From contig CAMAVV010000001.1 of the NCBI GenBank assembly GCA_945861815.1, positions 1-38,534 of the forward strand: DNA of 38,534 nt, written 5' to 3'. The position numbers and the translations under genes were made by a program. The notes under the pieces were generated by a model. It did no database searches and was not told where the DNA came from. It saw nothing but the letters and a program-made list of their open reading frames with translations. This stretch comes from Thermoflexus hugenholtzii JAD2 (GTDB taxonomy: Bacteria > Chloroflexota > Dehalococcoidia > SHYB01). Positions within the stretch are counted from its first letter, which is position 1. Each line of letters starts with the position of its first letter. Positions 1-38,534 of this stretch are shown one piece after another.

Positions 1-12
1 TGACCTGCCCCC
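1..12. repeat. IS left terminal inverted repeat
   Basis: TGACCTGCCCCC is the exact reverse complement of 1222-1233. The match stops after 12 bp. Confidence 0.85.
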
Positions 13-38
13 CAAAAACTAGTCCAGGCGTACAGTGA

Positions 39-347
39 GTGCGTTTGGATGAAGGAAGGGAGGCAGCGATGCCCAGGAAGCGGTTCGCGGCGGAAGAGAT
101 CATCAACAAGCTGCGGGAGGCGGAGGTCCGCCTGGCCAAGGGGGAGAGCGTCGTCGAGGCGTGCAAACAGCTGGGGGTCACCGAGCAGACCTTCTACCGG
201 TGGCGCAGGGAGTATGGTGGGCTGCGGATCGACCAGGCGCGCCGGCTCAAGGAACTCGAGCGGGAGAATGGGCGGCTGCGGCACGTGGTGGCCGACCTGA
301 CCCTCGATAAGCAGATCCTGAAAGAAGCGGCCGAGGGAAACTTCTGA
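39..347 (+). CDS. IS3-family transposase OrfA (HTH DNA-binding subunit)
   Basis: 102 aa. HTH segment CKQLGVTEQTFYRWRREY, then a leucine-zipper-like LKELERENGRLRHVVADLTLDKQILKE, typical of IS3 OrfA. Confidence 0.9.
   Translation: MRLDEGREAAMPRKRFAAEEIINKLREAEVRLAKGESVVEACKQLGVTEQTFYRWRREYGGLRIDQARRLKELERENGRLRHVVADLTLDKQILKEAAEGNF
335..341 (+). promoter_or_regulatory. Candidate -1 programmed ribosomal frameshift heptamer (G GGA AAC)
   Basis: An X XXY YYZ motif in the orfA frame, ending 3 nt before the orfA stop (345-347). The -1 frame is open from 335 into orfB and reads GK LLSPARRRRCIDHVRSRLGVSERRVC, predicting an OrfAB fusion. Confidence 0.7.
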
Positions 348-391
348 GCCCGGCCCGTCGGCGGCGCTGCATCGACCACGTCCGGAGTCGC

Positions 392-1204
392 TTGGGCGTG
401 TCGGAGCGTCGGGTGTGCCGGGTGCTCGGTCAAGCCAGAGCCACGCAGCGGTACCAGACCACGACACCCACCGGTGAGGCGCCCTTGACCGCCGCCGTCG
501 TCCAGCTCGCCGGGGAGTTTGGCCGCTACGGCTACCGGCGGGTCACCGGGCTGCTGCGCGCCCGGGGCTGGCGGGTGAACCACAAGCGGGTGGAGCGGAT
601 CTGGCGGCGCGAAGGGCTCAAGGTCCCCCAGCGGCAGCCCAAACGGGGACGGCTGTGGCTGAACGACGGGTCCTGCATCCGCTTGCGACCGCTCCGGCAG
701 AACCACGTCTGGGCGTATGACTTCGTCTTCGTCCGCACCCAGGACGGCCGGCTGGTGAAGATCCTGACGCTGATCGACGAGTTCACGCGGGAATGTCTGG
801 CCCTGCGGGCGGCCCGCCGCCTCAGCTCCGACGACGTGCTGCAGTGCCTCACCGAGCTCTTCACCTGGCGCGGCGTGCCCGAACACATTCGATCAGACAA
901 CGGCGGCGAGTTCACCGCGAAGGCAGTTCGGCGGTGGCTGGGGCGGGTCGGAGCGACGACGCTGTTCATCGAGCCCGGCAGCCCTTGGGAGAACGGCTAC
1001 AACGAGAGCTTCAACGGCAAGCTGCGGGACGAGTTCCTCAACGGGGAGATCTTCTACACCCTCAAGGAGGTGCAGATCCTCTTGGAGCAATGGCGCCGGA
1101 TCTACAACCACATACGGCCCCACAGCGCCCTCGGCTACCGGCCACCGGCGCCGATGGCCGTCATGCCCAGGCTCGACTTCGCAGGGGCTCACGGACTAAC
1201 ATAG
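392..1204 (+). CDS. IS3-family transposase OrfB (rve integrase core, DDE)
   Basis: 270 aa from TTG 392, with the frame open back to the slip site. rve-like blocks VWAYDFVF, IRSDNGGEF, NESFNGKLRDE and YNHIRPHSALGY. Confidence 0.9.
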   Translation: MGVSERRVCRVLGQARATQRYQTTTPTGEAPLTAAVVQLAGEFGRYGYRRVTGLLRARGWRVNHKRVERIWRREGLKVPQRQPKRGRLWLNDGSCIRLRPLRQNHVWAYDFVFVRTQDGRLVKILTLIDEFTRECLALRAARRLSSDDVLQCLTELFTWRGVPEHIRSDNGGEFTAKAVRRWLGRVGATTLFIEPGSPWENGYNESFNGKLRDEFLNGEIFYTLKEVQILLEQWRRIYNHIRPHSALGYRPPAPMAVMPRLDFAGAHGLT

Positions 1205-1221
1205 CGCGTGGTACAAAGCCC

Positions 1222-1233
1222 GGGGGCAGGTCA
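1222..1233. repeat. IS right terminal inverted repeat
   Basis: GGGGGCAGGTCA. Low-G+C methyltransferase sequence begins immediately after 1233. Confidence 0.85.
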
Positions 1234-1946
1234 ATGTCACCTGGTTTTGTACTTGCCTGTAAACATCGCTCAACAAGTTCGATAGGTTTTTGAGTGGGAT
1301 GCTTCCCAAACTCTTTCTCTTCTGAGCTTGGGGCAGGCATCCTCCACACAGTTTTCATTTGTTTCCCACCATTCGCCTGGCGCATTTCCTCGTAGTTAAA
1401 GGTATACCTATATTGGGATCCTTTAGCTGCTTTTGTTGCCCAAAGTACTGTTTCAGTTGAGTGTGTAAAGCAACGACACCCTAGATTAGGTGGTGGATTC
1501 GGTTTTTCCCAAGTAATATCATTGAGAATCCTATATCCTGACTGAAGCATCGCCATACCGACACTCAGGTAAATGTGAACGGTTCCGGTGACCCAGATCG
1601 TCCCTGCTGGCTTCAAAATCCGATAACACTCTCGCAGCCAGCTTAAGTTAAATTGGTGATCTTGCTCGACACCCTGACTTTTGTCCCAACTACCTTTATT
1701 TACCGAAACCATTCGGCCAGCAACACAGGTCATGCCATCATTGGAGAGGAAGTATGGCGGATCAGTCCAAATACAATCGATACTGTTGTCCGGAATCCCC
1801 TTCATCATCTCAAAACAATCTGCCCTAAATAACGCAGACTGACGATTTGGTGAAGTCCAAACAACCTGACCGGGGCAAGTTGATGCTAGTTTGCCAACCG
1901 GATCCAAATGGGGCGCGCGCGGCGGCGATGCCATCGAGTTTTCCAT
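1234..1946 (-). pseudogene. N6/N4 DNA methyltransferase (PF01555-like, beta-class), 3'-truncated by IS insertion
   Basis: Motif IV IWTDPPYF and the conserved block GKHPTQKPIELVERCLQASTKPGDI are present. The reading frame then runs straight into the IS terminus at 1233, so the expected (V)LDPF-GSGTT AdoMet motif I is missing. The N-terminal start is uncertain (Met at 1946, 1934 or 2030). The region is visibly lower in G+C than its surroundings. Confidence 0.8.
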
Positions 1947-2242
1947 ACCGATAGGATACCTGAGCTTCCAAAATTCGCAATATGTGTTTGACACCCAGGC
2001 CCCACTAAGCTGATGGCACGGATTTCTCAAGATTTCTTAAGAATGCATGATGATCGGGTTTCCAACCGCCACCCAGGCACTCGCCCGTTCTTCACCAACC
2101 AGTGCGCCCCTCCGTAACCCTAGGAAAGTTAACAAGAAGTTATCTTGCCTTGGCGGCAGGGGCGGCATCTGGGTCCGGGCCGGGGGCCTTCCCGCGCTCT
2201 TCAAGGAGTCACCCTCACCTCCGCAATCACCTTCGCGGCGGC

Positions 2243-2278
2243 CATAAAATAAAAGGCCCTCCGGTCGACCGGAGGGCC
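2243..2278 (-). terminator. Rho-independent terminator after the ABC ATPase pair
   Basis: Perfect 10-bp stem GGCCCTCCGG-TCGA-CCGGAGGGCC (2255-2278). On the minus strand it is followed by TTTTATTTTAT. It lies 27 nt downstream of the stop at 2306. Confidence 0.85.
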
Positions 2279-2305
2279 TTTGTGCGCGTATACGAGGAAG
2301 CGGCG

Positions 2306-3343
2306 CTAGACGCGGTGGCAGGCGACGAAGTGGCCGGGGCTGGCTTCGCGCCATTCAGGGATGACCTGCTTGCAGGTGTCGATGGCGATGGGGCAGCGGG
2401 TGTGGAAGACGCAGCCGACGGGCGGTCGCAAGGGGCTGGGCACATCGCCGGTGAGGATGATGCGCTCGCGCTTGGCGTCGGCGATGGGATCGGGGATGGG
2501 GACGGCGGAGAGGAGAGCCTTGGTGTAGGGGTGCAGGGGGTTCTCGTAGATCTCTTCCCGGCTGGCCAGCTCCATCGTCTTGCCCAGGTACATGACGCAG
2601 ATGCGGTCGCTGATGTGGCGGACGACGGCGAGGTCGTGGGCGATGAAGAGATAGGTGAGCTGGAACTTTTCCTGAAGCGACTCGAGGAGGTTGATGACCT
2701 GGGCTTGGATGGAGACGTCGAGGGCAGAGACGGGCTCGTCGCAGACGATAAAGCCGGGGTCGACGGCGAGGGCACGGGCTATGCCGATGCGCTGACGCTG
2801 GCCGCCGCTGAACTCGTGAGGGTAGCGGTCGCGCATATAGGGGGCAAGGCCGACGGTGGTGAGAAGCTCGGCAACCCGGTCGAGGCGATCTTTCTTGGAG
2901 GCGGCCAGGCCGTGGATGACGAGAGGCTCGCCGATGATGCCTCCGGCGGTCATGCGGGGGTTGAGAGAGCCATAAGGGTCTTGGAAGATGATCTGCATCT
3001 GGCGGCGGAGAGTCCGCATCTGTTTACTGTTCAGCTTGGTCAGGTCGGTCCCTTCGAAGAGGACTTCGCCGGCGGTGGGGCGGTGCAGCTGGAGGACGGC
3101 GCGGCCTGTGGTGGTCTTGCCGCAGCCGCTTTCGCCGACGAGGCCGAGGGTTTCGCCCTTCTTGATGTAGAACGATATTCCGTCGACGGCCTTCACATCG
3201 GCGACTTTCTTCTGGATGACGATGCCCTGGTGGACAGGAAAGTACATCTTGAGGTTGCGCACATCAAGCATGGTCTCGCCGAGCTTGGTCTTGCCGGAGT
3301 CGCGGGCGGTTGCGGCCGGACGGGGTGGCGCTTGGGTGGTCAC
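2306..3343 (-). CDS. Oligopeptide/dipeptide-type ABC transporter ATP-binding protein (OppF/DppF-like)
   Basis: Walker [10 protein letters not shown], signature FSGGQRQR, Walker [13 protein letters not shown], and a C-terminal oligo_HPY-type tail (HPYTKALL...CVFHTRC). The GTG start overlaps the upstream stop (GTGA). Confidence 0.9.
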
Positions 3344-4347
3344 GGTCGGGGCCTCCTTGTCTTCACGTCAACCCAACAGGCAGCCCAGTGCTTTTCGCCG
3401 ACGAGCATGAGCGGGGGATTCTCCTCGGCGCAGCGGTCGATGGCGAAGGTGCAGCGCGGACGGAAGGGGCAGCCTTTGGGCAGGTTGGTCAGGTCAGGGG
3501 GCGAGCCTTCGATGGGGACGAGGCGGCTCTTGCGAGGCTCATCGAGGCGGGGAACGGACTGGAGGAGGCCTAGCGTGTAGGGGTGCGCCGGGTTGCCGTA
3601 GGTGTCCTTGGCGGAGGCAGTCTCGATGATGTGACCGGCATACATCACGTTCACGCGGTGGGCAAAGCGGGCGACGATGCCGAGGTTGTGGGTGATGATC
3701 ATGATGGCGGTGTTGAAGCGTTCCGAGAGGTCCTTGATGACTTCAAGCACCTGGGCCTGGATGGTCACGTCGAGAGCGGTGGTGGGCTCGTCGGCGATGA
3801 TGAGCTTGGGGTCGCAGGCGAGGGCGATGGCGATCATGACGCGCTGGCGCATGCCGCCGCTGAACTGGTGGGGGTAATCATCCACCCGGCGGGCGGCATC
3901 CGGGATGCCGACCATCAGGAGGAGCTCGACGGCGCGGTCCTTGGCCGCCTTTTTGTTCATCTTGAGGTGGAGCTCCAGCGTCTCGGTAAGCTGGCGGCGG
4001 ATAGTGAGGACGGGGTTCAAGGAGGTCATAGGCTCTTGGAAGACCATGGCAATCTTGTTCCCGCGGATGGCCCGAATCTCCTTCTGGCTCATCTGCAGGA
4101 TGTCGTGGCCTTGGAAGAGGATCTTCCCGCTGACGATCTTGCCAGGGGGGGAAGGGATGAGGCGCATCACAGTGAGAGCGCTGACGCTCTTGCCGGAGCC
4201 GCTTTCGCCCACCAGCGCAAGGGTTTCGCCTTCAGCGAGTTGCCAGTTCACGCCGTCAACAGCCTTCACCACGCCTGATTGGGTGAAGAAATGGGTACGC
4301 AGGTCCTGGACATCTAGCAGGAGCTTATCTGTCCCGTTTGTCGTCAC
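3340..4347 (-). CDS. Oligopeptide/dipeptide-type ABC transporter ATP-binding protein (OppD/DppD-like)
   Basis: Walker A GESGSGKS, signature FSGGMRQR, Walker [14 protein letters not shown]-terminal HPYTLGLL...CPFRPRC. Start taken as GTG 4347, preceded by GAGGGGG. ATG 4392 is possible. ATG 4431 abuts the tRNA and is unlikely. Confidence 0.85.
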
Positions 4348-4432
4348 TCCGGCCCCCTCTCGATATAAAGATGCAGTCGGTCCGTGCGGCATTCGGGCGC
4401 ACTCGTACCCGTTCGAGTTCTTTTCCACCACC

Positions 4433-4517
4433 TGGTGGGGAAGAGGAGACTCGAACTCCTACGCCTTGCGGCACAAGATCCTAAGTCTTGCTCGTCTGCC
4501 AATTCCGACACTTCCCC
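4433..4517 (-). tRNA. tRNA-Leu (anticodon TAG), CCA encoded
   Basis: 85 nt: GGGGAAG acceptor, GGAATTGGCAGAC D-arm, anticodon arm CAAGA-CTTAGGA-TCTTG, long variable arm, GGAGTTCGAGTCTCC T-arm, CTTCCCC-A-CCA. Confidence 0.9.
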
Positions 4518-4557
4518 CGCGCCCGATGGAGCAAGAGGCGCCGCACCTATGGAAAGC

Positions 4558-4632
4558 TGGTGAGCCGCACAGGTTTCGAACCTGTAACCTAGTGATTAAG
4601 AGTCACTTGCTCTACCGTTGAGCTAGCGGCCC
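4558..4632 (-). tRNA. tRNA-Lys (anticodon CTT), CCA encoded
   Basis: 75 nt: GGGCCGC acceptor (one G-U pair), TAGCTCAACGGTAGAGC D-arm, anticodon arm AGTGA-CTCTTAA-TCACT, CAGGTTCGAAACCTG T-arm, ACCA end. Confidence 0.9.
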
Positions 4633-4653
4633 AGAAGTCCACAAGTGGTGAGC

Positions 4654-4682
4654 AATTTAGCATAGGGGTATAGGGGTGTCAA
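4654..4682 (-). promoter_or_regulatory. Sigma70-type promoter for the tRNA genes
   Basis: Minus strand: TTGACA (4677-4682), 17-nt spacer, TAAATT (4654-4659). The -10 lies 21 nt upstream of the tRNA-Lys 5' end. Confidence 0.7.
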
Positions 4683-4770
4683 GATGGAATTCCGTTACTG
4701 ATTGCTCGTGTGATGTATTGATGCGGCGTGATGCGCCTATTTTGTGTGCTTTGGGTGGGTGGAGCGCCTC

Positions 4771-4795
4771 TGTCCGAAGCGAAATATTTCGGACA
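4771..4795 (-). other. Hairpin downstream of the LLM oxidoreductase gene (possible terminator or stability element)
   Basis: 8-bp stem TGTCCGAA/TTCGGACA with a 9-nt loop, 12 nt after the stop at 4808. No U-tract follows on the minus strand. Confidence 0.3.
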
Positions 4796-4807
4796 AAGTG
4801 TAGCACA

Positions 4808-5860
4808 CTACCGGATTTGGGGCATCACGTTCCGCGCAAAGAGCTCCATGGAGCGGCGCGCCTTGTCATGAGGGAGGCCGCCGAAGCTGAAACTCAAGAG
4901 CAGGTTGTTCACGCCGATGGCCTTGAGTTGTTGCACCCGTTGCAAGGCGCGCCCGGGCTCACCGGCGATCGCATCGTTCCAGTAGTGCTCCAGCGCCTTG
5001 CTCTGTTCGAGCGGAGGCGCCGACCAGGATGGCCCAAGGCCCGTCGGTTCGCCTGGGGCCGGCTGGACGCCGAGCGCGCCGAGGGAGGCCTTTGTGCCTT
5101 GCATGCCGGCCCAGGCTTCAGCGTAGGCCTCGTCATGGTTGTGGGAGATGTGGACGTGCTGGATGACGGCTGTCTGCCCCCAAACGTTTTGCGCATCGGA
5201 GTCCGAGAGGCTTTCGGCGCGGGCCTGCTCGAAGAAGGCAGCGCGGATCTTTTCGAGCTGGGCCTGGTCACGCGCGCCGAAGTAGAAGGGCAGGCGATAG
5301 CGCGCAGCAAGGCGCAGTGTTTCGGGACTGCCTGTGGTGGCGATCCATGCCTTGGGGTGGGGCTTGGTGAGCGGGCGAGGGCGCAGAGAGATTTTGGGGA
5401 CGCTGTAGTGTTTGCCTGTGTAGGAGAACTCCGGCTGCGTCCAGGCCTGCATCGTGATTTCGAGGCCCTCGCGGAAGCGGTCGTTCAGCTCAGCCATGCT
5501 GATGCCATAGCCGGCGAATTCCCGGGGGCCGAAGCCTTTGGCGAAGCCGATATCGGCGCGGCCGTTGGAGACGATGTCCAGCATGGCGCCTGTTTCGGCG
5601 ACGCGCATCGGGTGGGGCATGCTGACGATGTTGGCGGCGCTGCCGATGCGGATGCGCGTTGTGCGGGCGGCCACGTGGGCGGCCAAGAGCAGCGGCTCCG
5701 GCGTGATGCTCCAGTAGGAGTTGAAGTGGTGCTCGGCGATCCAGACGGCGTCATAGCCGAGCTTCTCGGCCTCCACCATCAGGTCGATCTCTTTCCGATA
5801 GACCTCGGCGTCTGTGTGCGCGCCGGAGCTTTGCACGATGTGAAAGACAAAAAAGCGCAT
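4808..5860 (-). CDS. LLM-class (luciferase-like) flavin-dependent oxidoreductase
   Basis: MRFFVFH..., LGYDAVWIAEHHF, RIRIGSAANI, IVSNGRADIGFAKG are typical bacterial luciferase-family blocks. Start ATG 5860 is preceded by GAGGA. Confidence 0.85.
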   Translation of the reverse strand: MRFFVFHIVQSSGAHTDAEVYRKEIDLMVEAEKLGYDAVWIAEHHFNSYWSITPEPLLLAAHVAARTTRIRIGSAANIVSMPHPMRVAETGAMLDIVSNGRADIGFAKGFGPREFAGYGISMAELNDRFREGLEITMQAWTQPEFSYTGKHYSVPKISLRPRPLTKPHPKAWIATTGSPETLRLAARYRLPFYFGARDQAQLEKIRAAFFEQARAESLSDSDAQNVWGQTAVIQHVHISHNHDEAYAEAWAGMQGTKASLGALGVQPAPGEPTGLGPSWSAPPLEQSKALEHYWNDAIAGEPGRALQRVQQLKAIGVNNLLLSFSFGGLPHDKARRSMELFARNVMPQIR

Positions 5861-5910
5861 GGTGTCCTCGGGGAGATATGGATTTAGGAACTTTGGGGGC
5901 AACCTCTAGC

Positions 5911-6999
5911 TTACGACATGCTGAAGCCGTAGAGGCGGGCGGTGTTCTTCCACAAAATCTTATCGGCGTCGGCTTTGGGCACGCCCGCGACGTGCTTGGC
6001 GGCGGAGGCTTGGGAGTGAGGCCATGTGCTTCCGGAGTGGGGGAAGTCGCTGGACCAGAGGATATTGTTGACGCCGACGATTTTTCGAGCGGCAACGCCG
6101 GAGAGGTCGGTGATGAAGGTGTAGTAAATGCTGTCGTGGAATATCTCGCTGGGCGGGCGGGCGCACATGATGCCGCGCTCCTTGCGCCTGGAGCCGTGGA
6201 GGTTATAGAAGAAGTCCATGCGCTCGATGAAGTAGCCCGCCCAACCGGCGTCGCTCTCCACGGAGACGAGCTTGAACTTGGGGAACCTATCGAAGAGGCC
6301 GCTATAGACCATCGAGGCGAGGGCTTTCTGGATGTGCGTGGCGTAGGTGATGAGGTCCACTCGGGTGTTGGTGGACATCACGTTGCCCGTCTCCACGTGC
6401 ATGCTGATGGGCATGTCCAAGTCCCGGGAGGCCTTCCACAGGGGGTGATAGCGCGCGTCTTCATGCTGCATGCCTTCCAGGATGATAAGGCCGCCGATGA
6501 GGCCGAGCTTTTTGCATCGCTCCAATTCTTTCACCGCGCCTGCCACGTCCTCCATCGCCAGGCAACCGAGGCCCTTTAGACGATTGGGATGCGCCTTGCA
6601 GAAGTCGGCGATCCAGGAGTTGTAGGCGCGAAAGAGGGCGGCTTTGAGGGAGGCATCCTTGAGCATGAAGAGGCGCAGGGCAACCGTGGGATAGACGACC
6701 TCTGCCCAGACGCCGTCCTTCGCCATATCTTTGAGGCGCTCGCCGGGAAGATAGCCGCTCTTCACGATGTCCGTGCCGTATTTTCCTGTCTGGCGGCGGT
6801 CCGTGAAGTCGCGGGTAACGCCGACAAGCTCGCGGGTAGAGTGCATCTTCACCCCTTCGCAGAGCCAGCGGTCGGAGCCGTTATCGCTGACGACGCGCGG
6901 CGCCTTGGCGAGGTACTTCTTCTCGGTATAGTCAGCCCACAGGTTAGGCGGTTCGATCACATGGGCGTCTGAATCGATGAGCTTAAGTTTGGCCGGCAT
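5911..6999 (-). CDS. Amidohydrolase_2 (COG2159, ACMSD/decarboxylase-type metal hydrolase) paralogue A
   Basis: N-terminal LIDSDAHVIEPPNLW, central ISMHVETG, C-terminal ILWSSDFPHSGSTWPHS. Close paralogue of 7014-8093 and 35463-36584. Confidence 0.85.
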   Translation of the reverse strand: MPAKLKLIDSDAHVIEPPNLWADYTEKKYLAKAPRVVSDNGSDRWLCEGVKMHSTRELVGVTRDFTDRRQTGKYGTDIVKSGYLPGERLKDMAKDGVWAEVVYPTVALRLFMLKDASLKAALFRAYNSWIADFCKAHPNRLKGLGCLAMEDVAGAVKELERCKKLGLIGGLIILEGMQHEDARYHPLWKASRDLDMPISMHVETGNVMSTNTRVDLITYATHIQKALASMVYSGLFDRFPKFKLVSVESDAGWAGYFIERMDFFYNLHGSRRKERGIMCARPPSEIFHDSIYYTFITDLSGVAARKIVGVNNILWSSDFPHSGSTWPHSQASAAKHVAGVPKADADKILWKNTARLYGFSMS

Positions 7000-7013
7000 G
7001 GGACTCCTCTCTA

Positions 7014-8093
7014 TCAGGACATGCTGAAGCCGTAGAGTTTCGCGGCATTCTCACAGACCATCTGGCGCGCCTCGTTCGCCGGGAGGCCGCGCATCTGCTC
7101 GGCGATGGCCTCCCGCGAATGGGGCCAGGTGCTGCCGTGGTGGGGATAGTCGCTTGACCACATGATGTTGCGCGGGCCGATGACCTGGCGGGCGAGGATG
7201 CCGGAGCGGTCGCGCATGAAGGTGAAGAAGATGCTTTGGTGAAAGGTCTCGCTCGGCAGGCGGGAGCAGAGCATCTCGCGCTTCCGGACGTTCTTGAGGG
7301 TCTTGTAGAAGAGGTCCATGCGCTCGATGAGATAGGCGGCCCAGCCGATCTCGGCTTCGACGGAGACGAGCTTCAGATTCGGATGGCGGTCGAAGAGGCC
7401 GGAGTAGACGAGTGCGGCGATGACGCGCTGAGAGTGCACCGAGTGGACGGTGTGCTCGACGAGGGAGAGCTCGCGGGTGGTGACGCCGGTGGCGACGTGC
7501 ATGCCGATGGGCATATCGAGCTGTTCGGCGGCGGCCCAGAATGGCTCGTACTGGGGCTCGTGAAAGCGCGAACCTTCCAGGAGAACAAGACCGCCAGCCA
7601 AGCCAATCTCTTTGCAGCGCCGCAATTCCGAGATCGCCGACTCGATGTTGTGCATGCTGATAAGCCCGATGCCCTTCAGTTGCTCCGGGTGGCTGCTGCA
7701 ATAGGCGGCAAGCCAGGAGTTGTAGGCCCGGAAGAAGGCGCTTTGTAGGTCGCCATCGCTCATGCCGAACATACGCAGGGCCACCGTCGGGTAGACGACC
7801 TCCGCATCAACGCCGTCCTTCGCCATATCGGCTAGCCGCGGGTCCGGGTCGTAGCCGCCCTTGGGCACATCGGTCTCGTAGCGCCCGCTCTTGCCCTTCT
7901 CCTCAATCGTTCGCGCAACGCCTGCTAGTGCGCCTACCGGCGGCATGACGGCATCGGCGCAGACCCAGCGGTCGCTGTCCGTATCATGAGCGAGACGCGG
8001 CGCGCGCGACTGGTACTTGGCCTCCAGCCCTTTGACCCAAAGGTCGGGCGGCTCAATGACATGAGAGTCGGCGGAGATGATGTTATAGCGCAA
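7014..8093 (-). CDS. Amidohydrolase_2 paralogue B
   Basis: IISADSHVIEPPDLW, IGMHVATG, IMWSSDYPHHGSTWPHS. TTG start at 8093 after AGGGG. Same C-terminal KLYGFSMS as paralogue A. Confidence 0.85.
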   Translation of the reverse strand: MRYNIISADSHVIEPPDLWVKGLEAKYQSRAPRLAHDTDSDRWVCADAVMPPVGALAGVARTIEEKGKSGRYETDVPKGGYDPDPRLADMAKDGVDAEVVYPTVALRMFGMSDGDLQSAFFRAYNSWLAAYCSSHPEQLKGIGLISMHNIESAISELRRCKEIGLAGGLVLLEGSRFHEPQYEPFWAAAEQLDMPIGMHVATGVTTRELSLVEHTVHSVHSQRVIAALVYSGLFDRHPNLKLVSVEAEIGWAAYLIERMDLFYKTLKNVRKREMLCSRLPSETFHQSIFFTFMRDRSGILARQVIGPRNIMWSSDYPHHGSTWPHSREAIAEQMRGLPANEARQMVCENAAKLYGFSMS

Positions 8094-8134
8094 GGTACCC
8101 CTGGAGAATCGATACCTAAGTGAGCGATGCGTGG

Positions 8135-8163
8135 ATTATAGGCGAGAGGGTTAGAGGGAGCAA
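8135..8163 (-). promoter_or_regulatory. Candidate internal promoter ahead of the amidohydrolase genes
   Basis: Minus strand: TTGCTC (8158-8163), 17 nt, TATAAT (8135-8140), in a 120-nt pyrimidine-rich gap. Confidence 0.5.
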
Positions 8164-8213
8164 GGAGAGGGAGAGAAGGGGCAAGGAAGTCAGGAACGTA
8201 GGAATAGACGGAG

Positions 8214-8981
8214 TTAGGGAGGAGTGATTGGCGGCTGGATGGTTCGGCCGCCCTCGACGTAGATGGTTTGGCCTGTGATGTACGAGGCCTCATCGGAGGC
8301 GAGGAAGGCCATAGCGTTGGCGATGTCTTCGGGCGTTCCAAGACGCTTCAGGGCGGCACGCTCGATGCCGTCGAGTTCCCACTGGGTTCCCATGTGCTTG
8401 CGGGTCATGCCGGTGATGGTGTGCCCAGGGCCAACGGCATTCACAGTGATTTGATGGGGGCCAAGGTCAACGGCAGCGCCTCTGGTGAAGGTGCGAACGC
8501 CACCTTTAGAGGCGCAGTATGCCGTGGAGTTGCCTTGCACCGTCTCCGCGTTGATGGAGGAGGTGCTGACGATGCGCCCTACGGTTTTGGTCGCGAGCCA
8601 GTGGCGTGCCGCCGCTTGGGAGATGAGGAACGGCGCGATGAGGTTGACGGCGATGACTCGATCAAGGGTCTCCGGCGGGATGTCGGTGAAGAAGCCCCCC
8701 GTGGAGATACCGGCGTTGTTGACGAGGATATCCAGCCTGCCGAAATCGGCGATAGCGCGCTTGACGATTCTCTCGGCGGCATCAGGCGCGGCGACATCTT
8801 GCACGAGGATCGTGGCCTTGCGCCCCAGTTTCGCCACCGCGGCGGCAGTCTCCTTCAGCCCAGCCTCGTTGATATCAACGAGCAGGGAGTCGGCGCCCTC
8901 TTTGGCGAACTTGATGGCTGCGCCTCTGCCGATGCCGTCGGCGGCACCCGTGATGATTGCGATTTTGCCTTGAAGTCTCAT
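8214..8981 (-). CDS. Short-chain dehydrogenase/reductase (classical SDR)
   Basis: TGAADGIGRG cofactor motif, NNAG, catalytic YCASKGG. Confidence 0.9.
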   Translation of the reverse strand: MRLQGKIAIITGAADGIGRGAAIKFAKEGADSLLVDINEAGLKETAAAVAKLGRKATILVQDVAAPDAAERIVKRAIADFGRLDILVNNAGISTGGFFTDIPPETLDRVIAVNLIAPFLISQAAARHWLATKTVGRIVSTSSINAETVQGNSTAYCASKGGVRTFTRGAAVDLGPHQITVNAVGPGHTITGMTRKHMGTQWELDGIERAALKRLGTPEDIANAMAFLASDEASYITGQTIYVEGGRTIQPPITPP

Positions 8982-9003
8982 AGCGAGTTTCTCATTGCAG
9001 GCG

Positions 9004-9762
9004 CTACGCCCAAATGATGCGTCCGCCTTCCACGTAAATCGTTTGCCCCGTGACGTAGGATGCCTCGCTGGAGGCGAGGAAGGCGACGGCGTTTGCGATA
9101 TCTTGAGGCTCGCCGATGCGCCGAAGCGGGATGACGGCGGCGCTCTTCGCTTCGCGGGTCGGGTCGGCGGCGTGGCCGGGCCGCGTCATGCCTGTGCGGG
9201 TATGGCCTGGGCCCACGGCATTGCAGGTGATGCCGTGAGGGCCGAGGTCGAAGGCCATGGCCTTGGTGAGCATGCGAAGCGCGCCTTTGGATGCGCTGTA
9301 TGCAACGGAGTTCGCCTGCACCGATTCGGCGTTGATGGAGCTTGTGCTGACGATGCGCCCGGGCCGCTTCGCTTCAATCCAGTAGCGCGCCGCATGTTGG
9401 GAGAGGAGGAAGGGGGCCTTGAGGTTGACCTCCATGATGCGGTGGAGCTTATCGGTGGGGAACTCGGCGAAGGGGGCGACGAAGACGACGCCGGCGTTGT
9501 TAACGAGGATATCCAGGACGCCGAACTCATCGATGGCGCGCTGAATGATTTTTCCTTGGAGCGTGCGGTCGCTTATATCGGCGACCATCGTCTTTGGCGT
9601 GTAGCCATGCGCACCGGCGAGGCGCGCCGTCTCTTCGACGCCAGCTTTGTTTAGGTCAACGAGGAGCGAATCGGCGCCCTCTTGGGCGAACTTGATGGCG
9701 ATGCCGCGGCCGATGCCGTCGGCTGCGCCGGTGATGATGGTAGCTTTACCGTGGAGGCGCAT
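9004..9762 (-). CDS. Short-chain dehydrogenase/reductase (tandem paralogue)
   Basis: TGAADGIGRG, NNAG, YSASKGA. Clearly paralogous to 8214-8981. Confidence 0.9.
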   Translation of the reverse strand: MRLHGKATIITGAADGIGRGIAIKFAQEGADSLLVDLNKAGVEETARLAGAHGYTPKTMVADISDRTLQGKIIQRAIDEFGVLDILVNNAGVVFVAPFAEFPTDKLHRIMEVNLKAPFLLSQHAARYWIEAKRPGRIVSTSSINAESVQANSVAYSASKGALRMLTKAMAFDLGPHGITCNAVGPGHTRTGMTRPGHAADPTREAKSAAVIPLRRIGEPQDIANAVAFLASSEASYVTGQTIYVEGGRIIWA

Positions 9763-9777
9763 AGGCGGTGTGTAGGG

Positions 9778-9966
9778 TTATTTGTGGTCGGAGGCGAGGA
9801 TGCCGCCTTCGGCCCAGTTCGACTTATCGATGTCGTCGAAGATGACGATGGTGTGGTCGGCTGAGGTTTTGGCAATGCGGACGACGGCGTCGGTGATTTC
9901 CTTGGCCAGTTCGGCCTTCTGTTCGTGGGTGCGTCCGGTCCACATCTCCACTCTGACGATAGGCAT
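9778..9966 (-). CDS. 4-oxalocrotonate tautomerase family protein
   Basis: 62 aa, MPIVRVEMWTGRTHEQKAELAKEITDAV with the Pro-1 signature and typical length. Strong SD GGAGGTG. Confidence 0.85.
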   Translation of the reverse strand: MPIVRVEMWTGRTHEQKAELAKEITDAVVRIAKTSADHTIVIFDDIDKSNWAEGGILASDHK

Positions 9967-10027
9967 GAGCCACCTCCAAATGATGCCGCGCGGCGCGGCG
10001 GGAAAATGGGTGTTGGACAGCCGGGGG

Positions 10028-10036
10028 ATTATAGCA
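10028..10036 (-). promoter_or_regulatory. Extended -10 promoter (TGcTATAAT) for the tautomerase operon
   Basis: Minus strand CATGCTATAATCC, about 60 nt upstream of ATG 9966. The -35 is weak. Confidence 0.6.
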
Positions 10037-10065
10037 TGGGGAAGGGGGCCTTTCTGATGCGGCTA

Positions 10066-10103
10066 AGATACAAAAAGGGCGGCCCCGATTCATCGGGGCC
10101 GCC
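10066..10103 (-). terminator. Rho-independent terminator of htpX
   Basis: Perfect 11-bp stem GGCGGCCCCGA-TTCA-TCGGGGCCGCC (10078-10103), followed on the minus strand by CTTTTTGTAT. It lies 25 nt after the stop at 10129. Confidence 0.85.
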
Positions 10104-10128
10104 TGCTCAGAACGATGCGACGTTTGGC

Positions 10129-11016
10129 TTAGTACAAGACCAAGGCCCGCAGGCGGCGAACGCGCTCCTGGATGGGCGGGTGCGTGGAGAAGAGGTTCAC
10201 CATGCCGCCGCCACTCTCTTTGGCGTGCATCTCAGCCGCGCCAAGGGGGTTGACGATGTACATGTGGGCCATCGCCTCGTTGGCGGCGGAGGCCTTCATG
10301 GGCTTGCGGCTCACGAAGCTGCCGAGCTTTTCCAGGCCGTTGGCAAGGGCTTGCGGATTGCGGATGATTTTCGCGCCTGCGTCGTCGGCGGCGTACTCCC
10401 GCGTTCGCGAGATGGCGAAGCGAATGAGAGACGCCATCAGCGGGAGCAGGATGATGGAGGCGATGAGGGCGACGATGCCGATGGCGTTGCCGCCCCCGCG
10501 GCTATCGCGCCGGCCGCCGCCAAGGAGGAGGGACCACTGGGCCATGGTGGCAAGGAAGGCGATGATACCCGCCAGCACTGCGACGGTGGTCATCACCAGC
10601 ATGTCGCGGTTCTTGATGTGGGCCATCTCGTGGGCGATGACGCCGCGCAACTCTTCCTCGTTGAGGAGGGTGCGGATGCCTGTGGTCACGGCGACGACGG
10701 AGTGGCTGGGGCTGCGGCCAGTGGCAAAGGCGTTGGGCGAATCGTTGGTGATGAGGTAGACCCGGGGCTTGGGCAAGTTCGCCAGGCGCGCCACGTCGGC
10801 GATCAAGGCGTGGAGGCGAGGCTCTTCCTTCTCGGTGACCGGCTTCGCGCCAGCCATCGTGAGGGCGAGCTTATCGCCGAACCAGAAGCCGAAGATGTTC
10901 ATCAGTCCGGCGAAGATGGCGGCGATGATCAGGCCTTGGGGGCCGAAGGCAGCGCCGGCGACGATAACGAGCACGGTCAGGACGATGATCAAGCTGAACG
11001 TCTTTACCCAGCTCAT
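10129..11016 (-). CDS. htpX: Zinc metalloprotease HtpX (M48 family)
   Basis: Hydrophobic N-terminal segments, HEMAHIKNRD zinc motif, EYAAD, C-terminal THPPIQERV. Confidence 0.9.
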   Translation of the reverse strand: MSWVKTFSLIIVLTVLVIVAGAAFGPQGLIIAAIFAGLMNIFGFWFGDKLALTMAGAKPVTEKEEPRLHALIADVARLANLPKPRVYLITNDSPNAFATGRSPSHSVVAVTTGIRTLLNEEELRGVIAHEMAHIKNRDMLVMTTVAVLAGIIAFLATMAQWSLLLGGGRRDSRGGGNAIGIVALIASIILLPLMASLIRFAISRTREYAADDAGAKIIRNPQALANGLEKLGSFVSRKPMKASAANEAMAHMYIVNPLGAAEMHAKESGGGMVNLFSTHPPIQERVRRLRALVLY

Positions 11017-11093
11017 ATCTGTTCAGGCTACCTTTCCTTCAGGGGCGCCTGCGCGCGCAGGCCTTGATTGAATGTCACTACCCTGGAAGAGGG

Positions 11094-11102
11094 ATTATAT
11101 CA
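11094..11102 (-). promoter_or_regulatory. Extended -10 promoter (TGaTATAAT) for htpX
   Basis: Minus strand GGTGATATAATCC, 77 nt upstream of ATG 11016. Confidence 0.55.
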
Positions 11103-11131
11103 CCGGCGAGATTTGAAAGGCCTGTGACCGC

Positions 11132-11797
11132 CTAGCCGAGCCAGGAGAAGTCGAAGTCGCGAAGGGTGGCGATCACGTGGTCGGCCTTGGAGATATCCAT
11201 TCCGGCGGTGTGGGGCGTGCGGATGGCGATAGTGGTGATATTCGCCGCCTTGGCCGAACCGATACCGCGAGGGGAGTCTTCGATGGCGATGCAGTCAGCC
11301 ACAGGGATGCCCAGCTTCTTGGCGGCGAAGAGATAAAGGTCAGGCGCGGGCTTGGCGTGCGGGACCATATCGGCGGTGGCAATGATGCTAAAGCGGCCTT
11401 CCACGTTCAGCTTGCGCGTGATGGCCTGCGCCCAGTTGAGTTGGGACGAGGTGGCGAGGGCGATGCGCACCTTCCGCCTCTCCAATTCGTCAAGGAGCCA
11501 GTAGAGGCCAGACGATGGCTCCGGTTTGACCTTCAGGATATCCACCACAGCCTTGTCGTACTGGCGCTTCCACTGGGCAACGTCGCCGCCTAGCTTGAAG
11601 CGGCCGATAACGTACTCCCACGTGTAGTCGATGCTGCTGCCCATTATGGCGCGATGGTCATCGTGCGTGAGGACATGGCCGTGGCTCGCCAAGACGACGT
11701 TGATGGCCTCGGCGTAGAAAGGTTCGCTATCGGTGATGACGCCATCCATGTCAAAGATGACGGCACGTTTTTTGGAGGGAGATGTGGTGGAGGACAT
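11132..11797 (-). CDS. HAD-superfamily hydrolase (beta-phosphoglucomutase/phosphatase-like, subfamily IA)
   Basis: Motif I VIFDMDGVITDSE, later ATSS and IEDSPRGIGSA. Start taken at ATG 11797, because the longer ORF to 11974 adds a non-homologous leader. Confidence 0.8.
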   Translation of the reverse strand: MSSTTSPSKKRAVIFDMDGVITDSEPFYAEAINVVLASHGHVLTHDDHRAIMGSSIDYTWEYVIGRFKLGGDVAQWKRQYDKAVVDILKVKPEPSSGLYWLLDELERRKVRIALATSSQLNWAQAITRKLNVEGRFSIIATADMVPHAKPAPDLYLFAAKKLGIPVADCIAIEDSPRGIGSAKAANITTIAIRTPHTAGMDISKADHVIATLRDFDFSWLG

Positions 11798-11870
11798 GGA
11801 TAGCGTACAGCTTGCTTTCTTCAGGAAACACCATTGTATGTGAAGGAGAGAAGAGGCGTCGAGCAGGGAC

Positions 11871-12548
11871 ATGCTATGCTGGGTTGTCCACGCCGAAAGG
11901 AAGCTCTTGACCGTCATCTTCTCATCGCCAAGCCTTGAAGTCCGGCAGGTCTCCTGCGGGCCGTACGACAACAATTGCTATGTCTTGGTCTGCCCAAAGA
12001 CTGGAGAGAGCGTCATCGTCGATACGCCTGCCGAGCCGGAGAAGGCGCTGGCGCTGGCGAAGGGGACCATGGTCAAGGCCATCCTCATGACCCATTGCCA
12101 CGGCGACCACGTCACGGGCCACCAGGAGATCAGGCGGGCGACGAATGCGCCCGTCTGGGTCCACGAGTCAGAGGCGGGCCAGTTGCCGACGCCGCCAGAG
12201 CGCCGCTTTCAGCACGAAGGGACCATCACCTTTGGCCAGGTGACGCTGCGCACCATCCACGTCCCAGGTCACACGACCGGCGGTACGTGTCTTCTCTGGC
12301 AGAACCAGCTGATCTCGGGCGATACGCTCTTTCCAAACGGCCCCGGCAAGACCTGGAGCGCTGAGGCGTTCAAGCAGCTTGTCGGTTCGCTGAAGGAGCG
12401 CATCTTTACGCTTCCCGACGATGTTGCCGTCTACCCAGGGCACGGGCGCACTACAGTGCTTTCTCGGGAGAAGGCGCAGTTCCGCGACTTCGAGAGCCGC
12501 CAGCATAGGCATGACCTGTGCGGCGACGTTGTTTGGCTAAAGGACTAA
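11871..12548 (+). CDS. MBL-fold metallo-hydrolase (glyoxalase II-like)
   Basis: THCHGDH metal motif, HVPGHTTG, YPGHG. An alternative TTG start at 11907 is preceded by AAGGA. Confidence 0.8.
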   Translation: MLCWVVHAERKLLTVIFSSPSLEVRQVSCGPYDNNCYVLVCPKTGESVIVDTPAEPEKALALAKGTMVKAILMTHCHGDHVTGHQEIRRATNAPVWVHESEAGQLPTPPERRFQHEGTITFGQVTLRTIHVPGHTTGGTCLLWQNQLISGDTLFPNGPGKTWSAEAFKQLVGSLKERIFTLPDDVAVYPGHGRTTVLSREKAQFRDFESRQHRHDLCGDVVWLKD

Positions 12549-12553
12549 CTGCT

Positions 12554-13840
12554 ATGCCCGTTCGACATCTCAATGGCCTGTATCAGAAATCGACGCTGCC
12601 CAACGGCCTGCGCGTCATCACCGTGCCCATGTCCCACGTTCGCTCAGCCACGGTGGCGATCTTCGTCGGCACAGGGTCGCGCTATGAGAAGAAGGAAGAG
12701 GCGGGCATCTCCCATTTCATCGAGCATATGCACTTCAAGGGCACCAAGAACCGGCCTGTGCCACAGCAGATCTCAGAGACGATCGAGAGAGTCGGCGGGT
12801 ACCTGAACGCCGGCACCGATAGCGAACTGACATCCTACTGGGCGAAGGTCCCAAAGCCGGCATTCGAGATGACCGTCGACCTCCTCAGCGACATGCTCCT
12901 CAACTCGCTCCTGCGGGCGAAGGACATCGAAGGCGAGCGGAAGGTCATCTTGGAGGAGATCAACTCCATCAACGATTCGCCACAGCAGCGCGTCGACATG
13001 CTGATCGACGACTTGCTCTGGCCGGACCAGCCACTGGGGCGTGACGCCGGAGGGACGAAAGAGGCTGTCAGCAAGCTGACGCGCAGGCAGATGCTGCACT
13101 ACAGAGGGACGCAGTACGCGCCGAACAACGCCGTGGTGGCGGTCGCGGGCGCCTTCGAGCATGAGGAGATCGTGCTGACGATGCAGCGCCGCTTCGAGGC
13201 TTGGAAACGAACAAAACCACGGGCGTGGTTCCCTGCGGTGAACGGAAAGAAGAGCCCCCGCGTGGGCGTGCGCAAGCAGAAGACGGAGCAGGCGCATCTG
13301 TGCATCTCGTACCACGGCCTCTCCGCGACGCACCCGGACCGTTACGCCCTGGACGTTCTCAACAATATCCTCGGCGATGGCATGAGCAGCAGGCTCTTCA
13401 TCGACCTCCGGGAGAATCGAAGCCTTTGCTATGAGGTCTTCAGCTATGTCAGCCACTTCATGGACACTGGGGCTGTGACGGTCTATGCCGGCGTGGATGC
13501 GAAAAGCATCGACGAGGCGGTCACGGGCATCCTCGCCCAAGTGGATGGTGTGATCGCCGGTGTGACGAACGACGAGATGAAGAAGGCGAAGGAGATGACG
13601 AAGGGGCGGCTCCTCCTGCAGACCGAGGATACGCGCAGCATGGCGGCCTGGCACGGTGTGCAGGAGACGCTGCGCGGCGAAATCAAAACGATGGACGACA
13701 CCGTCGAGAATATCGACAAGGTGACGGCGGACGACGTTCAGCGTGTCGCGAAAAAGTTGCTGACTCGAGAGCGGGCGCTGCTTGGCGTGGTTGGCCCCTA
13801 TAAGAGCGAGGCGCGCTTCCAGAGGCTGTTGGAGGGGTAA
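12554..13840 (+). CDS. M16-family (pitrilysin) zinc peptidase
   Basis: Inverted zinc motif HFIEHMHFKGT (HxxEH), LPNGLRV N-terminus, about 428 aa. Confidence 0.85.
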   Translation: MPVRHLNGLYQKSTLPNGLRVITVPMSHVRSATVAIFVGTGSRYEKKEEAGISHFIEHMHFKGTKNRPVPQQISETIERVGGYLNAGTDSELTSYWAKVPKPAFEMTVDLLSDMLLNSLLRAKDIEGERKVILEEINSINDSPQQRVDMLIDDLLWPDQPLGRDAGGTKEAVSKLTRRQMLHYRGTQYAPNNAVVAVAGAFEHEEIVLTMQRRFEAWKRTKPRAWFPAVNGKKSPRVGVRKQKTEQAHLCISYHGLSATHPDRYALDVLNNILGDGMSSRLFIDLRENRSLCYEVFSYVSHFMDTGAVTVYAGVDAKSIDEAVTGILAQVDGVIAGVTNDEMKKAKEMTKGRLLLQTEDTRSMAAWHGVQETLRGEIKTMDDTVENIDKVTADDVQRVAKKLLTRERALLGVVGPYKSEARFQRLLEG

Positions 13841-13874
13841 CTCCAAACAGACTCAGGGCGCGGAGCACGCGCCC

Positions 13875-14285
13875 CTACTTCCGAACCGTGAACTTCGGGA
13901 TGCTGACCTCAGGCGTCGCATCCTCAAAGGTCACCTCCACCGGCGTGCCTATCTTCACAGCGTAGGGGTCGTTTGCCAGGACGTTGGTGAGCATCTGCAC
14001 GCCCTCATCGAGCGTCACGTAGGCCAGCACATAAGGGCCCTGTTCGCGGAAGCCCGGGGACTTGTTCTGGTGCACGACGGACATGCTGTAGACGACACCC
14101 TTCCCTGACGCCTTGCGCCATTCGATATCGGCCTTGAGGCAGTGGGGGCAGATGGCCTGCGGCGGGAAGAAATAGTCCTTGCAATGCTTGCACCAGGGCA
14201 GAAGAAGCTCGTGGCGCTTGCAGCCCTCCCAGTAGGGCTTTGTTTCGACATCCGCAGTCGGAACGGGCTTCAGATAGTCGGCCAC
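13875..14285 (-). CDS. Zn-ribbon/OB-fold protein (DUF35 family)
   Basis: C4 ribbon CKHCKDYFFPPQAICPHC followed by an OB-like YVLAYVTLDEGVQMLTNV...VEVTFED. Start taken as GTG 14285 after GGGAG. The longer ORF to 14351 would contain the upstream terminator hairpin. Confidence 0.75.
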   Translation of the reverse strand: MADYLKPVPTADVETKPYWEGCKRHELLLPWCKHCKDYFFPPQAICPHCLKADIEWRKASGKGVVYSMSVVHQNKSPGFREQGPYVLAYVTLDEGVQMLTNVLANDPYAVKIGTPVEVTFEDATPEVSIPKFTVRK

Positions 14286-14311
14286 GGCGCTGCTCCCACG
14301 CAATGCTTTGC

Positions 14312-14343
14312 GAAAAAAAGGAAGCGGGGACACCTGTCCCCGC
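14312..14343 (-). terminator. Rho-independent terminator after the Lys/Ala-rich protein gene
   Basis: GCGGGGACA-CC-TGTCCCCGC (14324-14343), followed on the minus strand by TTCCTTTTTTTCG. It lies 28 nt after the stop at 14372. Confidence 0.85.
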
Positions 14344-14371
14344 GTGCACACGGCGTTTCAGGCGAAAGCGG

Positions 14372-14878
14372 CTAGTCGAGCAGGGGAATCGAGGTCCATT
14401 GCACCGACTCGGCGTTGCTGACGAGCGCCTGCTTGCCAGCCATCTCGCGGATGGCGAGGAGCGTCATATTAACTTCCGGTGTGAGGAACTGCCAGGCGGG
14501 AGGCGGCGGGAACCAATAGGGGGAGTTGATGCGAACGACCTTGCTCTCGCCGGCATTGAGATAGATGCCGAACTTGCCATCCTTCGGCCATACTTCAATG
14601 CCCCAGGCTTTCTTTGGCGCAGCTTTCGGAGCGGCGGCTTTGACAGGAGCAGCCTTCTTTGGCGCGGCCTTAGGAGCAACAGCTTTGGCCTTGGGAGCGG
14701 CCTTCTTTGGCGGCGCTTTCTTGACTACGGCCTTCTTAGCCGGAGCCTTCTTTGCAGGAGCTTTCTTGGCTGGCGCCTTTTTCTTTGGCGCAGCCTTTTT
14801 CACAGCGGTCTTCTTAACCACGGCCTTCTTGGCCACAGCCTTCTTCGCAACGGCCTTCTTTTTCTTCGCCTTCGGCAT
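14372..14878 (-). CDS. Histone-H1-like Lys/Ala/Pro-rich protein with a C-terminal globular domain of about 77 aa
   Basis: 168 aa. The first 90 residues contain only M, P, K, A, V and T, with 35 Lys and no Asp or Glu. Residues 92-168 are ordinary sequence (WGIEVWPKDGKFGIYLNAGESK...). Strong SD AAGGAGGAG and its own terminator. Confidence 0.7.
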   Translation of the reverse strand: MPKAKKKKAVAKKAVAKKAVVKKTAVKKAAPKKKAPAKKAPAKKAPAKKAVVKKAPPKKAAPKAKAVAPKAAPKKAAPVKAAAPKAAPKKAWGIEVWPKDGKFGIYLNAGESKVVRINSPYWFPPPPAWQFLTPEVNMTLLAIREMAGKQALVSNAESVQWTSIPLLD

Positions 14879-14902
14879 AGACTCCTCCTTGGGTATCAGG
14901 CG

Positions 14903-16744
14903 TCACTCGACGGTGACAGTCTTGGCAAGGTTTCGAGGCTGATCAACGTCGGCGCCCCGCCTCACGGCGATATAGTATGCCAGCAACTGCAAAGGGGCAA
15001 CTGTGAGAAGCGGCGAGAGCAACTCGGTAACCTCTGGTAGAAATACCACATCTTTAACCTTCTCGCCAATAGATTCATCGCCTTTGGTTGCAATGGCGAT
15101 GAGCCGTCCCTCGCGGGCGCGCACCTCTTCTATATTGCTCATCATCTTGTCATAAAGTCTGTCTTTGGGCGCAATCGCCAGGACGGGCATATGCTCGTCG
15201 ATGAGGGCGATGGGACCGTGTTTCATCTCGCCAGCCTGGTAGCCCTCGGCGTGGATATAGCTGACCTCTTTGAGTTTCAGCGCACCTTCCATAGCGACGG
15301 GGAAGTTGATGCCACGGCCGAGGATGAGGAAGTTTGGCTTCTTGGCCAGGTCTCTGGCGATCATTTCCACCTGGGGCGCTAATTGCAGCACTTCGCCAAG
15401 CTGTTCGGGCAGCTTCACAAGGTGATCTATGTGCTGGCGGATGGACTCCTTGCTCAGGATACCGCGCATTTCGCCCAGGGTAAGGCCCAACAGGTAGAGG
15501 CAGGCGACGGAGCCGATAAAGGTCTTGGTGCTCGCCACCGCGATCTCCGGCCCGGCGTTGATGAGCAGGGAGTAGTCGGCTTTGCGCGTTGCCTCGGAGC
15601 CGGCGACGTTTGTGACGGCGATCTGCGGTGCGCCTTTGATCTTCGCCTCAGCCATCGCCACAAGGGTATCGACGGTCTCACCCGACTGCGTGACGGAGAT
15701 GACCAGGGTGTTGGGGCCAAGGATAGCGTCGCGGTAGCGAAACTCTGAGGCGTTCTCCACTTCGCAGGGGATGCGCGCCAGCCGCTCGATCATCCGCCCG
15801 CCTATCTGGGCGGCGTGAAGGCTGGTGCCCATGCCAAGGAGCACCGCGCGGTCGATGGCTTTGATCTGGGCCTGCTTGAAGGGAAAGCCGGGGAGGGTAA
15901 CTTTGGACGACTGGAAATCGATGCGGTCGCGAAGGGCGCTCATGAGCGTCTCGGGCTGCTCCATGATTTCCTTGAGCATGAAGTGGCGGTACTGGCCCTT
16001 TGCCGCCGAGACCGGGTCGTGGGTGACGGCTTGGGGTTCTTTCGCCACCGGCGTGCCATCGAGCCGGACAAAGCGCGCCGACGCGGGAGTGATAACCGCC
16101 ATCTCGCCATCGTGCAGATAGGCTGCCTCTTTTATCTGCGGGGCGATGGCCGTGAGGTCGCTGGCGAGATACATCTCTCCGTGGGCATAGCCGACGACAA
16201 GGCCGCCAGCGTGGCCGATGCGTACGCCGATGATCTTCCCGGGCTCTTTGGCGTTGATGACGACGATGGCGTGTGCCCCGTGGAGCTGAGCCGCCGCCTT
16301 GCGCACTGCCTCTTCGAAGGAGTCCCCCTTCTCCATCAGGCTTTGGATGAGATGGGGGATGACTTCGGAATCGGTCTGCGACTTGAAGTGATGCCCTTGC
16401 CCCTGGAGGCGTTCCTTGATCTCGCGGTAGTTCTCCACGATGCCGTTGTGGACGGCGGCGATGTTGCCGTGCTGGTCCGTGTGCGGGTGGGCGTTCGCCT
16501 CGTTCGGCTTGCCGTGGGTAGCCCAGCGCGTGTGGCCGATGCCAAGTGTCCCCTGGCCGGGGTTGCCCATCACCGCGATGAGCTGGCTGAGCTTCCCTTC
16601 GCCTTTGCGGATGACCAGTTCGCCGTTCGGCTCAAGGACAGCCACACCGGAGCTGTCATAGCCCCGGTATTCAAGCCGCTTGAGCCCGCTCAGGATGATG
16701 GGAACAGCGAGCTTGTTGCCGGCGTAGCCGATGATGCCGCACAT
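14903..16744 (-). CDS. glmS: Glutamine--fructose-6-phosphate aminotransferase
   Basis: MCGIIGY Ntn-Cys N-terminus, two SIS domains, C-terminal PRNLAKTVTVE, 613 aa. Confidence 0.95.
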   Translation of the reverse strand: MCGIIGYAGNKLAVPIILSGLKRLEYRGYDSSGVAVLEPNGELVIRKGEGKLSQLIAVMGNPGQGTLGIGHTRWATHGKPNEANAHPHTDQHGNIAAVHNGIVENYREIKERLQGQGHHFKSQTDSEVIPHLIQSLMEKGDSFEEAVRKAAAQLHGAHAIVVINAKEPGKIIGVRIGHAGGLVVGYAHGEMYLASDLTAIAPQIKEAAYLHDGEMAVITPASARFVRLDGTPVAKEPQAVTHDPVSAAKGQYRHFMLKEIMEQPETLMSALRDRIDFQSSKVTLPGFPFKQAQIKAIDRAVLLGMGTSLHAAQIGGRMIERLARIPCEVENASEFRYRDAILGPNTLVISVTQSGETVDTLVAMAEAKIKGAPQIAVTNVAGSEATRKADYSLLINAGPEIAVASTKTFIGSVACLYLLGLTLGEMRGILSKESIRQHIDHLVKLPEQLGEVLQLAPQVEMIARDLAKKPNFLILGRGINFPVAMEGALKLKEVSYIHAEGYQAGEMKHGPIALIDEHMPVLAIAPKDRLYDKMMSNIEEVRAREGRLIAIATKGDESIGEKVKDVVFLPEVTELLSPLLTVAPLQLLAYYIAVRRGADVDQPRNLAKTVTVE

Positions 16745-16829
16745 AGGAGCCCTCTATGCGACCAGTGGTGCGAAGGTGTGGGAGTCCTTACATACTACAG
16801 CAGGATGTCCATTTTGCGGCGAAAGCTCG

Positions 16830-17495
16830 CTACGCTTTCTTCACAGGAGGCGTGAGCGGGTAGGCGCCGCGATATTCTGGAGGCAGGAGCGATGCGATGC
16901 GCTCCATCACCATGTCCGATAGCGCCGCAAGCTGCGGCTTGGCGATGTTCCCTTCCAGATGGGGCAGGGTAAAGGCCTGTCCGATAGTGACCTGTACCTG
17001 GCGCCGCCGCAGAAGACTGAGAGGGCTTCTGATTTTCTCCGTTCCTGTGATGGCGACCGGGAGGATGGGCGCGCCTGTCCTCAGGGCGATCGTCGTCACG
17101 CCATGCTTTGGGCGCATCAGCTGTCCGGTCGAGCGCGTGCCTTCAGGGAAGAGGCCGACCGCGCCGTCCCTCGCGAGAGTGGCGATGATTTCCGCGAAGG
17201 TCTCCTTGGCGACGCCCTGGCGGTTGAGGGGGATAGCGTTGCAGCCCCGCACGATAAGCGCGGTCAAGGGATGGCGAAAGAGTTCCACCTTCGCGACGGT
17301 GCGCACGCGGCGAGGGATCGCGGTGCCGATGACGTGTGGATCGAAGTTGCTGATGTGGTTGGAGACGATGATGAGCGGGCCATAGGGTGGGACGTTCTCT
17401 TTGCCGGCGACGCGAAAGCGTGCGAAGAGGAAGAGAAGCGTGCGCACCATGATGATGAAGCAGCGGTAGTAGCCCGCGATGTAGAGCCGCTTCAT
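16830..17495 (-). CDS. plsC: 1-acyl-sn-glycerol-3-phosphate acyltransferase
   Basis: NHISNFDP (HX4D) and FPEGTRS blocks. The ATG overlaps the cmk stop (ATGA). Confidence 0.85.
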   Translation of the reverse strand: MKRLYIAGYYRCFIIMVRTLLFLFARFRVAGKENVPPYGPLIIVSNHISNFDPHVIGTAIPRRVRTVAKVELFRHPLTALIVRGCNAIPLNRQGVAKETFAEIIATLARDGAVGLFPEGTRSTGQLMRPKHGVTTIALRTGAPILPVAITGTEKIRSPLSLLRRRQVQVTIGQAFTLPHLEGNIAKPQLAALSDMVMERIASLLPPEYRGAYPLTPPVKKA

Positions 17496-18202
17496 CGCTG
17501 GCCTGCGAGGGCGCAGATGGCGCCGACAACCTGGTCGATGGAGCGCCCGTCCGTGTCCACGTGGCGCGCGTCGCTGGCTGGCTTCAGCGGCGACGTGGCT
17601 CTCTCGCTGTCGAGTTTGTCGCGCCGCTTGAGGTCTTCCAGAACCGACTCGTAGGCGATCTGTTCGCCGCGCTGACGCCGCTCTTCATAGCGCCGCCGTG
17701 CGCGCTCTTCAGCGGAGGCCAACAGATAGACCTTGAGCAGCGCATCCGGCAGGACGACGGTGCCGATGTCACGCCCGATCATGATGATGCGGCCTGCCTG
17801 GGCCATCTCGCGCTGCTTCTGAACGAGGGCCTGCCGGACGCCTGGCACGGCAGAGACCTGCGAGACGGCGCGATCGACTGCAGGGGTGACAAGGTCGCTG
17901 GTCACATCTCGGTCGTTGAGATAGACCTTTGGGGGCGCGCCATCCGGCCCGATCTCGCCGAGGCGCAGCGGCAAACTCTCGGCGATGCGGGCAAGAGCGG
18001 CGGCATCGCTCAGCGGGACGTTCTGCTCGATGGCAAGAAAGGTCACCGAGCGATACATGAGGCCAGTATCGAGAAGTCTATAGCCGAGGCGTTTCGCGAC
18101 TTTCAAGCCGACCGTAGTCTTACCGGAGGCGACTGGCCCATCGATGGCGATTGCGGAAGGAGGCTGCCTCCGCAGGCGTTTGAGGATGCTGTTGAAGGGC
18201 AT
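17492..18202 (-). CDS. cmk: Cytidylate kinase
   Basis: IAIDGPVASGKTTV P-loop, LDTGLMYR, GRDIGTVV. Confidence 0.9.
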   Translation of the reverse strand: MPFNSILKRLRRQPPSAIAIDGPVASGKTTVGLKVAKRLGYRLLDTGLMYRSVTFLAIEQNVPLSDAAALARIAESLPLRLGEIGPDGAPPKVYLNDRDVTSDLVTPAVDRAVSQVSAVPGVRQALVQKQREMAQAGRIIMIGRDIGTVVLPDALLKVYLLASAEERARRRYEERRQRGEQIAYESVLEDLKRRDKLDSERATSPLKPASDARHVDTDGRSIDQVVGAICALAGQR

Positions 18203-18212
18203 TGCGAAAGGA

Positions 18213-18218
18213 ATTATA
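18213..18218 (-). promoter_or_regulatory. Perfect TATAAT box 10 nt upstream of the cmk ATG (possible leaderless transcript)
   Basis: Minus strand CCGCTATAATTCCTTTCGCAATG. No SD in the 10-nt interval and a weak -35. Confidence 0.4.
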
Positions 18219-18256
18219 GCGGAGGCCTGAGGAGAGCGACGAACGCATAGCTTGTC

Positions 18257-18316
18257 TTACACTAGGCTTTCGCCGCGCAGGATGGCCTTTGCCACGGTGG
18301 CGCGATGAATCTCCTA
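18257..18316 (-). other. In-frame TAG plus an 18-codon conserved ACAD C-terminal tail
   Basis: TAG at 18314-18316. The same frame then reads EIHRATVAKAILRGESLV and ends at TAA (18257-18259). This aligns with DEMHTMVLAREILGREY of the paralogue at 28031-29209. Confidence 0.8.
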
Positions 18317-19405
18317 AGGGCCTTCGACGATGCGCAGGGTGCGTACCTGGGAATAGAAACGCTCCAGGGGCAAGTCTTGGGTGACGCCGATGCCGCCGTG
18401 AATCTGGATCGCTCGATCGACGACGCGCCCGACCATCTCCGTGGCGAAGACTTTGCAGATAGAGGCGTCGGTGCGTGTGCCTGTGCCGTTGTCGGCTCGC
18501 CAGGCGGCGTCGTGGACCAAAAGCCGCGCCGCACGGATGTCGATAGCAGAGTCAGCGAGCATCCATTGCACTGCCTGGCGCGAGGCGAGAGGCTGCCCGA
18601 AGGTGTGCCGGTGCTTGGCGTAGGCGGCGGCCATCTTGAGGCAGCGTACCGACGTGCCGATGGCAGTCGATGAGAGGACAAACCGGGAGTTGCCGACGCG
18701 CTTCTGCATCAGGTCGAACCCCTTATCGACTTCACCAAGGACGGCTGACATGGGAAGGCGGCAATCTTCGAACCGCAGTTCGCTGGTGCGGCGTCCGCCC
18801 AAGACGGTGATCCACCGGACGTGGCGCACACCAGGCGTGTTGTTGTCCACGATGAAACAGGTGACGCCATTGCGGCCTTTCTCCGGGGCTGTCTTTGCGA
18901 AGGTGAGCATGAAATCGGCGCGTTCCCACCTGCTGGAGAAGACCTTCGTGCCGTTGAGGACGAAATGGCCGCCGTTGCGAACGGCAGTCGCTTCGATGGC
19001 GGCGGCATCGGAGCCGGCGTTCGGCTCGGTGAGAGCGATCATCGAGTGGCGTTCGCCCTTGATCGTAGGGATGAGATAGCGTTCGATCTGTTGTGGCGTC
19101 CCGAGGGCGAGGATCGCCCAGTTGGCAGGGTTGCCAAGCTCGAAGCGGAGGCAGGTCTTGCCCATCTCCTCGTGGATAATTGCCATGCCGAGGTTGTTCA
19201 CTCCGCCGCCGCCAAACGTGGCAGGCGCCGCCGCCGCCCAGAGGCCAAGCGCGATGGCCTTCTTCTCCAGGGCGAGGCGAGGCTCCTCCGGCAGCTCCGG
19301 GTGCACGTAGACCGATTCGAGGGGGATGAGTTCCTTTTCCACGAACTGCCGAGCCAGATCGCGCAGCATCTTCAGTTCATCGCTGATAGTGAAGTCCATA
19401 GACAT
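18314..19405 (-). CDS. Acyl-CoA dehydrogenase (ACAD1), ends prematurely at an in-frame TAG
   Basis: ACAD blocks LTEPNAGSD, FVLNGTKVFSS and a C-terminal domain ending ...VRTLRIVEGP-stop. The conserved last helix continues in the same frame after the TAG (see 18257-18316). Confidence 0.85.
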   Translation of the reverse strand: MSMDFTISDELKMLRDLARQFVEKELIPLESVYVHPELPEEPRLALEKKAIALGLWAAAAPATFGGGGVNNLGMAIIHEEMGKTCLRFELGNPANWAILALGTPQQIERYLIPTIKGERHSMIALTEPNAGSDAAAIEATAVRNGGHFVLNGTKVFSSRWERADFMLTFAKTAPEKGRNGVTCFIVDNNTPGVRHVRWITVLGGRRTSELRFEDCRLPMSAVLGEVDKGFDLMQKRVGNSRFVLSSTAIGTSVRCLKMAAAYAKHRHTFGQPLASRQAVQWMLADSAIDIRAARLLVHDAAWRADNGTGTRTDASICKVFATEMVGRVVDRAIQIHGGIGVTQDLPLERFYSQVRTLRIVEGP

Positions 19406-19434
19406 TTCTCCTCGGGCGAAGGGCGCGTCGGTGT

Positions 19435-20355
19435 CTAGTAGCGGCTGTCCTCTTCGTTATCGGTGGCCTGTTTCTTGTCTTGTCCCTCCGAGGGAGCCTC
19501 CCACTTCGGCGTGCGGCGCTCGGCGAAGGCGCGCATCCCTTCGGCGTAGTTCCCTTTATCGACGACGCGCTGGTTCATGAGGCTCGCGGAGAACTTGATG
19601 TCCTCCTCGGCGCCTCGCCAGAAGGCACGATAGAAGCTCTCCTTCATGGCGCGGATAGAGGTTGGCGAGACATCCCGAACGATGGTGTCAGCGATGGAGC
19701 GCGCGGTTGGCAGCAATTCCTTGGGCGAGACGACGTGGGTGCAGAGGCCCCATTGCATCGCCTGGTGTGCGGTGACCGGCTGGCCCGTGAGCGTCATGTA
19801 GAGTGCGACGGCTTTTGGCATGTAGCGGAAGGCGGTCGCGCCACCGGTGAGCGGCGAGATGAAGCCGACCTTGCTCTGGGTGATGCCGAACTTCGCCTCC
19901 TCGGATGCGACGACGATGTCCGAGTTCAGCACCATCGCAAAGCCGCCAGCGACGGCCCAGCCATTGACTGCTGCGATGATGGGCTTCCAGATGTTGAACC
20001 GCGTGCGCGGTGTTGGGAAGGGCGGGTGCCGAAGGACCTCGGGGCCAGGCTCTTTGCCGCCTTCTTCCCAGGCTTTCAGCGCTTTGTGGGACGTGCGAAG
20101 CTCTTTGCGCGCAGCTTCGTTGAAGACATTCTCCGGGCTTTTCACGTCGCCCCCTGCACAAAAGGCGCGCCCCTTGCCGGTAAGGATGGCGACTTGGAGC
20201 TTTGGGTCGTCGCGGAAGTCGAGCCAAACGCGGGTAAGTTCACGGCACATGGGGATGTCGTAGGCGTTGAGCGACTCCGGGCGGTTGAGGGTGATGAGCG
20301 CGATGGGGCCATCCTTTTCATAGATGACAGTCTTGAGGTCTTTCCATGTGCTCAT
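19435..20355 (-). CDS. Crotonase-fold (enoyl-CoA hydratase/isomerase superfamily) protein ECH1
   Basis: ITLNRPESLNAY, oxyanion-hole region FCAGGD, PIIAAVNGWAVAGG. Carries an insertion of about 20 aa and an acidic C-terminal tail. Lacks both canonical hydratase Glu residues. Confidence 0.85.
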   Translation of the reverse strand: MSTWKDLKTVIYEKDGPIALITLNRPESLNAYDIPMCRELTRVWLDFRDDPKLQVAILTGKGRAFCAGGDVKSPENVFNEAARKELRTSHKALKAWEEGGKEPGPEVLRHPPFPTPRTRFNIWKPIIAAVNGWAVAGGFAMVLNSDIVVASEEAKFGITQSKVGFISPLTGGATAFRYMPKAVALYMTLTGQPVTAHQAMQWGLCTHVVSPKELLPTARSIADTIVRDVSPTSIRAMKESFYRAFWRGAEEDIKFSASLMNQRVVDKGNYAEGMRAFAERRTPKWEAPSEGQDKKQATDNEEDSRY

Positions 20356-20389
20356 CGATGTGTCTCCTCAGGTTTCGACGTTTAGCCCA

Positions 20390-21694
20390 TCAGACGATAC
20401 CTTCGACAAAGTCTCTGCCGATATGCCCTGTCGCTTCCATCTCCTGATACCGCGCATCCGAGAGGCAGAGCAAGTCTTTGTAGACGTACTCATTGTGCTC
20501 GCCAAGAGAACATGGGGGAAGGCGCAGATGGTTCGGCGTCTCCGACTGCTTCCAGAGAGGGCCATGATACTTGTATGTCCCGGCCTCCGTGTGATGCAAC
20601 TCCTCAAAGAAGCCGCGCGCCGCGAGCTGCGGATCCTCCAGCAATTGGAACTCATCGAGGACAGGGCCGGCAGGGACGCCTTTTGCTTGAAGGACCGTGA
20701 ACAGATGGCGGGAATCTTTGTCTTGCGTCCAATCGCTGATGACGACATCAAGGGCGTCATGATTCAGCCTGCGGGCCGCGGCGCTTGCGAAGCGGGCATC
20801 TTTTGCAAGGGAAGGCTGGCCCATCACATCGCACAGGGCCTTCCATTGCGCCTCCTTGGCGATGGACAAGACGAGCCACTGGTCATTACCTGTGCACCGG
20901 TAGCAACCCTGGGGCGCCATCACCGGGTCGCGATTGCCGATGGACTCTTGGATGTGGCCGTTCATCGTGTAGTCCATAAGCGGCTCTGCCATATAGCCCA
21001 GGAAGTTTTCAACCAGGGGCACTTCGACAAGCTGCGCCTCTCCCGTCTGTCGCCGCCGCCACAATGCCGCCAGGGTTGCGAAGGCGCTCGCTGAACCTGC
21101 GGCGGCATCGGCGGCTGTCGTATCGCCGCGCATCGTCGGGTCAACGTCAGGGTAACCCATGATGGCGTGGTGGCCCGTGACGCCGTCGGTGTGGGTGCCC
21201 AGCGCGCGGTAGCGTGCATACGAGCCGGTGAGGCCAAAGCCAGGCATGCGCACCATGATGAGCTGCGGGTTGTATCGCAATAGGACGTCGTATTCCAGCC
21301 CGAGTTTCTGGATCAGCCGTGGCGTGCTGTTCTCGATGAGAACGTCGGCGATGCGAACGAGGTCGAGGAGGATGGCCTTGCCCTCCGGCCTGCGAAGGTC
21401 CACGGTCATGCTGAGCTTGTTGCGCGCGTGGGCGTTGAAGCTGGGATGGCGGTTCCAGGGGCGCTTTCCTGGATCGAGATTCGGATAGGCGTAATGGAAG
21501 ACGAGCTTGCCCTTCTGCACCATCTCCTTCGTGGGCCGCGCCACGTTCCCCCGCGTATTCATCTGTTTCACCTGCGTCGATTCGACGCGGATCACTTCTG
21601 CGCCCCAGTCGGCGAGGAGCATCGTGGCATATGGCCCGGCCCAGAGGCCCGTCATATCGAGGATGCGGATGCCGGCGAGAGGGAGCTCAGACAT
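20390..21694 (-). CDS. Family III (CaiB/BaiF) CoA-transferase P1, type A
   Basis: GIRILDMTGLWAGPYATMLLADWGAEVIRVES followed by an insertion of about 45 aa. Asp in TAADAAAGSASAFATLAAL. Confidence 0.9.
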   Translation of the reverse strand: MSELPLAGIRILDMTGLWAGPYATMLLADWGAEVIRVESTQVKQMNTRGNVARPTKEMVQKGKLVFHYAYPNLDPGKRPWNRHPSFNAHARNKLSMTVDLRRPEGKAILLDLVRIADVLIENSTPRLIQKLGLEYDVLLRYNPQLIMVRMPGFGLTGSYARYRALGTHTDGVTGHHAIMGYPDVDPTMRGDTTAADAAAGSASAFATLAALWRRRQTGEAQLVEVPLVENFLGYMAEPLMDYTMNGHIQESIGNRDPVMAPQGCYRCTGNDQWLVLSIAKEAQWKALCDVMGQPSLAKDARFASAAARRLNHDALDVVISDWTQDKDSRHLFTVLQAKGVPAGPVLDEFQLLEDPQLAARGFFEELHHTEAGTYKYHGPLWKQSETPNHLRLPPCSLGEHNEYVYKDLLCLSDARYQEMEATGHIGRDFVEGIV

Positions 21695-21702
21695 CGAGTC
21701 TC

Positions 21703-22953
21703 CTAAATGACACCCAATCGGCGAAACCTTGCGACCTCTTCGGATGAGTAGCGTAGCGCGTCCGTGAGCACTTCCTTATTGTGCTGGCCGAGGGTCGGCG
21801 CCGGGCGGCGCAGGGACCAGGGCGTGCGATGCAGGATGAACGGCCTGCCGGGCATGACAACCGTGCCGGCCTCCGGGTGTTCGACCGTCGCCCAGACGCC
21901 GCGCGCGCGAAAGGTTTTGTCGTTCATCACATCCTTTGGTGTGTACATGGGCCCGCAGGCAAGCCCCACAGCCTGGGCCATGTGCCATACCTCCTGCATC
22001 GTGTGCTGCATGAGCCAGGGCAGCAGGATCGTCTGATTGAACTCTTCGACGATGCGCGGGTCTGAGCGATTGCTCATCGGCCCAAACGTCGGATGCTGCA
22101 GCAGCTCCTCACGACCGATGAGCTTGACCGTGTAGGGGAATCGCGCGGCGCTGCCGGAGAGGTGGATGTAGCCATCGGCGCAGGGGAAGGTGCCGGTGGC
22201 AAGGGCGAACTGCATGGGACGCCTGGGAAAGACATAGCCGGTGTGCTGGGCGGCGAGCGTCATCGTAGTGCGGCGGTCCTGGCTGCCCGCCTGTGTTTCG
22301 AAGATAGAGACGTCGACGTGTTCGCCGCGCCCGCGACGCTCTCTCGCGAAAAGGGCTGTCATCACTGCGGCGGCGGCGATGGAGCCGGCCTGCTGAAGGG
22401 CGACGTGCGCGCCGTACTTCGTCGGTTCGCGGTCAGGCATGCCCGTGGCGCGAAGGGAGCCGCCCATGCCGTGTTCGATGATTTCCGAGGCGAGAGAGTC
22501 GCGGTATGGCCCAGACTGGCCGAAGTTGGAGATGGAGACCACAACGAGCTTTTTATTTGCCTTTTCCAGGGAGGAATAGCCTAGCCCAAGGCGCTCCATC
22601 GTCCCTGGTTTGAAGCTTTCAACGACGACGTCAGCCCATCGTGCAAGGTGTAAAAGCAGTTGCCGCCCTTTCTCTATTTTCAAGTTCAGCGCCATGCCGC
22701 GTTTGTTCGTATTGAGATAGAGAAAGAGGCCGCTCTTTTCTCGATGCGGATGATTGCCGGGGAACGGCCCCATCTGGCGAGCGATGTCTCCAACCTCCGG
22801 CTTTTCGATTTTGATAACGTCTGCGCCATAGTCGGCGAGAAGTTTGGTGCAATAGGGGCCGCTGATATGTTGCGTCAGGTCGAGCACCTTCAGCCCGTCC
22901 AGCGCGCCTGGGCTTTTTCCTGCTTGGCCGCTGTGTTGTTTCACCATGCTCAT
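21703..22953 (-). CDS. Family III CoA-transferase P2, type B (Leu at the catalytic Asp position)
   Basis: LKVLDLTQHISGPYCTKLLADYGADVIKIEKPEVGD, GPFPGNHPHREKS, PDREP. The ATG overlaps the P3 stop (ATGA). Confidence 0.9.
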   Translation of the reverse strand: MSMVKQHSGQAGKSPGALDGLKVLDLTQHISGPYCTKLLADYGADVIKIEKPEVGDIARQMGPFPGNHPHREKSGLFLYLNTNKRGMALNLKIEKGRQLLLHLARWADVVVESFKPGTMERLGLGYSSLEKANKKLVVVSISNFGQSGPYRDSLASEIIEHGMGGSLRATGMPDREPTKYGAHVALQQAGSIAAAAVMTALFARERRGRGEHVDVSIFETQAGSQDRRTTMTLAAQHTGYVFPRRPMQFALATGTFPCADGYIHLSGSAARFPYTVKLIGREELLQHPTFGPMSNRSDPRIVEEFNQTILLPWLMQHTMQEVWHMAQAVGLACGPMYTPKDVMNDKTFRARGVWATVEHPEAGTVVMPGRPFILHRTPWSLRRPAPTLGQHNKEVLTDALRYSSEEVARFRRLGVI

Positions 22954-24188
22954 GCGACAACACCTTCTGTTGCGAGCGCGTCCAGATCATCAGGCGAGAG
23001 ACCGAGCTGTTCACAAAAGACGTAGCTGTTGCCGTTGCCGAGAGTGGGCGCATGGCGCCGATAGGAGCCTGGGGTAGCGCTGAGGCGAAGTGGGAAGCCA
23101 GGCTGGACTTCGTAGCCGACCAAGGGATGGTTGACCTCCAAAAAAGTGCCGCGCGCCTTGTGGTGCGGGTCGAAGATCTGGTCTTCTATCGTCGCGAGGG
23201 GCGCTGCGGCCACGCCATATTGCTGCAAGCGTTGGGTCAGCTCTCGCGCCTCCCAGGAGACCGTCGATTCGTTGATGAAAGCATCGAGCTCACGGCGATG
23301 TTTCCTGCGAAGTCGGGCATTCGCGAAACGAGAGTCATTGACCCACTCGGGACGGGTGAGCCCTTCGCAGAGCCCGCGCCACTCTGCCTCGTTTGCCACG
23401 CCAATCGATATCCACTTATCGGCGCCCTTGCAGTGATAGTTACCATGAGGCGCAAGCGTCTGGTGTTCATTTCCATGAGGGGTCGCGATGCGTCCATTCA
23501 GAAAGTAGTCAGCAAGGGGCGCGCCTTCGACGTTCACAAGGTTCTCCCACTGGGAGAAGTCGATGTAGCTCCCGCGCCCGGTGCGGTTGCGCTGGAAGAG
23601 AGCCGCGCAGATGGCCGACGCGCCAAAGATTGCAGCCGAGACATCGGCGTAGGCCGCCTGCATCGTGCCAAGCACCTTGCCGTCTTCATAGCCGAGGAAT
23701 GAGCTGAAGCCGCTCAGCGCCTGGTTCGCCGTTGCATAGCCGACGATGTGCTTCAGCGGGCCCGTCTGGCCAGGGCCGCTCATGGCGAGGTAGACGAGGG
23801 AGGGATTTGCAGAGGAAAGTTCGCGATAGCCAAGGCCAAGGCGGTCCATCACGCCAGGGGCAAAGTTCTCGGTGACGACGTCGGAGATGGCAGCGAGCCG
23901 CCGGAGGAGCGCGATGCTCTTCGGCTTGGTGAAGTCGAGTGTGATGCTGAGCTTGTTGCGATTGAGGGTGTGGAAGGCTGGCTGCATTTCCGGCCATTTC
24001 CCCATGTCGCCGCCTGCGATATCTTCGCCGACGACAGGCCGTCCACGGCGGCCCGTCTCCATGTGCACCCGCGATTCGACCTTGATGACCTCCGCGCCCA
24101 TATCGGCAAGGATGCCGCCGCACAAAGGGCCTGCCATCACCCTTCCGAAGTCAAGGATGCGATAGCGCTCTAATGCCTGTTGTGCCAT
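22950..24188 (-). CDS. Family III CoA-transferase P3, type A-like
   Basis: True start is ATG 24188 (MAQQALERYRILDFGRVMAGPLCGGILADMGAEVIKVES plus an insertion). The 491-aa ORF extension overlaps the upstream gene. Confidence 0.9.
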   Translation of the reverse strand: MAQQALERYRILDFGRVMAGPLCGGILADMGAEVIKVESRVHMETGRRGRPVVGEDIAGGDMGKWPEMQPAFHTLNRNKLSITLDFTKPKSIALLRRLAAISDVVTENFAPGVMDRLGLGYRELSSANPSLVYLAMSGPGQTGPLKHIVGYATANQALSGFSSFLGYEDGKVLGTMQAAYADVSAAIFGASAICAALFQRNRTGRGSYIDFSQWENLVNVEGAPLADYFLNGRIATPHGNEHQTLAPHGNYHCKGADKWISIGVANEAEWRGLCEGLTRPEWVNDSRFANARLRRKHRRELDAFINESTVSWEARELTQRLQQYGVAAAPLATIEDQIFDPHHKARGTFLEVNHPLVGYEVQPGFPLRLSATPGSYRRHAPTLGNGNSYVFCEQLGLSPDDLDALATEGVVA

Positions 24189-24193
24189 GGCGC

Positions 24194-25417
24194 TCAGGCC
24201 TTGAACTCTTGAAGGATCTTTTGCGTATGCTGGCCTAATCGCGGTGCGGGATGCGTCGAAGCAAAGCCCTCGCCGTTGGCGAGCCAGGGGAGACGCGGCA
24301 CGTCGAAGTGTGGCATGCCTGGGGCTGTGTATGTGCTGAAAAGGCCGCGCGCGCGAAGGTGCAGGTTTGTGGCTACTTCGTCGATGGTGAGCACAGGCGC
24401 GACTGGGATATGGCGCTCCTGGCACATCGCAAAGATTTCCTGTTTGGTATAGCGCGCGAGCCAGGGAAGAAGCTGCGCATCGGCTTCATCAGGGTACTTT
24501 TCCGACATGGCCCGAAGGTCTTGGTAGCGAGGCTCCTTCGACCATTCTGGATTGCCCATGAGCTCCACAAACTTGAACCACTCTTCGCGGCGAAGGAAGG
24601 TGATGGAGACGTGGCCGTCCTTGCAGGGCAGGATAGTGCGCGGGTAGATGCCCAGGCCCGTTCGGTGCCCTGCGCGTATCCCTGCGACGCCTCTATATAT
24701 GTAGGTAACGGCGAGGTTGCCCATGTGGAGGCAGGAGAGGACTTCTTCGGTGGCGATGTCCACATGCTGGCCTTCTCCGGTGGAGTCGCGGGCGAGAAGG
24801 GCCATCATCGTGGCGCAGAAGGCGGCCTGGCCCCCTTGGAAGTCGCAGACGTCGTATGGCACAGCGAGGGGTTCTCTATCGGGAAGGCCTGCGCCGATGC
24901 TGAAGCCGCCAGCCGCGCTCGCCGTGACGTCGTACCCCTTGTACTCGGCGTAAGGGCCTTTCTGCCCAAAGGTTGTGATGGAGGTGAGGGTAAGGCGCGG
25001 ATGGTCAGCGTGAAGTGGCGCAAAGTCTAGACCGATAGCCGTGCGCTCGGAAGGGCGATGATCGCTGATGACGACGTCGGCGTTTGAGACGAGTCTCTTC
25101 AACGCTTGCCTTCCGCGGGCAGCTTGCAAATCGAGGGTGATGCTCTCTTTGCCGCGATTGAGCGTGTGGAAGATGGCGCTCTTTTCAGGGTGTGGAATGT
25201 CCTTTGGGAATGGCCCGAGCCGCCGTGAGAGGTCTCCTTCCGGCGGTTCGACTTTGATGACGCGCGCGCCCAGCTGTGTCATCGTCACGCCACAAAAGGG
25301 GCCTGCGACGCCGTGGGCCACCTCGATAACGCGCAGGCCGTCCAGCCAGCCGCTGCCCGTTCGCGCCGCGTCTTTCCGACGTGGTCTTTTGACTGCCTTA
25401 GCCTGGCCCATACGCAT
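24194..25417 (-). CDS. Family III CoA-transferase P4, type B
   Basis: LRVIEVAHGVAGPFCGVTMTQLGARVIKVEPPEGD, GPFPKDIPHPEKS, PDREP. Asp in VCDFQGG. Confidence 0.9.
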   Translation of the reverse strand: MRMGQAKAVKRPRRKDAARTGSGWLDGLRVIEVAHGVAGPFCGVTMTQLGARVIKVEPPEGDLSRRLGPFPKDIPHPEKSAIFHTLNRGKESITLDLQAARGRQALKRLVSNADVVISDHRPSERTAIGLDFAPLHADHPRLTLTSITTFGQKGPYAEYKGYDVTASAAGGFSIGAGLPDREPLAVPYDVCDFQGGQAAFCATMMALLARDSTGEGQHVDIATEEVLSCLHMGNLAVTYIYRGVAGIRAGHRTGLGIYPRTILPCKDGHVSITFLRREEWFKFVELMGNPEWSKEPRYQDLRAMSEKYPDEADAQLLPWLARYTKQEIFAMCQERHIPVAPVLTIDEVATNLHLRARGLFSTYTAPGMPHFDVPRLPWLANGEGFASTHPAPRLGQHTQKILQEFKA

Positions 25418-25449
25418 CCTTGCCTCGGTGAAACAAAAGGGGTTTGGCG

Positions 25450-25478
25450 AACATAGCGCAGTGCAGGTGGCCGGTCAA
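25450..25478 (-). promoter_or_regulatory. Sigma70-type promoter inside the CoA-transferase array
   Basis: Minus strand: TTGACC (25473-25478), 17 nt, TATGTT (25450-25455), in the only sizeable gap (97 nt) of the array. Confidence 0.6.
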
Positions 25479-25514
25479 GGGAAGATGTGGCGTATGGTTT
25501 ATCTGCAAGGCGGC

Positions 25515-26825
25515 CTAGCTTTGCGGCGTCGTCCCGACGAGCTTTCGCCGGAGGAGGCCTGCGTATGTGCTTTCGAGCGCGCCCAGGAGATTTTTATAAA
25601 CCCAGTCGTTGTCTTCCCCTAGCTCGCATGGCGCGCGCACGATGCGTGTGACGGGAGGAGTGGATTTCCAAAAAGTTCCGGGATAGAGGTGGCTCCCGGT
25701 CTCTCGATGGCGGAGCGGCAGAAAGAAGCCGCGCTCCGCGATGTGTGGACTCTCCACAACGTCGCGCTCGTTCATGAGAACGCCTGCGGGGACGCCACAC
25801 CCTTGCAGGAGAGACATCAGCGCATGCGCGTCGTGTGATCTCGTCCAGTCTGCCAGGTGTTCGTCGATCGTTTGCCTGTTCCGCAGCCTGCCGAAGGCGC
25901 TTTGAAGAGCCTGCGCGCGCGTCCACGCAGGATGTCCAATCGCCTCGCAGAGATTGCGCCAGTCCCCATCATTGCGGACGGCGATGAAGAGCCAACGGTC
26001 ATCTCCTTTGCATGGGTAACAGCCGTGGGGCGCCATCGCAGAGTGTGCGTTGCCAAGAGGCGTCTGCGCTCTATTGTTCATCGCTGCATCGAGAAGGGCC
26101 GGGGCGAGGAGGCTAACGACGGCATCGCTCAGCGAGATGTCTATCAACTGCCCTTTGCCATCCTGCGCCCGCTGCACCAGCGCTGAGATCGCGCCCAGCG
26201 CCGCGCTCATGGAGCCTGCGGCATCGGCGAAGGCGACGTTGTCCTTGAACAGCAAGTCGACTTCAGAATGTCCGCGCAATGCGGTGAAACCTGCGTGAGC
26301 CTCGGCCTCGGCCCCAAGCCCGCGCGCCTGTTTCGCCTTGCCCGTGTGTCCGAAGGCGGCGATGCGCACCATGATGAGGTCGGGCTTCACACGGCGAAGG
26401 CGTTCATAGGTGAGGCCCAGCGCGTCGAGGGAATCGGGCGCAAGATTGACGACGAGCATATCGCAGGTGAGGAGGAGATCTTCAAAGGCCGACATTCCCT
26501 CTGGTTCTGTGAGCTCAAGGGTCACACTGCGCTTATCTTTGCCGTGGACTTGAAAGACGACGCATCTGTTCCAGGGGCGTTCGCCCGCCTCCCAGTTCGG
26601 GTAGGCGAAGTAGAACTCTCCTCCGGCGCGCAGGCTGTTGACCATTGCGGCGTTCGGCGCGAGAACAGGCCCTCGCCCGCCGAGCAAGTTCCGCGTGGAC
26701 TCCACGCGTATGACTTCAGCGCCCCAGTCGGCCAGAAGGGAGCTGGTGAACGGCCCCGCCCAAACTGTCGTCAGTTCGACAACGCGGACGTTTCGCAGAG
26801 GCAGCGCAAATGTCGCGGGTGGCAT
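25515..26825 (-). CDS. Family III CoA-transferase P5, type A
   Basis: VRVVELTTVWAGPFTSSLLADWGAEVIRVES plus an insertion. Clear paralogue of P1. Asp in FADAAGS. Confidence 0.9.
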   Translation of the reverse strand: MPPATFALPLRNVRVVELTTVWAGPFTSSLLADWGAEVIRVESTRNLLGGRGPVLAPNAAMVNSLRAGGEFYFAYPNWEAGERPWNRCVVFQVHGKDKRSVTLELTEPEGMSAFEDLLLTCDMLVVNLAPDSLDALGLTYERLRRVKPDLIMVRIAAFGHTGKAKQARGLGAEAEAHAGFTALRGHSEVDLLFKDNVAFADAAGSMSAALGAISALVQRAQDGKGQLIDISLSDAVVSLLAPALLDAAMNNRAQTPLGNAHSAMAPHGCYPCKGDDRWLFIAVRNDGDWRNLCEAIGHPAWTRAQALQSAFGRLRNRQTIDEHLADWTRSHDAHALMSLLQGCGVPAGVLMNERDVVESPHIAERGFFLPLRHRETGSHLYPGTFWKSTPPVTRIVRAPCELGEDNDWVYKNLLGALESTYAGLLRRKLVGTTPQS

Positions 26826-26828
26826 GAG

Positions 26829-27998
26829 TTACATCACCCCCGCCCGACGCAGCAGCATCTGCTCGCCAGGTGTGATGCCCAAGAGGCCGCCATACACAAG
26901 ACGATTGTGTTCACCCAGGCGCGGCCCGCGCGCGTGCGACCAATATCCAGGCCGGGCTTCGAAGGGAGGCAGTTCCAGCGTGACGCTTTTGTCTTGCGAC
27001 CTTCGTGCCGCGGCGATGTCCATCGGTGTGCGTACCGGCGCAAGAGGCACTTTGTGGCGTAGCGCCGCCTCCCACACCTCATCGCGCGTGTGCTCGCCAA
27101 GCCATTGCCACAAGACCTCCTCGATACGCGAGCGCCCCTCTTCGGTTCGTGCCTCGGCGATCGTCGGCAACTGCTTGCCTGACTCTTCGCCAAGCATCGC
27201 AAGCAGTCGCGGCAGACGCGGCCCGCCTGCGTGGATGCTGATGTAGCCGTCCTTGCACCGTCGGATGCCGTGGCCGACGCGCAGCTCTCCCACCTGGCGG
27301 CGCTTCATCATCAGTTCCCCTGTGTATTGATAGGCGAGGAGCGCCGCAGCGCGACGGTCTGCGCTGGCAAGGTAGCTCTCCATCACCGACATATCGAGGT
27401 GGACGGGCGCATGTGTCCCGGTGAAGAGCACGCCGTAGAGCGGAGCCGCAATCGCAACCGCTACTGCCGAACCGGCGTAGAACTCCATGACGTGCTCCGG
27501 ATACTTATACGGCTCTCTATCCGATGTGCCGTTGCCGATCATCGTGCCGCCCATCGCCTCCAGCACGCCCTCCGTTGCGGCAAATGAGCTGTACGGCCCG
27601 GTGTGGCCGAACGGGGTGATGGAGGCGAGGATAACGGAGGGATTCATGGCGGCGAGGTGATCAAAGCCAAGGCCAAGCGTTGTGAGATGGCCCGGGGGAA
27701 AGTCTTCGACGACGATGTGTGCCCACTGTGCCAAGGCCGCGATGAGCGAACGGCCCGTTGCGCTGTTCAGTTCTGTCGTGACGCTCCTCTTGCCGGCGTT
27801 GAGATAGTGGAAGAGGCCGCTTGCTTCGCTGTGCGGCGTGTCATTTGGGAACGGGCCCATCGCTCTGGAAGGATCGCCGCTGTGCGGCTGCTCTACCTTG
27901 ATGACGTTCGCGCCAAGGCTCGCGAGCAGCTTGGTAGCATAGGGGCCCGTGACGCCCCGGGTGAGATCGAGGATGCGTGCTGCGGCGAAGGGTTGCAT
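26829..27998 (-). CDS. Family III CoA-transferase P6, type B (Glu at the catalytic Asp position)
   Basis: ARILDLTRGVTGPYATKLLASLGANVIKVEQPHSGD, GPFPNDTPHSEAS, SDREP. Confidence 0.9.
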   Translation of the reverse strand: MQPFAAARILDLTRGVTGPYATKLLASLGANVIKVEQPHSGDPSRAMGPFPNDTPHSEASGLFHYLNAGKRSVTTELNSATGRSLIAALAQWAHIVVEDFPPGHLTTLGLGFDHLAAMNPSVILASITPFGHTGPYSSFAATEGVLEAMGGTMIGNGTSDREPYKYPEHVMEFYAGSAVAVAIAAPLYGVLFTGTHAPVHLDMSVMESYLASADRRAAALLAYQYTGELMMKRRQVGELRVGHGIRRCKDGYISIHAGGPRLPRLLAMLGEESGKQLPTIAEARTEEGRSRIEEVLWQWLGEHTRDEVWEAALRHKVPLAPVRTPMDIAAARRSQDKSVTLELPPFEARPGYWSHARGPRLGEHNRLVYGGLLGITPGEQMLLRRAGVM

Positions 27999-28030
27999 TG
28001 TGCCCTGTCAGGGCGCGGCCTTCCCCAACG

Positions 28031-29209
28031 CTAGGTGTTGGTGTACGGGTTGACGTATTCCCGTCCGAGGATCTCCCGCGCCAGCACCATTGTATGCATC
28101 TCGTCAGTCCCGCCGACGATGCGGGCCGTGCGCACCCACCGGTAGAAGCGCGCGATGGGCAGTTCAAGGGTCAGGCCGATGCCTCCCATGATCTGCATCG
28201 CGTGGTCGAGGCAATGGTGGCCCCACTGCGCCGCGACAAGCTTGATGAGCGAGGCATCTTCGCGAAGGTCTTTCCCGTTGTCGGCATCGCGTGCTGCCTG
28301 GTAGGAGAGGGCGCGAAGGGCAAGGATATCGATGTGCATCTCCACAATCTTGGACTGGATCGCCTGGCGCGTGGCGATAGGCTTGCCGAAGCTGTGCCGC
28401 CGCTTCGCCCAGTCGACGCAGATATCGAAGGCGCGCTGCATCTGCCCGAGGGACGTGCCGCCCCGGATGAGGCGGTAGTCGGTGAGCCACTTTTGGCCGA
28501 GCTGGAAGCCGCGCCCGATGTCGCCGAGGATATTTTTCTCCGGGACCTCGACGTTTTCCAGGAACAGTTCATAGGTGGCGCGCTTCGGGGTGCGGCGGTA
28601 CTGCCACGTGGGGATCTCTCTGTAGCTGATCCCGGGCGTGCCCTTTTCCACCAGGAACATCGTGATGCCGTGCTGGCGCTTCTCCGGGTCTGTGACGGCG
28701 GGAAGCTGCCAAAAATCGCAGGCACCTGAGTAGCTGGTGAACATCTTGCGCCCGTTGATGACCCATGTGTCGCCGCGCTTCACCGCCCGCGTCTTCATCG
28801 AATTGCCCGGGTCGGAGCCGGAGTCCGGCTCCGTCTGCGCGAAAGCGCTCAGCTTTTCGCCGCGCAGCACGGGGTAGAGGAAGCGCTCTTGCTGATAGGC
28901 GTTTGCTTCGAACAGGCTTGGGATGATTTCCGCCTGAGGCAGAATAACCGCCGAGTAGTAGAGCTGTTCGCGAACAACCAAGTTTGTCAGGTAGCCTGTG
29001 CCGCCGCCGCCAAACTCTTTCGGGATGTGCGCATCCCACAGGCCGCACTTCTTTGCCACCTCCGTCAAGTGCGCCTCGTCCTCCGGAAAGTACTCTTCGT
29101 ACATGTCCAGCGGGAGGTATTTGGACTCGAGGGGCATGCACTCTTTCTGCACAACCTCCCGGGTGAGAGTCTGCAGCGCTTTCACGTCTTGCGGCAATTC
29201 GAATTCCAC
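28031..29209 (-). CDS. Acyl-CoA dehydrogenase (ACAD2)
   Basis: QTEPDSGSD, WVINGRKMFTS, intact C-terminus RIVGGTDEMHTMVLAREILG. GTG start after AGGAG. Confidence 0.9.
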   Translation of the reverse strand: MEFELPQDVKALQTLTREVVQKECMPLESKYLPLDMYEEYFPEDEAHLTEVAKKCGLWDAHIPKEFGGGGTGYLTNLVVREQLYYSAVILPQAEIIPSLFEANAYQQERFLYPVLRGEKLSAFAQTEPDSGSDPGNSMKTRAVKRGDTWVINGRKMFTSYSGACDFWQLPAVTDPEKRQHGITMFLVEKGTPGISYREIPTWQYRRTPKRATYELFLENVEVPEKNILGDIGRGFQLGQKWLTDYRLIRGGTSLGQMQRAFDICVDWAKRRHSFGKPIATRQAIQSKIVEMHIDILALRALSYQAARDADNGKDLREDASLIKLVAAQWGHHCLDHAMQIMGGIGLTLELPIARFYRWVRTARIVGGTDEMHTMVLAREILGREYVNPYTNT

Positions 29210-29310
29210 GGGAGTCTCCTAGGAGCAGGCTTCCGGTAGTGCGCCGGCTTTTATGTGATTGGTGCGAGAGGCGGGAGGCCGTCAGGACGAACGCATGTGG
29301 CAGAGATGCG

Positions 29311-30108
29311 TCACTCCCCTTTGAATCGCGGCTCCCGCTTTTCCAAGAACGAGCGGATCCCTTCGAGGCGATCGTCGCTCTGGAGGGCGATGCGCATGGT
29401 CAGCGATTCGTATTGGGTGAACGAGTCGAGGTCCTGGCGCAAGCCCATGTAGATGGCGCGCTTTGCCATGGCGAGGGCGATCGGCGGCCCCTTCGCCAGC
29501 TTCAACGCGACCTCGTGCGTCTTCGCCTGCAACTCGCTGTGCGGCACGAGGATATTGATAAGCCCAGCCTCTTTCGCCTCCTGCGCGTCGAATATCTTCC
29601 CGAGGAAAACCATCTCGAAGACCTTCGGCAGGGGCATGATCTGCGGCAGAAGGTAGCCGCCTTGCGCCTCCGGCGGCAGGCCGCGCGTGACCCACACCGC
29701 GCCGAATCGCGCCTTGTCCGAGGCGATGCGCAGTTCCGCCGCTGCCGCCAGCGATAGTCCCCAGCCGACGGCGGGGCCGTTGACTGCGGCGATGACGGGC
29801 TGAGGGATCTTTCGGATCGCGAAGACGAAGTTGTCTTCCGGCGTGCGCGGCATGTAGCGCTTGCGCAGCCCAGGAACCTCTTGGGGCGTGCCCTTCATAT
29901 CCTGGCCTGAGGAAAAGCCGCGCCCTGCGCCCGTGATGACAAGCACCCGCGCGTCCAGGTCTTCGCCGACTTCCAAGATCGCCTTCGGGACCTCGGCAAC
30001 CATCTTGTGGCTGGCGGAGTTAAGCGATTCGGGCCGGTTGAGAGTGAGCGTCACGATGCCGTGCTCGTCACGGTCGAGCAGCAGTGTCTCATAGGTGGAA
30101 TATGCCAT
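29311..30108 (-). CDS. Crotonase-fold protein ECH2
   Basis: Start ATG 30108 (MAYSTYETLLLDRDEHGIVTLTLNRPESLNS). GFSSGQD, PVIAAVNGPAVGWG. The longer ORF overlaps the SBP gene. Confidence 0.85.
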   Translation of the reverse strand: MAYSTYETLLLDRDEHGIVTLTLNRPESLNSASHKMVAEVPKAILEVGEDLDARVLVITGAGRGFSSGQDMKGTPQEVPGLRKRYMPRTPEDNFVFAIRKIPQPVIAAVNGPAVGWGLSLAAAAELRIASDKARFGAVWVTRGLPPEAQGGYLLPQIMPLPKVFEMVFLGKIFDAQEAKEAGLINILVPHSELQAKTHEVALKLAKGPPIALAMAKRAIYMGLRQDLDSFTQYESLTMRIALQSDDRLEGIRSFLEKREPRFKGE

Positions 30109-30149
30109 ATGGGCCTTTCGTGCGAAGTCGTGTGTCGGTGCTGTCTTCC

Positions 30150-31919
30150 CTAACGCTCCAGGTAGACTTGCTCCCAGCGGTACCACGGCGAGAACAAGAA
30201 CGGCAGCGAGGGATAGTTCTTCACCCAGGGCATGTGGCCCATGTACCCGAAGCGATAGAACTCGGGGATGACGAAGTTGTCCTGCAGGATGATTTCTTGG
30301 AACTCTGCCAAGAGTTGCTTGCGCCGGGGGATATCAAGGGTTCGGTCTTGCTCCGCGTACAGCGCGTCGAGGCGCGGGTTCGACCACTTGCCGTAGTTCT
30401 GCCCGCCGCCTGTCAGCACCCAGAGCGACGGATAGTCCGAGGGGTCATCGAAGCTGATGGCCTGGGCGCGCGCGGCAAAGTCGAACTCGCCCCGAAGCAG
30501 CTTCGGCACTAGGTTTGCGCGATCCACAAGGTCGAGCTTTGTCTTGAATCCCATCGCCGCAAAGCTGCGCTCGACGATTTCTCCATAGAGGCCGTCGCCG
30601 CCCTGCGCCGCGAGGATGCTCACCGTGACCTCCTCTGGCTTCACGCCCGCCTGCGTCAGCAATTGCCGCGCTCGTGCGCGATCTGCCGTCTTATCGGAGG
30701 AGAAGCCGGGGCGGGAGAGCATGTCCCGTGAGGAGAGGCCCCACTGGCCGCCGAGCTCAGGCGGCATCAGCGGCGCGGCGGCCATGTCGCCCAGACCCTT
30801 GAGCCAGCCGTCGATGATTTCCTGGCGGTTGAGGAAAAGCGAGACTGCCTGACGGACAGCCGGATTCGTCCAGGGCGCCTTTTGCGCGGGATGCAAGAAG
30901 TAGAGGCCGATGTTCACTTTTTTGGTGACGAAGCGGTGTTCGCGCTGCAAGTCCTGGTACGAGATCTCGATCGCGCTCGTGTCGAAGTTGGATGCGTCGA
31001 GACGCCCCGCGCGAAAGGCGGCGACTGCCAGTGTCGTATCGGCGATGACGTTGAAGAGGATGCTATCGGCGTAGGGCAGGGCCGCGACGTGATAAGCGTC
31101 GTTCCGTGTGAACTCCATCGTCGTCGCCGTCGAGCCTTTGTAGCGATAGGGCCCCGTGCCTATGGGAGCCTTCTTCCAGGCGTCCAATTGCTCTGGGAAG
31201 GGCTGCGATGAGGGATACATGAGGACGCCGGCCATGCCGATGCCCTGTAAGAAAGCGTTGCTCGGCGCAGCGAGCCTGACCCGAACCGTGAGGTCGTCCG
31301 GGGTTTCGATGGACTGGATCGAGCTGACGCGCGCCTGGTAATAGGTCATCGTGGGCGCGCGCGGCTTCCATGCGCGCGTGAGGTTGTAGGCAACGTCCTT
31401 CGATGTGAACGCCGTGCCGTCGTGGAACTTTACGCCCGGTCGGAGCTGAAAGGTGATCGTGTCGCCTGTGCTTGCAACCTGCCAGCTCTGCGCCAGGTCG
31501 CCAGTGAGGCTGAAGCCATTGCCATAGGGATCGGGCCAGATGAGATTGTTCAACATCGGGCCGAGGTTATGGAAGTCCACTTGGCCGACGGTGTCGTATG
31601 TGTCCCAGGAGCGTGGAAGGTTCAGCACGCGAAGGTTCAATGTGCCCCCGCGCTTGCCATCCAAACGTCTGGGGATTTGCGGATTCGGTGTTGCAGTGGG
31701 CGCTGGAGTCGCCGTCGGCGCGAGTGTGGGCGTTGCCGTTGGCGCAGCCGCTGGCGCGGAGGTTGCAGCGGCAGTCGGGGCCTGCGTGGGCGCAGCCGTT
31801 GGCGGTCGGGACGTTGGAGTTGCCGTAGGTGGATCGTCGCCGCCGCAGGCAGTGACGACGAGAAGCAGTACAAGGAGAACTGTAGCGGCGCCGAAGGAGT
31901 TTCGCAGCAAGCGGCTCAT
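30150..31919 (-). CDS. ABC transporter substrate-binding lipoprotein, family 5 (peptide/nickel/opine type)
   Basis: Start ATG 31919 after GGAGGG. Signal peptide with lipobox VVTAC (Cys codon 31845-31847). A 52-residue Pro/Thr/Ala linker (31677-31832). Then an SBP_bac_5-like body of about 500 aa. Confidence 0.85.
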   Translation of the reverse strand: MSRLLRNSFGAATVLLVLLLVVTACGGDDPPTATPTSRPPTAAPTQAPTAAATSAPAAAPTATPTLAPTATPAPTATPNPQIPRRLDGKRGGTLNLRVLNLPRSWDTYDTVGQVDFHNLGPMLNNLIWPDPYGNGFSLTGDLAQSWQVASTGDTITFQLRPGVKFHDGTAFTSKDVAYNLTRAWKPRAPTMTYYQARVSSIQSIETPDDLTVRVRLAAPSNAFLQGIGMAGVLMYPSSQPFPEQLDAWKKAPIGTGPYRYKGSTATTMEFTRNDAYHVAALPYADSILFNVIADTTLAVAAFRAGRLDASNFDTSAIEISYQDLQREHRFVTKKVNIGLYFLHPAQKAPWTNPAVRQAVSLFLNRQEIIDGWLKGLGDMAAAPLMPPELGGQWGLSSRDMLSRPGFSSDKTADRARARQLLTQAGVKPEEVTVSILAAQGGDGLYGEIVERSFAAMGFKTKLDLVDRANLVPKLLRGEFDFAARAQAISFDDPSDYPSLWVLTGGGQNYGKWSNPRLDALYAEQDRTLDIPRRKQLLAEFQEIILQDNFVIPEFYRFGYMGHMPWVKNYPSLPFLFSPWYRWEQVYLER

Positions 31920-31959
31920 AAGTCCCTCCATCATGAACGAGCGTTCATTTGTGGCGATA

Positions 31960-31988
31960 GTTATACCGTTCCCTACTAGGCATGTCAA
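31960..31988 (-). promoter_or_regulatory. Near-consensus sigma70 promoter for the SBP/CoA-transferase array
   Basis: Minus strand: TTGACA (31983-31988), 17 nt, TATAAC (31960-31965), about 40 nt upstream of ATG 31919. Confidence 0.7.
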
Positions 31989-32036
31989 TCCGGTCTACTG
32001 GCCTTGGTTGATGATTGAGCGAAGGGTTGCTATCTT

Positions 32037-32052
32037 TTGGTAAGCAGACCAA
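32037..32052. promoter_or_regulatory. Inverted repeat TTGGT-N6-ACCAA (candidate TetR operator)
   Basis: Seen in the low-G+C divergent intergenic region between the SBP and TetR genes. The arms are short, so this could be chance. Confidence 0.25.
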
Positions 32053-32069
32053 GATTAGGAGGAATGTCT

Positions 32070-32084
32070 GGATATTCCCTATCC
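32070..32084. promoter_or_regulatory. Inverted repeat GGATA-N5-TATCC (candidate TetR operator)
   Basis: A 15-bp palindromic unit about 50 nt upstream of the TetR TTG start, next to TATATACT -10-like sequence. Confidence 0.3.
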
Positions 32085-32134
32085 TATATACTGCGATTAG
32101 TATCGTGTAACCACATGCTGATGGATGTGAGACA

Positions 32135-32752
32135 TTGGCGATAAAGAGCAAACTGGCCCCTGTGAACGGTCATTCACTCACTGGCCGCCGGCAAGAGATT
32201 ATCGAAAAGGCAGCGCGGCAGTTCCGAGAGAGAAGCTATGCGGCTACGAGCATGGCCGATATCGCCTCTCTCGTCGGCATGAACAAGAGCGGGCTCTACA
32301 ACCACATCGCTCGCAAACAGGAAATTCTGGAGCACGTCGCCGATGTCGCGATCGCCTACCTCAAGAAGACGACGGAGGAGATGGAGCAGATCAGCGCGAA
32401 CGAGCCCGAAGCGTTGATCGCCTTTGCCGTCCAGCGGCGTGTCGAGTTTGCCTGCGAGCACGCAGATGTCGTGGCAGTCCTCACGAAAGACAGGCATCAC
32501 CTCGAGCCGCTCCGCCTCCGCGCCGTCACGACGCTCCATCAAAAATATCGCAGGCTGATCCGCGACGCGGTCGTTGTGGGCATAGCGAAGAAGATCTTCG
32601 CAACGACGAACGCCAGTCTTGCGACACATTCCGTCATGGGGATGACGAACTGGGTCTACGAGTGGTACGACCCATCCGGGGCGCTTTCGCCCCGAGAGCT
32701 GGGCGAATCCCTGGCGCGCCTCTTCATGGATGGGCTGCGCGCGCGACGCTAG
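32135..32752 (+). CDS. TetR/AcrR-family transcriptional regulator
   Basis: N-terminal HTH IIEKAARQFRERSYAATSMADIASLVGMNKSGLYNHI. TTG start. Divergent from the SBP/CoA-transferase array. Confidence 0.85.
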   Translation: MAIKSKLAPVNGHSLTGRRQEIIEKAARQFRERSYAATSMADIASLVGMNKSGLYNHIARKQEILEHVADVAIAYLKKTTEEMEQISANEPEALIAFAVQRRVEFACEHADVVAVLTKDRHHLEPLRLRAVTTLHQKYRRLIRDAVVVGIAKKIFATTNASLATHSVMGMTNWVYEWYDPSGALSPRELGESLARLFMDGLRARR

Positions 32753-33441
32753 AACAGCCGGTTTCCTAGCCCCTTCAGCAGCGCCGTCGCCGTTTGGTGC
32801 GCAAGCCGCGTCGGTTCAGGCAGGCGATACTGCGTCGCACACGCCGTCACCCACGCGATTGCCGTCGGCAGATCGATGTGATGGCCCGGTGAGACGTAGA
32901 CTGGCGTTACCCCATCGCGTGTGCGCACCGCCGCGCCGATCGTCTCGCCCTTGTCCGTAAGCGCCGCCATTGCGCCCTTCTTTTCGCCGAGCTTCCCATA
33001 GCGCCCGGTGAGGATCGACTTTCCGCAGCCGATGGCCGGAACGTCCAACAGCAGACCTAGGTGACAGGCGATGCCGAACCTTCGCGGATGCGCTATCCCC
33101 TGGCCGTCAACCATCAGCAGGTCCGGCGCGTGCGTCAGTTTTTCGAATGCTTTCAATAGGAGAGGCGTCTCGCGAAATGAAAGAAGCCCTGGCACATACG
33201 GAAACGCGGGTGTCTCTTGCACGCTCGCCACTTCGACGACGGTGAGCGCGGGATAGGTCAGCACCACAACAACTGCGCGAACCTTTCCCTCGGCATCGAC
33301 CCCTGATACGTCTGTCCCTGCGATGCGGCGCACGCGCTCCGGCAGGCGGTTCTTTCGCACAACCTTTGATGCAAGCTCACGCTGAAGAGCGATCGCCTCC
33401 GTGGGCGTGAGCGCCCACGAATGAATCTGGCGCGCAATCAT
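32749..33441 (-). CDS. nfi: Endonuclease V (deoxyinosine 3' endonuclease)
   Basis: IAGTDVS, LSFRE, DGQGIAHPRRFGIACHLGLLLDVPAIGCGKS, VSPGH. Its stop overlaps the TetR stop in a CTAG tetranucleotide. Confidence 0.85.
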   Translation of the reverse strand: MIARQIHSWALTPTEAIALQRELASKVVRKNRLPERVRRIAGTDVSGVDAEGKVRAVVVVLTYPALTVVEVASVQETPAFPYVPGLLSFRETPLLLKAFEKLTHAPDLLMVDGQGIAHPRRFGIACHLGLLLDVPAIGCGKSILTGRYGKLGEKKGAMAALTDKGETIGAAVRTRDGVTPVYVSPGHHIDLPTAIAWVTACATQYRLPEPTRLAHQTATALLKGLGNRLF

Positions 33442-33505
33442 GCGGGAAGGATAGCACGGCTGACGCGGCCTGGGCTAAATGCGGACAAAGGACAAGAGAG
33501 CAGTC

Positions 33506-34690
33506 CTACTTCGTGTCCGCCCTGCCGACGATGGAGACGCCGCACGCGAAGGAGCCGGGGACGCCGCCCAGGCTGTGGGTCAGGCCCAGCTTCGCATCCT
33601 TGATCTGGCGGGGCCCCGCCTTGCCCTGGAGCTGCTTATACGTCTCGTAAATCATCCGGATGCCGCTCGCGCCGATGGGATGGCCGAAGCACTTCAGTCC
33701 GCCGTCGGGGTTCACCGGCAGTTCGCCCTCGAGGGTGAACGTGCCGTTAGCCACGTCCGCCGTGCCTTTGCCGCGCGGGGCGAGTTGCAGGTCTTCGTAG
33801 GTGATGAGTTCAGTGATGGTGAAGCAATCGTGCAGCTCCACCAGGCTCAGCTCTTTGCGCGGGTTGGTGATTCCGGCCTCGTGGTATGCCTGGGTGGCGG
33901 CGTGGTACGTCTCCGGGAAGGCGGTGAAGTCGTAGTCGTCTTGCAGCATTCCCTGGTCGCCGCCGACGGCGAGGCCGAGGCCTTTGACCAGTACATAGTC
34001 GTGGCGGATGCTCTTCGCGATCTCCGGGCGCGTGATGATCGCCGCCGCCGCGCCGTCGCTTACGCCACAGCAATCGAAGAGGCTCAGGGGCGACGCGATG
34101 ACAGGCGAGCGAAGGGCCTGCTCCAGGGTGATTTCCTTCTGGAAGTGCGCCTTAGGGCTGAGGCTGCCGTTGTGGTGATTCTTCACCGCGATCTGCGCCA
34201 GGAACTCTTTCCCCTTCTCCGTCGTCAGGCCATATTTCTGGAAATAAGCCGTCGCCGACATCGCGAACGACGCCGGTGGCCCGGCAGGAGTTTCGACGTT
34301 CGCGTTGGGGAGGATGTTCAGCGAGCCAAGGCCCGTATACCCGGTGTCCTTGAGCTTCTCCACGCCTGCGACAAGGACCATGTCGTAGATGCCGGCAGCG
34401 ACGGCGTAACAGGCGTTGCGAAAGGCGTCGACGCCTGTGGCGCAAAGATTCTCGACCCGGGAGATCGGGAGATAGGGGAGCTTGAGCGACCGGGCGAGAA
34501 GCTGGCCGCTGAAGGCCGTCGATTGCGTCCCCAGCCATGCCGCCTTGATATCCTTCGGCTCCACCTTCGCATCCGCATAGGCCTCGTAGACCGCTTCGAT
34601 CAGCAGGTCAGTGGCGCTGACATTCCACCTCTCGCCAAACTTCGTGCACCCCATCCCTATGATGGCGACCCGGTTTTTGATGCCTTCCAT
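33506..34690 (-). CDS. Thiolase-like protein, SCP-x/archaeal type (the kind usually partnered with DUF35)
   Basis: VAIIGMGCTKFGE N-terminus, active-site Cys context VENLCATG, C-terminal GHPIGASG and SLGGVPGS. Confidence 0.8.
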   Translation of the reverse strand: MEGIKNRVAIIGMGCTKFGERWNVSATDLLIEAVYEAYADAKVEPKDIKAAWLGTQSTAFSGQLLARSLKLPYLPISRVENLCATGVDAFRNACYAVAAGIYDMVLVAGVEKLKDTGYTGLGSLNILPNANVETPAGPPASFAMSATAYFQKYGLTTEKGKEFLAQIAVKNHHNGSLSPKAHFQKEITLEQALRSPVIASPLSLFDCCGVSDGAAAAIITRPEIAKSIRHDYVLVKGLGLAVGGDQGMLQDDYDFTAFPETYHAATQAYHEAGITNPRKELSLVELHDCFTITELITYEDLQLAPRGKGTADVANGTFTLEGELPVNPDGGLKCFGHPIGASGIRMIYETYKQLQGKAGPRQIKDAKLGLTHSLGGVPGSFACGVSIVGRADTK

Positions 34691-34804
34691 GGAGCGGTCT
34701 CCCTTGCGTAGGTGTGAGAGGTCTCTGACGCGATGGTGTGCAACGAATGGAGCGGAAGGATAGCAGGAAAAAACGAAAGGAGGATATTTATAAGCGCTAC
34801 GTTG

Positions 34805-34834
34805 ACTCTAATAGGAAAAGCGGCAACATGTCAA
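34805..34834 (-). promoter_or_regulatory. Candidate promoter for the thiolase gene
   Basis: Minus strand: TTGACA (34829-34834), 18 nt, TAGAGT (34805-34810). It would give an AT-rich leader of about 110 nt. Confidence 0.45.
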
Positions 34835-34892
34835 TCTCCAAAAGGTTCGTTTTGCAAACTATCGCCCTTCCTGGATAGGCACGCGGCAGCCC

Positions 34893-35342
34893 CTACCGCA
34901 TCTTCGTCTCAACCGTCTGGCGCAGGGTGAGCAGCAGATTGTTGAGCGCCGTCGCATCCTCCGGATCCAAATACTGCGTCAGTTGTCGGGAGCGGGCGAT
35001 GGCGCGCCGGTGCACCTCGGCCTCCAGCTTCCGACCTTTGGGTGTGAGCTTGACGAGGATGGTACGACGGTTCTTCGCATCCTGGTGGCGCTCCGCCAGC
35101 CCGCGCGCCACCAGCCGGTCCACGAGTCCCGTCGCCGCTCCGCGAGTGGCTCCCGCCACGCCTGCCACCTCGGTCATCGTCAGGGGGCGCTCTCGCATGC
35201 CGCGCAAGATGTTCAGCTGGCCGATGGTGAGCGATTCGATCGCATTGGCCCCTTCGAACTCGGAAGCGAGGAAGCGGTTGATGCGCCACCAGGTCTGCAC
35301 CAATTGATCGTCCAGCGTCTGTCCCGCTCTTGCAAATCTCAC
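34893..35342 (-). CDS. MarR-family transcriptional regulator
   Basis: 149 aa from GTG 35342 after AGGGG. Winged HTH LTIGQLNILRGM..LTMTEVAGVAGATRGAATGLVDRLVARGLAERHQDAKNRRTILVKLTPKG. This is the only credible part of the 768-aa ORF. Confidence 0.85.
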   Translation of the reverse strand: MRFARAGQTLDDQLVQTWWRINRFLASEFEGANAIESLTIGQLNILRGMRERPLTMTEVAGVAGATRGAATGLVDRLVARGLAERHQDAKNRRTILVKLTPKGRKLEAEVHRRAIARSRQLTQYLDPEDATALNNLLLTLRQTVETKMR

Positions 35343-35358
35343 TTTAGCCCCTAAACAA

Positions 35359-35386
35359 TTGAGACTCTTGACTGTTATGGTACTAT
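35359..35386 (+). promoter_or_regulatory. Promoter for the amidohydrolase-MFS pair (extended -10)
   Basis: TTGAGA (35359-35364), 16 nt, TGgTACTAT (-10 at 35381-35386). An imperfect 21-bp palindrome ACAATTGAGACTCTTGACTGT (35355-35375) overlaps the -35. Confidence 0.55.
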
Positions 35387-35462
35387 GGCTGCCGACGGTA
35401 TGCCAGCGGAACGTGCGTTGATTGTACTGTCTGCATCTCACACCGCAAGGGAGACCTCCGCG

Positions 35463-36584
35463 ATGACCCAGCAGAAGTTTGTCGATGTCGATACTCACAT
35501 GATCGAGCCGCGGGATCTGTGGACGCTGCAGATGGACAAGAAATACCGCGATCGCGCCCCGCGTATCATCACAAATCCCAAGGGACTCCGAGGCGACCAT
35601 GTTATCGTCGAAGGCATCGCCCCATTCAGCGCGGTCGCCGGCAGCTTCCTCGGACAGCTGCGGAAGCCAAGCCAATACGATAGATACGTGCAGACGACAA
35701 AGGTGGAGGACGTGCGCCCCGGCGCGTGGGACCCCGCCTCCCGCATCAAAGACATGGCGGTGGACGGCATCGCCGCAGGTGTCGCTTATCCCACAAACGC
35801 CGCCCCGTTCTTCAGCCTTCGCGACCCGCTCTTTCAAGGGGCGGTCCTTCGCACCTATAACGACTGGCTCGCTGAGTTCACCGCCCATGACCGCTCTCGC
35901 CTCGGCGGCGCCGGCATGGTGCCCATCATCGATGTGAAAGCCGCCGTGAAAGAGGTTCAGCGCATCAAGAAGATCGGTCTCAACGCCGGACTTGTGCCTG
36001 CCACCAACATCGGCGATGTCAGCTTTGGCCACCCCCAGTACGAGCCTCTCTGGGCCGCCTATGAGGACGCCGATCTGCCCATCACCTTCCATACCTTTAA
36101 CGGCGATTGGTGGTGGCAGCGCGGCGAGGGCAAGATCTTCAATCTCTATGTCGGCCTGGCCTGCATGGACTTCCCTGTGCGCCGCAGCATCACCGAAATG
36201 ATGTTCGCTGGCGTCTTCGACCGCCATCCCAAGCTCAAAGTGACCATCATCGAGTTCCACGCCGGCTGGGTGCCCCACTGGATCTGGCTCTCCGATTACT
36301 GGGCCTATCACCGCCCGCCGACGCCCAAGATCAAGCTGAAGCCCAGCGAATACTTCAAGCGCAATATGTGGGTCGCATTCATCGATGACCCGGTCTCCGT
36401 CGAGGTTGCGCACCTTATCGGCGAAGATCGCCTGATGTGGTCCAGCGACTATCCCCATGTCGAAAGCCTCTGGCCCCACTCGAAGAAGATTGTCGACAAG
36501 CTCTTCGCGGGCAAGTCCGCCGCACTGCGCCAGAAGATCACCCACGATAACGCCAAGAAGCTCTATGGCTTCAAGGCAGCCTAG
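35463..36584 (+). CDS. Amidohydrolase_2 paralogue C
   Basis: Start ATG 35463 after AAGGGAG. VDVDTHMIEPRDLW, ITFHTFNG, LMWSSDYPHVESLWPHS, C-terminal KKLYGFKAA. Confidence 0.85.
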   Translation: MTQQKFVDVDTHMIEPRDLWTLQMDKKYRDRAPRIITNPKGLRGDHVIVEGIAPFSAVAGSFLGQLRKPSQYDRYVQTTKVEDVRPGAWDPASRIKDMAVDGIAAGVAYPTNAAPFFSLRDPLFQGAVLRTYNDWLAEFTAHDRSRLGGAGMVPIIDVKAAVKEVQRIKKIGLNAGLVPATNIGDVSFGHPQYEPLWAAYEDADLPITFHTFNGDWWWQRGEGKIFNLYVGLACMDFPVRRSITEMMFAGVFDRHPKLKVTIIEFHAGWVPHWIWLSDYWAYHRPPTPKIKLKPSEYFKRNMWVAFIDDPVSVEVAHLIGEDRLMWSSDYPHVESLWPHSKKIVDKLFAGKSAALRQKITHDNAKKLYGFKAA

Positions 36585-36668
36585 GCGTGCCGTCGCGCCC
36601 GCATAGACTGTAGCCTGCCACGTGCCTCTTTCCATAGCCGAGTTGCGCGCTCTCGTTGAGGGGCCTGC

Positions 36669-38006
36669 ATGACTGAACATCCCAAGGTTGTGCAGGACCC
36701 TCCTCTTCGTCTTCCCTTTTATTACGGCTGGGCCATCGTCGCAGTGGCCTCTGTCAGCAACCTGGGCCTTGCGCCGCTCACGCCCCTTGTCTTCTCCTTC
36801 TTCGTCAAGCCGATGTCGGAGGACTTGGGCTGGAGCCTTAGCGCCATGTCCATCGCCTACTCCATCCGCTATCTCGCCGGCGGGCTGGCTTCCCCCTTCC
36901 TCGGCAGGCTCGTCGATCGCCACGGCTCCCGCTGGCTTGGCGTGGTCGCCGGACTCATCGGCACAGGAGCGCTGATCGGATTTTCGGCCGTTCACGATCT
37001 CTGGGTCTTCTATCTCCTCTGGGGCATCGTTGGCATATGCGGCATCGGAGGAGGTCCGGGCGCTCACCTGCTGACCATGGTGCCCGTCGCCAAGTGGTTC
37101 GTGGCCAGCCGTGGCCGGGCTATGGCCGTCACCGGAGGCGCTGTTGCCCTGGGCGCGGCCATCAGCATCCCGATTGCCCGGTGGCTCATCGATGCCCATG
37201 GCTGGCGAACGGCCTGGTTCGTCTTTGCCCTCGCCTTCTTTGTGCTGACCGTGCCCCTCTTTGCTCTCTTCATGCGGCGCGCTCCGGAGGACTTTGGCCT
37301 CCAGCCTCCCCAGCCGGGCACGGCTTCATTCGGCTCTGCGAAGGCCACGGCCTCTGCTCCGGCTCCGGAAGTCCATTGGACGGCTGGCGAGGCGATGAGA
37401 ACGCGAACGCTCTGGCAAGTCCTCATCGCCTTCTCGCTGATTGGATTTTCGATGAGCGGGATGGTGATCTACCGGACGGCCTTTTGGGAGGATGTGGGCA
37501 TTGAGCCGAATCTCTTGGCCTTTTCTACCGCCCTCGATCCCTTCATGGTCGTCATCGCTGGTCTTGCCTTCGGCGTCTTCGCCGAGCGCATCGGCCCCCA
37601 GCGCCTTGGCCTTCTCGCGGCGGGCGGCTATGGACTCGCGATGCTCCCCATGATCTTTGCCACGGACTCCGCCGCCGTCGTTCTTGCCCACAACTTCATG
37701 CTCGGCTTCTTCAGCGGTCCCTATATGGCGACCCACAACACCATATGGCCGGCCTATTTTGGCAGACGATTCCTTGGCTCGATCCAAGGCATCGCTATCC
37801 CCTTCACGATCTTCTGGGTCGCCATCGGCGGCCCAGTCTACGGGCTCTTTTTGGATGCCGGCGTCAACCCCAGAATCATGTGGACCGTCTCCCTCGTCCT
37901 CTGCGCCATCGCCGCCTTCCTCCTCTACACTGCCAAGCGCCCAAGCCCGCGCTTTAGGGATGCAGGCACCGGCCGAGTTTTACGTACAATGGGTCGCGAG
38001 AAATAG
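36669..38006 (+). CDS. MFS transporter
   Basis: About 12 hydrophobic segments and the motif-A-like GRLVDRHGSRW between TM2 and TM3. 445 aa. Confidence 0.85.
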   Translation: MTEHPKVVQDPPLRLPFYYGWAIVAVASVSNLGLAPLTPLVFSFFVKPMSEDLGWSLSAMSIAYSIRYLAGGLASPFLGRLVDRHGSRWLGVVAGLIGTGALIGFSAVHDLWVFYLLWGIVGICGIGGGPGAHLLTMVPVAKWFVASRGRAMAVTGGAVALGAAISIPIARWLIDAHGWRTAWFVFALAFFVLTVPLFALFMRRAPEDFGLQPPQPGTASFGSAKATASAPAPEVHWTAGEAMRTRTLWQVLIAFSLIGFSMSGMVIYRTAFWEDVGIEPNLLAFSTALDPFMVVIAGLAFGVFAERIGPQRLGLLAAGGYGLAMLPMIFATDSAAVVLAHNFMLGFFSGPYMATHNTIWPAYFGRRFLGSIQGIAIPFTIFWVAIGGPVYGLFLDAGVNPRIMWTVSLVLCAIAAFLLYTAKRPSPRFRDAGTGRVLRTMGREK

Positions 38007-38099
38007 GTAACTACCTGTCCAAATTTAAGTGGGGCACACCAAATTATTGGTACGATCAGTCCTACCTCTTTGGATACTAAAGTAGGAGCTTAGCAACCA

Positions 38100-38489
38100 T
38101 TGCACCAAGGATTAGCATCAAGTTCAATCAGCGACCTGGTTTTTTTGGGATTGCTCTTTGGGGCAATGGCTTTTTGCCCGTGGTTTCTGGGCACGGTCCT
38201 ACACGCTCGCCACCTTCAGGGCAGAAGAATCCCTGATGGAATCGACTGGATGCTAGGTCGAGTGAAGCCATCAGAGAAAGCTCTCGATATCCGTTATCAG
38301 ATTCAAATAATTCGGTTAATAGCGCTCGTGTTCTGGTTGGCGTTTGTCGCTGGCTATGCACAGTGGGTCTGGCGGGAAATCGCAAATAGAGGTGGCTCCG
38401 TTTGTCTGAACAGCGTGACCCGGCGTGATAAGTGGAATCATGCTGCGGTGTTGTGGGCTGCCGCGGGCGCGGGCAGCGACCTGGCGTAG
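38100..38489 (+). CDS. Hypothetical small membrane protein (doubtful, possibly cut by the right-hand IS)
   Basis: TTG start, two hydrophobic stretches, lower-G+C DNA. Its last 17 codons run antisense to the transposase 3' end, so the true end is uncertain. Confidence 0.25.
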   Translation: MHQGLASSSISDLVFLGLLFGAMAFCPWFLGTVLHARHLQGRRIPDGIDWMLGRVKPSEKALDIRYQIQIIRLIALVFWLAFVAGYAQWVWREIANRGGSVCLNSVTRRDKWNHAAVLWAAAGAGSDLA

Positions 38490-38534
38490 CACTCGTCCGG
38501 GGTCATCCCGCCAAGACTCGAATGAGGCCTCCGG
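38403..38534 (-). mobile_element. Partial insertion sequence at the window edge (inner boundary approximate)
   Basis: Contains the transposase 3' end. A possible terminus TGTCTGAAC... lies at 38403, 34 nt beyond the stop. The boundary is inferred, because no second end is available for comparison. Confidence 0.4.
38438..38533 (-). CDS. 3' end of an rve/DDE transposase gene (partial, runs off the window)
   Basis: The minus-strand frame reads RRPHSSLGGMTPDECYARSLPAPAAAHNTAA-stop. RPHSSLGGxTPxE is the canonical C-terminal block of IS3/IS481-type integrase-core transposases. Confidence 0.75.
   Translation of the reverse strand, partial: RRPHSSLGGMTPDECYARSLPAPAAAHNTAA

Follow-up and report, generated by a model that had tools for sequence, protein, structure and literature searches.

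Family III CoA-transferases use a catalytic Asp to form an acyl-aspartyl anhydride intermediate, and the D169E mutant of Frc is inactive. Enzymes of this family are interlocked dimers whose active sites lie at the subunit interface. Benzylsuccinate CoA-transferase (BbsEF, PDB 9FN0) is an alpha2beta2 heteromer. SmtAB of Chloroflexus, a succinyl-CoA:L-malate CoA-transferase, is a family III enzyme whose two paralogous subunits are encoded side by side, and it works next to a MaoC-type hydratase. DddD, a DMSP CoA-transferase/lyase, carries two CaiB-like domains in one chain of ~830 aa. In E. coli, caiB encodes a homodimeric family III transferase, and caiA and caiD add enzymes of the ACAD and crotonase folds.

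Alongside the transferase, the bbs genes encode an acyl-CoA dehydrogenase (ACAD), BbsG, and a crotonase, BbsH (PMC10818641). Furthermore, an expansion of CaiB/BaiF paralogues has been described in SAR202 and other Chloroflexota (Landry et al., 2017; PMC5395668). The SAR202 paralogues, some with DddD-like best matches, were treated as individual enzymes and were proposed to give diverse acids an ATP-free entry into CoA-dependent oxidation (PMC5395668).

The locus described here lies in a stretch of DNA of 38,534 nucleotides (the window), whose host is probably a member of the Chloroflexota (Dehalococcoidia). As judged by comparative sequence analysis, six of its genes probably encode three paralogous family III CoA-transferases, each with two subunits as in BbsEF (P6+P5, P4+P3 and P2+P1). 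The tandem arrangement is unusual for an enzyme type that is known and very widespread.

Organization of the six-gene array

All six minus-strand open reading frames (ORFs) from 20390 to 27998 match PF02515 over the full length of the profile (E 3e-68 to 1e-102; 231-344 bits, gathering cut-off 23.3 bits), confirming the original prediction of six adjacent family III genes. These ORFs and one sequence element are listed below in the order of transcription, where the nucleophile column is the position aligned to D169 of CaiB and D169 of Frc.

26829..27998, minus strand: P6, predicted type B (BbsE-like) partner of pair 1; PF02515; Glu172 at the nucleophile column
25515..26825, minus strand: P5, predicted type A (BbsF-like) catalytic subunit of pair 1; Asp201
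25450..25478, minus strand: TTGACC-17-TATGTT, weakly promoter-like (9 of 12 consensus matches), within the P5/P4 spacer
24194..25417, minus strand: P4, predicted type B partner of pair 2; Asp192
22950..24188, minus strand: P3, predicted type A catalytic subunit of pair 2; Asp182
21703..22953, minus strand: P2, predicted type B partner of pair 3; Leu186; ATGA overlap with P3
20390..21694, minus strand: P1, predicted type A catalytic subunit of pair 3; Asp196

The order along the putative operon is strictly B-A-B-A-B-A. Its junctions (P6/P5, P5/P4, P4/P3, P3/P2 and P2/P1) measure 3, 97, 5, -4 and 8 nt, exactly the sizes originally given, and the -4 value reflects the ATGA overlap. Each pair thus consists of distinct paralogous subunits from adjacent genes with intra-pair gaps of 3, 5 and 8 nt. 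P6 has a deletion of ~12 aa close to its C-terminus, and P5 lies in frame with P6, separated from it only by TAA and one codon. All six genes in the window nevertheless end in stop codons, so the array contains no DddD-like fusion of B and A in a single polypeptide. The TTGACC-17-TATGTT sequence of the original prediction is present at 25478-25450 but provides no promoter evidence, since the region holds two promoter-like sites compared with 3.1 +/- 1.5 in shuffles, which is no excess.

Two subunit types shared with BbsEF

The strict alternation of two types was borne out by several measures. Among the six array proteins, blastp scores are 168-320 bits within a type and 65-159 bits between types. 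Type A and type B profiles, built from the 76 non-window pairs only, give differences (A versus B) of +157 to +183 bits for P5, P3 and P1 and of -143 to -178 bits for P6, P4 and P2, with P6 favoring the B profile by 143 bits. Overall, the window proteins and both 9FN0 chains are sorted by 129-183 bits, whereas the homodimeric Frc, YfdE, CaiB, SUGCT and 4ED9 show differences of just 4-23 bits and fall in neither type.

Sequence motifs follow the same division. The GD, GPFP and [PS]DREP motifs that had been ascribed to type B occur in P6, P4 and P2 and are missing from the type A proteins. Contrary to the VIKVE signature described for type B, P2 carries VIKIE. The variable segment after VI[KR][VI]E is longest in P1 and P5 (47-48 aa), shorter in P3 (33 aa) and shortest in type B (25-26 aa); therefore, the net type A insertion is 7-22 aa rather than the ~30-45 aa first suggested.

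Each window subunit is related to one specific 9FN0 chain, to the exclusion of homodimeric family members, by PDB scores, NJ analysis and profiles alike. The type B proteins score higher against 9fn0_A than against 9fn0_B (P6, 121 and 62 bits; P4, 140 and 101; P2, 165 and 139), and 9fn0_B is the top PDB match of every type A protein (P5, 146 bits and 70 for 9fn0_A; P3, 206 and 83, with 33% identity to 9fn0_B; P1, 173 and 81). On the basis of chain lengths and the JGI naming of type A homologues, we tentatively take chain A to be BbsE and chain B to be BbsF; the JGI label for P3 homologues is 'BbsF subunit'. In an NJ tree, whose deep branches reflect saturated distances (above 1) and ~30% identity to BbsEF, 91 of 100 bootstraps recover a clade of all paired A proteins with 9fn0_B that contains neither B proteins nor homodimeric references. 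The equivalent exclusive clade of paired B proteins with 9fn0_A is recovered in 85 of 100. As in BbsEF, the window has adjacent genes for two distinct family III subunits, first an E-like one (type B, grouping with chain A) and then an F-like one (type A, grouping with chain B). It differs in that its proteins are only 26-33% identical to BbsE/BbsF and form three tandem pairs, compared with one in bbs.

We compiled 79 adjacent B/A pairs, consisting of the three in the window and 76 in other genomes, mostly Dehalococcoidia. The B-then-A order is kept in 73 of these. Ten are in-frame single-chain B-A fusions of 800-870 aa with two PF02515 domains (found in Dehalococcoidia, Nocardia, Myxococcaceae, Cellvibrionales and Binatia); in one of them (L007), the N-terminal half is 9fn0_A-like and the C-terminal half 9fn0_B-like. 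By description, DddD has the architecture of these fusions, whereas the window genes are separate. SmtAB, likewise compared by description, is a two-subunit family III enzyme of a Chloroflexota organism.

Partner phylogenies mirror one another. The A and B distance matrices correlate with a Mantel r of 0.66 (maximum of 2000 permutations, 0.22), and in 41 of 79 cases the partner of the nearest-neighbor A is the nearest neighbor of the corresponding B, where ~1 is expected by chance. Within the window, the A tree is congruent with the B tree, pairs 1 and 3 being sisters and pair 2 the outgroup. Types A and B differ from the SAR202 paralogues as described in that they resolve into co-inherited pairs of a catalytic subunit and a partner, and they represent two old lineages. 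The triple array itself was not found in relatives at 57-59% identity, where only single pairs are conserved, and the expectation that the full alternating pattern would recur in close relatives did not hold.

Asymmetric loss of the catalytic aspartate

The nucleophile column carries Asp in all 79 type A subunits and in 10 of 79 type B subunits. A further 17 type B proteins have Glu, and 62 of the 79 contain no Asp within two residues of the column. Among unpaired family III genes in the surveyed loci, Asp is kept in nearly all. The window shares this asymmetry with BbsEF, in which only the F-like chain has Asp (9fn0_B) and 9fn0_A has Tyr. Specifically, the nucleophile is restricted to the F-like subunit in two of the three window pairs, with P4 as the exception, and in HMMER alignments the Leu of P2 is matched with Asp in 4ED9 and SUGCT and with Tyr in 9fn0_A. 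In addition, G239, N240 and P247 (P3 numbering), which type A and the homodimeric enzymes conserve, are degenerate in type B, and in 70-80% of comparisons B is the faster-evolving subunit. The main functional asymmetry is that the type B partner has mostly lost the catalytic Asp, a feature that the original prediction overlooked.

These data bear on whether the array might instead encode six independent homodimeric CoA-transferases with different substrates, as in the plain paralogue expansion of SAR202 and other Chloroflexota. Among characterised family III enzymes most form homodimers, SAR202 provides a documented case of CaiB/BaiF expansion (PMC5395668), and pairwise identities among the six array proteins are just 24-39%. 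However, the strict alternation, the prevailing B-then-A order, the ten fusions and the mirrored trees are unexpected for independent homodimers. Moreover, the nucleophile Asp is lost in 69 of 79 type B subunits, with P2 carrying no acidic residue at this position and P6 carrying Glu. We regard independent homodimers as quite improbable. The heteromeric B/A enzymes originally inferred are strongly supported by the homology to 9FN0 and by the conserved order, fusions and phylogenies of the pairs. For a physical heteromer like that of BbsEF, the fusions and the co-evolution of partners give indirect support.

Heterodimers could also be catalytic in both subunits, with two different active sites, at least in P4/P3 and additionally in P6/P5 if Glu serves. 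Because P4 retains its Asp, pair 2 could have two active sites, and the Glu of P6, a residue chemically similar to Asp, might conceivably act as a nucleophile. Type B also retains the N-terminal motif common to family III. Nevertheless, at the Asp192 column the residues of P4's nearest relatives are D, D, D, A, H, S, N, S and G. Among them this position is unconstrained, unlike the invariant Asp of type A, and the degenerate G239, N240 and P247 positions weigh in the same direction. An enzyme with two working sites is unlikely on this evidence. We favor BbsEF-type heterodimers in which the downstream type A subunit bears the invariant Asp that forms the acyl-aspartyl anhydride and the upstream type B subunit would be an obligatory partner in the interlocked dimer. 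Because type B has a degenerate nucleophile position, occupied by Glu in P6, Leu in P2 and an unconstrained Asp in P4, there is probably one working active site per heterodimer.

Flanking genes and a possible pathway

Pfam matches bore out the predicted flanks of the array, namely a solute-binding protein (SBP_bac_5), ECH and ACAD upstream, and ECH and ACAD downstream.

32135..32752, plus strand: TetR-family regulator (Pfam TetR_N and TetR_C_24)
30150..31988, minus strand: family 5 solute-binding lipoprotein (SBP) of an ABC importer (PF00496, E 1e-64)
29311..30186, minus strand: ECH2, crotonase-fold protein (PF00378, E 2e-50)
28031..29209, minus strand: ACAD2, acyl-CoA dehydrogenase (Pfam ACAD N, M and C domains)
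19435..20355, minus strand: ECH1, crotonase-fold protein with an internal insertion (PF00378, E 2.5e-51, two stretches)
18257..19405, minus strand: ACAD1, acyl-CoA dehydrogenase (Pfam), with an in-frame TAG at 18314-18316

The TetR gene is divergent from the SBP gene across a spacer of 146 nt, and its position alone makes its product a candidate local repressor. The true start of the SBP is probably near 31919-31934; a Pro/Thr/Ala-rich linker follows its N-terminus (...LLVVTAC), and no NCBIfam equivalog was reached for this protein. The likely start of ECH2 is the ATG at 30108. In ACAD2, MCAD Glu376 is replaced by Gly (IVGGT), and the nearest PDB entries of this protein are generic short/medium-chain ACADs. 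In ACAD1, ACAD-like sequence runs 18 codons past the TAG, which recurs in an independent assembly (L086, 99.99% identity). At the two canonical hydratase glutamate positions, ECH2 has Ser and Trp (in alignment with E. coli CaiD) and ECH1 has Ala and Gln. The absence of both glutamates from both proteins lends some support to the earlier hint of non-classical chemistry, although the downstream chemistry is uncertain because of this absence and the in-frame stop of ACAD1.

The Cai-like label attached to the locus in the original prediction is not supported. In a carnitine-type system, CaiB-like transferases, a CaiA-like reductase and a CaiD-like hydratase would act on a betaine-type substrate; the locus does contain the enzyme families of caiA, caiB and caiD, and ECH1 weakly matches the crotonobetainyl-CoA hydratase model. 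However, NCBIfam scores are far under the cut-offs (CaiB, 53-124 versus 413; CaiA, 163-169 versus 540; CaiD, 145 versus 500), no reference in the alignment is more distant than CaiB, and CaiD keeps both catalytic glutamates. Transporter genes in the scanned ORFs comprise only the SBP, ABC ATPases and MFS, with no CaiT-type antiporter in the window. The statement that the window lacks an acyl-CoA ligase also proved correct, with an AMP-binding domain in none of 36 scanned ORFs and no homologue of CaiC by tblastn with the E. coli protein (best E 2.1). We judge the carnitine-type reading to be the least probable of those considered.

The bbs genes, with BbsEF, the ACAD BbsG and the crotonase BbsH, are a nearer analogue than Cai. 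The cluster might even be truly orthologous to the anaerobic arylsuccinate (bbs-type) pathway and activate benzylsuccinate-like fumarate adducts of hydrocarbons. For every type A protein the nearest relative of known structure is BbsF, JGI names homologues after it, and in addition to its ACADs and ECHs the window encodes a thiolase, a DUF35 (BbsA-like) protein and a pair of adjacent SDRs. Such an orthologue is still highly improbable given the low identity to BbsE/BbsF. No glycyl-radical fumarate-adding enzyme occurs among the scanned window ORFs, and the bbs-like parts are scattered among housekeeping genes. Furthermore, the thiolase scores 174.5 on the BbsB model (cut-off 750) and passes a generic acetyl-CoA acetyltransferase model, and thousands of homologues about as distant exist in Dehalococcoidia. 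Other departures from bbs are the import SBP and the probable Chloroflexota host.

With three BbsEF-type transferases, the lipoprotein SBP would capture an organic acid for import, and the transferases would shift CoA from a thioester donor to the imported acid or acids, requiring neither ATP nor a ligase. The donor would probably be a pathway product such as succinyl-CoA or acetyl-CoA, and the two ACADs and two atypical crotonase-fold proteins might process the resulting thioesters. This role matches that proposed for the SAR202 paralogues of a related lineage, which lie beside luciferase-like monooxygenases, SDRs and amidohydrolases; the window holds all three. Substrate and pathway are guesses, however, because the neighbors of B/A pairs differ widely between genomes, with ECH, ACAD and SBP5 each present in just 6-7 of 69 loci. 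The commonest neighbor is a MaoC-type hydratase (14 of 69 loci), as for SmtAB, whereas the window partners are crotonase-fold proteins. Relatives of P2/P1 adjoin SDR, ECH, ACAD, thiolase and SBP5 genes at three loci (L030, L064 and L080), and SBP homologues flank B/A pairs elsewhere, for example at L015, L064, L011 and L018.

Six family III CoA-transferase genes of two types

The window is a complete 38,534 nt metagenomic contig, and identical or near-identical pieces of it are present in independent assemblies. Its best homologues point to a source within the Chloroflexota (Dehalococcoidia). Six consecutive minus-strand ORFs each match PF02515 (E values from 3e-68 to 1e-102), which bears out the proposed six-gene family III array:

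26829-27998, minus strand: P6, PF02515
25515-26825, minus strand: P5, PF02515
24194-25417, minus strand: P4, PF02515
22950-24188, minus strand: P3, PF02515
21703-22953, minus strand: P2, PF02515
20390-21694, minus strand: P1, PF02515

The original prediction was also correct about the junctions (gaps of 3, 97, 5, -4 and 8 nt, the negative value being an ATGA overlap), the lack of an acyl-CoA ligase gene in the window and, by Pfam, the flanks. Specifically, the family 5 solute-binding protein gene (SBP), the crotonase-fold gene ECH2 and the acyl-CoA dehydrogenase gene ACAD2 lie upstream, and ECH1 and ACAD1 lie downstream, followed by the housekeeping genes cmk, plsC-like and glmS. A TetR gene is divergent from the SBP gene across a 146 nt spacer. 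Two sequence details required correction: the motif read as VIKVE in P2 is VIKIE, and the type A insertion, put at 30-45 aa, has a measured net length of 7-22 aa. The promoter-like site described in the 97 nt P5/P4 gap is present, but sites of this kind show no enrichment over shuffled sequence, and an internal promoter was rejected on these grounds. Rfam models matched only two tRNAs in the window and nothing in this gap. NCBIfam yielded no equivalog for any transferase of the array, for either ACAD, for either ECH, for the SBP, or for the fused homologues described below.

The six proteins fall into type A (P5, P3 and P1) and type B (P6, P4 and P2), with blastp scores within the window of 168-320 bits between proteins of the same type and 65-159 bits across types. 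When the PDB was searched, the best match of each type A protein was chain B of 9FN0, a solved benzylsuccinate CoA-transferase, and chain A of 9FN0 outscored chain B for each type B protein. A genome scan supplied 79 loci for a wider comparison; most are from Dehalococcoidia MAGs, and Deltaproteobacteria, Binatia, Clostridia, Spirochaetales, Nocardia and others contribute the rest. All family III units of these loci were aligned with E. coli CaiB, Frc and YfdE, with 4ED9 and SUGCT, and with both 9FN0 chains. In a neighbour-joining tree, all paired A units clustered with 9fn0_B, to the exclusion of B units and homodimeric references, in 91 of 100 bootstraps; the equivalent clade of paired B units with 9fn0_A, excluding A units and homodimeric references, was recovered in 85 of 100.

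Profiles of the two types, built solely from the 76 pairs outside the window, gave score differences of +129 to +183 bits for P1, P3, P5 and 9fn0_B, and of -143 to -178 bits for P2, P4, P6 and 9fn0_A; five homodimeric enzymes were neutral (-4 to -23 bits). The tree and these scores confirm the predicted division of the six proteins into two clades. Because of their grouping with the 9FN0 chains, and because type A homologues carry the JGI name 'BbsF subunit', type A is regarded as BbsF-like and type B as BbsE-like. The B-then-A gene order is that of bbsE-bbsF. Judged by sequence, the A and B types are real and old.

B-A pairs as inherited units

The order B then A was found in 73 of 79 adjacent pairs and A then B in the other 6. 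Ten of the 79 pairs are single ORFs, 800-870 aa in length and drawn from several phyla, in which the B domain is N-terminal and the A domain C-terminal. Two PF02515 domains were confirmed in these proteins, and in the fusion from locus L007 the N-terminal half is closest to 9fn0_A and the C-terminal half to 9fn0_B. The PDB holds no structure of a fused BbsE-like/BbsF-like protein. The natural single-chain B-A proteins are:

L007, 8717-11236: B-A fusion
L018, 8795-11269: B-A fusion
L026, 8284-10692: B-A fusion
L056, 8762-11218: B-A fusion
L057, 8792-11170 and 11220-13631: two B-A fusions in tandem
L058, 2646-5114: B-A fusion
L073, 8762-11203: B-A fusion
L076, 4-2199: B-A fusion
L081, 8798-11212: B-A fusion
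L084, 18245-20863: a further B-A fusion

P6 and P5 share one reading frame and are separated by TAA plus one codon, CTC (26826-26831, minus strand). A single base change in this separator would give a B-A fusion like those of other genomes.

Pair-wise co-inheritance of A and B was likewise borne out. Distances among A partners mirror those among their B partners (Mantel r = 0.66; maximum of 0.22 over 2000 permutations), and in 41 of 79 pairs the A and the B subunit both have their nearest neighbour in the same other pair, where chance would give about 1. For the window proteins, the A and B trees both make P6/P5 and P2/P1 sisters and set P4/P3 apart. The former two are nearest to pairs in L030, L037 and L064, and P4/P3 is nearest to pairs in L004, L010 and L003. 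The trees are congruent and the pairs are 31-39% identical; therefore the pairs are ancient paralogous units, not recent tandem duplicates.

No triple array was found elsewhere among the 69 surveyed loci with pairs, four of which (L003, L010, L015 and L057) carry double arrays. The closest relatives of P2 (57-59% identity) also lack the triple array and have single pairs. In a 3.1 Mb relative, the type A partner of the P2-like gene is split into ORFs of 292 and 156 aa (L085, 11245-12554), likely through a frameshift or as a pseudogene; its counterpart in L084 is intact (437 aa).

The catalytic aspartate and a predicted division of labour

At the alignment column of CaiB Asp169 and Frc Asp169, Asp is present in the type A subunit of all 79 pairs and in the type B subunit of 10. 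Elsewhere in type B the column holds E (17), Q (16), G (10), L (7), Y (6), S (5) or, in a small remainder, another residue. In 62 of the 79 type B subunits, Asp is also missing from the two positions on either side of the column. Nine of ten fusions examined also lack Asp in the B domain. Solitary family III genes in the surveyed loci nearly all retain it. In 9FN0 the column holds Asp in 9fn0_B and Tyr in 9fn0_A. In the window, the type A proteins carry Asp (D201 in P5, D182 in P3, D196 in P1), and type B has Glu172 in P6, Leu186 in P2 and Asp192 in P4. Independent HMMER alignments agree for P2, pairing its Leu186 with the Asp of 4ED9 and of SUGCT. The position of P4 Asp192 is unconstrained, since the nearest relatives of P4 vary there (D, D, D, A, H, S, N, S, G). 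Furthermore, type B evolves faster than type A and has lost other positions common to type A and the homodimeric enzymes.

Family III CoA-transferases are interlocked dimers, and the active sites of homodimeric members are built from parts of both subunits. Our data agree with three heteromeric transferases in which a BbsF-like subunit, presumed catalytic, is joined by a BbsE-like partner; we infer a physical complex in which each heterodimer would have one functional site. The heteromeric B/A enzymes of the original prediction are supported, and can be sharpened to a catalytic subunit with a degenerate partner, but the 'Cai-like' chemistry assigned to them is not. The array is a known enzyme type in an unusual threefold arrangement, with no new kind of enzyme or mechanism. 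A literature search, whose reach stopped short of the primary 9FN0 paper and of Leutwein & Heider 2001, found no account of inactive BbsE-like subunits.

The three A and three B subunits might also exchange partners. If sites are composite and partners are exchanged, up to nine site compositions could arise from one operon. Alternatively, the dead B site could have been turned into a site for binding or handing over CoA esters, coupling the three transfers. Beyond the catalytic subunit with a degenerate partner, the whole reading that the nucleophile-less BbsE-like subunit is not just a passive scaffold, and that about half of CaiB/BaiF expansions are pseudoenzyme partners, seems to us improbable. 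If true, it would halve the number of enzymes inferred from such expansions in Dehalococcoidia and SAR202 and change how these genomes are read.

Few gene families have expanded as much as the family III paralogues in these two groups, which are thought to oxidise recalcitrant organic matter. The paralogues are usually counted and annotated gene by gene. Many appear, from the patterns described here, to be co-inherited pairs or fusions of a catalytic subunit and a partner without the catalytic Asp. This pair structure offers a straightforward guide to annotating such genes and to deciding which proteins to express together for biochemistry. From a single organism, the triple array supplies three pairs that could serve in tests of pairing specificity and in finding substrates. 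The SAR202 expansion was published without pair structure (PMC5395668).

Flanking enzymes and setting

The flanking enzymes depart from their canonical relatives at the following sites:

18257-18316, minus strand: ACAD1, in-frame TAG (18314-18316) directly after the catalytic-Glu motif (IVEGP*)
19435-20355, minus strand: ECH1, Ala and Gln in place of two canonical enoyl-CoA hydratase glutamates
28031-29209, minus strand: ACAD2, Gly (IVGGT) at the MCAD-type catalytic Glu376 position
29311-30186, minus strand: ECH2, Ser and Trp in place of two canonical hydratase glutamates

E. coli CaiD keeps the glutamates replaced in ECH1 and ECH2, and on residue evidence both may be something other than simple hydratases. 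Crotonase homologues beside related pairs (L030 and L080) share the ECH2-like pattern, with Ser, then a hydrophobic residue and a later P-D/E-x-GG motif. Because of its Gly, ACAD2 may have its catalytic base elsewhere, as isovaleryl-CoA dehydrogenase does. Past the TAG, the ACAD1 frame continues for 18 codons of a normal ACAD C-terminal helix (EIHRATVAKAILRGESLV). The TAG recurs in an independent ENA assembly (99.99% identity), and other genes here use TAG as an ordinary stop; it represents one of three things, a nonsense mutation, a truncated enzyme or read-through. The missing ECH glutamates, the ACAD2 Gly and the ACAD1 TAG make the downstream chemistry uncertain.

The lipoprotein signal of the SBP suggests import of an organic acid. 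The SBP would capture this acid, and CoA would be moved to it from a thioester donor in place of an ATP-dependent ligase step. Relatives of the P2/P1 pair have SDR, ECH, ACAD, thiolase and SBP5 genes as neighbours, which supports a beta-oxidation-like setting. Neighbours vary overall, with ECH, ACAD and SBP5 each beside pairs in 6-7 of 69 loci. The commonest same-strand neighbour (14 of 69 loci, for example L010 12218-13501) encodes a MaoC/FAS1-type double hot-dog protein of about 430 aa, reminiscent of family III transferases paired with mesaconyl-CoA-type hydratases; the window has no such gene.

We take SmtAB and DddD to be relevant precedents for paired or double family III transferases. 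Of the known systems, BbsEF comes closest, together with BbsG and BbsH, which accompany it in bbs (PMC10818641). True bbs orthology and a benzylsuccinate pathway were rejected, as identities are 26-33%, the BbsB model was not reached and no fumarate-adding enzyme was found in the window. A carnitine-type (Cai-like) pathway was rejected on NCBIfam equivalog scores and tree position.

Other features of the window are:

392-1204, plus strand: IS-type integrase (rve), left end
1161-2030, minus strand: N6/N4 DNA methylase, left end
4433-4632, minus strand: tRNA-Leu(tag) and tRNA-Lys(ctt), adjoining two oligopeptide-type ABC ATPase genes; no permease gene lies close to these
8214-9762, minus strand: two adjacent bbs-like SDR paralogues among housekeeping genes
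9925-11067, plus strand: 380-aa ORF, unmatched in both Pfam and NCBIfam, with the SDR pair on one side and a HAD hydrolase on the other
13875-14351, minus strand: DUF35 protein of BbsA/ChsH2 type, zinc ribbon and OB fold; likewise bbs-like and set among housekeeping genes
33506-34690, minus strand: SCP-x type thiolase, passes the PRK06157 model; likewise bbs-like and set among housekeeping genes
34893-37199, minus strand: 768-aa ORF, mostly spurious; only the C-terminal MarR part (about 34893-35380) looks real
35385-36584, plus strand: third Amidohydro_2 gene, opposite the 768-aa ORF
36669-38006: MFS transporter, after the third Amidohydro_2 gene
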